Both the position numbers and the translations under genes were made by a program. Below the pieces are notes generated by a model. The model was not told the DNA's origin and ran no database searches. It worked only from the letters and a program-made list of their open reading frames with translations. A DNA stretch of 64,000 nt, taken from Mobula hypostoma (taxonomy: Eukaryota). The stretch covers positions 105,960,001-106,024,000 of the forward strand of contig NC_086107.1 of assembly GCF_963921235.1 (NCBI RefSeq), in the 5' to 3' direction. This document shows positions 1-64,000 of this stretch, one piece after another; within the stretch, counting starts at the first letter, position 1, and each line of letters opens with the position of its first letter.

Positions 1-296
1 AAATAAATAGCGCAAAAAGACAGTAAAGTAGTGCGGGAGTGTTCATGGGTTCATTGCCATTCAGAAATCTGATGGCAGAGAGGAAGAAACTTTTCCTAAC
101 AAAGTTGAGATTTTGTTTCCTGCTCTTTCTTGATTCAGCAGTGGGGGATATCCGCAAAGGAGACACTTTACACATGTTAAAGGTTACAGGAAATCACTTA
201 ATTGGAGTTACAAAAATACAGGAAGGAAGAAGAATACCTAATACAATATGGAAAGAACAAAATAATGCTTATCAACTAATCAGTGGACTGATTCAT

Positions 297-1095
297 AAAC
301 ACGAGAAAGTCTGCAGAGGCTGGAAATCCAGAGCAGCACACACAAAGTGCTGGAGGAACACAACAGGTCGGGCAGCATCTATGGGAATGAATAAACAGTC
401 GTTGTTTTGGGCCGACACCCTTCTTTGGGACTGGAAAAAACAAGATTAGAGGTCACAGTAAGAAGGTGGGAGAGGAGAGGAAGACGTACAAGGTAGTAGG
501 AGATAGTTGAAACCAGGAGTGGGGAGGAATGAAGTAAGGAACTAGGAAGTCGATTGGTGAAAGAGATAAAGGGCTGGAGAAGAGGGAATCTGATAGGAAG
601 GGTCAGAGGCCATGGAAGAAGGGGAAGGGGAGGAGCACCAGAGAGAGGTGATGGGTAGATAAGGAAGCAAGGTGAGAGAGGGAAATGGGAATGGGGAATG
701 GTGAAGGAGAAGTGGGGGACAATTACAGAAAGTTCGAGAAATCGATGTTTATACTCAGACGGAATATAAGGTGTTGCTCCTTATTGCAGCAGTAGAGGAG
801 TCCATGGACTTACATTTGGAATGGGAATGGGAAGTCGAATTGAAATGGGTGGCCACTGGGAGATCTCTGATTAAGTCTACGAATCTACATTGGGTCTCAC
901 TGATATACGGGAGGACAACATTTCCAACATCTGCAGGTTTTCTCTTGTAGATGATAGGTGAAGCCAAATTGGGTGGGAAAGGTGAAGGACTGGAGAGGAA
1001 GGAATCTGATAGGAGAGGAGAGTGGACCGTGGGAGAAAGGTGTTGCTCTGCCACTCTCCTTGGCACAAGAGGAAACCATGGACTGACATGTTGGA
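297..1095 (-). mobile_element. Decayed Penelope-like element
   Basis: Pseudo-LTR and GIY-YIG C-terminal remnant (DLPVATHFNSTSHSH). 10-bp TSD actgattcat at 287-296 and 1096-1105. Confidence 0.8.
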
Positions 1096-3046
1096 ACTGA
1101 TTCATTGATTATGTCTGGCAGAGTCTCAGTGACTCTCTCTCTCTCTTAGCACCAGTTGCAACCCAGCCCAGAAGCTCACTTTTATACCTTTCAGAACCTA
1201 ACACAATACCTACTCCAGTATTTTTAAATTCAGTCATAGTACCACTCTGCACCCCCTATCTCCTGTGATCCTGAGCCAAGGCATGTACCGTAAAAATAGA
1301 GACAGTAGGTCTGCAAGAAGGAATTTTTCATCAGTCTCTAATGTCAAGACCATGCATCAAAAGCCCAAGCACGTCAAGATATTGCCACTTTCCAAGCTGT
1401 CACCTTTTTGTGTTACACACTTTGCACTTACAAAGGAGGAATCAAATATACCCTTTCTAAAATGTTCTCCTTACAACTGGGGAGGGGGAGCGGGGGAATT
1501 GATGTGAATGTGGTAAGTATAAAAGGTGGGATTAGTGTAGGATTGGCGTTTATGGGTGAAGGTTGGGATGGACTCAGTGGCCAAGTGATCTGTTTCCCTG
1601 GTGACCGTTTCTATGGCCTCCAGTACTCTGAGAAATATAGACGACTGGCTATTTATAGCAACTCTCACAACACGCTTGAGGAACTCAGCAGGTCGGGCAG
1701 CATCCGTGGAAACGATCAGTCAACGATTTGGGCCGGAACCCTTCATCAGAACCAACGAACCCGGCCCGAAACGTTAACTGATCGTTTCCACGGATGCTGC
1801 CCGACCTGCTGAGTTCCTCCAGCGTGTTGTGAGTGTTGCTTCCACCCCAGCATCCGCAGAGTATTTTGAGGCTAATTATAGCAACAGGGCTTCCTGCTGT
1901 GTTCACTGCATACCTGCCCTTCATTGACCCCAAAGCACTCTGGGATGTCTTAAGGGGGAATAAAACACGCTATCTCCATGTCGGTCCTTTTTGTGAAACT
2001 TGATCTTCGGCCCAGTTTGGGCTCTGGCAGAGATGCGGACACAAATACTCCTACACCCCACAGCTTTCTTCCACCGGTAAACATCAAGGTTGCTTCAGGA
2101 AAAAAATATTGAAGGTAAGTGTAAACATTTGTTGAATTGAGGTTGTGGACCATGCAGTACACATTCCCCATGTTCCTGTCTGGCATAATGGTGCCTGGGC
2201 TGGAAGGTTTTGCGGTGCTGTATGAACCCAGTTTGATTTGCACAGCCCTGTATACACTGGCAGTCACAGCCGGCCTGTTGCTGTTTGCTTTGCGACTGAG
2301 TCAATCAAATGTGCCTTTGGATACACGGTCACACCTGGGAGGATGGTGGGAGAGAAAAGTCCCCGGGAGTGGGGGCGTAGCGACAACAAATTGCATCAAA
2401 TATTTGGTGTCTGGAAGTGCCTAGCCATCAACTAAAGGAAGATAGACCCTGTGTGAATTGTGCTCACCGACTGTTTCCAGCACCAGCCGTTAGATTCATT
2501 ACCTGTTGCTCATTTACGGTGGGTGAAAAAGCTTTGAAGTTTTCAAAGTTCAAAGTAAATTTATTATCAAGGTACCTGAGCTCATTTTCTTGCGGGCATA
2601 CTCAATCCAATAATCATAATAAAATCAATGAAAGCCCACACCAACCAGTACGCAAAAAACAGCAAGCTATGCAAATACAAAAAGAAAGAAATAATAATAA
2701 ATAAGGCCAGATATAAATGTAAAGGCTCAGAGCTAGAGAAATGCCAAGAGAAGCTCCAAGGAGCTCGTCCCTGGGAGAAGAAGGACCTTCATGGATGGGT
2801 TACACCTGGGGACAGCATGAAAGACAGGCCCGGGACAGACAACTCCGACAGGCTGCAGTTGGCAGCCCATGTTCCCACAGGACTGATGGGCTTAAGGTGA
2901 AGAAGAAGTAGAACTGCACACTGTTAGGGCATATGCTGCACGTAGGGTGTGCCGCAAAATATTAACTTCCACAGCCAATCTTTAGACCTGAACGTGGATT
3001 AAATTTAAAATGTAGATCTGGACGATAGGTTCCCAGAGCTGTACAC

Positions 3047-3832
3047 ATAGTCATAGTCATAGTCATACTTTATTGATCCCGAGGGAAATTGGTTGTCGTT
3101 ACAGTTGCACCATAAGTAATTAAATAGTAATAAAACCATAAATAATTAAATAATAATATGTAAATTATGCCAGGAAATAAGTCCAGGACCAGCCTATTGG
3201 CTCAGGGTGTCTGACCCTCCAAGGGAGGAGTTGTAAAGTTTGATGGCCACAGGCAGGAATGACTTCCTATGACGCTCTGTGTTGCATCTCGGTGGAATGA
3301 GTCTCTGGCTGAATGTACTCCTGTGCCCACCCAGTACATTATGTAGTGGATGGGAGACATTGTCCAAGATGGCATGCAACTTGGACAACATCCTCTTTTC
3401 AGACACCACCGTCAGAGAGTCCAGTTCCATCCCCACAACATCACTGGCCTTACGAATGAGTTTGTTGATTCTGATGGTGTCTGCTACCCTCAGCCTGCTG
3501 CCCCAGCACACAACAGCAAACATGATCGCACTGGCCACCACAGACTCATAGAACATCCTCAGCTTCGTCCGGCAGTTGTTAAAGGACCTCAGTCTCCTCA
3601 GGCTCTGTCCCTTCTTGTAGACAGCCTCAGTGTTCTTTGACCAGTCCAGTTTATTGTCAATTCTTATCCCCAGGTATCTGTAATCCTCCACCATGTCCAC
3701 ACTGACCCCCTGGATGGAAACAGGGGTCACCGGTGCCTTAGCCCTCCTCAGGTCTACCACCAGCTCCTTAGTCTTTTTCATATTAAGCTGCAGATAATTC
3801 TGCTCACACCATGTGACAAAGTTTCCTACCAT
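3047..3832 (-). mobile_element. Rex1/Babar-like LINE 3' fragment
   Basis: ORF 3194-3892 reads WCEQNYLQLNMKKTKELVVD...YRYLGIRIDNKLDW...CNTERHRKSFLPVAIKLYN, followed by AATAAA and an (ATGACT)n tail at 3047-3066. Confidence 0.85.
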
Positions 3833-5976
3833 CAGCAGGGAATGGAAAACCAGACAATGCTGATTAACATTTATTTTGGGTGTCTGGAGCATGGGTGCGA
3901 AAATTATATGTGATTCAAAGGAAGCATTGTAGATACATTGTAAATAGAGAATTGTCCTTTGAGCTCTAGCATATATAATGTAATGTGATGTTGGGTTGAA
4001 CAGTTCTCTTCCTCTTAAAGGGTCTCAGTATGATTGTAGAAGGGCCAAGATGGCCTGTTTCCATGCTGTAATTGTTATATGATGTTTTTGTTGAATAAAC
4101 CACTTGTGCATCCATAAGCTTCAGACTCTCATTGGTGACTTGGTTTGCTTTACAACACACACAATACTCCAAGTGCAGCCTAACCAAAGTTTGATGTACA
4201 GTAAATGAAATGTGACTTAGTGACTCTTATACTCAACGCCCCGACCAATAAAGGCAAGCATGCCATCCACTTTCTTAATCAGCCTGTGTACTTGCATGGC
4301 TACTCCTACTGAGCTAATTAAACCTTCAATCGTCCACCAGTAAACTAGCGCAGACAAGGTTATCAAAGCTGGCCTGAAGACTCACTTATGCTCACAGGAG
4401 TCAGAGGAGGTTTGTAGAAGAGGACATCTAATTGGAGTCTGTAAATTTTAACTATTTAGGATGATAATTCTATAACCTGCAAAGAGATAAGCGATTGAGT
4501 ATTTCTACTGTCAATCAAGTTTGGTGACCACCCTACTGCAACTGATCTTATGTAGATAATTTATATGTAATGTGTTATAATACATAATATATACCGTAGC
4601 ATAGCATATAGTACATAATATGCATGAGCAGTATGGTAGCGTGGAGCTTAGCTATTACAGCGCCAGCGAACCAGGTTTAATTCCTATCATCGTCTGGAAG
4701 GAGTTTGTATGTTCTCCCTGTGTTCCCATGGGTTTCCTCTGGGTTATCCTCCCACATACTGTACCAAAGACATACGAGTCCGTAGATTAATTGGTCACAT
4801 GGGTGTCATTGAATCGGAAGAGCCTTTTAGACCATAAAACATAGGAACAGAAATAGGCCATTCAGCCCGTCGAGTCTGCTCCACATTCCATCTTGGCTGA
4901 TTTATTATTCCTCTCAACCCCATTCTCCTGCCTTCTCCCTGTAACCTTTAATGCCCTTACTAATCAAAACCCTATCAACTACTGGTTTAAGTATATCCAA
5001 TAACTTGGCCTTTGCAGATATCTGTGGCAATGAATTCCACAGACTAACTACCCTATGGCTAAAGAAATTCATTCACGTCTCCGTCCTGGAGGGATGTACT
5101 CTGAGGCTGTGTCCTCTGGTCCTCGACCTCCCCACCATAGGAAACATCCTCTCCACATCCACTCCGTCGAGACCTTTCAATATTAAATAGCCTTCAATGA
5201 AACACCCCCCTCATTTTTCTAAATTCCAGTGAGTACAGGCTCAAAGCCATCAAATGCTCCTCACATGTTAACCCTTTCATTTCCAGGATCATTCTTGTGA
5301 ACCTCCTCTGGACTCTCTCCAATGCAGACACGTTTTGTTACCAGATGGTATCTCCAAATAAAAATTTAAACAAAAGTACATGGAGCTTAGGAAAATAGAG
5401 GGCAATGGGTGACCCTAGGAAATTTCTAAAGTAAGTACATATTCGACACAGCATTGTGGGCCAAAGGGCCTGTATTGTGCTGTAGATTTTCCATGTTTCT
5501 ATGTTTTTAAGTAAGTCTCCTGCATTTTCTGGAGAAATTTCCCGGCTTTTATCAAGAGATGTTGCTGCTGTTGTTAATATTTTTTTAACATTATCTCTAA
5601 ATTAGTTTTGTGTGAGGCACAGTAGACTGATGAGACATTTTCTCCATTTTATGTAGTGTTGTCAATCAGTATTCTGCGTTACTGTTGGCGGTTGTGATGG
5701 GTGGTCAGCACAGACATTCAGTAGCAACATGAGTCAGTTTATGGTGGGTTCACTGCAGACTAGGTCCAGACTGACTCGTGAGTGTGGTAATGAGGGGCAA
5801 CTCCACTGTCCGAGGCAGTGAAGCTAAGCTTGCATCTTATAGTCCAGTGGTCCCCAACCTCCGGGCCGCGGACAGATACCGGGCCGCGAAGCATGCAGGG
5901 GTGTAGTGGTAGCCGGGACGCAACCAGCCCATCTTTAAGAAAAAAGCCAAAATAAACAAGCTAATTAATTAGGTGC

Positions 5977-6612
5977 AAACAACAGGAATTCTGCAGATGC
6001 TGGAAATTCAAGCAACATACATCAAAGTTGCTGGTGAACGCAGCAGGCCAAGCAGCATCTATAGGAAGAGGCGCAGTCGACGTTTCAGGCCGAGACCCTT
6101 CGTCAGGACTAACTGAAGGAAGAGTGAGTAAGGGATTTGAAAGCTGGAGGGGGAGGGGGAGATGCAAAATGATAGGAGAAGGCAGGAGGGGGAGGGATAG
6201 AGCCAAGAGCTGGACAGGCGATAGGCAAAAGGGGATACGAGAGGATCATGGGACAGGAGGTCCGGGAAGAAAGACAAGGAGGCGGGGGTGACCCAGAGGA
6301 TGGGCGAGAGGTATATTCAGAGGGACAGAGGGAGAAAAAGGAGAGTGAGAGAAAGAATGTGTGCATAAAAATGAGTAACAGATGGGGTACGAGGGGGAGG
6401 TGGGGCCTTAGCGGAAGTTAGAGAAGTCGATGTTCATGCCATCAGGTTGGAGGCTACCCAGACGGAATATAAGGTGTTGTTCCTCCAACCTGAGTGTGGC
6501 TTCATCTTTACAGTAGAGGAGGCCGTGGATAGACATGTCAGAATGGGAATGGGATGTGGAATTAAAATGTGTGGCCACTGGGAGATCCTGCTTTCTCTGG
6601 CGGACAGAGCGA
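5977..6612 (-). mobile_element. Penelope-like element 3' fragment inserted in a hAT MITE remnant (begins 5843)
   Basis: Same family as 52543-53368. Perfect 15-bp TSD taattaattaggtgc at 5962-5976 and 6613-6627. Confidence 0.9.
6075..6110 (-). ncRNA. Minimal type I hammerhead ribozyme motif (Penelope pseudo-LTR)
   Basis: Minus strand AGUC-CUGACGA-AGGGUCUCGGCCU-GAAAC-GUC/GACU: stem I AGUC/GACU, intact CUGANGA and GAAA cores, and a palindromic minimal stem III (ACGU). Confidence 0.75.
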
Positions 6613-8356
6613 TAATTAATTAGGTGCCGCCCGGCACGTAAACGTTGGCCCTGATCAGAGGTGACTGCCGATTGCGTAGAGCAAGTGGTGCAAAATCAGT
6701 CGTGATGCTTTAAGTTACAACAGAGAATAAATGGTCTCGTCAATGAGGGAAAAAAGTGACAATGGAACTTAATCCAGAGAACTGTGAAGCGATGCACCTG
6801 GGAAAGTACAACAAGGCAAGGGAACGCACAACTCCACCAAAGATACTTGCAAATTTCTACAGGTGTACCCCAGAGAGCAGTCTAACTGGTGGCATCACCG
6901 TCTGGTAAGCAGGGGGGGCCACTGCACCGGTTCGGAATAAGCTGCAGAAAGTTGTAAACTCAGCTTCACCACGGGCACCAGACTCCCCAACGTCCAGGAC
7001 GTCTTCAAGGAGCAACGCCCCAAAAAGGCAGCATCCATCATGAAAGACTCTCAACACCCAGGTCATGCCTTGTTCTCATTGCTACCATCAGGGAGGAGAT
7101 ACAGGAGCCTGAAGACACACACTCAATAATTCAGGAACAGCTTCTTCCCCTCTGCCATCTGATTTCAGAATGGACTTTGAACCCATGAACACAACCTTGC
7201 TTTCTTTCCCCTTTTTGCACTGCTTAATTAACTTAACTTTTTAAAAAATATATATGTACTTCTTGCTGTAATTTACAGCTTTTACTATTATGTATTGCAA
7301 TGTACTGCTGCCACATTACAGCAAATTTCACGGCATATGCCAGTGGTATTAAACCTGATTCTGACAAATAATATAGATAGTAAGAGGTGTGGAAGAACTA
7401 AGGGATCTCGCAGAGTTTGCCCACATATCATAGGTAGCAGAGCTTGACAGGAAGGTGATTAAAATGAGCTACTGACGCACAAGAGGAACTGTGAGGTTAT
7501 GCTGCTGCTGTATACAACCCCAGTTAGTCCACAGCTGCAGTGCTCAGTACAGACCTGTCACCACATTACAGTACAGATACCATTGTGCTGGAGGACGGGT
7601 AGAGGGGGATTATGGTGATGTTACCAAGACTGGAAAACTGAGGCAGTTAGAAAAGATGAGATCAGAACGGTTGTTTTTCTTCGGAACAGAAGAAAGCGAG
7701 GGGAGATTTAATTACAGAGTGCAAAGTTATAGTGGGTCCACATAGAGGCAATGAGGCAACACACACACAAAATGCCGGGGGAACCCCGCAGGCCGGGCAG
7801 ATTCTGTGGAAAAGAGAAAACAGCTGACATTTCGGGCCAAGACACCTCATCGGGACCTGATGAAGGCTCTCGGCCTGTTCACTCTTTTCCGTAGATGCTG
7901 CCTGGCCTGCTGAGTTCCTCCAGCATTTTGTGTGCGTTGCTTTGGATTTCCAGCGTCTGCAGATTTCCTCGTGTTTGTAGAGACAATGAAGGCTATTTTT
8001 CCTTCGCAAGTAAGAGGGCTGGAGGAGAAGGAGAACGACACTTACTTTTCAGAGAGATGCGGAGCTGTAGAACCCACTGCCTGAAACGGTGACACAGGTA
8101 GAGACTGTCAACTTGGTTAAAAGATATTCAGGTAAGTGGGCAGGGAGCTGTCAGGGGGACAGACCAAGTGCTGGTGGGATAAGGCTGGGCAGTTCACTTC
8201 CTACAATGGGCCAAATGGCCTCCATCTATTTGGAAAACAATCTCTGAGCACACCACTCTATATTATTAGCAAATCCCTTTAGAAACCTAAACACAGCATT
8301 ATCCTTAGCTCCCTGCTGCCTCTCCTCTGCTGAGAGTGGACTGCCAGACTGCACTT

Positions 8357-8775
8357 TGTACTCACTGGAATTCAGAAGGATGAGAGGAGATCTGGTAGAA
8401 ACGTATAAAATTTTGAAAGGGATAGATAAGGTAGAGGCAGGAAAGTTGCTTCCACTGGATGGTGAGACTAGAACTAGGGGACATAGTCTCAAGATTCGGG
8501 GGAGTAGCTTTAGGATGGAGATGAGGAGGAACTGCTTTTCCCAGAGAGTGGTGAATCTGTGAAATTCTCTGCCTAATGATGTAGTGGAGGCTACCTCAGT
8601 AAATATATTTAAGACAAGGTTGGATAGATTTTTGCAAAGTGGGGAAATTACGGGTTATGGGGAAAAGGCAGGTAGGTGGAGATGAGTCCATGGTCAGATC
8701 AGCCATGATCTTATTGCATGATGGAGCAGGTTCGACGAGCCAGGTTGCCGACTCCTGCTCCTATTTCTTATGTTC
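8357..8775 (+). mobile_element. CR1 3' fragment (many similar fragments, e.g. 4829-5325, 28870-29195, 36035-36375, 36780-37060, 39635-39850, 40245-40715, 56655-57120)
   Basis: YSLEFRRMRGDLVETYKILKG...TRGHSLKI...FSQRVVNL followed by the CR1 3' UTR. Confidence 0.9.
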
Positions 8776-8886
8776 TTTTGAGAGGCAGGTCTGTTTAGAT
8801 AATTGGCCCTTCCTACCCAGACTCATCATCGCAGCCATTCTGACCGGAAGATAAAGCAGGCAATGCGATGAGGAAGAATGCATTTG

Positions 8887-8896
8887 TTTATTTATT
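8887..8896 (-). terminator. Candidate polyadenylation signal (overlapping AATAAA) in duplicated 3'-flank copy A
   Basis: tttatttatt on the + strand. The same position is conserved in paralogous copy B (16338-16351). Confidence 0.35.
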
Positions 8897-9935
8897 TTTT
8901 TCTGTTATGTTTGCAAGAATGCGGTGGTACTGAAGTGTTTTCACCCTACATACACAGAGACGATTTGCAGTGCGGAGAAATCATAGTGACAAGGAATTTA
9001 AAAGCATTAGCAACTGCAGTATTATGTTGTAGACCTGCATATCATTAATAGTTAATCGAATATTAAAGTGTCTGTGCTGTAACATCATTATAAAGTATGC
9101 GTTTTTGTTTTCACCATTTGTGCCTTTCAAATGTTGAATATTTAAACATTAAATATTCCTGCAGATTTTTGACAAACTACACAGGCTAGAGTTACTGGGA
9201 ATGGTGATTCAGAAGAGAGGTAGCTGTACTGGTAGTGGAGAGGGAAATACAATGGGCACATTCCCTATTATGTCTCAGCATAGACCTCCCTCCGTGGGGT
9301 TGTTCCCAAATGTTCCCAAACATCCTGATGACCAAACTCCTTTCTGCTTCTCTCCCCCTCCAGTGGCAAATCCACCTCTGGTTTTAACAGCGTGTGATTG
9401 AAAGGTTCACAGCTGGCAGCTAGTTCTTACTCCTGAGTTCATGTCTACTAAAAATCCCTCTTTTCCCCAACTCGTGTTTGTAGTCCCGCAGACTCCACAG
9501 GGTCTTGACGTCCGGGCGTGGTTCCACCTGCGGCTTAGCAACCGTGGGGTCAGGTGGGGCACTGAAGGTCAAAGGTGAAGGAGCAGCAAGAGAGACACAG
9601 ACGAAGGGAGACCCACAATCCCACCTGAACCAGGCAGGGTCTTTCTTCACTCTTTTCACCTTTGACGGACACTTGTCGCATCCAGCTTCCAAGCACATCA
9701 CTGGGCGTGCAGGGCCGAAAATGCGTGCCAGAGACTGCGCTGAAAAGTGGGGCATCAGAGCACGACTTCCAAAGCACTTTCTGGGGGGGTCGGGGTGGGG
9801 GTGGTGAGATGAAAGAGGAAGAATGGCCAGATGCCTTGCCTTAGCCTCCCCCAGTAAGTAGTGTTAACTTTTCATATTTCCAGTAACCATATCACTCTGA
9901 CCACTGCCGGCTTTGACAAGAGAGATGCCTACACT

Positions 9936-10591
9936 CTGTGTGTGTGAGAGTGAGAGTGAGAGAGACTGAGAGAGAGAGAGTGAGACAGAGAGAGAGAGAG
10001 TGAGAATGAGAGAGAGAGTGAGAATATGAGAGAGAGAGAGAGAGAGAGTGAGAATATGAGAGAGAGAGAGAGAGTGAGAAACCTACACTGTGTTTGAGAG
10101 AGTGTGAGAATGTGATACCTACACTGTGAGAGTGAGAGTGTGAGTGTGTGTGTGTGTGTGTGAGTGTGTGTGAATGTGTGTGAGTGTGTGTGAATGTGTG
10201 TGTGTGTGAGTATGTGTGAGTGTGTGTGAATGTGTGTGTGTGTGTGTGAGTGTGTGTGAATGTGTGAGAGTGTGTGTGTGAGTGTGTGTGAGTGTGTGTG
10301 TGTGTGAGTGTGAGTGTGTGAGTGTGTGTGAGTGTGTGTGTGTGTGTGAGTGTGTGTGAATGTGTGTGAGTGTGTGTGAATGTGTGTGTGTGTGAGTATG
10401 TGTGAGTGTGTGTGAATGTGTGTGTGTGTGTGAGTGTGTGTGAATGTGTGAGAGTGTGTGTGTGAGTGTGTGTGAGTGTGTGTGTGTGTGTGTGTGTGAA
10501 TGTGTGAGAGTGTGTGTGTGTGTGAGTGTGTGTGAATGTGTGTGTGTGTGAGTGTGTGTGAATGTGTGAGAGTGTGTGTGTGTGTGAGTGT

Positions 10592-10638
<47 letters not shown>

Positions 10639-10653
10639 TGTGAGAGTGTGTGT

Positions 10654-10692
<39 letters not shown>

Positions 10693-10712
10693 ATTGAGAG
10701 AGAGAGAGAGAG
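9936..10712. repeat. Long compound (TG)n/(AG)n microsatellite
   Basis: About 780 bp of TG/AG dinucleotides punctuated by gaat and gagt. It produces the spurious His-Thr ORFs. Confidence 0.98.
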
Positions 10713-11056
10713 GTCACTCGTCAAGCACTCTTTACACCAGTGGTTCCCAACTTTTTTATGCCGAGGACCCCTAACATTAATCAAGGGATCCACGACCCCT
10801 AGGTTGGAAACCCCTCCTTTACACCCTCATCAGTGGTTCAATGTTTCCATTGATATGAAAATAATTAATAGTCGATCAAATATTAATCTGGCTGTGCTCC
10901 AGCATCATTGTAATGTATATGTTTTTGCTTCCATCAGTTATGGATCTTGGAGTTGCTGACGTTTGGATATTCCTTCGGTCTTCTGAAGACATACATGGGT
11001 TAGAGAGATACTGTTGCTAGAATTAGTTGACCAGAAACGTGATAGTTATGGGGAAG

Positions 11057-11435
11057 GCGCAAAATGCCGGAGGAACTCAGCAGGCCAGGCAGTATCTATG
11101 GGAAAGAGTAAACAGTCGACGTTTCGGGCCGAGACCCTTCATCAAGACTGGAGAGGAAAGAGAGGAGTCAGAGTAGGAAGGTGGGGGGAGGGGAGGAAGA
11201 AGTACAGTGGGGCAGGTGATAGGTGAAACCGGGAGAGGGGGAGGAGGTGAAGTAAAGAGCTGCAAAGTTGATTGGTGAAAGAGATGAAGGGCTGGAGGAG
11301 GGGGAATCTGATAGGAGAGGGTAGAAGAAAGAAAAGGGGGAGGAGCACCTGACAGAAGTGATGGGCAGGTAAGGAGATAAGATGAGAGAGAGAAACAGGA
11401 ATGGGGATGGTGAAGGAGGGGGGAAAACACCGAAA
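11057..11435 (-). mobile_element. Penelope pseudo-LTR fragment inside the 3' UTR/flank of the MGP-like gene
   Basis: Same gaggaactcagcaggccaggcagcatctatgg...cagtcgacgtttcgggccgagacccttcatc terminus and purine-rich body. It is absent from the paralogous copies A and B. Confidence 0.8.
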
Positions 11436-12170
11436 GGTCAATAATGCTCCCCCTGTTATATCTCAACATGGCCAAGCATCAGTGGGATTGTGGTGAGTCC
11501 CCAATTGCCCAAAGAGGTGAAAGTTTTCTCATCACAAAACTCCTTCCCTTTTTTTGTGTCTTCTCCCTACCCTGTAAAGGCATCCGTTAGTCTTGCGAGA
11601 CCATAGCTCTGCGCCTGGAAAGTCTTCACTCTCCAGGGCGCAGGCCTGGGCAAGGTTGTATGGAAGACCGGCAGTTGCTCATGCTGCAAGTCTCCCCTCT
11701 CCACGACACCGATGTTGTCCAAGGGAAGGGCATTAGGACCCATACAGCTTGGCACTGGTGCCGCCACAAAGCACTGTGTGGTTAAGTGCCTTACTCAAGG
11801 ACACAACATGTTGCCTCGGCTGGGGATCGAACTAGCAACCTTCAGATCACTAGTCGAATGCCTTAACCACTTGGCCACGTGCCCACAAGGGGGAATTAAA
11901 CCTTCAGCTCTAACCGTGCAAGCGTGTGGTTCAGGAGGCACTGAACTCTTATCCTGAGCCGGGCTGAATGCTTATTTTCTTTACCCTCTCTGTCTAAGAG
12001 GGAGGGATAAGAGATTGGTCCTCGGCCATTGAGATCAATTATCTGTTTCCTCTGCTTTGCCTTGCCTGGTGCATTACACTAACTTGATATTTTTCCAGTA
12101 ACTGTATTGCTCTGACCGGCACCTGCTTTGACAGGGGAGTGAGGGGTTGGGAGATTCTTCGTAATCACAC

Positions 12171-12336
12171 TCAGTATTTAGCATAGGAGGCATAGTAGTA
12201 GGGTCTGGGGTATCCATAGTAACCGTAGCCACAGCCTTTGCCATAGTATGAGTAGGGGTAATCCTTTCCGCAGTTCTCATCATCGTCACAGTATTCTCTG
12301 TGAAGTTCAACAGGGCCCCTATAGATCTCCCGGGCA
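12171..12336 (-). CDS. mgp: Terminal coding exon (Gla domain) of a Matrix Gla protein-like gene (probably the chondrichthyan Mgp2-type paralog)
   Basis: Minus-strand acceptor ttctttctgtgtgtttcAG (AG at 12338-12337), phase 2. The exon reads T+AREIYRGPVELHREYCDDDENCGKDYPYSYYGKGCGYGYYGYPRPYYYASYAKY-TGA. PVELHREYCDDDENC matches the MGP core PVHELNREACDDYRLC (ExxxExC-x5-C). Assignment to a specific paralog is inference. Confidence 0.88.
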
Positions 12337-12594
12337 CTGAAACACACAGAAAGAATCAGTTTTCTATCACAACTCTCACAGCACCAGGACATCACAATAA
12401 GCTGTAATAACAAGGGGAATACCATTGCCAGAAGAGGCACAGCCAGCAGCAAGGATTAGGGTAAGTGCAAGCAGGATTTTCACACTCACCCTGGGCAAGG
12501 CTAGGACTAGAGGTCATGGGTTAAGGGTGAAAGGTGAAATATTTAAGGGAGGGACAAGAGAGGGAACGTCTTCACTCAGGGTGTAATGAGGGTG

Positions 12595-13017
12595 CCTTCT
12601 CCGTGGATTGTCACCTTGTCGCGGTGGAGAAGCTTGTGTGGTCCTGTGATCCCGAGAGCGATGCCGTCTGGTGCTATGCTCCTGGTAGGGTCACCCATGG
12701 CGGTAAGGTTGAGGGTGAGGTCCCTGACAAAGAACAATCCAACCAAGACCTCAACGGTGGAACAGGCGGACGAAGTTACTTCGAACTCAACGGCTGTGAA
12801 GGCGGATGAAGGCTGCAACAAATCTATCAGCTCCAATCGTCGTGGTTTCCATGCCATTGGAATCAGCTGGTTGATTTGTGAAGTATCGTGTGCTTCTTGG
12901 AGTGCAACATCAAGTACACGTTAAACAAATACACGCACAGGCGTCTTCGCTCTGTGGGACACTTCTTCAGAACGAAGACCATCATCCTCGACCTCGAGGA
13001 TAGCCACGACGACGATG
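12595..13017 (+). mobile_element. RTE-derived short non-autonomous retroelement
   Basis: RTE-type 5' UTR (tgtcaccttgtcgcggtggag...gctatgctcctggtagggtc) and a (GAC/GAT)n tail. 10-bp TSD aatgagggtg at 12585-12594 and 13018-13027, inside a CR1 fragment. Confidence 0.7.
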
Positions 13018-13517
13018 AATGAGGGTGTGGAACGAGCTGCCTGTGGAAGTGATGGTTGTGGGTTCCGCAAAATTCTGCTCCTATGTCTTGTGTTTGGCTC
13101 TGTCTCCCTGAACACGACAATCATCAGGCTCCTGGCCTGGCATGCTATGGGGTGTATGGGGTGTCCAGGGAGTGATAGCATCTCTGGTGATGGGGCTTGT
13201 CGTGTCCATTCCAGGGCAGCTCACTCACTTTTGGTCCCCGCTGGACACGTGGCTCTCACCTGTGGCTCCAAGTAGCTGTTTGCACGCAACACTCTTCACC
13301 ACTCTCTGGGGAAATCAGTTCCTCCTCATCTCCATCCTAAGTCTACTCCCCCGAACCTCGAGGCTATGTTCCCCTAGTTCTAGACTCACCTACCAATGGA
13401 GACTCACCTCTAGTCTCACCTTACAGCACCTTTGACTCGATCAAAGCTTTTGCAGATCGCTTCAACTATTATTCGCTCTGTCACAACTGATGTAGTGCTG
13501 TCCATAAATATTCTGTG

Positions 13518-16500
13518 TTAGTGTTGGTGCTGGTAGCGAGTGGTCGTAACACCATGAGTAATATCATGAGTCAGCATGCAGTGCAGACTAGATCAATGCG
13601 TCTCGTCAGTATGGTAGTGAGGGACTTCTGCACTGTCTAAGACAGTAAAACCAAGCTCTCATCTGAATATTTAAGAATTTCTTATGCTCTGAACAAGTCG
13701 ATCACACAAATAGTTCAACGGTTCTAATTAATATCAGAGACTGTGTACAGTATACAGCCTGAAATTCTTACTCTTCACAGACATCCACAAAACAGAAGAA
13801 CAAATGACAGAAAAAACATAAGAACCCCAAAGCCTCCCACGCACAAGCAGCAACAAAGCATCAACCCTCCCCCTTATATTCCAGCAGAACGCATTAGCAA
13901 TCACACCACCCACTATACAAGCATCAGCAAACCCCCTCCCAAAGAGAGACCATGATCTACAGACCATCAGAAACCACCGTTCACCAAATAGTTCGACATG
14001 CCACAGGCTCTCTCTCTTTGTGGACTAGTTCTGTGTACCAAATGGCAGTAGACTTCCCTACTAATGCTTTTCAAGCAACTGAACATTTATTATGGAGTGA
14101 TTTCTGTGGAGTCGAACAGTCGCCGCCAAGCAACCATTTACAGCAATCTACACAAATCCAAAATTAAAGAGATTTTGCAGGTGCTGGAAATCCAGAGCAA
14201 CACACACAAAATGCTGAAGGAACTCAGTAAGTCGACGGAGGGGAATAAACGGTCGACGTTTGGTCAGTCTGGATAGTAGCATACCGGTTATTGTAGCGCT
14301 TTACAACACCGGCACTAAGACCGGGGGTTCAGTTCCTGCTGCTGTCTGTAAGGAGTTTGCACGTTCTTCCCCCTTCCTCTGGATGCTCCAGTTTCCTCTG
14401 GCATTCCCAAGCAGCATGGTAGCATTATACACCCAACTGTTGCTGAGTCATCAGAGAATTTCTGTTGTATCTATAATCTGAGGTATACAGGGTAAACAGG
14501 AAGGAGCCAACTGTGGGGCCCCAGTGCTGCTTATAGCCACGTCTGACACACATCTCTGAAGCCACACAGACTGCGGTCTGCCAGTCAGGTAGTCCATTAT
14601 CCAGGATACAATGGAAGTGCCAGCCTGCACTGAACGGAGCTTCTACCCCAGCAATGAGCACTGCATGGTACTGAAGGCACTTGAGAAATCATGATCCTCA
14701 CAGTGCTACCCTGCTTACCCAAATGGGAGTCAGCTCTGGTCAGCAGGTAGATGACAGCATCGTCAACTCCAGTGTGCTCCTGCACTTTGAACTAGAGGTG
14801 ATGTATTAATGGTGAAATGTTTAAGGGGAATACAAGGGGAAACTTCTTCACTAAGAGGGTGATGAGTATGTGATACAAGCCCCGAACGGAAGTGGTGGAA
14901 GAGGGCATGATTTAAGATAAATTAGCATAAATACATGGATGGGGGGGTGGTACGGTCTGGGTGCTGGTCGATGGGATTAAGCAAGATAATAGTTTGGAGA
15001 GATTAGATGGGCTGAAGGGCCTGTTTCTGTGCTGTGGTGTTCTTTGACTCTATGACTCTAGTTCAGGAATGTGAGGGGATACACTTAGGGGTGTAGAACA
15101 AGACAGGGGAAGTATCTTAAATGGCGAAGACACTTAGTGATGTGGAGAATCTAGGGGATCATAGACCTACCCTTAAAGGTTGCAGGAGAGAACAAGAAGA
15201 TGATTAAAATGAGCTACTGATGCACAGAGGAACAGGGAGGTTATGCTGCAGCTGTATACTGCCCTAGTTAGACCAGAGCTGCAGTGTTCTGTGCAGATCT
15301 GGTCACCAGATTACAGTACAGATACCACTGTGCTGGAGAGGGGGCAGAGGAGAATTATGACAACGTTACCAGGACTGGAAAATTGTAGCTTTTAGAAAAG
15401 ATGAGATCAGAACAGTTGTTTTTCTTCGGAACAGAAGAGACGGAGGGTGAGATTTAATTACAGAGTGCAGAATTATAGTGGGTCCACATAGAGACAACGA
15501 GGACTGTTTTCCTTCACAGGTAAGAGGGCTGGAGGAGGAGAAGGACAGAACTTATTTTCAGAGGGATGTGGGGCTGCAGAACTCGCTGCCTGGAAGGGCG
15601 ATGGAGGTAGAGACCACAGTGGCTCCACATAGAGATGAGAACTGGTCTTCCACCAAAGGGTCAACAGCCAGGAGGGCTTAAAGTAAATAGTGAGAGGATA
15701 AGCACACTTTCAGAGGGAGATTGGGTGTACAGCTCAGTGCCTGAAAGGGTGATGAAGTAGAAACGTCACTCTGAAAGGTACTTAGGTGCGAATTTGAAGA
15801 GGAGAACAGGCAGGGATATAGATCAAGTTCTGGTGGGTGGTATTAGTATGGACTGTATCTTTGGTACAATGGGACAAATAATCTATGATTCTACTATTTT
15901 GTATATATTTTAAAATTTTATTTAGAGATTCCGTACAGTAACAGGCCCTTCTGCCCAATCACACCCATGTGACCAATTAGCGTACTAGCCCGCACGACTT
16001 TGGACTGTGGGGGGAAACAGGGACACACGGAGGAAACCCATGCGGTCACAGGGAGAACGTACCAGCTCCTGACAGACAGCGATAGGATTGAACACCAATC
16101 GCTGACATTTTAAAAATGATACACTAGCCTCTATGCGAACTTATTGCCCAGATTATGTAAAACTATGATTGTTCCAATCGGAAATCTAATAGAATGGATG
16201 CATCATCTATCAACCGCCTCTGCCCTGTTGAGACATTATTCTGTTTATACCAGCAGATCTTCCTACCTAGACTCCCCATCACTGTCACTCAGACCAGGGA
16301 ATAAAGCAGGCAATGCAAGGAGGGAGATCGCATTTGGTTTATTTATTTATTTCTGTTAAATCCGCAAGAGTACACTGGCGCGTGCATATTGGAGTGCTTT
16401 TAGACTAGATTCAGAGAAATGATTTACAGTGAGAAGGCATCAAAGAGACAAGGGAGAGATTATAAAAACAGTGGTAACTGCAACGGCGTGCATATTATTA

Positions 16501-18165
16501 ATGATTCACAAATACTAATCTGCCCGTGCCCTAACGTCGCTATAATGTGCGTGTTTTTGCTTCCATCAGCCATAGCCTTTGGAGTTTCTGAAGTGTAAAT
16601 ACCCCTTCAGACCTTTGACAAACTATGCAGGCTAGAGAGATACTGTTACTGGGAAGGGTGGATCAGAGAAGCAAAGCTATGCTGCGTTAGTGGTGAGGAA
16701 GCTACAACGGGCGCTTTCCCCGTTGTATCTCAGTGTTGTCTCAGATGGACGTCCATCCGAATGAGTCCCCCATCCCAATAGAGATGTCATTGCCCTTCTC
16801 ACCAAAAACCTTCCCCCTTTTTATCACCTTCTCTCTGGCCGACTATGAGGAGATGGAGTAACTGCTGAGGAGTCATACTTCCCGCTCTAGCTGTGCAAGG
16901 ACATGATTCAAAAGTTCACTCCCCCGTCTCTCTCTCTCACTCACTCTGGAGTTGGCCTGACTGGTCACTTTTCTTTTTCCTCTCACGTTTGCCAGAGGAG
17001 AGGAGAAGATGGCGGCGCAACGCAGCTCACAGCGGCCACTCCGGTGGTGATGTCTGTTATCTGTCAAGTAGGGTGCCGTGCACCATCCTGACTTGATGGA
17101 GATGGACGCGAGAGCACGGAGGAACATCTGGTGAAACTTCTGAAATGCCTGTTTCGCCGCTGCTGCTACTGTGTGGTCTGAAATCTCCGGAGGGGAAGGC
17201 CCCGAGTTCTCGGCTTTGCTTGTTGCTTGGCGGCCGGGGTGGGGTCGAAGCGCTCGGCAGAGGATGGTGCTCAGTGTCGAAGGGCTGGTCGGAGGCTCGA
17301 AGTTTTCCGATGGACTCAGAGTCCGCTGAGGTTGGGTGCTTCCAATGGTGCTGCGTCGGCAAGTTGGCGGCGCTTGGAGGTTCATGGCGGGGAGAGTTTC
17401 TCCCTTCTGCCGTCTGCGTGAGATGATGAGGCTATCAGGACTCTGAAACTTTTTTTTACTGTGCCCATGGTCTGCTCTTTATCAAATTACAGTATTGCTT
17501 TGCACTGTTGTAACTATATGTTATAATTATGTGGTTTTTGTCAGTTTTAGTCTTGGTTTGTCCTGTGTTTCTTGTGATATCATACCAGAGGAACATTGTG
17601 TCATTTTTTAATGCATGCATTTCTAAATGACAATAAACAAGGACTGAGTGTTCTCATAATCTAAATCTTCCGATTTCCGAACCAGTTGCGAGTTGTGTGG
17701 GTAAAAAGGCTAATGGCTAAAGGCATGGAGTGGATATCTCCGATAGTGGAAGAGTGTAGGACTCAGTGTCTGAAAGGGTGATGAAGTAGGAGTGTCACTT
17801 TCAGAGGTACTTCTATATGAACCCAGAACAGAACGACGGTGGTGAGTCTGTGGAGGACAAGTCATACTTGATGCAGAGTTTAATAGGTTCTGATCGGTAA
17901 AGGTGTCAAAGAGAGAAGGCAGAAAAATGGGGTTGAGAGGGATAACAAATCAGCCATGATGGAATGATAGAGCAGATGCAATGGGCCGAATGGCCTGATT
18001 CTGCTCCTATGTCTTATGGTCAACAGCCCAATAATTCGGCCTCACCTTCCCTGGTAAGCCATATTTGCTATTTCCAGTAACTGCATCAATCTGACCACTG
18101 CCTGCTCTGACAGTGGGTGGGGGAGGAGATTCTTTGTAATCACGCTCAGTGTTTGGCAGAGCTGC
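13518..18165. repeat. Local segmental duplication, copy B (inside intron 3 of the MGP-like gene), retaining the last codons and stop of the terminal exon
   Basis: 18070-18160 aligns with 12090-12185 (tttccagtaactg...ggagattctt-gtaatcac-ctcagt-ttt-gca). 16490-16830 aligns with 10860-11020 plus 11440-11560 and with 9040-9350. Confidence 0.85.
17000..17645 (+). mobile_element. CpG-rich non-autonomous retroelement; an inverted partial copy lies at 26930-27218
   Basis: gaggagaagatggcggcgcaa...ggatggtgctc is shared with the reverse complement of 26930-27218. The LINE-like 3' end carries tgacaataaa. Confidence 0.65.
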
Positions 18166-19150
18166 AGTCAGCAAGAAACGGGCCTTTTAGCTCATCAAGT
18201 CCACACCGAATATCAAACACCCTTTTTACACCAAAATCCCATGTTCCCAACAAAAGCTCATTTTAACCTTCCATATCCACACCCAGAGCGTATGCTGTAG
18301 TGTCTTTCTTTAACATCTCGTCTGAAAAAGCACACCTCTACAGTATAGCACTCCTTCAGTGCTAACATTGACAGCTTAAATCTTATTTTTTCTGATCAAG
18401 TCTCCAGAGTGGGACTCAAACCCACAATCTGTTGATTCCAGGGAGTGCCCTCTATTGAGCTAAGATCAGCAAAAAGAGTCAAACATATGGATTCAGTCCT
18501 GACGAAGGGTTCCAGCCCGAAACATTGACTGATCGTTTCCACGGATGCTGCCCGACCTGCTAAGTTCCTCCAGCGTGTTGTGAGTGTTGCTTTGATCCCA
18601 GCATCTGCAGAGTATTTTGTATCAAACATATGGAAGTTCTTTGGCTATATAACACCTTTGATTCAATAGAAGTACCTTAGCAATAATTTAAAATTACTCC
18701 TCATAAAGATGTGTTAGGATACGGGACCAGAGTGTGGGAAATGGCTCCCACAGGTCCACGATCTAAGGATCACCACTCCTGAGGTTTGGAATGACACAAC
18801 GCACACAAAACGCTGGAGGAACTCAGCAGGTCGGGCAGCATCCACGGAAATGAATAAACAGTCGACGGCTTGGCCCAGAGATCCTTCTTCAGGACTGGAA
18901 AGGAAGGGAGAGTGAAAAGGTAGGGTGGGGGGAGGGGAAGGAGGACTAGCTGGCAGGTAATAGGTGAAACCAGGTGAGGAGGAAAGGTGAAGGACCGGAG
19001 AAGAAGGAATCTGATAGGAGAGAAGAGTGGACCGATGACAAGACGTTGGAATGATGCCCCCCAACAAGGAAATTCCTGGGGATGTCACTGGGACAGTAAT
19101 AAATTGTCAGGGGCTTCAAAACAGAGAGGGAAGGGTGTGTCAGGCCCTAC

Positions 19151-19241
19151 CTCTCGTACGATGGTACGTGGTGGTAGCACCCATAGGCATGTCTCTTTCT
19201 CCTCACAAAGTTGTTTGCCGACTGCGTGCCCATGAAGGTTT
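19151..19241 (-). CDS. mgp: Internal exon (propeptide: gamma-carboxylase docking site and furin site) of the MGP-like gene
   Basis: Acceptor ctttcttatttcctgtAG, donor GTaggg, 91 nt, phase 1 to 2. It reads (E)TFMGTQSANNFVRRKRHAYGCYHHVPSYE(S). F-x5-ANxF matches MGP FINRRNANTF. It joins in frame to both neighbouring exons. Confidence 0.88.
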
Positions 19242-19352
19242 CTACAGGAAATAAGAAAGTGCTCTGGGTTAATGAGCAACCAATCTACACAATGTAACTG
19301 GGATCTGCACCCCTACCCTAATGCCAACCATGCCTGCTTTACCTTGTTAAAT

Positions 19353-19971
19353 ACATCCAGTGGTCTCTTTATTAGCTACCCCCTGTACCTAATAAAGTGG
19401 CCACTGAGTGTAGGTTCATGGTCTTCCACTGCTGTAGCCCGTCCACTTCAAGGTTTGACATGTTGTGCGTTCAGAGATGCTCTTCTGTACACCACTGTTG
19501 TAACGTGTCATTATTTGAGTTACTGTCTCCTGCCTGGCCATTCTCCTCTGACCTCTCTCATTAACAAGGTGTTTTCTTCCACAGATCTGCCGCTCGCTTG
19601 GTTTTTTTTCTGTTCTTTGCACTAATCTCTGTAAACTCTAGAACAGGGGTTCCCAGACCCTCGGTTAATGGTAGGGGCCCATAACCATAAAAAGGTTGGG
19701 AATTTGGGAACCCCTGCTCTAGAGACTTCTGTGTGTGAAAATCCCAGGAGATCAGCAGTTTTTGAGATACTCAAACCACCCCATCTGGTACCAACAATCA
19801 CTGAGATCACGTATCTTCCCCATGCTGATGACTGGTCCGAACAACAACTGAACCTCTTGACCTTCACTGCATGTGTTTATGCATTGAGTTGTTGTGCCAT
19901 GATTGGCTGATTAGATATTGGCATTAAACGAGCAGGTGCCCAGGTGTACCGCATAAAGTGGTCACTGAGTG
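19353..19971 (-). mobile_element. Tc1-derived element with a nested hAT mini-MITE (~19644-19716)
   Basis: Same family as 55451-55998. The insert has caggggttccca...tgggaacccctg ends. Confidence 0.8.
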
Positions 19972-20159
19972 CGAGAAGATGACAGTAATGACCAGGTCGT
20001 TTCAGTCTCCAGGGCAGACAAGAGCTGCGCCTCTGTGTTGAAGGAGCTGCTTACAGCTGGGTCATGGTCATGATTTAACATTGGCTGCATATCCCAGGAT
20101 TGGGAGGGGAATTTGGGATCCTTCATTTCCTTATTGCTGGAGGCATGGGCCACTGGGAA

Positions 20160-21105
20160 GTCAGTGTGTGGGATTGTCTCACAGTGAGGGTCACTGTGTG
20201 TGTGTGACCTGTTCCCCCAGTGAGGGTCAGTGTGTGTGTGACCTGTTCCCCCAGTGAGGGTCAGTGTGTGTGTGTGTGTGACCTGTTCCCCCAGTGAGGG
20301 TCAGTGTGTGTGTGTGGGATCTGTTCCCCCAATGAGGGTCAGTGTGTGTGTGTGTGACCTGTTACCCCAGTGAGGGTCAGTGTGTGTGTGACCTGTTCCC
20401 CCACTGAGGGTCAGTGTGTGTGTGGGACCTGTTCCCCCAGTGAGGGTCAGTGTGTGTGTGACCTGTTTCCCCAGTGAGGGTCAGTGTGTGTGTGTGGGAC
20501 CTGTCCCCCAGTGAGGGTCAGTGTGTGTGGGACCTGTTCCCATAGTGAGGGTCAGTGTGTGTGTGTGTGACCCATCCCCCAGTGAGGGTCAGTGTGTGTG
20601 TGTGTGTGACCTGTTCCCCCAGTGAGGGTCAGTGTGTGTGTGAGACCTGTTCCCCCAGTGACGGTCAGTGTGTGTGTGTGTGACCTGTTCCCCCAGTGAG
20701 GGTCAGTGTGTGTGTGTGTGACCTGTTCCCCCAGTGAGGGTCAGTGTGTGTGTGACCTGTTCCCCCAGTGAGGGTCAGTGTGTGTGTGTGGGACCTGTTC
20801 CCCCAGTGAGGGTTAGTGTGTGTGTGACCTGTTCCCCCAGTGAGGGTCAGTGTGTGTGTGAGACCTGTTCCCCCAGTGAGGGTCAGTATGTGTGTGACCT
20901 GTTCCCCCAGTGAGGGTCAGTGTGTGTGTGACCTGTTCCCCCAGTGAGGGTCAGTGTGTGTGTGACCTGTTCTCCCAGTGAGGGTCAGTGTGTGTGTGTG
21001 ACCTGTTCCCCCAGTGAGGGGCAGTGTGTGTGGGACCTGTCTGCTAGTGAGGGTCAGTGTGTGTGTGGTACAGTCCCCCAAGACGGTCAGTGTGTTTGTG
21101 TGGGA
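20160..21105. repeat. Minisatellite, unit CAGTGAGGGTCA(GT)nGACCTGTTCCCC (~32-40 bp, roughly 25-27 units), in intron 2 of the MGP-like gene
   Basis: Directly visible tandem units with a variable-length internal GT tract. Confidence 0.97.
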
Positions 21106-21978
21106 AAGGACCCTGGTAAGTGCCAAGAGATGGAGAACAACTGCATCATGAAAAAACAGGAAAAGAAATTTGGTTATCAGAATGTAACCAGTTCTGTGGG
21201 AATAATTTTGACAAGGAGGACGTCTTGCAGGTCTGCTAAGGAGCTGGTGCAGGAACAATGGGCTGCAAATTGGCCAGTCTACAATCAGCAGGAGTCGAAT
21301 GGAGGCCAGGGTGACGTCAGAGGCAGAAGAGAGAGTTTATGTCAAACGGATTGCGTTTCTGTTATTAAATTAGCGCCAAATGACTGGGATTGCTGTTTTC
21401 ATACAATACAGCATGTGCGACATGATCTCAGCCAACAGACAACAGGTCAAGACATTTAGCAGAGAAAGTCAGCTCTTCCAGAATAATATGGTCACGTCAT
21501 TGAGTAATTAGATGGTAGTTGAAGATCACAATATGAGATTAGCGAGAATTGAAAGACTGTCATCTTGAGAATTACGTAGCATCATTACAGGACAGTGGTT
21601 TCAGTGTGCGGTTGTGATGACATCAGCTGGTTTTAACTGCCCTTTGAAAACTTTCTCTCTTCCAGTGTAGCTGGCAGTTTCTTCCCCCGGTGATTTATAC
21701 ATCACTCAACCTGCACTTGGAAGCTGACACACTGTCCCTTCACAGGAGGTAGCAAAGTCCCAACTCCTGCCCAACCCCAGTCCCTAGCTCTCACCCCACT
21801 CACCCTTGCCCCCTCTCTGTGCCCTTTGGCAACCCCTTCATGCTTGGCTGAGATGAGATCCCCCTAGGCACTGCCCCTCTCACTGTCCTTAGCTTCTCGT
21901 TTCCTGTCCACTCACTAGCTCTCCACATCATGCACTGTTATAACCTTCAGTGTACAAACTCTTGGCAGATGTACTGAC

Positions 21979-22014
21979 CTTCTTTCTCGGCTGATCCGAT
22001 GAATTCTTTGGGGG
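21979..22014 (-). CDS. mgp: Short internal exon (exon 2 equivalent) of the MGP-like gene
   Basis: Strong acceptor tttctctctctctcttccAG, donor GTcagt, 36 nt, phase 1 to 1. It reads xPKEFIGSAEKE(E). Size and phase fit the short second exon of MGP/BGP genes. Confidence 0.75.
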
Positions 22015-22962
22015 CTGGAAGAGAGAGAGAGAAACAAATAGAATTCAAAGTACAGCTGGCAGAGTCCACCAAATCCTCAACCAGTTTAAAGAAGTGCAGT
22101 GGGGGGCACTTACAGAGTCCAAAGACCTAGATACAATACTGACGGGTTCTGTCCATGTAGAGTTTCATTGTGGACTTCAGAAAGGGTAAGAGGAGGGAAA
22201 ACACACCAGTCCTCATAGGGGGATCAGAAGTGGAAAGAGTGAGCAATTTCCGTAAGACCATAAGACCACAAGACAAAGGAGCAGAAGTCGGCCATTCGGC
22301 CTATTGTCTGCTCCGCCATTTTACCATGAGTTGATCCATTCTCCCATTTAGTCCCATTCCCCCGCCTTCTCACCATAACCTTTGATGCCCTGGCTACTCA
22401 GATACCTATCAATACACCCAATGGCCTTAAATACACCCAATGACTTGGCCTCCACTGCCGCCCGTGGCAACAAATTCCATAGATTCACCACCCTCTGGCT
22501 AAAAAAATTTCAAGTCCCTGGGTGTCAATATCTCTGAGGATCTAATCTGGGCCTAACATATTGATGCAGCTACAAAAATAGCACAACAGTGGCTATATTT
22601 CATTAGGAGTTTGAGGAGATTTGGTATGTCACCAAAGTGCACATTTCTACAGATGAACCATGGACAGCATTCTAACTGGCTGCATCACCGTCTGGAAGGG
22701 GGTCGGGGGGCATTGCACAGGATCAAAATAAGCTGCAGAAATTTGTAAACTCAGTCAGCTCCATCATGGCCAGTAGCCTCTCCAGCATCCAGGGCATCTT
22801 TAAGGAGTGATGCCTCAGGAAGGCAGTGTCCATCTTTAAGGACTCTCATCACCTAAGCCATGTCCTCTTCTCATTGCTACCATCAGGGAGGAGGTGAAAG
22901 CAACACTCACAACACGCTGGAGGAACTCAGCAGGTCGGGCAGCATCCATGGAAACGCTGACT

Positions 22963-22996
22963 GTCCTGACGAAGGGTTCCGTCCCGAAACGTTGAC
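22963..22996 (+). ncRNA. Minimal hammerhead motif in a palindromic Penelope-derived insert
   Basis: GUC-CUGACGA-AGGGUUCCGUCCC-GAAAC-GUU/GAC. Confidence 0.6.
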
Positions 22997-23441
22997 TGAT
23001 CATCTCCATGGATGCTGCCCGACCTGCTGAGTTCCTCCAGCGTGTTGTGAGTGTTGCTTTGACCCCAGCATTTGCAGATTATTTTGTGTTTAGGGAGGAG
23101 GTGAGGAAGCCTGAAGACACACACTCAACGTTTTAGGACCAGTTTCTTCCCCTCTGCCTTCTGGTTTCTGAATGGACATTGAACCCATGAACACTATCTC
23201 ACTACTTTAGCACTGCTTACTTAATTGAACACATATCTATATAGACTTTTGCACAATTCTGTATATTATGCCAGTGATATTAAACCTAATTCTGATTCTA
23301 ATATTCTCTGTGACCACATAGGGTTTCCTCCAGATGCTCTGCTTTCCTCCCGTGTGATTTAGGTGCGTGGGTTGGTGGGCGAATTGGCCACCGTAAATCA
23401 TGGCCAGTGTGTGAGTGGGTGGCAGAATCGGGGGGCAATTG

Positions 23442-23682
23442 TGTTATGTCTTGTAACTTCAAAACATTAAATTAATTCAAAGGAAAACCTGGGGAGTCCG
23501 AAATACGGGAGTATCTTCAGCTTTACTTTTAGCGAGGCGCACACGTATCACGTGGTAGCATGATGACATATGCAATTAATGTATTTTTACATATAACCCA
23601 TAATTAATTATTTAAATGAACAAGACTGCTTAATTAAAGAATCCCCATATATAAGTGTACTCAAATATTATTGAAATACACA
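23442..23682. mobile_element. Possible short solo LTR
   Basis: TG...CA ends with an imperfect 5-bp TSD (aattg/agttg). It interrupts a SINE remnant. Confidence 0.4.
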
Positions 23683-26600
23683 AGTTGGTGAGAGTATAGG
23701 GAGCATAAATGGGATTAGTGTAGGATCTGTACAAAACCGGTTGTTTGATGGTTGGTTAGGACGAGCCGGTGTACTTGCACTGTGTGTGACTCGACTGAAC
23801 CTAGCAACAGACACAGGTAAGCAACAGGTCAGTGTGAGAGTGAGAGGACGCTGAAGTGTCAGATGTGTCCTCCCACACATCACAGAGAGGAGAAAGCGGC
23901 CAAGATGATTCAGCAGACGAAAATCCAGAAAATCATGAACCCCCCCTGGTGAAGCAATGGAAATAAATGAACAGGGGTTGTTGGGCTGACAGAAACTGTG
24001 GATACTGTGGAGAATGCAGCAAAGGAGATGACTGGTAATTGGTTTATTAAAGTACAAATTTGAAAGTAAATTCATTATCAAAATACACATGCTACCATAT
24101 TCAGCCCTGAGTTTCATTTTCCTGCGGGCATACTCAATAAATCCAAAGAGTAGTGACTATAAGAGAATCAATGAATAATCAGCAAACTAGGGTTTTCAAC
24201 CAGACTGCAGAAGAGTCCTAAGGCTCCTGTACTTTCTTCCTGAAGGCAGCAACAAGAAGAGAGCATGGCCTGGGTTGTGGAGGTCCCTGATGTTGGATTG
24301 AATTGGCTTATTATTGGTGCAAGTACCAAAATGCAGTGAAAACCATTGGTTTGCCATCCAGGCAGATCGCTCCGCACGTAAGTACAGTAAGGTTATGCAA
24401 AAGAAACAAGAATGCAGAATATAGAGTTACGGTTACAACGAAAGAGCTGTGCAGGTAAACAGACAAACTGCAAGGGTCATGATGAGGTACATGGAGAGAT
24501 CAATGCATGCCCAAGAAGGCACCCACAAACATCTTGTTGGCACATGGCATGCAGTGCCCCCACTCGATTCTTTAAACACCACCCATAATAAAAAGATACA
24601 AAATGATTATTTTCACTGTCAAGCGAAGCAGTGTTTGTTTCTTTTCCACAGGAGATGTTTTCTCAGGAAATCTCCATAATTATTGTCATTAATTCACTAA
24701 TGAATGATAACGTCTGTTCAAAATTACCGTGGCATGCTAGAGAATTTTGTTTGGAAGATTATTGCCAATTTGGGCGCACATTTGTGAAAGGATTTGCCAC
24801 CCCTGGTATGGGTGGAGATACGTCTCTACTGAAGGAGGTGTAAGGCACTCTTTCCCTCTGCTAGCCTTGGGCAAGATGTAGCACCTGCTTATCCCCACGA
24901 TCAGGGTCACGTGAAGCCATGGTAACAGGTGGTGGATGGTCGTATGAGCAGCTGGTGCATATCACAAGTCCTAGTTATATGACCACTGACACCAGGCAGA
25001 CAATCTCTGAAGAGTATTGATAATGGCTGGGGTCTCCCATCTTGTAAAGACACTGCCCAGAAGAAGGCAATGGCAAACTACTTCTGTAGAAAACTTTGCC
25101 AAGAAAAGCCATGGTCATGGAATGATTAATGTCGCCCACGTCATATGACACGGCACATAATGATAATGATGATGGTATGGGAGGTCTTATAACAGCAGGA
25201 TGGAATCTGACCTTCAGCCCAGAGGTACGTGTTCTTAGTCTTTGTACCTTCTGCCTGATAGGAGGGGGGGAAGAGAGAATGACCGGGTGGGTGGGATCTC
25301 TGGCTGCTTTCAAGGCATTTGAAAAGACAAAGTACACTGGAGCAGGGAACATTTGGGTAAATTTCTGACAGTATTCCCGTGAGTCGGGGACATCGGTGGC
25401 AAATATCAGGCTTTGTTACCCATCGTTAATTGTCCCTAAGAAGAAGGTGGCGGCTGTCGTCTCAAATTCTTACAGTTCTTCGAGTGAGGGAGACAGGCAT
25501 TGGGGTCAGAAAGGGGTTCTTGTGGCCATTCGACCCATCTAGTCCGTGCCAAGCCATTAATCTGCCAAGTCTGTGCCGACATGGTATTCTGCCTACTCCC
25601 ATTGGACTGAACCCGGACCATGGGCCTCCATGCTCCTCCCATCCATGTACCTATCCAAATTTCTCTTAAATCGTGAAATCAAACCTGCACCCACCACTTC
25701 TGCTGGCAGCTCATTTCACACTCTCACCACCCTCTGAGTGAAGAAGTTCCCCCTCATGTTCCCCTTAAACATCGCACCTTTCACCCTTAACCCATGACCT
25801 CTAGTTCTAGTCTCACCAAACCTCAGTGGAAAAAGCCTGCTCACATTTACCCCACCTATACCCCTTATAATTTCGTATACCTTCTACATGTGACTCCAAA
25901 CCCACCAATGAGATTGCCTCTTAATTTACCTCACATGCCACTCAGGAAGATGACCATTGGCAAAGCTCAGTAAATGCCAATCTTGTCCAGGTCCCCCAAA
26001 AAATGAATAAATAAAGAAAAATTCTCCTCTCAATCCCATTTCGACAACCGTGAGTCAGTGTCAGGTGGGAGATACGAGAACTGGCTCTCTCTTAGGCTAG
26101 GCCATGGTGTCCGTGAAGACCAGAGTGAACACTGAGGCACTTCAGGGACACGTGGACTGGACGTCCCACTGGGTGGATGGACAAGGCAGGGAAATTCCGG
26201 AGCGAGAGTAGAGTGAGGAATTATAGGGAAAGTGAACCAAAAGATGGTGGCAGGAGCGGTGCGATCTAATTTCAATGCTGACCTGAGGTGCTGCCTTTGT
26301 GGAGTTTCCACACTCTCCATGGTTCTCCGGTTGACCAAAGGTCAGTTACTTAGAAAAAAATAACCTTTAGTGTAAGTGAGTGATATGTGTAGGTAGGGAA
26401 GGGGACTGATGGGATTGCTGTGAGAGCTAGTGTACTCTCAATGGGCTGAATGGTCTCCTCTGTCGTAGGAAACTATCAGTAGGTGAGACTTAGGGCAAGT
26501 GGAAGAGAGTTGGTATCAATGTTACCAGTGCACATTGTAAGAGGAGGGAGCCAAGAACAGAGCCAACATGGAGCTTTATACAGTGTAGTGGCCAGCAGGG

Positions 26601-29600
26601 CTGTCGCAGATTATGTTTCACCCGGTCACATTTCTCTAAGCTTTCCCTTATTGATTTATTGAGATACAGCATGGAAACAGGCCCTTCTGGACCTTCAGAT
26701 GCTGCCCAGAAACCCCCAATTTAATCCTATTCTAATCACAGGACAATTTAATTTTACTAATTAACCTACCACCGGTCAACATTCCGAGCCGAAATCCTTC
26801 ATCAGAACTGGAGAGGAGGAGCTAAAAAGTCAAAATAAAAAGGTGGGGGAGTGTGGAAGGGATGGGGGATGGAAGTTACTACAGTTATGCACGCTGTTCC
26901 TTTTTGTAACATCGACTGTTTATTCATTTCCGACACCGAGCACCGAGCACCATCTCTGCCGAGCGCTTCGACCCCGCCCCGGCCGCCAAGCAACAGGCAA
27001 AGCCGAGGACTCGGGGCCTTCCCCTCCGGAGATTCTGGATCACACAGTAGCAGCAGCAGCGAAGCAGGCATTTCAGAAGTTTCTCCAGCTGTTCCTCCGT
27101 GCTCTCACGTCCGTCTCCATCAGATCAGGATTGTGCACAGCACCCTACTTGACAAATAACAGACATCACCACCGGAGTGGCCGCTGTGAGCTACATTGCG
27201 CCGCCATCTTCTCCTCCTGCCAATTCATAATTATCCTGAGAGCTCCCTCAGGGTGGAGAGACATGGTGGGAGGAACCTTGGAATGAGGAAGGAAACGTGG
27301 TCTGAGTGGAGTGAGGAATGTTGAGGGGAAGAGTTGGCAACGGTGGGAGGGATGTACATTAATCTGGCAAAACTATCCTGGGGGAAACTTCAAAGTGAAG
27401 TCAAAACTCATTAATCCCATGTTAAAGTTTATTGGGGAACAAGCCCTGGAGGTGAAGCCAAGGTCTGGGGATTTAATTGAAGTGCAGCCCAGAGGCTCAT
27501 GTCACTGAATGAGACAGTGGTCTGGCACCTTCTAATGTAGCCTCATCTTTTCAGGTACTCCCGATTAGCAATCCCTACACAGCTCCTTCCCCTGCACCTT
27601 GAGAACCTGAAGCAGACATATCTGTCTATGTTTGGTCCACATCCCTCTAACCTTTCCTGTCCAAATCTTTGATAGCGTCTTTTAAATGTTGCAATTGTAC
27701 CTGCCCCAAAGACGTCACCTGGCATCTTGAGGTTTCGCTACACAGTGCATACCATCCTCTGGGTGAAGAAGCTGCCCCTCTGGTCTCTTTTAAACCTTTA
27801 GCCTCCTTTAAATCTTTTACCCCCTTCCATGGAAAAATGATGGTGTACATTTCCTCTTATGACTTTATATATCTCTATAAGGTCATTTCTCGGACCCACG
27901 CTCCGGTGAATAAGATCTAGCCTGCACAATCTCTCCCTATAATTTAGGCCCTTGAGTCCTGGAGGTGTGTCCTGCTGGGACCAGGGCACAAAGCGCTCAG
28001 TCTACTCATCCAGGTGGCCTTTACTTACACCCAAGTTTAGAATGGGACAGGACATCTCACTTTGTAAGTTGTTATCACCTCTGTACTCGAATATTCTGAC
28101 TCTCTCCTGTCTCCACAAATATAAGACCATGGCAACCCCAACTTCTCAGCACCAAGGACCATTCATCGTGACCTTCACTAGTTCTGGGTTGAGCAAAGCC
28201 TTGCTTTTAAAATTATCATCCATGCTTTTAACTTCCCCCTTGTCTCCCTTAGTTACCTCACCCTAACTCTGCAACCTCCTCCAATCCTAGAACCGTCTGT
28301 GGTCTCTATGTTCCTCCAGCCCAGCCCTCCTCATCGTCCTGCGACAACACCACCATCTTGTCTTCAGTCACCCGTGCCCCAAGCTCTGGAATTCCCTCCG
28401 ACAATGCTCCTTAATCATCCCTCTTTCAGTCACCACTGAACATCTCTGGATATGGTGCCAATTTTTGCTAGATAACGTTCCTTATAAGAAAGGTTAAGCG
28501 AGCTAGGGAGTGAAGGAGGATGAGAGGTGACTTGATAGAGATGTACAAGATGATAAGAGGCATAGATAGAATGGACAGCCAGGTAATTTATTTTTCCCCA
28601 GGATAGAAATGATTAATAACAAGGGGCCTAAATTTAAGATGGTTGGAGGAAAGTATAGAGGGTGATAGGCTGACTTTGGAGAGGACGGTGCTGTTTTGCA
28701 GCAGAGCAATATTGACCTCTATTGTCTTAGCCTGCCTTTCACTGTGTAATGTTGCACATTGGCTTCTTCATGATGTAATATCTCCCATGCCCAAACAGTC
28801 TATAGAGCATAAAGATGAATGTCCAAGCTCAGATGAAGATGAGCTTGAATTACACAAAGATAAAGATCTGATGGATTCGGGGATGTTTCCGATAGTGGGA
28901 GAGTCTAGGACCAGAGGGCACAGCCTCAGAATACAAGGACATCCCCTTGGAACAGAAATGAGGAGGAACTTCTTTATCCAGGGGGTGGTGAAACTGTGGA
29001 ATTAATTGCCATTGACGTCTGTGGGGGCCAAGTCTTTGGGTATATTTAAAGTTGAAGTTGATAGGTTCTTAATTAGTAAAGGTAACAGGGTGAAGGCAGG
29101 AGAATGGCGTTGAGAGAGAAAATAAATCAGCCATGATTGAATGGCAGAGCAGACTCAATGGACCAAAAGGCCTAATTCTGCTCCTATGTCTTATGGTCTC
29201 ACCCGTATTCTATCCATCATATAGGTGTTTGATGGGACAGTTAGATGGAGCTTTACTCTCATTCTGTACAGTGTATGATAGTCCCTCTCACCGCCCATCC
29301 ACTTCCGATGGACTCACCCTCACTTTGATGTTAACAAAAAGTGTGAAAGAATTCTTCTTCTCATCTGTGTCCACCAAAGTCACGGATCTTTCCGCTGCCG
29401 GGTGCAATCATGGGATTACCGAACGTCTCCCAGGGCTGCAATTTTAAGTCCCTGCTGGGACCATCTTGAAGAAACTAACAGTGTAAAAAGAAAACATTTT
29501 GTTGAAATTAGGCTTCATTTGCAGAGTACAGAAAATTCCACTTAATAAAAAAGAAAGTGATGGTGTGGAATGTATTGTAAACGGTGACACGTAGCAGCTC

Positions 29601-32564
29601 TGATCCGTTCTGACCATAGAATCAATTACCTCTCCTTAAGTACTACAAATATTTAAAGGCTGTTCCATAGAATTTCCAATTCCATGTCAAGCCATGGTCT
29701 TCTTAAATGGGGGAACAAGATCAAGTGGTCAAGTAGTTATCTTTAAAGAGAGTTTACAGTGCAGAAGGCTAATTCGACCCTTTGAATTCATGCAAATTTT
29801 ACTTTTAAAACTTTTTAAACTTTTTAAAACTTTATTTATAAAATATAAGAAATATGAAAAACAGAATACACAGCCCAGCACATCACACAAGCCAATTTTT
29901 CGTCCTTGGACTCACTTTACACCGCACGCTGTCGGAGCAGTGCTGCCAGGATAATCAAGGACACGACCCACCCAGCCAACACAATTTTCATCCCTCTTCC
30001 CTCCGGGAGAAGGCTCAGGAGCTTGAAGACTCATACGGCCAGATTTGGGAACAGCTTCTTTCCAACTGTGATAAGACTGCTGAACGGATCCTGACCCGGA
30101 TCTGGGCCGTACCCTCCAAATATCTGGACCTGCCTCTCGTTTTTTTTTTTTTTTGCACGACCTTATTTTCCACTTTTCTATGTTGTATTTATGATTTATG
30201 ATTTAAAATTTTACTATTTACTATTGATTTGTACTCCAGGGAGCGCGAAGTGCAGAATCAAATATCGCTGTGATAATTGTACGCTCTAGTATCAATTGTT
30301 TGGCGACAATGAAGTAAAGTAATATACTCAAAGTGTTGATCGGTCTATACATTCATAGTATCGCCAGTTTTATATATTAGTAAGTAACGTGAGCACGTTC
30401 TGTACACAGAGCACCATGGCCACCCATGTGGGCTTCTTTGAGCAATACACTACCTCTTGTGTTTCAGATGTTTTTATACAGATGTTGCAAGGGTCAGTAA
30501 CTTTAAATTCCTTGCTGTTATCACATCCACGGATCTGTCCTGGGATAGACACATAATTGCCATAGCAAAGAAAGAATGACAGAGCCTCTACTTACTTCAA
30601 AGTTTGTGGAGATTTGGCATGTCACTGAAAACTTTGACACTTCGACAGCTACGCAATGGAGCGTATCCGTGCTGCATCACAGCCTGGTATGGATACACCA
30701 ATGCCCTTCAGTGGAAAAGCCTACAAAATGGGGTGGATACAGCCCAGGCCACCACAGGCAATGCCTTCCCCACCATTGTACCCATCTACAAGGAGCCCTG
30801 CCACAAGAAAGCAGCATCTGTCATCAAGGACCCCCATCGAAGGCCATGCTCTCTTCTCGCTGCTGCCATCGGGAAGGAGATACAGGAACCGTAGGTCCCA
30901 CACCGCCTTCAACCATCAGGCTCCAGAACCACTGCGGATAACTCTGAACTGATTCCACAACCTATGGATTCACATTCAAAGATTCTACAACTCATGATCT
31001 TAGTGTTAATTATTTAGTTATTCATTGCACTTACCCAGTCTGTCTTCTTTTGTACATTAGTTGTTTGTCAGTCTTCGTTTGTGTGTAGCTTTTCATTGAT
31101 TCTATTGTATTTCTTTGTTCTACTGCGAACGGCTGCAAAACATGAATCTCAGGGTAGTATACACTGACATATGTGTACCTCGACGATAAATTTACTTTGA
31201 ACTTTGAACTCAATGTGTCATGGCTGAAGAAGCCCAGACTGCAGTCCTTCCCACACGATATAACTTTGTGTTGGTTACACCGACTTCAGTGTATCCCTCA
31301 GCATGCACCCCAACAGGCCGGAGTGTGCCAGTTGACAGCATTCCCTTACAGACACCTCGCTGTGTTGGAAGATCAATCAGTTTTGGGCAGACCAAAGTAC
31401 ATCTTTCACCAACTTGATGATCTTCCACCAGCACTTAATGTTTGGTTGAATATGCAGGGCTATTGAAACTAATCCCAATTTGTCCAGATCCTGGTCCTTG
31501 TGGGGCACGGCTAATCAAAGTGTTTTTTCGATCTGTTGGATTAAAACACCCATTGAAGCCCCCATTCAATGGTTTTAAGATAGATCAAGTTTGCATTCAT
31601 TTATTTAAAGACTTTGCTTCCCTCTCCCATTGATATAGGGAGCTCCAACGGTGCTCAGAACGAGACATAAGTGACTTGGTTCAAGATCAAGGACGAAGGG
31701 TCAAAGTTCAAAGTAAATTTATTATCAAAGCACGTCAGTATATACAACACTGAGATTCATTTTATGCATTAGCGGTTAACGTAGCACTACTAGTAACCTG
31801 GGGTTCAATTCCAGCCGCTATCTGTAAAAAAAATTGTACTTTCTTCCCATGGGTTTCCCCTGGGTGCTCCAGTTTCATTCCACATTTCAAAGACGTACTG
31901 TTTAGTAGTTTACGGTCACATGGGTATAAATAGGAGGTACCTGGTTCCATGCTGTATCTCTAAGTAATCAATTAATAAATAAATAAGCAAATATAATTTA
32001 TACATATTAGCAATTTGCTGTGGTGCATTGCGGAGGGTGCAACATGCAAAAACAAAAAAAATTCAACAATTACAAAGAATAGTTATATAAATAAAATTAG
32101 AGATTAAAGTAAGGATATGGAATAAGTATGCATAATTACCAACATGTATTTGCAATGTAAACAGCATTTTAAAAGTGGCACAAACAAAATGCTGGAGGAA
32201 CTCAGCAGGCCAGGCAGCATCTATGGAAATGAATAAACAGTCGATGTTTTGGGCCGAGACATTTCTCAGAGTATCTACGGTGCAATGACAGGAATAGATA
32301 GAGAGGGTGGGATATATAACCAGAATGGTTGATCAGATCTAGGGGAAGAAAGTTTTTAGATGCTGTGATTTTTTTTCTAATAGCCCTATAACGCTTTAGA
32401 GAAGGGAGTTTTTGGAAAAGGCAGTTTGCAGGGTGGGTAGTGTTCTCAATGATTTTTCCTGCCCACTTCATTGTCTTGGACACATACACACCCTGCAGAG
32501 ATAGTAGTCTGCAGCCAATGACTTTTTCTGTTGACCTGAGAGTTTGCTGTAGCTTTTGTATACA

Positions 32565-33117
32565 CCTAGTGGCCATTTTATGAGCTACCTTCTGTACCTA
32601 ATAAAGTAGTCACTGAGTGTATCTTTGTGGTCTTCTGTTACTGTAGCTTATCTACTTTCACGTTTGACCCGTTGTACATTCAGAGATGCTCTTCTGCACA
32701 TCGTTGCTGGTTATTAGAGTTATTGCTGCCTTCCCGTCAGCTTGAACCATTCTCCACTGACCTCTCTCATTAACAAGGCATTTTCACCCACAGAACTGCT
32801 ACTCACTAGAGTTTTTTTTTTGGATTTTTGCGCCATTCTCTGCAAACTCTAGGGAATGATGTGCATGAAAATCTCAGGAGATCAGCAGTTTCTGAGGTAC
32901 TCAAACCATCCCGTCTGGCACCAACAATCACTCCACCATCAAAGTCACTTAGATCACATTTCTTCCCCCATTCTGATGTTTGGTCTGAACAACAACTGAA
33001 CCTCTTGACCAGGCCTGCGTGCTTTTATGCATTGAGTTGCTGCCACATGATTGGCTGATTAGATATTTGCATTAATGAGCAGATGCACAGGAGTAGTTAA
33101 TAAAGTGGCCACTGGGT
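32565..33117 (-). mobile_element. Tc1-derived element
   Basis: Same family, with TIR remnants at both ends. Confidence 0.8.
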
Positions 33118-33818
33118 ATATGTTGCCACTGGAGGAAAGCTCCCCCTCTTGTCAACCCTATCTGGATCAACCATATTTTCAATCAGCAATTATCCTTTTA
33201 CATCATCTGGTATGAGGGGCGGCGCTACACCACAGGAGCGAAATATGCTGCAGAGAGTTGTAAACTTAGTCAGCTCCATCATGAGCTACATCATAGCCTC
33301 CAGGACATCTTCAAGGATCGATGGCTCAAAAAGGTGGAATCCATCATTGAGGACCCCCATCTCCCAGGACATGCCCTCTTCTCATTGCTACCATCAAGAC
33401 GAAGGTAATGAAGCCTGAAGGGGGAATGTCGACTCAGACCATGAGAGGCCTGCGTTGGGCATTTTCATGCCTTACAAGGCGCAGATTGGAAGTCTGTGTG
33501 GGGCACCACTCCTCACACAGACACTACAGCAATGTGTGATTAAGTGCCTTGCTCAAGGACACAAACACGCTGCCCACAGCTGAGGCTCAAACTAGCAACC
33601 TTCAGATCACTAGAGGAATGCCTTAACCACTTGGCCACATGCCCAACACAAGCCTGAAGGCACACACTCAACAATTCAGGAACAGCTTCTTTCCCTCTGC
33701 CATCTGATTTACTGAATGGACATTGAACCCATGAACACCACCTCACTACTTTTTTATTTCTATTTTTGCACTACTTATTTAATTTAATTATTTAAAACAC
33801 ATATACTTTTAATTCATG

Positions 33819-34512
33819 TGTAGCCCCCCCCCCCCCCCGGCCACCCTCAGGGTCGCTCGGCTCGCTGTCGTCTAGGGAAACAGCCTCGGCCCCGCCAAAC
33901 TGGATAATTCGTTTGTGTGGATGCTGTGTGATGTACCCCACCCCGCACAAATAACAGACAATACACCAGATACGATTTACAGTTTATAGATATTACTGGA
34001 ACTATATAATTAAGAGAGAATAAAATATGAAAGGAAAATGAAAGGCGCCACACTTATCAAAGTTCAATCTCTTCGTGCACAAAACAGTTGGAGCTCAAGG
34101 ACCTTCTTCTTCACCCTGCGACCCCCTTGGACCACCTCGACCGGCCACCTGGGACCAACAACGGTGGTCGACCAGATGCTCCACAGGAGTCCGTCTCCGT
34201 CTCCTCGCCGAACGTCCCGCTCGGGGTCCGATCTCGTTAGCGGACATCACAGCACATCGTCCATCCTCTGTCTCGCTCTCCCGCCTTCTGCCCCCAAACC
34301 CCGCGCATACAGTATCTTCAAATACACCAAAACCATAACAACTATCCCAATTGGTTAATAATATATTTTTATCACACTCTAAACCAAAACAAGCTGCTAG
34401 CGCAAACTTTCTCAGCGTTTAACACAACAAAGCCGCATTCCCCAGATTAACATAACAAAGACGCCATTTTAATTAGCCTCCGCAGTAACATAAAAGTCAA
34501 ACCCCCCTTACA
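33819..34512. mobile_element. Solo LTR (Gypsy-like)
   Basis: TGTA...TACA termini, 694 bp, with a 4-bp TSD catg at 33815-33818 and 34513-34516. It interrupts a LINE tail. Confidence 0.75.
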
Positions 34513-37500
34513 CATGTTTTTTCTCTATTATTATGTATTGCATTGTACTGCTGCCACAAAGACAACAAATTTCACAACGTTATACCAGTGATATTAAACC
34601 TGATTCTGAAGATATCATCCACTAAGTCTTAGTCTTTAAACCTCTTGGTGTAAGTTTAGTCACTGTCCCCTCCCACCCGTTCTCCTCTAACGCAAAGAAG
34701 ACAACCCCGTTCTAGCTAGTCGCATAACTGTGATGCATACGTGCTGGTAATGCCTTAACTCTCCTCTCCACCTTCTCCAATGCCGTCAAATCCCGACAGT
34801 GCAGGGGTTCCCAACCATTTTCATACCATGGACCTCTAATATTAACCAAAAGGTCATTAATGGAGTGACCACAGTTTTATCCACTGTTCCTACAGTTGCT
34901 TATTGTATCGTGCTCTTGAACCCACAGCTTTATCACTGACGGAGCCTAGTCCATAAGGCACAAGTCCCCAGATGGTGCACAGATGAAGCCACGATGCATT
35001 TTCCTTCCTCTGCGCCACGTAAATGAGGGCTGCCGTGAGAGTTTTATGTCAGGACAAAATGTGCAAGTGGAGTGAGACCACACACCGGGGGAACGGCAGG
35101 AGTCGAGATTAACGCACAGTTGCTGTGTGACTCGAGGCTTGTTAGTGGTGAACATGACAGATTGAAGGGGAAAGGGGACCAGGACACCATAGATCACAGC
35201 AGAGTGCCTTCAGAGTAAACTAAACAGCTTTCATGGATGGAAAACTTCACATGAAATTGGAATGTAGGTGCTGTGTTCAAAAGGAACAGTACACTCCATC
35301 AGGACCTGGCTAGTACATGTCACAAAGACATATTTCCATTCTGTTTAAAACAATCCATTCCCCCTCCCACCGCCAACCCCTCCTCTTATCTAAAACTATG
35401 GAATACTTGAACAAGGAATTTTCTTTAAAGCTTTCCTTTTGTAGTTGTAAATATAAGACACTCTACAGATGTTGGAAATCCAGAGTAACACACACACAAA
35501 ATGCTGGATGAACTCAGCAGGTCAGTCAGCATCTATGGAAAGGAATAAAGAGCCAACATTTTGGGGCAAGACCCTTCATCAGGACTGGAGAGGAAGGGGG
35601 AGGAATCCAGAATAATAAGATGCGAGGTTGGAGGGGAAGGAGTACAAGCTGGCAAGTGATAGGCTTCTTCCTTCCTTCCTTTCCAGTTCCAATGAAGGGT
35701 CTCGACCCGAAACATTAACTGGAGTACAAGCCAGAAGATGGTAGGTGAAGCCAGTTGAGGGGAAGGTAGGTGGGTGGTGGGGCGGAGGGTGGTGATGAAG
35801 TAAGAAACTGGGAGGTGATAGGTGGAAAAGGTAAAGGGCTGAAGAAGAAGGAATCTGATAGGAGGGGAGAGTGGACCAATGGTGAAAGGGAAAGAGGAGG
35901 GAGGGGATAGACAGGTTAGGAGAAGAGAAGGGGTGAGAGGAGAGTCGGAATTCATGCCATTAGTTTGGAAGTTACCCTTTATAGTTGTGTTGTGGTGATC
36001 GGAAGTGTGGGAAGACAGCTATTTCTCAAATGAATGTGATAGAGTGGATGTGGAGAGGATGTTTCATACGGTGTGGGAGACTAAGACCAGAGGACACAGC
36101 TTAGAATAGAGGGACGTCCATTTAGAACAGAGATAAGGAGAAATTTCTTTAGCCAGAGGGTGGCAACTCTGTGGAATTCGTTGCCACGGGCGGCTGTGGA
36201 GGCCAAATCATTGGGTGTATTTAAGGCTAAGCTTGACAGGTTCTTGATTAGTCAGGGCATGAAGGGATATGAGGAGAAGGCAGGAGATTGGGGCTAAGAG
36301 GGAAATGCATCAACCATGACAAAATGACAGAGAAGACTCAATGGGCCAAATGGCCTAATTCTACTCCTACATCTTATGATACCAGGCTGCCTGATCAGTG
36401 ACTAGCGGACTCTGACCCATAGTTTTGACCCAAAATTCTGACAATTCCTTTCTCCCCACAGATGCTGTGCAAAGTATTGTTTTCCATTGCTCCAGATTCC
36501 AGCATCTTGTGTGTCTCAAAGTCAAAGTAAGCTTATTGTCAAAGTACATCATTATCATGTACTACCGAGATTCATTTTCTTTTAGGCATTTACAGGAAAA
36601 TAAAGAAACACAATAGAATTAATGGGAAACTATGCATAAACAACGACTGACCAACAACCAGTGTACACAAGAGGACAAGTTGTGCAAATAATGAGATAAA
36701 TAATACTGAGAACATGAGTTATAGAGTCCTTAAAAGTGAGTCTGTAGTTTGTGGATTCAAAGTAACTTAGATATCTAAGAATGGATGTGCTGACATTGGA
36801 GAGGGCCCAAAGGAGGTTCAGGAACATGATTCCAGGATTGAAAAGCTTGTCATATGAGGAGGGTTTGATGGCTCTGGGCCTCTACTCACTGGAACTCAGA
36901 AGAATGAGGGGCAACCTCGTTGAAACCTATCGAATATTGAAAGGTCTCGACAAAGTGGATGTTTCCTATGACGGGGGAGTCTAAGACCAGAGGGCACAGC
37001 CTCAGAATAAAAGCATGTCCAATTAGGATGGAGATGAGGAGGAATTTCTTTGGCCAAAGAACAATGAGCATCACTCAACTTCACTTGCTCCATCATTGAA
37101 ATGTTCCCACGACCTACAGACTCACTTTCAAGGACTCTTATCTCAAGTACTCAATACTTATTGCTTACTTCTTTATTATTATTATTTCTTCTTTTTGTAT
37201 TTGCATAGGTTGTTGTCTTCTGCACTCTGGTTGAATGTCCTCGTTTGGAGGTTTTTCATTGATTCTGTTATGGCTAATATTCTATAGATTTATTGAGTAT
37301 GCCCACAAGAAAAAGAAACTCAGGGTTGTATATGATGACATATATGTACTTTAATATTAAAATTTAGTTTGAACTTTGAAAACAGTACAGCACAGTACAG
37401 GCCCTTCAGCCCACAATGTTGTGCCAACCTTTTAACCTACCCTAAGATCAATCTAACCCTTTCCTCCTACATAACCCTCCATTTTTCTATCATCCATGTG

Positions 37501-38249
37501 TCTATATTAGAGTTTCTTAAATGACACTAATTTGTCTGCCTCTACAAGAAGATACATTTAAGGCAGAGATTGATAGGTTTTTGATTGGTAGGGAGGCTAA
37601 GGCTTATAGGGAAAAGGAGGGTAAATGGAGTTGATAAAAATCAACCGTAATTAGATGACAGAGCAGATTCAATGGGCTGAATGGCCTAATTCTGCTCCTA
37701 TATCTTATGGCCTTATAGGGTACTCACTATAATACCAATTTAAGGAACATTTCTGATGAGATTTCTGACCAGATTTCTCTCTGGCATCTTTGGTACAAAT
37801 CTCGGCCAAGCAATTTTAATTTCCTTCTGAATCCTATGGCGTTTTACGATCGCTCCATTTCCAGCCACCTCACGAGAAACGGGTTAATTTATTACAGGTG
37901 CATATAAGGAACATAACTCGATATTTACTACGTGCCAATTGGAGCCTCACATTTTGTGAGCCACCTCACGGGGAACTCCCTGCTTCTTTTAGCCCCTTAC
38001 CAATTGAGTGGTTCACCGCATAAGCCTTGGTCTAAATTGTCTGCTTTGAAACCATTAAGAGCTCCTTTAACGACCTGTCTGGATAGGTCTCTTTCACTTA
38101 CTGTACTTGAAGACAATTTCAGTGTGAAACATGAACACTGCTTTGCCTTCAAATGCATATCACAGACACTCTACACTGGTGTCTATAGCAACACACAAAA
38201 TGCTGGAGGAACTCAGCAGGTCAGGCAGCATCTATAGAAAAGAATGAAC

Positions 38250-38285
38250 AGTCGACGTTTCGGGCCGAGACCCTTCTTCAGGACT
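38250..38285 (-). ncRNA. Minimal type I hammerhead ribozyme motif
   Basis: AGUC-CUGAAGA-AGGGUCUCGGCCC-GAAAC-GUC/GACU. Confidence 0.7.
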
Positions 38286-38507
38286 GGAAAGGAAGGGAGA
38301 AAGGCAGGATATGAAGGTGCGGGAGGAGAAGCTGGCAGGTGCCAGTCCTGATGAAGAGCCTCAGACTGAAAGGTCGACTGTTTATTCCTGTCCTTAGAAT
38401 CCGCCTGACCTGCTGAGCTCCTCCAACATTCTGTGTGAGTGGCTCTGGACTTCCAGCATCTGCAGAATCTCTTGTGTAGGTGGTAGGCTCCCTCCCTCCT
38501 CCTTTCC

Positions 38508-38543
38508 AGTCCTGATGAAGGGTCTCGGCTCGAAACGTTGACT
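38508..38543 (+). ncRNA. Minimal type I hammerhead ribozyme motif
   Basis: AGUC-CUGAUGA-AGGGUCUCGGCUC-GAAAC-GUU/GACU. Confidence 0.65.
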
Positions 38544-38834
38544 GTTTATTCCCCTCCATAGATGCTGCCTGACCTGCTGGGTTCCTCCAGCGTTTTGTGT
38601 GTGTTGCTCTGGATTTCCAGCATCTGCAGAATCTCTTGTGCTGGTGACTATACCTTACACGAGGCTCTTGCAAACCCTCCTCACCTCACCCCGTTATGAC
38701 AGCATTCACATTCTACTTCACTTGGTTGTTTAGCCAGCTTTCCCTTAAGTTCACCATTGCCATTCATCTCAACTGCTGCCTACAAACAAAGTCCACCCCA
38801 AGCACCTCTCTCCAAATCAATTCTGGGATTAATC

Positions 38835-39364
38835 ATTATCTCCTGTACCTAATAAAGTGGCCAGACTGGATGTTCATGGTCTCCTGCTGCTGTAGCCCAT
38901 CCACTTCAAGGTCCGACATGTTGTGCATACAGAGATGCTCTTCCGCACACCACTGATTTGCAACATGTGGTTATTTGAATTACTGTTGCCTTCCTGTTAG
39001 CTTGAAATACTCTGACCTCTCTCATTATCAAGCTGTTTTTCACCTACAGTACTACCTCTCATTGTTTTTTTTTTGTTTTTCGCACCATTCTCTGTAAACT
39101 CTAGAGACTGTTGTGCATGAAAATCCCAGGTGATCAGCAGTTTCTGAGATACTCAAACCACCCCGTCTGGCACCAACAATCATTCCATAGTCAAGGTCAC
39201 TTAGATCACATTTCTTTCCCATTCTGACGTTTGGTCTGAATAACGACCTCTTGACCATGTCTGCATGCTTTTATGCATTGAGTTGCTGCCATGTGATTGG
39301 CTGATTAGATATTGTATTAATGAGCAGGTGTACAGGTGTGCCTAATAAAATGGCCACTGAGTGT
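38835..39364 (-). mobile_element. Tc1-derived element
   Basis: ORF 39052-39258 reads MGKKCDLSDLDYGMIVGARRGGLSISETADHLGFS. Confidence 0.8.
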
Positions 39365-41851
39365 ACAGTATAGGAGGAAATGTTTCCCAAATCCTGCTGC
39401 TTAACTTTAAGAACCAAAGATCATAAAAATAGAAGATCGAATTATTATTATTTAAATAGTGAAAGACTGCGGCGTGCTGTTGTGCAGAGAGACTTGGGTA
39501 TGCTGGTACATGAATTGCAATGGCTTGGTTTACAGGTGAAACAAGTTCAAAGATTCAAAGTACATTTATTATCAAAGCATTTATGTAGTATACAACCCTG
39601 AGGTTCATCTTCCCACAGACAGCCATGAAACAAGGGGGATATTAGAGGAAGGTTTTTTACTCAGAGAGTGGTTGGTGCGTGGAATGCACTGCCTGAGTCA
39701 GTGGTGGAGGCAGATACACTAGTGAAGTTTAAGAGACTACTAGACAGGTATATGGAGGAATTTAAGGTGGAGGGGTTATATGGGAGGCAGGGTTTAAGGG
39801 TCGGCACAACATTGTGGGCTGAAGGGCCTGTACTGTACTGTACTGTTCTATGTTCTACGAAACAAAGAAACACGATGGAATCTATTCAAAGAAAACATCA
39901 GGTACCCAATGTGCAAAAAAAAGAACAAATCATGCAAACAGCAAAAAAAAAACACAGAATATAAAATATCAAACCACAGGGTCATTGAAACAGACCAGTT
40001 CATTTTAGCACTGCGTCAACTGCAGGCCGCGGTGCCAGTTTGCCCTGATCAAAGTCACACAAGATATCAATAAAAAAAAAGTAACTAGAAACTCAGATAA
40101 CATGAGCTCCAGCGACCAATCCGCAGACTGCTTTGATTAAACCTTGCCCAAGACCCAAGACTCCAGCATCATTCTTCGGCAGCAAAGAGTAAGGGCGGGG
40201 AGAGAGAAAGAGAGACAGAGAGAGAGAGAGAGAGAGACCAGACTAGGTTATTAAGAAAGCAAGTGGAATATTGGCTTTCTTTGCTCGAGGGATCGAATTT
40301 AAGAGCAGGGTGGTCATGCCTCAACTGTGCAGGGTACCGATGAGACCATACCCTGCAGTACTGTGTGCAGTTCTGGTCTCCTAAACTTAAGGAAAGATTT
40401 ACTGGCTTTAAAGGCGGCGCAGAGGAGGTTCATGGGGTTGATTCCAGAGATGAGGAGATTAACAGATTAGGAGAGATCGAGTCGCCAGGGACTATACTCA
40501 CTGGAATTCAGAAGAATGAGAGAAGATCTTACAGAAATATTTTTAAAAAAATGAAAGGGACAGATATGATAAAGGCAGGAAAGTTGTTTCCACCGATAGG
40601 TAAAATTAGAGCTAAGGGACATAGCCTCAAGGTTCAGAGGAATAAATATAGGACAGAGATCAGGAGGGACTGCTACTCCCAGAGAGTCGTGAATGTGTGG
40701 AATTCTCTGCTCCAGAATTAGAATCAGGTTTTATATCACTGGTATATGTTGTGAAAATTATTGTTATACAGCAGCAATACAATCATAATGAAAACTGTGA
40801 ATTACAGTAAGCAGTATACTTACATGTCTCTGTGTTAAATTAATTAAGTAGTGCAAAAAAAGTGGTGAGGTAATGTTCATGGAATCAATGTCCATTTAGA
40901 AATCGGATGATAGGGGGGAAGAAGCTGTTCCTGAATTGTTGAAATTGTGCCTTCAGGCTCCTGTACCTCCTCCTTTAGGATAGCAATGAGATGAGGACAT
41001 GTCCTGGACCCTGGGGAGATTAGCGCCATGATTGAGCTGACCGAGCTTACAATTTTCTACAGCTTATTTTGATCCTGTGCAGTAGCCCCATCCACGAACC
41101 CCCCACCCCCCACCCCCGGGCGGTGATGCAGCCAGTTAGAACGCTGCCCACGGTACATTTGTGGAAATTTGCCAATATCGTTGGTGACATACCAAATCTC
41201 CTCAAATTCCAAATGAAATATAGCCTCTGTCGGGTCTTTTATGTAACCGCACGGATATGTTGCCCTCTGGATAGCTCCTCAGACACCCGGGGACTTGAAA
41301 GTGCTCAATGCTCACTCTTTCCAATCCTGGTCCCTCTATGAGGTCTGGCTTGTGTTCCCTCATCTTTACCCTCTCTGAAGTCCACAATCAATTCTTTGGT
41401 TTCTTAGTGACATTGAGGGCAAGCTGCCTCATTAAATATACTTAAGACACAGTTAAGTAGATGGTCGCAGAACAGGGGAATTAAAGTAGGTTTTTGGAGC
41501 TGAGCCCACGGCCAGAGCAGCCATGATCTTGTAGAACGGCAGGTCAGTCACAATGGCCAGATGGCCAACTCCTGCTTCTATTTCTTAAGTTCTTACGTGC
41601 TCCTGTTTTGAATTCTCCCCCCAACCCCCTAATATTTTCTCGTTTCCTCCCATGCACCAGAGAAAGTGGATGCTTTGCGGTAAGAATCAAACCTTCATTC
41701 ACATGAAGACAGAAGCCTTGGGCACACTTCACACTTCAGACCAAAGGAATGGGTGGCAACATAAGGAGAGGCGTTCCCCTCCTGTTGCTGGAGGGAGACA
41801 CACAGGCACGTCGATCACACACCGCCCCAGCACCCCACAAGCCACATACAG

Positions 41852-44800
41852 CAGCAGTCCCCAACCACCGGGCCGCGGACCGGTACCGGGCTGCAGAGCA
41901 TGTGCTACCGGGCCACGAGGAAACAATATGATTTGGCGATACGAGTCAGCTGCACCTTTCCTCATTCCCTGTCACGGCCACCGTTGAGCCATTACGCACG
42001 CGAGGTCATTACCCGCGGTTTATCCATGTCAGCGTGGGAAGAAGACCAACTCCTCGAGCTTGCAAATGACGGCGGGCTGAAAAGTATGTTTGACATAACA
42101 TCTCTGCCGGCATTCTGGATCCAAGTCAAGGCTAAATATCCTGAGATAGCCAGGAAAGCACCGACAACGTTGCTTCAATTTCCAACATATAGAAACATAT
42201 AGAAACATAGAAAATAGGTGCAGGAGTAGGCCATTCGGCCCTTCGAGCCTGCACCGCCATTTATTATGATCATGGCTGATCATCCAACTCAGAACCCCGC
42301 CCCAGCCTTCCCTCCATACCCCCTGATCCCCGTAGCCACAAGGGCCATATCTAACTCCCTCTTAAATATAGCCAATGAACTGGCCTCAACTGTTTCCTGT
42401 GGCAGAGAATTCCACAGATTCACCACTCTCTGTGTGAAGAAGTTTTTCCTAATCTCGGTCCTAAAAGGCTTCCCCTTTATCCTCAAACTGTGACCCCTTG
42501 TTCTGGACTTCCCCAACATCGGGAACAATCTTCCTGCATCTAGCCTGTCCAATCCCTTTAGGATCTTATACGTTTCAATCAGATCCCCCCTCAATCTTCT
42601 AAATTCCAACGAGTACAAGCCCAGTTCATCCAGTCTTTCTTCATATGAAAGTCCTGCCATCCCAGGAATCAATCTGGTGAACCTTCTTTGTACTCCCTCT
42701 ATGGCAAGGATGTCTTTCCTTAGATTAGGGGACCAAAACTGCACACAATACTCCAGGTGTGGTCTCACCAAGGCCTTGTACAACTGCAGTAGTACCTCCC
42801 TGCTCCTGTACTCGAATCCTCTCGCTATAAATGCCAGCATACCATTCGCCTTTTTCACCGCCTGCTGTACCTGCATGCCCACTTTCAATGACTGGTATAT
42901 AATGACACCCAGGTCTTGTTGCACCTCCCCTTTTCCTAATCGGCCACCATTCAGATAATAATCTGTTTTCCTATTTTTGCCACCAAAGTGGATAACTTCA
43001 CATTTATCCACATTAAATTGCATCTGCCATGAATTTGCCCACTCACCCAACCTATCCAAGTCACTCTGCATCCTCTTAGCATCCTCCTCACAGCTAACAC
43101 TACCACCCAGCTTCGTGTCATCTGCAAACTTGGAGATGCTGCATTTAATTCCCTCATCCAAGTCATTAATATATATTGTAAACAACTGGGGTCCCAGCAC
43201 TGAGCCTTGCGGTACCCCACTAGTCACCGCCTGCCATTCTGAAAAGGTCCTGTTTATTTCCACTCTTTGCTTCCTGGCTGCTAACCAATTCTCCATCCTC
43301 ATCAATACCTTACCCCCAATACCATGTGCTTTAAGTTTGCACACTAATCTCCTGTGTGGGACCTTGTCAAAAGCCTTTTGAAAATCCAAATATACCACAT
43401 CCACTGGTTCTCCCCTATCCACTCTACTAGTTACATCCTCAAAAAATTCTATGAGATTCGTCAGACATGATTTTCCTTTCACAAATCCATGCTGACTTTG
43501 TCCAATCATTTCACCGCTTTCCAAATGTGCTGTTATCACATCTTTGATAACTGACTCCAGCAGTTTCCCCACCACCGACGTTAGGCTAACCGGTCTATAA
43601 TTCCCCGGTTTCTCTCTCCCTCCTTTTTTAAAAAGTGGAGTTACATTAGCCACCCTCCAATCCTCAGGAACTAGTCCAGAATCTAACGAGTTTTGAAAAA
43701 TTATCACTAATGCATCCACTATTTCTTGGGCTACTTCCTTAAGCACTCTAGGATGCAGACCATCTGGCCCTGGGGATTTATCTGCCTTCAATCCCTTCAA
43801 TTTACCTAACACCACTTCCCTACTAACATATATTTCACTCAGTTCCTCCATCTCACTGGACCCTCTGTCCCCTACTATTTCTGGAAGATTATTTATGTCC
43901 TCCTTAGTGAAGACAGAACCAAAGTAATTATTCAATTGGTCTGCCATGTCCTTGCTCCCCATAATCAATTCATCTGTTTCTGTCTGTAGGGGACCTACAT
44001 TTGTCTTTACCAGTCTTTTCCTTTTTACATATCTATAAAAGCTTTTACAGTCAGTCCTTTTTACATCGCTATAAAAGCTTTTACAGTCAGTCCTTTTTAC
44101 ATATCTATAAAAGCTTTTACAGTCAGTCTGCGATGAATGTAACAAAAACTAAATTGAGGAATAGACTGGTCATAAGGAACTCCATTCGAGTATCACTGTC
44201 TCCCATCACCCCTCGATGGCACCGTCTTGTTGCAGGGAAACAAGCCCAGGGCTCCCACTGATTCAGCAATATTGGTGTGTTGTAATGATTTTATATGTTC
44301 ATACGGGGAAAATATGTGCTGTGTGTTTAATATCCAAACGTTACTTAAAATGTTATGATGCTATTGACTTATATAACCATATAACAATTACAGCACGGAA
44401 ACAGGCCATCTCTGCCCTTCTCGTCTGTGCTGAACGCTACTCTCACCTCGTCCCACCGATCTGCACTCAGCCCATAACCCTCCATTCCTTTCCTGTCCAT
44501 ATACCTATCCAATTTTTCTTTAAATGATAATATCGAACCTGCTTCTGCCACTTCTACTGGAAGTTCGTTCAACACTTACTTCAAGCTTCCCTGTCCTCCC
44601 CTGATAATTGACTTATCACTATATTCATGCAAGGAAAATATGCGCTGTGTGTTTAATATTAAATTTGTTAGATAAACCCTTTTAGAAACAAAATTGAGTG
44701 TACTAGCCACTTATCACCGATATTACGGTCGTGGTTAACACCTCCCCCCCGTGAACGGAATCGCCAAAAACAATTTGTAGAAAAAATAATCGGTACGTGC

Positions 44801-45004
44801 ACGCATGCACAAGTCACACATGCGCACTGGTGCCCTCGCAAGGCTTCATGGTCATTGTAGTCTTTCTCTGGGTAAACACAACGTATTTGACTGCTACTCT
44901 TTTCCGTTGCCAAACATCTCCCCACCCCCCACCGGTCCGCCAGTCCGCAAGAATGTTGTCAATATGAAACCGGTCTGCAGCGCAAAAATGGTTGGGGACC
45001 CCTG
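41852..45004 (+). mobile_element. Internally deleted hAT (Charlie-like) DNA transposon interrupted by the CR1 and by a second CR1 tail (44368-44575)
   Basis: TIRs cagcagtccccaacc / ggttggggacccctg. 8-bp TSD acatacag (41844-41851) / atatacag (45005-45012). The hATC dimerisation remnant is split by the LINE: SLPAFWIQVKAKYPEIARKA..FPT // SAMNVTKTKLRNRL...KQAQGSH*. Confidence 0.88.
42185..44127 (-). mobile_element. Young 5'-truncated CR1-clade LINE with an uninterrupted reverse transcriptase ORF2 fragment
   Basis: ORF 42289-44145 (618 aa) contains NYRPVSLTS, YLDFQKAFDKV, GVPQGSVLGP, FADD and VRPHLEYCVQFWSP. The CR1-type (TTTCTATG)n tail is at ~42185-42212. Confidence 0.96.
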
Positions 45005-45728
45005 ATATACAGTACAGACTCCAACAAGAACAGGGTCTGCCTTGACCTCGCAGCCTGGGCGAGTCACGGAGGGAAGCTGCTTGCACGTGGAAGAGTCAGC
45101 ACTTTAAGGTGGGAGGACCCCTCGAGTACCAGGGGCCATCTCTCCATCCTGTGCACCGACTTCTTTGCATTCGTTTGATCAGGAACGGAGAATCCACCTC
45201 TTGGGCAACATGCGTTCCTGCTTAATTCCAGATCAAACAGTCATTATCTCGGAAACACATGGAGCGGGTGCGCCATGTAGTCACTTAACACATAAACCTT
45301 ACAAAATTGTTCCCTGGTTGTAAACCACCGCGCTCCTGCGATGGACCCATTTCCATCTGAAGAGGGGGGTGTGCTGATAACTCTTGTTACCGCTGAATTC
45401 AACCGGTTCTCCTGCCAAATCCTGGCTACTTTGATGAGCCCGAACCAAGAGCGTAGCCACGAGAGAACTTCAGAGATTGCAATGGGCTGTTCACACTGTG
45501 CGGAGCTCAGCGTGAACCCTCACCAAAGGAGATTGAGGGATTAGTGAGGCCTACTGCTGACAGAGGCTCTTTTGGGGCAGGGGTCCTTTGAAGTTGCAAT
45601 CTTATCACCATCAGAAATATATCAAAGTATGAAGTGAAATGCATCGTTTTCATTAACAGCCAACACAACCTAAAGATACACTGGCGCTGCCACACATTCT
45701 GGTGCCAATATAGCATGCCCACAATGCT

Positions 45729-46029
45729 TGGCGCGTGGCCAAGTGGTTAAGGCGTCAGTCTAGTGATCTGAAGGTCGCTAGATCGAGCCTCAGCTGAGGC
45801 AACGTGTTGTGTCCTTGAGCAAGGCACGTAATCACACAGTGCTCTGCGACGACACTGGTGCCAAGCTGCATGGGTCCTAATGCCCTTCCCCTGGACAACG
45901 TCGGCGGTGTGGAGAGGGGAGACTTGTAGCATGGGCAACTGCCGGTCTTCCATACAACCTCGCCCAGGCCTGCGCCCTGGAAACCTTCCAAGGCACAAAT
46001 CCATGGTTTCACGAAACTAACGGATGCCT
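45729..46029 (+). mobile_element. tRNA-derived SINE, tail type 1 (other copies at 11577-11886 and 62443-62749, minus strand)
   Basis: A-box tggccaagtgg and B-box-like gatcgagcc, followed by gtgtccttgagcaaggcac. There are three highly similar copies. Confidence 0.85.
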
Positions 46030-49000
46030 ACAATGCTTGGCAGAACAACAGCAAAACAAATCCCTTTCCTTCCTCCCACCCTCCCACCCACCCATTCCCA
46101 ACCACAGGACAGGTTGCCTCCATGCCTCAGGCTTCCATTGGACTTGTGGACTCGCAGACTTCGGACCTCCAACTTCACCAGTGGACTTGCAGACTTATTG
46201 ACACAGGGCTTTGGCCATCGGGCCTCGACTTCTGAACTTCCGATCGACCTTTGTGCTTTGATCATCAGTATCAGCCCCAGTACTCTCCGATGACAGGACC
46301 CCGATCTTCAGGCCTTAAGCTTTGGACACGCTGATGACTGGACCCTGAACTCAAACCCATCGGCTGGTGACTCACCACCTAGGTGTCACTGGCCCTCATG
46401 CCTCCTCTGGTCCTACTGACGCCACCAGGGAACTTTATGACCTGGGATGGGAGTGTGCCAACCTAGTCTTCGCTGGTCTTCATTCCACAGCTCCCGAGAC
46501 ATCCACAACCCAACAAGGATTAGATTACATTCCCAAAAGAGATTATATAAAAGTTGATCACACCACCTTGTATAAAATTGCGAGCGATAGATAGGGCAAC
46601 TGCTAAAAAGGGTGTCTCAACTGGGTAGTAATCTAAAGCTGAGGGTCACTGTCTCCGGATAAATGGCAGCCCATTTAAAACAGAAATGAGGAAACAGAAA
46701 TTTCTTCACTCAGAAGAATGAAAATCTTACGGAATCTTCTTCACCTGATGGGTCTGAGTCCGTAGTTGATTTGCAAGTTTAAGACTAGAGAACCGTAGTG
46801 TTACACAGCACCGAACTAGGTCCTTAGGCCCAACCAGTCCCTGGCAACCAAGATGTCTATCCAAGCTAGTCCTATTGCAAGCACTAGACCCTTAGCCCCT
46901 AAACCTTTTTGGTCCATATACTGGTCTAAAGTTCTTTTAAACACTCTATCCACCTCCACCACCTTCCCCTTTTCATATACTCACTACCCTCTATGTGAAG
47001 AAGTTACCCCTCAGGTCCTTTTTAAATCTTTCCCCTGTCACCTTCAACCTTTGCCCTTTAGTTTTAGACTGATCTATCCTGGGAAAAAGACTGTCACCAT
47101 CCATCTTTTCTACAGTTCTCATGAGATTATAAACCTCTATAAGTCACTCATCAGCCCTCCTTCGTTCCAGGGGCAATAGTCTCAGCCTATGTAGGCTCTC
47201 CTTATAAGTCAATAACTGTCATTACAATACTTGACATTTGGAGAATCAAGAGACCCATGGAACAGGCAGGAAAATGGAGATGGAGCACGGGTTCTTACTG
47301 AATGCCAGAATTTTCTTGATGGGCTGAAGGGCCCTTTGCCCTCTCTTTTTCACGTTCTTATCCACAGAGAGACAGAACGTGAGGCATCTTTCCCTGAAAG
47401 GTTATATCCTCTGCAGTCATGTGGGGAAAAAATGCAAGAGATATTTAACAGGTCAAACAAGATCTGTGGAGAGTTTAACTCTTCACATCAATGAAATTTC
47501 AAAAGTTCAAAGTTTGAAGTAAATCAACTATCAAAGTACATCAATGTCACCAAATGCTACTTTGAGATTCATATTCCTACACGAAAGAAAGTAATAACAA
47601 TTGTACTTGAACAGACAAAACTTTACAAGGAACACTGCCACCAGTAAACAGCATCCATCATCAGGATGCTCACCGTTCAGCCCATTCTCCTTTCTCACTG
47701 CTGCCACCGAGAAGGAGGTACAGGAGCCTTAGGCCCCACACCAGCAGGTTCGAGAACAGTTATTACCCCTCAGCCATCGGGCTCCTGAACCAGTGCGGAT
47801 AACTTCACTCACCTCAATGTCGAACCGACTCGACTCGACGACCTACAGACTCACTTTCAAGGACTCTGTCTCAATATTATTTATATCTTTGCACAATTTG
47901 TCATCTTTGGCAAATTGGTTGTTTGACAGTCTTTTTTTTCATAAATTCTTTCGCATTCGTGTTCCTGTAGAACGTGGTAGCGTATGTGAACTTTGATAAT
48001 AATGTTACTTTGACTTTGACTAATCTGTGATTACTGATGCTGTAAAATATTGTGCTGAACGCTATGCTATCACGTCACTGCCGTGTTATCCGTATATGCA
48101 CCCCCGCTCCATTTTAATAGCTGAAATGTTCAACCTGGACCAGCTGGGACAAGTCTGTGCCTCCTATGGGATGATGTCTTCCATTGCCATTGCCTCGCAG
48201 AACCCCAGGAGCGTGCTGTTGCATGAGAATGATAAAGACAGGGTGATGGAAATCTGGATCGAACACAGAGAATGCGGGCAACACTTAGGTCACCTCAGTA
48301 GAGATCTGTTTTCACTTTGACACAAGAGTCTTTTTCTGTTGATCAGTGTCAAAAAAGCCAAATTAAATCCACTGTAATTCAATGTCATAAAACAATAAAA
48401 CATGAAAACGTCCGGGGAGGGGGGTGGGGTTGAATACTTTTTTTAGGCACTGTAAGTACATAGATAGAAAGAACATCCATATTATCACTTTGTAATATAT
48501 ATTATGGTTGCATGGGGGTTCTAACTTGTAATGATGAACCTCTGGAGTTATTGCTATTTTGTATCTGAAGCCTCTGCTTTTATATTCGTTCCTTCTCAGT
48601 TCAAATGTTGCATTTCAGTGTTATCGGCTATGGGTCATCTGACTAACCTATAACCCTTTCTCATTGGATGTAGCCAGGGGCTACACAACCTCATGCCTTG
48701 GGTGAGTTCTTTTGTTCCCTTTGATTCTGGTTCCAAACAGTCAAACCAGCTTACCCAGACACTGCGCTGAGATAACGAGATTACTTCTGCAAACCCACCA
48801 TTGTAGACAATTCACAGTTTATCTGAGAATGTTCTCAGGTTTAGCAGCTCAACAGCAGAAACCCCTTGTGTCCATGTTCAATTGCTCTGATTAGATTATC
48901 TCAGAGCAAGAATCAGTTCATCAAACAGTTCACAGGATGGAGGTTACAGAGCAGCTTCACAAAATGGTAGTCTCCATTCCTTTGAGCACGTGGCAAGAAC

Positions 49001-49889
49001 AAAGGTCACTGGTTTGTCTGCTTCCACTTGGCCTTGAACCATTTGAGTTCGACGTCTTCTTCCATATTTTAACTCCTCCATGGCCAACAATATTACATGA
49101 CATTCCAAAAGATCCCTGTCATAGAGTCATACAGCAAAAGCACAGGCCCTTTAGCCCATCATATTGATGCCAACCATCAAGTACCTATCTGCACTCATCA
49201 CATATCCAAGCCTTTGTCCCCATAGCTTTCTATACCTTGGTGATTAAAGTGCTTGTTCTTTGCCCATTCTCAGTGCATGTGTTCAGCATTTTCATATGAT
49301 GTAATATGATGTAATGTTTTCAATACCTCTGCTACGAAGAAAGATTCCCTACAATCTACCTTATCTCTCCCTTCAATTCCATATAACTTTTATCCTCCCT
49401 TTGAGACAGGTTGGACTGGACTGAGAGCAAAAGGTCTCAGTGGTATTACAATGCCTTCTGGGCCCTGGAATTATCACACAAAATGCTGGAGGAACCCAGC
49501 AGGTCAGGCAGCACCTATGGAAATGAATACTGTAGATCGTCAAGGTTTCGGGCTGAGACCCTTCTTCAGGACTTGCTGGAATTACAACCTCCTCAGAACG
49601 CCCACCTCCAGCAAACAAATAATTGCTCCCCCACCACCGCTACTTTATCATTTCCTGTCAGAGGTCAGAGTCACCTTATGTACAGACACACCTGTGCCTG
49701 GAGTCACTTTATGGTCATAGAATCAATCTATCCATATAAGCTACCTCATGTATTTATTTTTATTGTGTTTTTTATTATTATGTTTTTGATCTCATTATGT
49801 TTTTTTTTTGTGCTGCATCAGATCCAGAATAACAGTTATTTTGCTTTCTCTTATACTTGTGTACAGGAAATGACATTAAACAAGCTTGA

Positions 49890-50385
49890 GAAACACACTC
49901 AAAATGCTGGAGGGACTCAGACGGCCGGGCAGCATCTATGGAAAAGAGTGAACAGTCGGCGTTTCGGGCCCAGACCCCTTGTCAGGACTAGAAAGGAAGA
50001 GGAGAAGTCAGAATATGAAGGTGGAGGGAGGGGAGGAAGAAGTTCAAGGTGGAAAAGGGGACAGGTGAAGTAAAGAGCTGGGAAGTTGATTGGTGAAAGA
50101 GATAAGGGGCTGGAGAAGGGGGACTCTGATAGGAGAGGACGGAAGACCATGGAAGAAAGGAAAGGGGGAGGAGCACCAGAGGGAGATGATGGGCAGGTAG
50201 GGAGATAAGGTGAGAGAGGGAAACGGAAATATGGCGAAGGTGGAGGGGGTGGGAGAGGCAATTACCAGAAGTTTGAGAAATCGATGTTCATGTCATCAGG
50301 TTGGAGGCTCCCCAGCCGGAATATAAGGTGTTACTTCTCCAACCTGAGTGTGGCCTCATCGCGGCAGTAGAGGAGGCCATGGACT
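49890..50385 (-). mobile_element. Penelope-like element 3' fragment
   Basis: Pseudo-LTR plus the end of the GIY-YIG coding region, homologous to 297-830. Confidence 0.8.
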
Positions 50386-50944
50386 TGAATCTTGAATCTA
50401 CACCTCCTTCAGCTCAGCTAAAGAAAGCATTAGCGTTTAAGTAAGTTTCACACTGGCAAAATTCCATTTGAAGTGCACTCCAGTCCAGTTTGTCAAGAGC
50501 AAAAGTAGGCTGAGGTAGGAGTATAATAAAATAACTTGCTTCCGGCAGCCTCACAGGCATTTCGGTTCAGACATCACACAGAATATAAATTATATATAAA
50601 TTGTACATAAATTATACAAGGCTGAGAAGGGAGATGGAAAAAAGTCTGTGTAAAAACAAAACATTAGTGCAGAAAAGAGACTCAATCAGAGAGATTCCAA
50701 AGTGCTGTGAAGTTTAGTCCCACCCAGCGAAAGCACAATATCTTTACATTCCAAACTCTTCCCTGGCTCGACAAATGTGTTGTCCACTGGTTCACTCAGT
50801 CTAAACCCATCCACTGAGAATGTGCAAAGGGCAAACACGCTGGGTCAGTAGACAAGCATCAGGTCCACGCTCCTCAACAATTAGGTCTTCTGGAGATGGC
50901 ATTAAGGACATTTCATTCAATTTATATCTATGCATACATATATA

Positions 50945-51520
50945 TTTATGTATGGGGTGTATGGGGTGTCAGGGAGGGGTAGCACTTCTGGTGGGGGAAC
51001 ATGTCGCGTCCTTTTCAGGGCGGTTAGTCCACCTTTGGTCCCCACCTGGCACTCAGCTCTCACCTGTGGCTCCCCGTAGCTGTTTGCACGCGACAGCGGC
51101 CACTCCCCGGGCGACGGCTTCAACAAGCCGGCTAAACCAGGTGAGGGTAGCCGACGGGTCTCGAACCCTCCGTGAGATAGGGAGTTGTCCATCCCAGCAT
51201 GTGAAGACAGACTCCGGCGGATTAGGGCGGACAAGACCAATGGAAGGTCCAATGGTCAAGAAGGCGGTCTCTGCAAGCGTCGTGGAACGTGTAGAGCAGG
51301 ACAAGACACAGAAGTCGTCCTGGTCATCCACTGCGCCTAGTCCCATCTCCAGCCGTCTAGACTCTGTCTTGCCACTGGATCCAGACGGGAATTGGGAAGA
51401 GAGAGTGAGGCTGACGCTGCGCAACTCTCCCTCACTTAAATCCAAATCACACGCTAGTCTCGACACCATCATTATGGTGTCGAGGTCCTCTTCGACGTCA
51501 ACGATGGACGAACAACAACA
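50945..51520 (+). mobile_element. CpG-rich short retroelement (RTE-like); a related 5' portion lies at 13145-13290
   Basis: tatggggtgtatggggtgtc...ctctcacctgtggctcc...agctgtttgcacgc is shared with 13145-13290. It ends in a (CAA)n tail. Confidence 0.55.
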
Positions 51521-52542
51521 TATATTTATTACCAATCTTATAATGCTACGCACGCGCGCACACACTTACAATCAATTGCTTCAAAGATTCTTTGAAGTTC
51601 AGCGATTTCCTGAGGCCATCACCTGCCTAGAATTTTATGGTCTGTGATGGATGAAGATTGAACATAGAACTGGTGGCTCGATGGAAGGGGAACTGCATCA
51701 GGTCAGTTGATTGTCATATTACAAGAAACAGCTTCCAACTCTAAAAGAGTGACAGCTCGGCAGCCATACCAGTGAACAAGTAATCCCGCACCCCAGACAA
51801 AAGATCCAAAGACACAAGTTCAAATCTCATTGCAGTAACTATGGAACTTAAATTAAATTAACCTGGAACTAAAGTTCAAAGCTTAAAGTAAAGTTTTTAT
51901 CAAAATACATATATGTCACCATATACTCCTCAGAGATTCAATTTTTTTGCCGGCATTCCCAGTAGAACAAAGAAATACATCAGAATAAGTGAAAAACTAT
52001 GAACAAGACTGACAAACAATGTGCAAACTGTGCGAGTACAGAAAAACAAATAACAAATATAGAACTGTGCAAAACTCTTAGACACATATGTATAGCTAGG
52101 ATGTCTAAGACTTTTGCACAGTACTGTACTAATCTTATGTATTGCACTGAACTGCTGCCGCAAAAAAAATTCATGACATATGTGAGTGATGATAAACCTG
52201 ACACACACCCCTTATATAAACGCTTCTCCCTCCTGCCTTCTGGAAAAAGGCACCAAAGCACTCGGGCTCTCACAACCAGACTATGTAACAGTTTCTTTCC
52301 CCAAGCCATCAGACTCCTCAATACCCAGAGCCTGGCTTGACACCAACCTACTGCTCTCTACTGTGCCTATTGTCTTGTTTATTATTTATTGTAATGCCTG
52401 CACTGTTTTGTGCACTTTATGCAGTCCTGGATAGGTCTGTAGTCTAGTGTAGTTTTTGTGCTGTTTTATGTAGTTCAGTGTAGTTTTTGTACTGTTTCAT
52501 GTAGCACCATGGTCCTGAAAAACATTGTCTCATTCCTACTAT

Positions 52543-53368
52543 CAACACACATAAAAGTTGCTGGTGAACGCAGCAGGCCAGGCAGCATCTCTAGGAAGAG
52601 GTACAGTCGACGTTTCAGGCCGAGACCCTTCGTCAGGACTAACTGAAGGAAGAGTGAGTAAGGGATTTGAAAGTGGGAGGGGGAGGGGGAGATCCAAAAT
52701 GATAGGAGAAGACAGGAGGGGGAGGGATGGAGCCAAGAGCTGGACAGGTGATAGGCAAAAGGGATACGAGAGGATCATGGGACAGGAGGTCCTGGAAGAA
52801 AGACAAGGAGGTGGGGGGGACCCAGAGGATGGGCAAGAGGTATATTCAGAGGGACAGAGGGAGAAAAAGGAGAGTGAGAGAAAGAATGTGTGCATAAAAA
52901 TAAGTAACGGATGGGGTACGAGGGGGAGGTGGGGCATCAGCGGAAGTTAGAGAAGTCGATGTTCATGCCATCAGGTTGGAGGCTACCCAGACGGAATATA
53001 AGGTGTTGTTCCTCCAACCTGAGTGTGGCTTCATCTTTACAGTAGAGGAGGCCGTGGATAGACATGTCAGAATGGGAATGGGATGTGGAATTAAAATGTG
53101 TGGCCACTGGGAGATCCTGCTTTCTCTGGCGGACAGAGCGTAGATGTTCAGCAAAGCGGTCTCCCAGTCTGCGTCGGGTCTGCCAATATATAAAAGGCCA
53201 CATCGGGAGCACCGGACGCAGTATATCACCCCAGTCGACTCACAGGTGAAGTGTTGCCTCACCTGGAAGGACTGTTTGGGGCCCTGAATGGTGGTAAGGG
53301 AGGAAGTATACTTATCCGTGTAAGCGGAACAAGTGCTACACATGCCCTTACACTTCCTCCCTTACCAC
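52543..53368 (-). mobile_element. Penelope-like element 3' fragment (GIY-YIG endonuclease remnant plus pseudo-LTR)
   Basis: Frameshifted FTCESTGVIYCVRCSRCGLLYIG / TRRRLGDRFAEHL...EEQHLIFRLGSLQPDGMNIDFSNFR. Near-identical to 5977-6612. Confidence 0.9.
52605..52640 (-). ncRNA. Minimal type I hammerhead ribozyme motif
   Basis: Identical in sequence to the 6075-6110 copy. Confidence 0.75.
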
Positions 53369-53720
53369 GGGGTCCCGTTGTGCAGGTTGGGGAACCCCCA
53401 GGGTACCGTTGTGCGGGTTGGGGAACCCCCGGGTTCCCGTTGTGTGGTTGGGGAATCTCCGGGGTCCCGTTGAGGGAGGTTGGGGAATCTCCGGGGTCCC
53501 GTTGTGCGGTTTGGGAATCCCCGGGGCCCCATTGTGCGGTTTGGGGAATCCCCGGGGTCCCATTGTGCGGGTTGGGGAACCTCCGGGGTCCTGTTGTGTG
53601 GTTGGGGAATCCCTGGGGTCCCGTTGTGAGGTTTGGGAATCTCCGGGGTCCCGTTGAGGGAGGTTGGAGAATGCCCGAGCCCCGGGGTCTTGTTGAGGGG
53701 GTTGGATCCCCCGGGATTCA
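53368..53720. repeat. G-rich minisatellite, unit ~29-30 bp (GGGGTCCCGTTGTGCGGGTTGGGGAATCCC), about 12 units
   Basis: Directly visible tandem units. Confidence 0.95.
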
Positions 53721-55450
53721 TTGAGGGCTGTTGAGCGGAGGAAGGAGCTTGGTCGAAGAGCAGGGCCCAGGGTGTGGGGTATCCCGATGCTGGGAGATGG
53801 CGATAATGATCCCGATGGGAGGGGTGCGGAGCGGATCGGCTGTCCCAGAGAAGGGTGAGAGGCCGGACCCCAACAATCAGGTCTGAGGCACGGCTCCGTC
53901 TGGGCGAACGTCGCTACGGCCGCACTCCCATTAAAGCGGCCTGTCGGAGGCTCAATTTATTTTTGTGGCCAGGGCAAATTTTCCAAAAAAGGAAAACTAT
54001 TTTGTATCAGAAGTCAAGTGTTCCGCTGGTTTTAATTGTTTCAGTCAATATATTTAGACCGCGGCCCCAGGGATGTCTGTGGATGTGGACGTGGACGGGG
54101 CTCAGACGCCACAAAGCCCAAGGACATTTCTCACATCCAGTTACACCGCCGGCGGGGTCGGGAGTTTAAACAGAAGTCCTTGCTCCTACTACTGATTAAC
54201 TTCTGGAGAAGTCCTTGTTACAACATCCCCCCGCTGGACACTACCCCAGCGGAGACCGACTGCTAACCCGCCCCCAGCACCCTCAAACGCGCCCCGAAAT
54301 CAGTCTCCGTGCGCCGCAGGATGCAGATTATAAACCAGGAGCCCCGGCTGGGTTTCACCCTCTGTAAACAAGATGTTGGGGGAACCCGGCTGTCCAGGCA
54401 ATGGAGATTCCAGATGAAGACGTCAACTGCCCGTTTCAAGATTCGAGATACAGGATTGCCTTTTTTTTGGTCACTCATCAGCGTAAAGGAGAACAAAATG
54501 ATTGGTACTCCGGTTCAGATGCAGCATTAAAAAGCACGATAAGATAAAGAACACAATATCAATAAATACATAAGATTAGCTTCTATAGACGGACGAGGGT
54601 ATACATAATCGGCATCAGGGTTAATATCACCGGCATATGTCGTGAAATTTGTTGTCTTTGCGGCAGCGGTACAATTAAATGCATAATAATAGAAAGAAAA
54701 AAGCTGGATTACAGTAAATATATATTAAATTGTTAAATTAAATAAGTAGTGCAAGACTAGAAATAAAAAAGTAGTGAGATGGTGTTCATGGATTCAATGT
54801 CCATTCAGAAATCGGGTGGGGAAGAAGCTGTTCCTGAATCACTAAGTGTGGGCCTTCAACCTTCTGTACCTCCTCCCTGATGGTAGCAATGAGAACAGGG
54901 CATGTCCTGGGTGATGGGGGGTTCTTAATGATGGCTGCCACCTTTCAGGGGCATCGCTCCTTGAAGATGGATGCTACCTACGAAGGCTAGTGCCCGTGAT
55001 GGAGCTGACTAAGTTTACAACTTTCTGCAGCTTACTTGGAACCTGTGGTGTAGTTCCCCCCTCCCCGTACACACTAGACGGACATGCAGCCATTTACTAT
55101 GCTCTTCCCAGTGCATCGGTAGAAATTGGCCAGTGTCTGGTGACAAACCTCCCCAAACTCCTCATGAAATATAGCCACTGTCATGCCTTTTTTGTAGCTG
55201 TGTCGACATGTTGAGCCCAGGTTAGACCCTCAGAGATATTGACACCCGGGAACTTGAAATTGCTCACTGGCAGATTTCACTCTGTTAGAAGGGTTTGACA
55301 AAGACTCAAGACCATTGCTGCATTTTCATAGTGATTAATCTGACTCAGCATCCAGGGAGGGATATGCACCCTTTTTACCCACTCAGACCAATATCTCAGT
55401 CCTTGCCTCCTGAGCATCTACTGCCCATCCCATTCGCTGATTTCACACAA

Positions 55451-55998
55451 CCACTCAGTGGCCACTTTATGAGGTACACCTACACACCTGCTCGTTAACG
55501 CAAATATCTAATCAGCCAATCTTTCCAGGAAAGCATACAGGCGTAGTCAAGAGGTCCAATTGTTGTTCAGACCAAACATCAGAATGGGGAAGAACTGTGA
55601 TCTTGAGTGACTTTGACCGTGGAATGACTGTTGGTGCCAGATGGGGTGGTTTGAGTATCTCAGAAACTGCTGATCTCCTGGGATTTTCATGCACAACAGT
55701 CTCTAGAGGTTACAGAGAATGGTGTGAAAAACAAAAAAATACCCAGTTCTGTGGGCATGAAAGCCTTGTTGATGGGAGAGGTCAGAGGAGAATGGCCAGT
55801 CTGGTTCAAGCTGACAGGAAGGTGACAGTAACCCAAGTAACCACACGTTACAACAGTGGTGTGCAGCAGAGTGTCTCTGAGCACACAACGTGTCGCAACT
55901 TGAAGTGGATGGGCTACAGCAGCAGAAGACCACAGACAGACACTCGGTGGCCACTTCATGTGGTACGAGAGGCACAAAATAAAGTGGGTACTGAGTGC
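55451..55998 (+). mobile_element. Tc1/mariner-derived non-autonomous element
   Basis: TIR cactcagtggccactttat... and a Tc1 N-terminal HTH remnant LSDFDRGMTVGARWGGLSISETADLLGFSCTTVSR...KWMGYSSRRP. Confidence 0.85.
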
Positions 55999-56058
55999 AC
56001 ACTCTGTTTAAATTATGCTGGCCCATCATGATGAGCATCTCCACCATCCTGTCACGGG

Positions 56059-56283
56059 GAGGGAATGTCAACTCAGACCATTAGAGGCCTGCGTCGGGCA
56101 TTTTCATGCCTTACAAGGCGCAGATTGGAAGTCTGTGTGGGGCACCACTCCTTGCACAGACACTAGAGCAATGTGTGGTTAAGTGCCTTGCTCAAGGGCA
56201 CAAACACGCTGTCACAGCTGAGACTCGAGCTAGCGACCTTCAGATCACTAGACGAATGCCTTAACCACTTGGCCACGTGCCCA
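56059..56283 (-). mobile_element. tRNA-derived SINE, tail type 2 (other copy at 33421-33645)
   Basis: Same tRNA-like head as type 1 but a different 3' half (gtggtgccccacacagacttccaatctgcgcc...). Confidence 0.85.
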
Positions 56284-57171
56284 ACAACAGGGTGTGGAGG
56301 TTAATTGTACTCTACAACAGGTCCATCCATTCTGACTGCCCACTTCCAAGGTAGTGACTATGCCCAAGTTGAGAGGTGGTGGACATATGGATTGTGTGCT
56401 TGCACTGGCTCTGGAGTCTTCCCCCACTATCTGACACTGTACAGGGTTCGAGTACATCCTGGGTAGAGAAGACAGCACCAGAGATTTAGTTTTACTGCTG
56501 TTTTAATGAAAGTGATTTTAAAATTCCAAAAAGGATATACAAATAGGAACAGGGAAAGAAGGGGTTAAATATAGGATAAAGTCAGACTGATCGACATGTA
56601 TGGGTCTGTCGATCATTATTTGAATGGAAAGTTAATACTTGACCTACAGCCAATATCCCAGGAATGAAAGGGTTAAAGTATGAGGAGCATTTGATGGCTC
56701 TGGGCCTGTACTCACCGGAGTTTAGAAGAATAGGGGTTGGTGTGGAAATCTCATTGAAACCTACTGGATATTGAAAGGCTTCGATAGTGGTTAGAGGATA
56801 TTTCCTAAAGTGGGGGTGTCTGGGACCAGATGGCACAGCCTCAGAATCGAGGGACATCCATTTACAGCAGAGATGTGGAGGAATTTCTTTAGCCGGAGGG
56901 TGGTGAATCTGTGGAATTTATTATTATAAACGGCTGCTGAGGCCAAGTCATTGGATATATTTAAAGCAGAGGGTGGTAGATACTTAATTAGTAGGGGTAT
57001 CAAATGTTATGGGCAAAAGGCAGGAGATTTGGATTGAGAGGGAGAATAAGTCAGCCTTGACAGAATGGCACAGCAGACTTGATGGGCTGAATGGCCTAAT
57101 TCTGCTCCTATGTTCCTATGGTCGATACCGGGTGTTGAAGCAATCTCTTCGCAGTGATCAAAAGGTGTGTC

Positions 57172-57177
57172 TTTATT
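57172..57177 (-). terminator. Polyadenylation signal AATAAA of the putative erp27 transcript
   Basis: tttatt on the + strand, 64 nt past the TGA of the PPKKVPSEEL exon. Confidence 0.55.
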
Positions 57178-57240
57178 TCAGTGACCGAACACAACGTGGG
57201 AAAACATGAACAGCATAAAGAGGATGGCAATCCGTGTGAT

Positions 57241-57273
57241 TCACAACTCCTCTGACGGAACTTTCTTCGGCGG
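57241..57273 (-). CDS. erp27: Probable last coding exon of endoplasmic reticulum protein 27 (ERP27)
   Basis: Acceptor ccgttctgtttttcAG, then CCG CCG AAG AAA GTT CCG TCA GAG GAG TTG TGA = PPKKVPSEEL*, a KDEL-like ER-retrieval end (human ERP27 ends KTPKVEL). AATAAA follows about 65 nt downstream. ERP27 lies immediately upstream of MGP on the same strand in other vertebrates. No upstream exons were recognised within the window. Confidence 0.6.
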   Translation of the reverse strand, partial: PPKKVPSEEL

Positions 57274-57764
57274 CTGAAAAACAGAACGGGCAGTTCGGTC
57301 ATTGGTAACAGAAGTAAGAGTTTGAGACCATATGAAATGAAAGTGGAAGTTAGCCAGTCTGTCCCTCCCTCCTGTTCTGCTGCTCAATAACATCCCTGGC
57401 ATTGCTTTAGTTCAGCATCACTTTCTTACACTAAATCTCTTGCTTCTGTTAAATCTATCAATCTCTGTCTTGAATATAAGACTATACTATACAGTACTAT
57501 ATATATTGTATATAGCACAATATATATGGAATAGGCCCTTCCAGTCCTTCGAGCCGCGCTGCCCAGTAACCCCCGATTTGACCCTAGCCTAATCACGGGA
57601 CAATTCACATTGACCAATTAACCTACCAACCGGTATGTCTGTGGACTGTGGGAGGAAACTGGAGCACCTGGAGGAAATCCACGCGGTCACAGGGAGAACG
57701 TGCAAAGTCCTTACAGGCAACGGCGGGAATTGAACCCTAGTCGCCGGCACTGTAAAGGGGAGCC

Positions 57765-58260
57765 CACGTCAGAATGGGAATGGGAAGCAGTTAAAATGCG
57801 TGGCACTGGGAAGTCCCACCAAGGTGCTCAACGAAGCATCCTACATTGCGGGTCACTAACGTAGAGGAGGCCGCACTGGGAGCACCGAATACAGTAAGTG
57901 ACCCCGACAGGTTCACAGGTGAGGGGCTGCCTCACCTGGAAGGATTGTTTGCGGCCCTGACTGGAGTGAGGGAGGGGGTGTAGCACTTGTCCCCGCTTGC
58001 AGGGGTAAGTGCCAAGAGGGAGATTAGTGGGGAGGGCTAAGTGAACAAACAAGTCACATTGGGAGCAATCGTGCAGAGAGTGGGGAGGGGAGAGAAAGAT
58101 ATGCTTTGTGGTAGGATCCTGTTGAAGATGACAGGTTTTGGAGAGGGATGTGCTGGTGCAGACTCTCGTCAGGTGGTGAGTTAAGTGCAAGGGGAACTCT
58201 ATCCCTGTTACGGTGCTGGGGAGGTGGGATGAGGACAGATGGCTGCGAAATAGAGGAGTT
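57765..58260 (-). mobile_element. Decayed Penelope GIY-YIG coding fragment
   Basis: ORF 57828-58190 contains KQSFQVRQPLTCEPVGVTYCIRCSQCGLLYV. Confidence 0.8.
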
Positions 58261-60280
58261 CAGGGTAGTTGGAGGTGCTTGACAAAGTAGGCCAAAGTCA
58301 GCACAGTTGGAATTCTGTTGGAATTCTTTTAGGAAATAGCAGGCAGGGTAGACAAAGGAGAGTTAGTGGATGTAGCTTACATGGATTTTCAGAAGGCCTT
58401 TGACAAGGTGATGCACAGAAGGCTGCTTAACAAGAGCCCATGGTAATACAGGAAAGATATTTGTGTGGACAGAATACTGGCCGATTGGCAGGAGGCAGAG
58501 AGTCGGAATAAATTTTCCAAGCAGGGTCAGCAACCTCTCATGGTGCACGCACACGAAATACGGACTCGTCCAGACTGCGGAAATGGACAAGTCCGTGAAT
58601 AAATTTAAAAACCTGTTCCACAGCGCAGCTCTGTGCCTGCCCTGGAATGTTTGACGGGGATGACTAGACAAAGCTTCACACTGCATCTAACCTCTGCTCT
58701 CCCTTTTCCGGGCACAGCACACAAAATGCTGTAGGGGGCATAATTTTAAGGTGATTGGAGTAAAGTACGGGGGTGGGGGGATGTCGGAGGTAAGGTTTTT
58801 ACACAGACAGTGGTGGAGTACACTTTAAGGGATGGTGGTAGAGGCAGGTACATTAGGGACACTTGGGAGACTCTTAGATAAGTCAAGGTCAAAGTAAATT
58901 TATTATCGAATTATGTGATGACACCGTGTACTGCTTTAAGATTCATTTTCTTGCAGGCATTTATAGGAATAAATGCAGCGTCCATTATTAAGGACCTCCA
59001 GCACCCAGGACATGCCCTTTTCTCACTGTTACCATCAGGTAGGAGGTACAGAAGTCTGAAAGCACACACTCAGTGATTCAGGAACAGCTTCTTCCCGTCT
59101 GCCATCCCATTCCTAAATGGACATTGAAGCTTTGGACACTACCTCACTTTTTAAAAAATATACAGTATTTCTGTTTTTGCACACTTTAAAAAATCTATTT
59201 AATATACATATACTGTAATTGATTAACTTAATTATTATTAATTTTTTATTTTATTTATTATTTTTCTCTCTCTCTGCTAGATTATGTACTGCATTGAACT
59301 GCTGCTGCTAAGTTAACAAATTTCACGTCACATGCCGGTGATGATAAACCTGATTCTGATTCTGAAAATAAATAACTATAATTTATGAAAAAATATACAT
59401 AAACAAAGACTGACATACAATCAATGTGTAAAAGAAGACAAATTATTCGAAAGAGTACTGAGAATATGAATTGCAGAGTCCATAGGCTGTGGAATCAGTT
59501 CAGCGTTGTTGAGGGTTATGTTACCCAGCAGATGCCTTGTGCAGATTGGCACATGGATGATAGGGAAATGGAGGGCTATGTGGGAAGGAAGGGTTAGATT
59601 GATCTTGGGGTAGGTTAGAAGGTTGTTACAACATCATGGGTCAAAAGGCCTTTACTGTGCTATACTGTTCTATGTTTTATATAACTCAGCAGGTAAAGCA
59701 GCTTTCATGGAGGGGAATAAACAGTCAATTTTTCAGACATAAATCTCAACTTTAAAGTCAGTTTGTGTGTGGGCCCCACCTCTTTGTCCTGAGCACCAGA
59801 GAGAGAAACAAGCTTTCCCACCCTGGTTCCTGCCCCCTTCCCTTCCAGTCCTGATGAAGGCTCTCAGTATGAAACATCGTCTGTTTATTCCTCTCCATAG
59901 AAGCTGCCTGACCTGCTGAGTTCCTGCAGTACTTTGTGTGTGTTTCTCAAGATTTCCAGCATCTGTATAATCCATCCATGCCTTCTCTGGGTCCGTCTGA
60001 TGTCATAAACTCTGGATTTTTGCTTTACGGGCTTCACCTTGATGAGCTTGGCAGAGATAGCAGTTGAGTTTCAACAATGAATCGAGTGAATTGGGAGCTG
60101 TCCCGTGAGCGGGCTTCCCTGCAGGGTAACAATAGTCTGCCAGTTCCCTCTAGTGGCTATGCCTTCGCTGTGCTCCCACTTGACAAACCTGACATGGCTG
60201 GGATTTAACACAAGAAAATCCAAAGTAACACACACAAAATGCTGGAGGAACTTAGGCAGCGTCTGCGTAAAAGAATAAAG

Positions 60281-60316
60281 AGTCGATGTTTCGGGCCAGG
60301 ACCCTTCATCAGGACT
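60281..60316 (-). ncRNA. Slightly degenerate hammerhead motif
   Basis: AGUC-CUGAUGA-AGGGUCCUGGCCC-GAAAC-AUC/GACU. The stem III palindrome is broken. Confidence 0.5.
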
Positions 60317-60894
60317 GGGATATGGCATCTGTAGTTTTTGATTTTCAAGAAGTTCAAAGTAAATTTATTAATAACAACGAGCTTGGGATTCATTTCCTTG
60401 CAGGCAATTATGGGGGAAAGAGAAATACAATAGAATTTATGAAAAACTACACTTAAACAAAAACTGTCAAACAACCAATGTGCAACAGAAGCCAAAATAT
60501 GCAAATTAAACAAAAATAGTGAGAACTTATGTTGTAAAGAGTCCTTAAAAGTGACTGTGTAGGTTGTAGAATCAGTTCAGAGGAGTGGTGAGTGAAGTTG
60601 TCCGTGTCAGTTCAGGATCCCAATGGCTGAAGGGCATTAACTTTTACTGAACCTGCTGGGGTAGGACCTAAAGCTTCTGTAGCCCTGCCTGATGACAGGA
60701 GCAAGAAAAGGGCATGGCCCGGATGGGGAGGGTCTTATATGATGGAAGCCGCTGTCTTGTGGCAGTGCTCCATGTAAATGTACTTAGTGGTGGGGAGGGT
60801 CTTGCCTGTGATGGAGTGGGCTGTGTCCACCACTTTCTGTGCATAACGTCGCAAGGTCCATCTCTGAGGAGAAAGGATTAGAGAAGCAGAGATT

Positions 60895-61810
60895 TAAAGT
60901 TCAAAGTAAATGTATTATCAAAGTATATATATATCACCATATCCAACCCTGAGATTCATCTTCGTGTGGGCATACACAACAAATCAATGGAATAATAATC
61001 ATAATAGAATCGATGGAAGACTGCCCAACTTGGGTGTTCAAGCAGAATGCAGAAGACAACAAACTGTGCAATTGCAAATAAAAAGAAATAATAATAATAA
61101 ATAAATAAGAAATAAATATCAAGAACATGAGACGAGGAGTCCTCGAAAATGAGTCTATAGGTTGTGGGAACATTCCAATGACGGGGCAAGTGAAGTTGAA
61201 TGAAGTTCAAGAGCCTGATGGTTGAGGGATAGTGACTGTTCCTGATGGTGTGAAGTCCTGAGGCTTCTGTACCTTCTTCCTGACGGCAGCAGCAAGAAAA
61301 GAGCATGACCTGGGCGGTGGGCATCGCTGATTATGGATGCTGCTTTGCTTGCTGCCACAACGCTTTGTGTAGATGTGCTCAATGGTGGGGAGAGTCTTAC
61401 CCATGACGGACTGGGCTCTATCCACTGTTCTTTGTAGGATTTTCTGTTTGAGGGTACCGGTGCTGCAGCCAGTCCATACACTCTCCACTACACATCTACA
61501 GAAATTTGTCAAAGTATCAGGTGTCATGCTGAATCTTCGCAATCTCCTAAGGGAGTAGAGATGCGACCGTGCTTTCTTCATAATTGCACTTACATGCTGG
61601 GCCAAGATGTAGTTCTCTGAAATGATAACACTGAGGAACTTAAAGTTGCTGATCCTCTCCACCTCTGATCCGAGGACTGGCTTAGGAAACCCTGGTTTCC
61701 TCTTCCTGAAGTCAATAATCTGCTTCTTGGTCTTGCAGACACCGAGTGAGGGGTTGTTTTTGTGGCACCGCCCAACCGGATTTTCAATTTCTCTCCTGTA
61801 TGCTGATTAG
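60895..61810 (-). mobile_element. Decayed Rex1/Babar-like LINE 3' region (related fragments at 6835-7345, 22165-23295, 30575-31205, 40720-41420, 54615-55265)
   Basis: ERISNFKFLSVII...KKARSHLYSLRRLRRF...LLPSGRRYRSLRT, with a 3' aataaatttactttgaact-type tail. Confidence 0.75.
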
Positions 61811-62754
61811 CACCTTTGATTCAGCCTTTGACAGAGGTAAGGGTGAAAGGTGGCGAAGGTGGAAATGCACGGCGCGAGGGTTAAACGAGAGCACAGATTC
61901 ATGGAGTCACTCCTCCTGGAAACAAACTCTTCAGCCCAACCTGTCCATGCTGACCAACATTTCCATTTCAACTCGTCCCACATGCTCACCTTTGGCCCAT
62001 ATCTCTGCAATTTTTTCTATCAACGTGCCTGTCTAAGAGTCTTTCTCTGGTAGCTCATTCCATATGTGCTGCAACCTCTGTGTGAACATATCACCCTTCA
62101 GGCCCCTTTTAAATCTTTCCTCTCTCATCTCAAACTCCAGTTTGATTCCTTTCCCCTGTGAAAAAGCCCCTATCTTTGCCCCTCATGATTTTATACACCC
62201 CTGCCAGGTCACCTCTCAAAAAAGTCCCAGCCTATCCAACCCTTTCCCTTTTAATCAGCCCCTTGATTCCTAGCAATATTTTTGTAAATCTTCTTTGTAT
62301 TCTTTCCAGCTTAATGATACCTAGCCTCTACAGTGGGACCAAAACTGAGATTTAGAATTGGACTTAGTTTATCATTGTGCCCTGATACAGTGCAAAATCT
62401 TCATCCAGACTGATTATGCCATATATAAAATACATTCAGTAAAGGCATCCGTTAGTCTTGTGAGACCATGGATCTGCGCCTGGAAAGTCTTCACTCTCCA
62501 GGGCACAGGCCTGGGCAAGGTTGTATGGAAGACCGGCAGTTGCCCATGCTGCCAGTCTCCCCTCTCCACGACACCAATGTTGTCCAAGGGAAGGGCATTA
62601 GGACCCAAACAGCTTGGCACCAGTGTCATTGCAGAGCAATGTGTGATTAAGTGCCTTGCTCAAGGACACAACACTCTGCCTCGGCTGGGGCTCGAACTCA
62701 CGACCTTCAGATCGCTAGTTGAATGCCTTAACCACATGGCCACGTGCCCACGTG

Positions 62755-63402
62755 CATTCAGTGGTATGCCACTTTATTAAGTACCTCCTGTACCTTATAA
62801 AGTGGCCACTGGGTGTGTGTTCATGGTCTTCTGCTGCTGTAGCCCATCACGTGTTGTGCCTTCATAGATACTTTTCTGCACATCACTGTTGTAGTGGGTG
62901 GTTATTTGAGTTACTATCACCTTCCTGTCAGCTTGAACCAGTCTGGCAATTCCCCTCTGATCTCTCTCATTAATAAGGTGTTTTCACCCTTAGAACTGCC
63001 ACTCACTGGATGTTTTTTGTTTCTCATGCCACCCTCTATAAACTCAAGAGCAGGGGCTCCCAATCTTCTCTGTGCCATAGACCAATACCATTAAGCAAGG
63101 AGTCCGAAGACCCCAGACTGGGAACCCCTGCTCAAGAGACAGATGTACATGAAAATCCCAGATCCGCAGCGGTTTCTGAGATACTCAGAGCACCCTGTCT
63201 GGCACCAACAATCATTTCATGGTCAAAGTCACTTAGACCAATTTTTTTTAGCAATTCTGATGTTTGATCAGAACGACAACTGAACCTCTTGACCATGTCT
63301 GCATGCTTTTATGCATTGAGTTGCTGCCACGTGATTGGCTGATTAGACAGTTGTAGTAATGAGCAGGTGTATAGGTGTACCAGTAAAATGGCCACTGAGT
63401 GT
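62755..63402 (-). mobile_element. Tc1-derived element with a nested hAT mini-MITE (~63051-63130)
   Basis: Same family, with the nested insert at the equivalent position to the 19353 copy. Confidence 0.8.
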
Positions 63403-64000
63403 ACATATAACAGAATTCAGAATATAGTGTAGTAACCTCAAAGGAAGATATCACACTGAAGTAAACTGGGAGAACAAAATTCATCTTTCGTTAATGAGAG
63501 GTCCATTCGAGAACCTGGTAACAGCAGGATAGAAGAGTCTGTTGAATGGGTGTTCAAGCTTTTGTATCTTCTGCCCAATAGGAGAAGGAGAAGAGAGAAT
63601 TACCAGGCTCCTTGAATATGTTGGCTGCTTTCTTGAGGCAGTGGGATGTGTAGATGGAGTCAATAGAGGGGATGCTAGTTTGAATGGTTGACTGGGCCTA
63701 GTTCACAACTCTCTGCACAGTTTGTTCATTAAGTGCTGTGTTGCATGATGTGGGCAATCATGGTCTTTCCAGGACCATGATTGTTCTTGGCAAATTTTTC
63801 TACAGAGGTGGTTTGCCATTGCCTTCTTCTGGGCAGTGCCTTTTACAAGACGGGTGACCCCAGCCATTATCAATACTCTTCAGAGACTATCAGCCTGGGA
63901 TCAGTGGTCACATAACCAGGACTTGTGCTGCTCATATGACCATCCACCACCTACTTCCACAGCTACATATGACCCTGATCGAGGGACGAAGCGGGTGCTG

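Follow-up and report, generated by a model that had tools for sequence, protein, structure and literature searches.

Does this window, the whole 64,000-nucleotide stretch of Mobula hypostoma DNA analyzed here, contain a real gene related to matrix Gla protein (MGP) and osteocalcin (Bgp), and if so, which relative is it and does it still work? The earlier note had joined three minus-strand exons, with GT-AG sites and compatible phases, into a peptide that it ascribed to the Mgp2-type paralogue of cartilaginous fishes. Our comparisons lead to the same reading, namely that the locus very probably represents exons 2-4 of Mgp2, a second paralogue of matrix Gla protein that only cartilaginous fishes have.

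Gene structure

Re-reading the exon borders and phases bears out the proposed structure (Table 1), and exon-by-exon translations match the spliced peptide of the earlier note. Joined, the three exons give 293 nt (2 nt, 96 codons, and a stop) with a frame that is open throughout. All three acceptors and both donors have canonical AG/GT dinucleotides, and the phases (1-1, 1-2, and 2-stop) are compatible.

Table 1. Positions in the window of the predicted Mgp2 exons, the motifs they encode, and the adjoining repeat
Feature	Position	Strand	Description
Mgp2 exon 2	22014-21979	minus	36 nt; phase 1 to 1; acceptor ...ttccag|, donor AAG|gtcagt; encodes start of pro-region
Mgp2 exon 3	19241-19151	minus	91 nt; phase 1 to 2; acceptor ...cctgtag|, donor GAG|gtaggg
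Mgp2 exon 3, content	19241-19151	minus	carboxylase docking site, furin site, and mature-peptide residues 1-13
Mgp2 exon 4	12336-12171	minus	166 nt including stop TGA at 12173-12171; acceptor ...gtttcag|; phase 2-stop
F-x5-A-N-N-F	19236-19207	minus	presumed vitamin-K-dependent gamma-glutamyl carboxylase recognition site; exon 3
RRKR	19203-19192	minus	furin/proprotein-convertase consensus; exon 3
E-x3-E-x-C-x5-C	12308-12270	minus	minimal Gla core: two conserved Glu and disulfide loop; exon 4
Gly/Tyr-rich C-terminal tail	12269-12174	minus	assigned by composition; other Mgp2 sequences have a similar tail
High-copy repeat	22159-22250		directly upstream of exon 2, outside the gene; chance 'MRT...' frame could mimic exon 1

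A tblastn comparison of a 114-aa shark orthologue with the window recovers exon 4 (E = 3.7e-22), exon 3 (E = 1.3e-14), and exon 2 (E = 1e-3) in collinear order, and each match stops at the proposed splice border. Within exon 2, 11 of the 13 encoded residues are identical to the shark protein when the split-codon Ala is included (hand count from the tblastn alignment). A search of the whole 3.48-Gb genome found exon 4 (E = 5.7e-13) and exon 3 (E = 1.6e-9) again, and the sole other place among the matches listed has an E-value of 6.2. Because of these E-values and the agreement between match ends and splice borders, the three exons are real, with a similarity far beyond chance. No RNA data set was listed for exon 4, and contigs from the three runs listed, whose kind is a guess, cover only repeats and show no Mgp2 junction, a result that has no bearing on expression.

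Relationship to shark proteins

The earlier note had proposed comparing the spliced peptide with cartilaginous-fish proteins, and doing so at the protein and tblastn levels uncovers collinear shark orthologues. The best match among 1.84 billion representative proteins, and the only meaningful one, is the 114-aa shark protein (E = 2.8e-12). The other two of the three matches at E = 2.2e-5 in this set are repeat proteins, 422 and 1375 aa long, without a collinear match. A homologous-protein search returned nothing for the window exon peptide and only the query itself for the 114-aa shark protein.

Identical residues between the window peptide and three shark proteins number 71/94, 72/94, and 69/93 (74-77%), and the 114-aa protein is 86-88% identical to the two further shark proteins in the same cluster, from sharks that span three orders. 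Orthologues from Cetorhinus maximus (XP_078388118.1) and Mustelus asterias (XP_078060749.1) are named 'uncharacterized protein' in the database, and that from Chiloscyllium punctatum is a 'Gla domain-containing protein'. The assignment to Mgp2 also rests on the catshark Mgp2 sequence in Leurs et al. 2021 (Front Genet 12:620659, PMC8006282), with which the window peptide agrees at 53 of the first 70 aligned positions (approximately 76%, hand count).

That paper already describes chondrichthyan Mgp2. There the gene has four exons, of which the first encodes the signal peptide, the third the docking site, and the fourth the Gla core. The protein is reported to combine an ANxF docking motif with a furin site that had not been expected. 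It has no phosphoserine cluster, and its Gla domain, which InterPro and SMART miss, is divergent, with the same minimal core as in the window peptide. For batoid Mgp2 the paper has only exon 4.

Motifs and predicted peptide

Both the ANNF docking motif and the RRKR sequence highlighted in the earlier note are present in exon 3. Their combination, an MGP docking site with an osteocalcin-like furin site, was described correctly, but it is not new, since Leurs et al. (PMC8006282) report the same features for Mgp2. In a profile search, F-x5-ANNF aligns with the F...Q segment of the pre-pro-osteocalcin propeptide, and RRKR, which is invariant in all three shark orthologues, is paired with osteocalcin's RPRR site.

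The S-x-E-S-x-E phosphoserine cluster is absent from exon 2. The earlier note had counted a single S-x-E, but there are two: exon 2 encodes SAE and exon 3 encodes SYE, and of these the shark orthologues retain just SYE. Counted from RRKR, the mature peptide has 68 residues as the note had calculated, although cleavage at this site is itself only predicted; 18 of these residues (26%) are Tyr. The 33 residues beginning with the closing Cys of the loop (codon 12270-12272, just outside the range given for the tail) include 13 Tyr and 6 Gly. Judged from sequence, this tail is located where MGP and osteocalcin have their C-terminal Gla helix.

Pfam reports no families, including the Gla domain (PF00594), for the window exon peptides and the three shark Mgp2 proteins at E-values up to 10. 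None of the 19 matches to PF00594 genome-wide is at the Mgp2 locus. An AlphaFold2 model of exon 4 built from a four-row alignment is unusable (mean pLDDT 44.2, pTM 0.15).

Search for the first exon

An MRTLIL-type signal-peptide exon is absent from the window, from the 80 kb that flank it on each side, and from another 40 kb beyond these in the upstream direction, which extends the search to 162 kb upstream of exon 2. The pattern M-R-T-L-I-L-L-x-L-C has no exact match genome-wide, and none of its 27 one-mismatch matches is on the Mgp2 contig. When up to two mismatches are permitted, its counts are at the level of a reversed-pattern control (439/463 vs 409/462). Three of the one-mismatch matches, on contigs C68 and C73, were discarded because their frames stop after 11-18 residues.

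Several nearby candidates were likewise rejected. The frame at 36715-36652 is a repeat for which a first look gave at least 3559 candidates, and the one at 29991-29928 is under repeat contigs and has a second copy at +69031. The 'MRT...' frame with a GTCAGT donor at 22215-22144 is within the repeat adjacent to exon 2, which has at least 1542 first-look candidates genome-wide (the matches listed span query positions 10-102) in a region of very deep repeat cover over 22124-22787. Candidates at 140280, 58366, and 2033 have no signal peptide on inspection.

The sole unique signal-peptide-like first exon is an unproven candidate beyond the window, on the same strand and approximately 65 kb upstream. 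A TATAAT box precedes its ATG by about 105 nt, and splicing from either of its two phase-1 donors would restore the conserved Ala codon where exons 1 and 2 meet. Candidate positions for a junction with 22014 are 87211 and 87127 in window coordinates. Searching the ESM Atlas with this candidate gave no usable match. A relaxed signal-peptide scan (9 of 11 hydrophobic residues) of the opposite strand of 264 kb gave five matches, none of them convincing.

Alternative explanations

Could the three exons be open frames that arose by accident between random GT and AG dinucleotides? Only the shortness of exon 2, with its modest E-value when taken alone, points this way, and the idea is scarcely credible against the very low E-values of exons 3 and 4, their collinear order, and a similarity that ends exactly at the splice borders. 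An orthologue of Bgp rather than an Mgp paralogue would be suggested by the cleavable propeptide, as the furin site follows the docking site in the osteocalcin-like order. The profile search leans in this direction as well. A three-shark Mgp2 profile finds pre-pro-osteocalcin (9mqb_P) as its best PDB sequence match (E = 1.1e-4), with a collinear alignment spanning signal peptide through C-x5-C loop in which the furin sites correspond, and it scores matrix Gla protein (9nub_A) at only E = 0.4. The same two matches speak for membership of Mgp2 in the MGP/osteocalcin family. However, the real Bgp of this genome is elsewhere on the contig. Its docking exon, which ends in K-R-P-R-R, and its Gla exon are on the same contig and strand approximately 0.43 Mb downstream of Mgp2, and its last exon encodes a complete Gla helix of the osteocalcin type, in which the core reads C-E-S-F-Y-P-C-D and the end Y-F-G-N-Y-Y. 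The window peptide has the Gly/Tyr tail instead of this helix and is close to shark Mgp2 in sequence, so we consider a Bgp orthologue very improbable.

An Mgp2 identity leaves the question of whether the copy is a decaying or 5'-truncated relic, in which exons 2-4 survive, the signal-peptide exon is lost, and the secreted protein is no longer made. The orthologous first exon was found neither within 162 kb upstream nor by the genome-wide pattern, a high-copy repeat abuts exon 2, and neither AATAAA nor ATTAAA occurs within 3.2 kb past the stop codon. In our own comparison with eight other Mgp2 sequences, five otherwise invariant exon 4 positions are changed in the window copy. It also has two Tyr-to-Cys replacements, and its identity to the shark proteins is lower than that among sharks of three orders. 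Against decay, all 96 codons are open between canonical splice sites, the substitutions are mostly conservative, and F-x5-ANNF, RRKR, E-x3-E-x-C-x5-C, and SYE are all intact. The candidate first exon 65 kb upstream, with its TATAAT box and its two Ala-restoring donors, also argues for a working gene, and the same relaxed scan yielded nothing convincing on the opposite strand. On balance a relic is unlikely, and an intact Mgp2 gene remains the preferred reading.

Genomic neighborhood

The context of the locus suggests that a giant acidic micro-exon gene of this region is in fact the pro-region of Bgp, greatly expanded. A secreted gene rich in Gly/Tyr and (Asp-Ser-Ser)n is also located between Mgp2 and Bgp. 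The linkage of Mgp2 to Bgp on one contig and strand is a point in favor of the Mgp2 reading. Of the further neighbors expected of Mgp2, Erp27 and Ddx47, the latter was not found by its helicase motifs in the flanks covered, 80 kb on the downstream side of the window and 120 kb on the upstream side, and these flanks contain no second Gla-type exon. An exact match to the pattern C-E-x-Y-Y-P-C-D at C18:92285883 was dismissed as chance in a 17-residue frame. Among window ORFs of at least 100 aa, 102 of 105 were compared with Pfam, with three low-complexity frames at 9895-10826 set aside, and they contain only the transposon domains RVT_1, HTH_Tnp_Tc3_2, and ALKBH8_N.

Proposed processing and function

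The Mgp2 gene would encode a small secreted prepropeptide whose signal peptide would come from exon 1, outside the window. The F-x5-ANNF segment of its pro-region would dock the vitamin-K-dependent carboxylase in the endoplasmic reticulum, and furin-type convertases in the Golgi would then cut at RRKR to release the mature peptide. This product would have two to three candidate gamma-carboxy-Glu residues around the C-x5-C disulfide loop, the conserved S-Y-E, and the Tyr/Gly-rich tail. By analogy with MGP, osteocalcin, and clotting-factor propeptides, we infer that the product is carboxylated, cut by furin, and secreted.

The suggestion in the earlier note that the peptide may act in mineralization is not what published expression indicates. 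Catshark Mgp2, according to PMC8006282, is expressed around unmineralized fin fibers (ceratotrichia) and unmineralized tooth buds and not in mineralizing cartilage. Given this pattern, the likeliest place for the peptide to act is the extracellular matrix of unmineralized collagenous fin fibers and tooth buds, and a role in cartilage mineralization is less likely. Elastoidin, the material of shark fin fibers, consists of collagen plus a compound rich in tyrosine and of non-collagenous nature that has so far been attributed to actinodins. It is a speculative and rather improbable idea that the Tyr-rich mature Mgp2 peptide is a component of elastoidin. If true, it would explain both the very strong expression of Mgp2 in catshark ceratotrichia-forming cells and the Gly/Tyr tail in place of the Gla helix. 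In a ray lineage with reduced ceratotrichia, it could also account for fast evolution of Mgp2 and for loss or replacement of the ancestral first exon.

As a discovery the locus is minor, because a 2021 paper (PMC8006282) had already presented Mgp2 with its four exons and its mixture of MGP and osteocalcin features. It has modest annotation value while database orthologues still bear names such as 'uncharacterized protein'. Exons 2 and 3 of the ray copy are additional data, as only exon 4 was known for batoids, and the window copy adds lineage-specific changes. The locus context, with the putative Bgp pro-region and the (Asp-Ser-Ser)n gene, is more useful than the Mgp2 gene itself.

Comparison with known systems

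MGP and chondrichthyan Mgp1 have the four-exon family architecture into which exons 2-4 of the window gene fit, and they share with it the ANxF motif for docking and a Gla core whose loop is C-x5-C. However, MGP retains its docking site in the mature protein, whereas the window peptide has a furin site; exon 2 of MGP also encodes the phosphoserine cluster, and its C terminus has a full Gla helix, where the window copy has no cluster and a Gly/Tyr tail, respectively. Osteocalcin (9mqb_P and 9bur_B) resembles the predicted protein in its order of signal peptide, propeptide with a carboxylase recognition segment, R-x-[KR]-R site, and Gla core, but it continues after the loop into a helix of the form D-x-L-A-x-x-I-G-F/Y...Y-F-G that Mgp2 does not have. 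Chondrichthyan Mgp2 itself differs from the window copy, which has no recognizable signal-peptide exon, carries the five exon 4 changes at otherwise invariant positions, and has four Cys in the mature peptide as a result of the two Tyr-to-Cys replacements. The two share an exon layout that puts docking in exon 3 and the Gla core in exon 4, the ANNF, RRKR, and E-x3-E-x-C-x5-C motifs, a Gly/Tyr-rich tail, an N terminus free of a phosphoserine cluster, a Gla domain invisible to Pfam, and approximately three-quarters of their residues.

Structure and Orthology of Mgp2

The three minus-strand exons that an earlier note had called are borne out in position, AG and GT borders and phase (1-1, 1-2 and 2-stop), with introns of 2737 nt between exons 2 and 3 and 6814 nt between exons 3 and 4. 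Joined, they span 293 nt and encode 96 codons plus a stop. The peptide carries F-x5-ANNF, RRKR and E-x3-E-x-C-x5-C motifs and a Gly/Tyr-rich tail, and the part C-terminal to RRKR has 68 residues, including 18 Tyr, 8 Gly and 4 Cys. The note's "only one SxE" was a miscount: there are two such motifs, SAE (exon 2) and SYE (exon 3), of which only SYE is invariant across three shark orthologues. Pfam recognizes no family in the exon peptides.

A full HMMER pass against 1.84 billion representative proteins returned three matches. The best is P0004, a 114-aa shark orthologue from Cetorhinus maximus (67% identity, E 2.8e-12) labeled 'uncharacterized protein' by NCBI, whose 90% cluster also contains a Chiloscyllium punctatum protein with the UniRef name 'Gla domain-containing protein' and a Mustelus asterias protein labeled 'uncharacterized protein'. 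The other two matches (E 2.2e-5), long repeat proteins aligned on low-complexity stretches, were rejected. By tblastn, P0004 matches exons 4, 3 and 2 (E 3.7e-22, 1.3e-14 and 1e-3, respectively) collinearly and stops at the splice borders, and the window is the sole locus for these exons in the 3.48-Gb genome. Identity of the script-joined peptide to the three shark proteins is 71/94, 72/94 and 69/93 (75.5, 76.6 and 74.2%), compared with 86-88% between one shark protein and another; the homology check that had been proposed gives 74-77% identity to the orthologues. Among the first 70 residues aligned with catshark Mgp2 from the PMC8006282 supplement, 53 are identical by hand count. Identification as the Mgp2-type paralogue of cartilaginous fishes was right, on the basis of these shark and catshark matches.

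For cartilaginous fishes, Leurs et al. 2021 (PMC8006282) distinguish three genes, called Mgp1, Mgp2 and Bgp (osteocalcin). Mgp2 is described there as a four-exon gene whose exon 1 encodes the signal peptide, exon 3 the docking site and exon 4 the Gla core, and as having an unexpected furin site; it has an E-x3-E-x-C core and a C-terminal part that aligns poorly and is missed by InterPro and SMART, and it is without a phosphorylation domain. Catshark expression is very strong in the mesenchyme surrounding the ceratotrichia and weaker in unmineralized tooth buds, and neofunctionalization is proposed from this expression. The window gene and its hybrid features are therefore already known, because all of the seemingly new features are reported there. 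Among the papers searched, none on shark Mgp2, or on ceratotrichia and Gla protein, was relevant beyond this one.

Features of the window and of the neighboring DNA. Plain positions are window coordinates; L numbers denote DNA stretches outside the window, negative coordinates lie beyond its start, and C45 is the contig that contains it.
Feature	Position	Strand	Remarks
Mgp2 exon 2	22014-21979	minus	36 nt; pyrimidine-rich AG acceptor; donor AAG/gtcagt
Mgp2 exon 3	19241-19151	minus	91 nt; pyrimidine-rich AG acceptor; donor GAG/gtaggg
Mgp2 exon 4	12336-12171	minus	166 nt including stop codon; pyrimidine-rich AG acceptor
Candidate Mgp2 first exon (P0009)	87127-87262 (L004:3127-3262), outside window	minus	unique; hydrophobic core
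LINE reverse transcriptase	42292-44148	minus	Pfam RVT_1, E 3.7e-32; open frame of 619 aa
Tc1/mariner-type HTH remnant	55441-56028	plus	Pfam, E 1.6e-4, below cut-off
ALKBH8_N-like LINE tail	61210-61806	minus	Pfam
Secreted-protein gene	about -32.8 to -46.3 kb	minus	between Mgp2 and Bgp
First exon of this gene	L013:7153-7210	minus	TATAAAAG box; signal peptide; ends in phase 1
One exon of this gene	L014:7172-7423	minus
Bgp gene	C45:105537001-105560000 (L025, L027, L028) and C45:105595001-105605000 (L029, probably part of it); about -421.5 to -355 kb	minus
Bgp last exon	starts at L025 position 1538	minus	complete osteocalcin-type Gla exon
Bgp docking exon	about L025 position 2859	minus	ends K-R-P-R-R; 1.3 kb upstream of last exon
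Acidic exon	farther upstream of Bgp docking exon	minus	in fetched DNA

The 5' End and Integrity of the Gene

Shark and chimaera Mgp2 signal peptides are very similar (M-R-T-L-I-[LV]-L-x-L-C...). Nothing resembling this pattern occurs on the window minus strand above 22014, and no shark-type signal peptide was found in the 80 kb on either side of the window or in the next 40 kb upstream. Genome-wide, a degenerate pattern gave no exact match and 27 one-mismatch matches, none on this contig, and with up to two mismatches the counts were no higher than the control. Three tempting exon 1 frames were dismissed as repeats.

Within the searched upstream DNA, P0009 is the only unique signal-peptide-like first exon on the Mgp2 strand. 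TATAAT lies about 105 nt ahead of its ATG, and phase-1 donors follow codon 17 (GAG/GTGATC) and codon 45 (CAG/GTAGGA). Since both donors end in G, either would restore the Ala codon that all orthologues share where exons 1 and 2 meet. The DNA separating P0009 from exon 2 contains no docking or Gla exon of Bgp or Mgp type. P0009 has hardly anything in common with the signal peptides of sharks. The chances that it is the first exon of Mgp2, which would imply a 65-kb intron, seem about even; it is possibly a replacement first exon or the start of another gene.

The first part of exon 4 was compared by eye with that of eight Mgp2 sequences, five taken from the supplements of the paper and three from database proteins. 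At five sites invariant among the eight, the window has a different residue: Ala for Val, Arg for Lys, Leu for Val and, twice, Asp for Gly. Two conserved Tyr residues are also replaced by Cys, hence the four Cys of the mature peptide. Added to the lack of the ancestral first exon and of any AATAAA or ATTAAA within 3.2 kb past the stop codon, these changes could mark the locus as a decaying relic. However, the reading frame is open and the splice sites and motifs are intact, and decay seems improbable to us. A tRNA-derived SINE-like element with deep repeat-contig cover, at 11600-11880 on the minus strand (290-570 nt past the stop codon), may be located within the Mgp2 3' UTR.

Neighboring Genes and Repeats

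The rest of the window is repeat DNA, and a Pfam survey of 102 of its 105 ORFs of at least 100 aa gave transposon-type matches only. The run of His-Thr repeats at 9.9-10.8 kb is a (CA/TG)n-type simple repeat (9895-10826). Upstream, outside the window, a several-kb array of G-E-W-C-C-V-C-G-W-C units lies at about +75.9 to +79.7 kb.

A match to the Bgp Gla-core pattern occurs at C45:105538452-105538475 (minus strand), about 0.43 Mb downstream of the Mgp2 stop codon and on the same strand as Mgp2. The osteocalcin-type exons of the C45:105537001-105560000 stretch are this genome's Bgp. In the 10-kb sample C45:105595001-105605000, minus-strand micro-exons encode peptides that include K-V-I-G-S-R-E-D-D and E-N-E-S-x-x-D-T-K-G. 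These acidic peptides closely resemble the part of catshark Bgp ahead of the docking site, as given in supplement 6 of PMC8006282, and this resemblance leads us to read the micro-exons as an expanded pro-region; they probably belong to a Bgp whose repeated-exon pro-region is greatly expanded. Catshark Bgp, with 13 exons, already shows this tendency (PMC8006282).

In the secreted-protein gene between Mgp2 and Bgp, two exons of phase 1 have a high Gly, Tyr and Asn content, and another, about 1.1 kb long, encodes some 340 residues of (Asp-Ser-Ser)n. The latter ends at a consensus donor (AGG/GTGAGT), so the gene continues. Its (Asp-Ser-Ser)n product is reminiscent of phosphophoryn; a literature search on phosphophoryn and cartilaginous fish found no paper.

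Processing of Mgp2 and Its Relation to Osteocalcin

Elastoidin is described as the fin-fibre material that combines collagen with a tyrosine-rich non-collagenous component (PMC13120675, PMC6497306). That the Tyr-rich mature Mgp2 peptide forms part of it is speculative and unlikely; the words elastoidin, tyrosine and actinodin are absent from Leurs et al. 2021.

From what is established for MGP, osteocalcin and the propeptides of clotting factors, we infer that Mgp2 would be carboxylated, cleaved and secreted. Its propeptide would dock the carboxylase and then be removed by cleavage, an order of events supported by an osteocalcin-like layout. A profile built from the three shark Mgp2 proteins and searched against the PDB sequence set matches pre-pro-osteocalcin (9mqb_P, E 1.1e-4; 9bur_B, E 1.2e-4); for matrix Gla protein (9nub_A) the E-value is 0.4. 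The alignment with osteocalcin spans the signal peptide and the propeptide, with coinciding R-x-x-R sites, and extends up to the C-x5-C loop. The propeptide-plus-furin arrangement of Mgp2 is therefore homologous in layout to that of osteocalcin.

Follow-up and report, generated by a model that had tools for sequence, protein, structure and literature searches.

What does a run of tyrosine and glycine do at the end of a Gla protein, and is it new where it is found? The window, a stretch of 64,000 nucleotides from Mobula hypostoma (NC_086107.1, positions 105,960,001 to 106,024,000), carries on its minus strand, at 12171-12336, the final coding exon of a gene for a small Gla protein. A sequence-only reading had described the end of this exon as a Tyr/Gly-rich expansion accompanied by two extra cysteines, and had suggested a Gla protein repurposed as a matrix component. 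We find that this is almost certainly the 3' coding exon of an orthologue of Mgp2, a chondrichthyan-specific paralogue of matrix Gla protein. The gene has already been named by Leurs et al. 2021 (Front Genet, PMC8006282), and this locus is one further orthologue. Taken as one whole statement, the Mgp2 identity and the matrix function proposed below are fairly probable.

Exon 4 starts at 12336, behind the acceptor ...tgtgtgtttcag, and its coding part (12336-12174, minus strand), which follows the strong acceptor ...ctgtgtgtttcag, translates in frame as AREIYRGPVELHREYCDDDENCGKDYPYSYYGKGCGYGYYGYPRPYYYASYAKY. It contains the ExxxExC Gla core at 12308-12288 and a C-x5-C loop whose Cys codons lie at 12290-12288 and 12272-12270, together reading ELHREYCDDDENC. 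The second loop Cys codon ends at base 12270; from there the minus strand (12171-12269) encodes GKDYPYSYYGKGCGYGYYGYPRPYYYASYAKY and then stops, giving a tail of 32 residues at 12174-12269 (13 Tyr, 6 Gly and 4 Lys/Arg) and a TGA stop codon at 12171-12173.

Seven kilobases upstream, exon 3 (19241-19151, minus strand; 91 nt, phase 1 to 2) is propeptide-like and encodes TFMGTQSANNFVRRKRHAYGCYHHVPSYE. The carboxylase docking motif ANNF (19218-19207) and the furin site RRKR (19203-19192) read ANNFVRRKR and are followed by HAYGCYHHVPSYE; the exon lies between the acceptor ...tttcctgtag and the donor GAG/gtaggg and is 80-86% identical to its shark orthologues. Exon 2 (21979-22014, minus strand; 36 nt, phase 1 to 1), located by tblastn with the shark orthologues, encodes (A)PKEFIGSAEKE(E) between the acceptor ...ctcttccag and the donor AAG/gtcagt, and is without the phosphoserine box of Mgp1/MGP. 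The donors of exons 2 and 3 score 8.3 and 8.0 on a position weight matrix for donors. The codon at the junction of exons 3 and 4, AG/T, is Ser. Exons 2, 3 and 4 thus have canonical splice sites and phases 1/1/2, which fit the MGP-type pattern, and the gene is single-copy in the 3.48-Gb genome.

The peptide predicted downstream of RRKR has 68 residues, including 18 Tyr, 8 Gly and 4 Cys, the cysteines at positions 5, 30, 36 and 49. The sequence, coordinates and counts given in the sequence-only reading were all correct. The calculated pI is 9.0 for the tail against 6.0 for the whole peptide.

At a background Tyr frequency of 0.03, the tyrosine content has a binomial tail probability of ~3e-12. 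As a local control, we scanned both strands of the window and 120 kb of flanking DNA, 184 kb in total, for all stop-to-stop ORFs of at least 30 aa. Exon 4 ranked first with 11 Tyr per 25-residue window, the runner-up reached 8, and only nine ORFs reached 6. Tandem Repeats Finder detected no DNA repeat in 12100-12400, and the Tyr/Gly tail is therefore not a microsatellite.

In composition the tail resembles the high glycine-tyrosine proteins, such as hair keratin-associated proteins and eggshell or egg-case precursors, which are short, are secreted or sit in a matrix, have abundant GY/GYG and often scattered Cys, and are insolubilised by disulfide or oxidative Tyr chemistry. This is a compositional analogy only, and no homology was detected: Pfam returned 0 families at E values up to 10 for the exon 3 and exon 4 peptides, and the ESM Atlas gave no usable match for exon 4.

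A full HMMER scan of exon 4 against 1.84 billion representative proteins returned three proteins at E <=0.001 (P0002, P0003 and P0004), of which P0002 and P0003 were inspected. The sole credible relative is P0002, a 114-aa protein of Cetorhinus maximus named uncharacterised at NCBI (E 2.8e-12, 67% identity); P0003 was rejected as an unrelated repeat protein. The 90% cluster of P0002 has three members, the others from Chiloscyllium punctatum and Mustelus asterias, and by these source names it spans three shark orders. Exon 4 is 67-71% identical to the three shark proteins (tblastn E 1e-21 to 2e-22). In the alignment with these proteins, 67-70 of 91-92 residues are identical (74-76%), compared with 79 of 91-92 (86-87%) between sharks. 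Among the 73 columns invariant across the three sharks, 59 are also kept here and 14 are changed.

All three shark proteins have one architecture. The signal peptide MRTLILL... is followed by APKEF..., by ETFMDKQ.ANNFVRRKRH.YGYYHH.PSYE, by SVREIYKSP.EVNREYC.GD.NC and finally by the tail GKGYPYA.YGKGY...GY...RPYY.S.KY. A profile built from the orthologues matched pre-pro-osteocalcin chains in the PDB (E 1.3e-4), from the signal peptide through the propeptide to the Gla core; its match to matrix Gla protein was weak (E 0.25). With BLASTP, exon 4 aligned to an Mgp1-type protein in the core only (7/20 identical, E 5e-4). A word-indexed search with the orthologue profile matched P0002 and two Mgp1-type proteins (3 among 2585 candidates), and no batoid Mgp2 protein emerged from word-indexed searches with the exon 4 peptide (54 aa), P0002 or the profile. 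The exon 4 peptide drew a single candidate, which did not score, and P0002 matched itself alone among 2 candidates.

A whole-genome scan with the Pfam Gla model PF00594 gave 21 matches, 19 of them over the cut-off and none inside the window. The same scan also missed the Mgp1 and Bgp loci of this genome, and it therefore misses short Gla exons. Because the Pfam Gla model fails on exon 4, we can only infer Glu carboxylation in Mgp2. The Gla domains of catshark and elephant-shark Mgp2 are likewise unrecognised by InterPro (PMC8006282).

Leurs et al. describe Mgp2 as a gene of four exons with a furin site unusual for Mgp, a retained ExxxExC, no phosphorylation box and a C-terminal part that is 'poorly aligned'. 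All the Mgp2 traits given there hold at this locus except exon 1, which was not found. By eye, the peptide matches the Mgp2 rows of elephant shark, catshark and little skate in Supplement 7 of the same paper. Features in common with chondrichthyan Mgp2 are the layout of exons 2-4, ANxF, an RRKR/RLKR furin site, the ExxxExC core, a divergent C-terminal half, the absent phosphorylation box, membership in an Mgp/Bgp cluster and the Tyr/Gly tail. Differences from the other chondrichthyan sequences are two Tyr-to-Cys replacements at mature residues 5 and 49, the exon 1 not found here, and core changes unique to this copy (V to L and N to H within ExxxE, and G to D twice).

With MGP/Mgp1 and Bgp, Mgp2 has in common the plan of small secreted vitamin-K-dependent proteins: a docking motif, the ExxxExC core and a disulfide loop of the C-x5-C type. 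The mature peptide is predicted to be released by furin, as in osteocalcin. In contrast to MGP and Bgp, a low-complexity Tyr/Gly tail stands here in place of the post-loop part that makes up the later Gla-domain helices, and the second Cys is followed by Gly where MGP has an acidic residue. Exon 2 also separates the two paralogues within this genome, reading PKEFIGSAEKE in Mgp2 and ADSSESNEIDD in Mgp1.

The genomic neighbourhood agrees with this assignment. Downstream of Mgp2, and on its contig and strand, come Mgp1 at ~250 kb and the Bgp Gla exon at ~430 kb (Mgp1 exons at C45:105.720-105.728 Mb, Bgp Gla exon at 105.538 Mb, all on the minus strand like Mgp2), a position that fits the cluster described in PMC8006282.

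Mgp1 (G000:C45:105719570-105728513, minus strand) consists of exon 1 MRILILLGLSVLAAVCNA (L033:4213-4160), the exon 2 given above, exon 3 VLFLGRGDAYSFMRP... and exon 4 EVNREQCEEYPLC with a basic tail ending YYGY; its docking motif is DAYSF, not ANxF. The osteocalcin-like Bgp has a propeptide exon FLEKQKANSVVKRPRRS (L030:3004-2960, minus strand) and a Gla exon YKTPYEHRRELCESFYPCDYLANRIGFQTAYQQYFGNYYK followed by a stop (L030:1653-1543, minus strand), both at G000:C45 ~105.538-105.540 Mb. Two Mgp1-type proteins of the database, P0007 and P0008, come from Stegostoma tigrinum and Pristis pectinata. Their signal peptide, MRTLILLSLCALAAVC, is identical to that of the shark Mgp2 proteins P0005 and P0006, and the first exons of Mgp1 and Mgp2 are thus far better conserved than the remainder. 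An Mgp1 of Pristis is now in the database; PMC8006282 had reported none.

Judged from the aligned sequences, the Tyr/Gly-rich tail is old and common to sharks, skates and chimaeras. In elephant shark, the part after the second loop Cys starts with GKGYP and continues with four GYM units, followed by GKG and GYYRP. The catshark tail is GKGYPYMAAYGKGYGYGYGGYQGYYAPYYQSAKY, and that of the little skate is a long GYGYGHGYGYGYGY run ending YYSPYYYASSKQ. Since the tail occurs in elephant shark, catshark and skate, the module predates the holocephalan-elasmobranch split. An unconserved or frameshifted tail in relatives would have told against the sequence-only reading; the tail is conserved from chimaera through sharks to skate, and the reading of a repurposed protein survives the comparison.

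In the window and the three sharks the tail runs to 29-32 residues; 10-13 of these are Tyr, 6-8 are Gly and always 4 are Lys/Arg, and all four tails follow the pattern GK.YPY..YGKG...GY...RPYY...KY. Basic residues and prolines align across the four sequences. Conservation of the tail is positional and goes beyond composition. In the main text of PMC8006282 the words 'tyrosine' and 'elastoidin' occur 0 times each, and the tail is called only 'poorly aligned'. The comparison shows that the 'poorly aligned' part of Mgp2 is a conserved module of ~30 residues, ~40% of them tyrosine, older than the split between chimaeras and elasmobranchs.

The module is less an expansion than a substitute for the usual post-loop ending. 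Counted by eye, 24 residues follow the second Cys in the human MGP row of Supplement 7, against 32 in the tail, and two Mgp1-type proteins have 41-47 residues after the loop.

How such a protein might work can be sketched from its relatives, with the steps of secretion, carboxylation and furin cleavage taken from the MGP/osteocalcin family. The precursor would enter the secretory pathway, as family members do, and the vitamin-K-dependent carboxylase would dock on the F...ANNF propeptide and convert some Glu residues of YE-S-AREIYRGPVELHREYCDDDENC to Gla. Furin would then cut after RRKR, as in osteocalcin, and release a 68-residue peptide of two parts: an acidic head that binds calcium and carries the disulfide loop, and a basic tail (pI ~9, 40% Tyr). 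The tail may anchor the peptide in the collagenous matrix of ceratotrichia and other unmineralised fibres of that sort through aromatic stacking and possibly through oxidative Tyr cross-links, leaving the Gla head to bind calcium. We favour this function over the others considered, but tentatively, as a possible rather than a probable role. If the tail is anchored in this way, Mgp2 would be built into the matrix and would not act as a soluble regulator.

The only published expression data for the orthologue come from catshark (PMC8006282). By in situ hybridisation, Mgp2 signal is very strong in the mesenchyme that encloses the ceratotrichia, which are unmineralised collagen fibres, and this mesenchyme is described as 'surrounding and most probably synthesizing' them. 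The signal is up at stage 32, at the onset of ceratotrichia formation, and a weak signal appears in tooth buds before mineralisation. Expression at the ceratotrichia fits a matrix component better than a regulator of mineralisation, and is no proof of it. The Tyr/Gly C-terminal half and this expression pattern both suit the repurposing proposed in the sequence-only reading; the tail, on the other hand, turns out to be a feature of the whole Mgp2 paralogue and not of this lineage. Together, tail and expression provide a concrete hypothesis on what Mgp2 does and on what shark fin fibres are made of.

Mgp2 could instead be a local inhibitor of calcification, whose Gla head would block mineral growth as in MGP and whose tail would only tether it to collagen fibres that have to be kept free of mineral. 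The ceratotrichia are unmineralised and the tooth-bud signal precedes mineralisation (PMC8006282), and conservation covers the ExxxExC core, the loop and the docking motif alike. Against inhibition speak the exon 2 without a phosphoserine box, which PMC8006282 cites as required for the inhibitory action of MGP, and the replacement of half of the Gla domain, which Pfam fails to recognise. We regard an inhibitor as somewhat unlikely.

The anchoring proposal could be carried further, to a Gla protein turned structural, with the tail covalently built into elastoidin, the material of the ceratotrichia or shark-fin 'needles', as part of its long-known tyrosine-rich non-collagenous fraction, beside actinodin, and with the new Cys pair adding disulfide chemistry in this copy. 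If true, this would be a plain example of a structural role taken on by a regulator that binds calcium; we think it unlikely. A link between elastoidin and Mgp2 was not found in the literature searched, which did not extend to subscription journals. Actinodins (And1-4) resemble Mgp2 in being tyrosine-rich (PMC6497306) and in their expression in distal fin mesenchyme, including that of catshark (PMC4778128), although they form an unrelated gene family. They are genetically required for actinotrichia in zebrafish (PMC13120675). The tyrosine-rich part of elastoidin has been ascribed to actinodins (PMC6497306), and distal fins of catshark express And1 (PMC4778128). Actinodins would account for the tyrosine, and Mgp2 is therefore not needed to explain it.

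The two extra cysteines present a separate question. The first (TGC, 19177-19179, minus strand; alignment column 52) is mature residue 5 and the second (TGT, 12231-12233, minus strand; alignment column 96) is mature residue 49, inside the tail. Conservation of the pair among orthologues, as raised in the sequence-only reading, is not borne out: both are absent from the three sharks, catshark and elephant shark, and the second is absent from little skate, whose row covers the last exon only. The first site is Tyr in the three sharks, catshark (HAYGY) and elephant shark (NVGYY). The second is Tyr in the three sharks, catshark (GKGY) and little skate (SKGY), and elephant shark has Leu or Gly near it. 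Given Tyr in the other sequences, each Cys corresponds to a one-base change from TAY to TGY (an A-to-G transition), and both count among the 14 changes at the 73 shark-invariant columns. On this comparison, the extra cysteines are lineage-specific Tyr-to-Cys replacements at Tyr positions of the tail type.

Unpaired cysteines are seldom tolerated in small secreted peptides. If the two arose as a pair, one extra disulfide, Cys5-Cys49, may form, and the gain could be adaptive, providing a second intramolecular bridge from the N-terminus to the tail, a covalent dimer or a link to the matrix. The pairwise gain keeps the number of cysteines even, at 4, and each is a single A-to-G change from Tyr inside a Tyr-rich segment. 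No other Mgp2 sequence compared has either of them, however, and they could be recent, polymorphic or errors. Structure prediction yielded no usable geometry: the AlphaFold2 model of exon 4, from a 4-row alignment, had a mean pLDDT of 44.2 and a pTM of 0.15 with a short helix at residues 8-14 only, and, covering exon 4 alone and hence being without Cys5, it was uninformative. We consider an adaptive gain doubtful.

The cysteines could instead be substitutions under relaxed constraint, in a copy of Mgp2 that is impaired or decaying in this lineage, its first exon, with start codon and signal peptide, gone or unrecognisable. The signal-peptide exon was not found by tblastn with the three shark proteins in 22015-64000 and a further 60 kb upstream (102 kb). 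Nor did it appear in ATG-anchored ungapped scans, motif scans or scans for a signal peptide with a phase-1 donor; low-copy stretches at 27350-28150 and 23400-24750, read by eye, held no exon 1. As a positive control, the same tblastn caught exon 1 of Mgp1 (72-75% identity), which lies 4.1 kb upstream of the Mgp1 exon 2; a conserved exon is therefore within reach of the search. From 150 bp upstream of Mgp2 exon 2 the DNA holds transposon copies (22164-22695), and the gene strand has neither AATAAA nor ATTAAA from 12170 to 9000, within 3.1 kb past the stop. With neither an exon 1 nor a canonical poly(A) signal found, the copy may therefore be impaired. The 14 changes among the 73 shark-invariant columns also point this way, as does the 27-residue core, which by eye differs from shark at 7 positions here and at 3 in little skate, a difference that is not significant. 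With shark as outgroup, the unique changes at the 27 core positions are 6 here and 2 in little skate, again counted by eye and too few to weigh.

Other features speak for an intact gene. All 97 codons of exons 2-4 are open, canonical sequences mark the three acceptors and two donors, the polypyrimidine tracts are strong, and every diagnostic motif is intact (ANNF, RRKR, ExxxExC and C-x5-C). Identity to the sharks is near that between sharks, given a probably deeper split, and a first exon that is short, diverged or replaced would escape the searches. Decay of the copy seems to us rather improbable; the Cys pair and the missing first exon are mainly a warning about the integrity of this copy. 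It is very unlikely that assembly error or a rare allele in the sequenced animal explains one or both Cys codons. Each is one base away from a Tyr codon, but this would take two independent A-to-G differences, 7 kb apart and both yielding Cys, and the exons are unique, non-repeat DNA in an assembly at chromosome scale. Three RNA runs under the species label, aligned to 11400-31399, gave repeat-derived contigs; among the joints listed none agreed with the exon junctions, which bears neither way on expression, and no variant is listed at either Cys codon.

Several candidates for exon 1 were set aside. The ATGs at 22216, 29991, 30837, 36715 and 40103 lie in multi-copy elements or have the look of transposon tails, and a start by read-through upstream of exon 2 is excluded, with no ATG before the stop in frame. 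The ATG at 22216 opens MRT... inside a transposon copy and mimics the start of the missing signal peptide. This copy (22164-22250 and 22508-22695, matching 41391-41121) sits directly upstream of exon 2 and is split by a nested insertion at ~22252-22511, of which the flanks hold many copies. On the other side of the gene, the 3' flank had looked by eye like a tRNA-derived SINE, but ARAGORN found no tRNA in 11500-12100. A (TG)n/(CA)n-type tract at ~9895-10826, ~1.3 kb past the Mgp2 stop, produces CVCVCV-like frames on both strands.

A Pfam scan of 121 of the 124 window ORFs of at least 95 aa, leaving out three in the (TG)n tract at 9895-10826, found no other host gene; the families matched were RVT_1, Tc3-type HTH and ALKBH8_N. 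The window contains transposon debris in the form of a 619-aa open frame with the reverse-transcriptase domain RVT_1 (42292-44148, minus strand; E 3.7e-32), a Tc3-type transposase HTH fragment (55441-56028, plus strand) and an ALKBH8_N-like fragment (61210-61806, minus strand).

A further open frame of 84 aa lies between Mgp2 and Mgp1, ~55 kb past Mgp2 and on its strand (L015:7172-7423, minus strand; G000:C45:105917172-105917423). It is GY-rich and single-copy, with no second copy in the genome and no ESM Atlas match, and carries GYGNGYDNGYGYGNGY repeats (30-nt period, 93% matches) with Ser/Asp/Glu-rich flanks. The frame could belong, as an exon, to a further secreted Tyr/Gly-rich protein of the cluster. 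A second Gly/Tyr/His-rich frame follows 300 bp beyond it (L015:6673-6906, minus strand).
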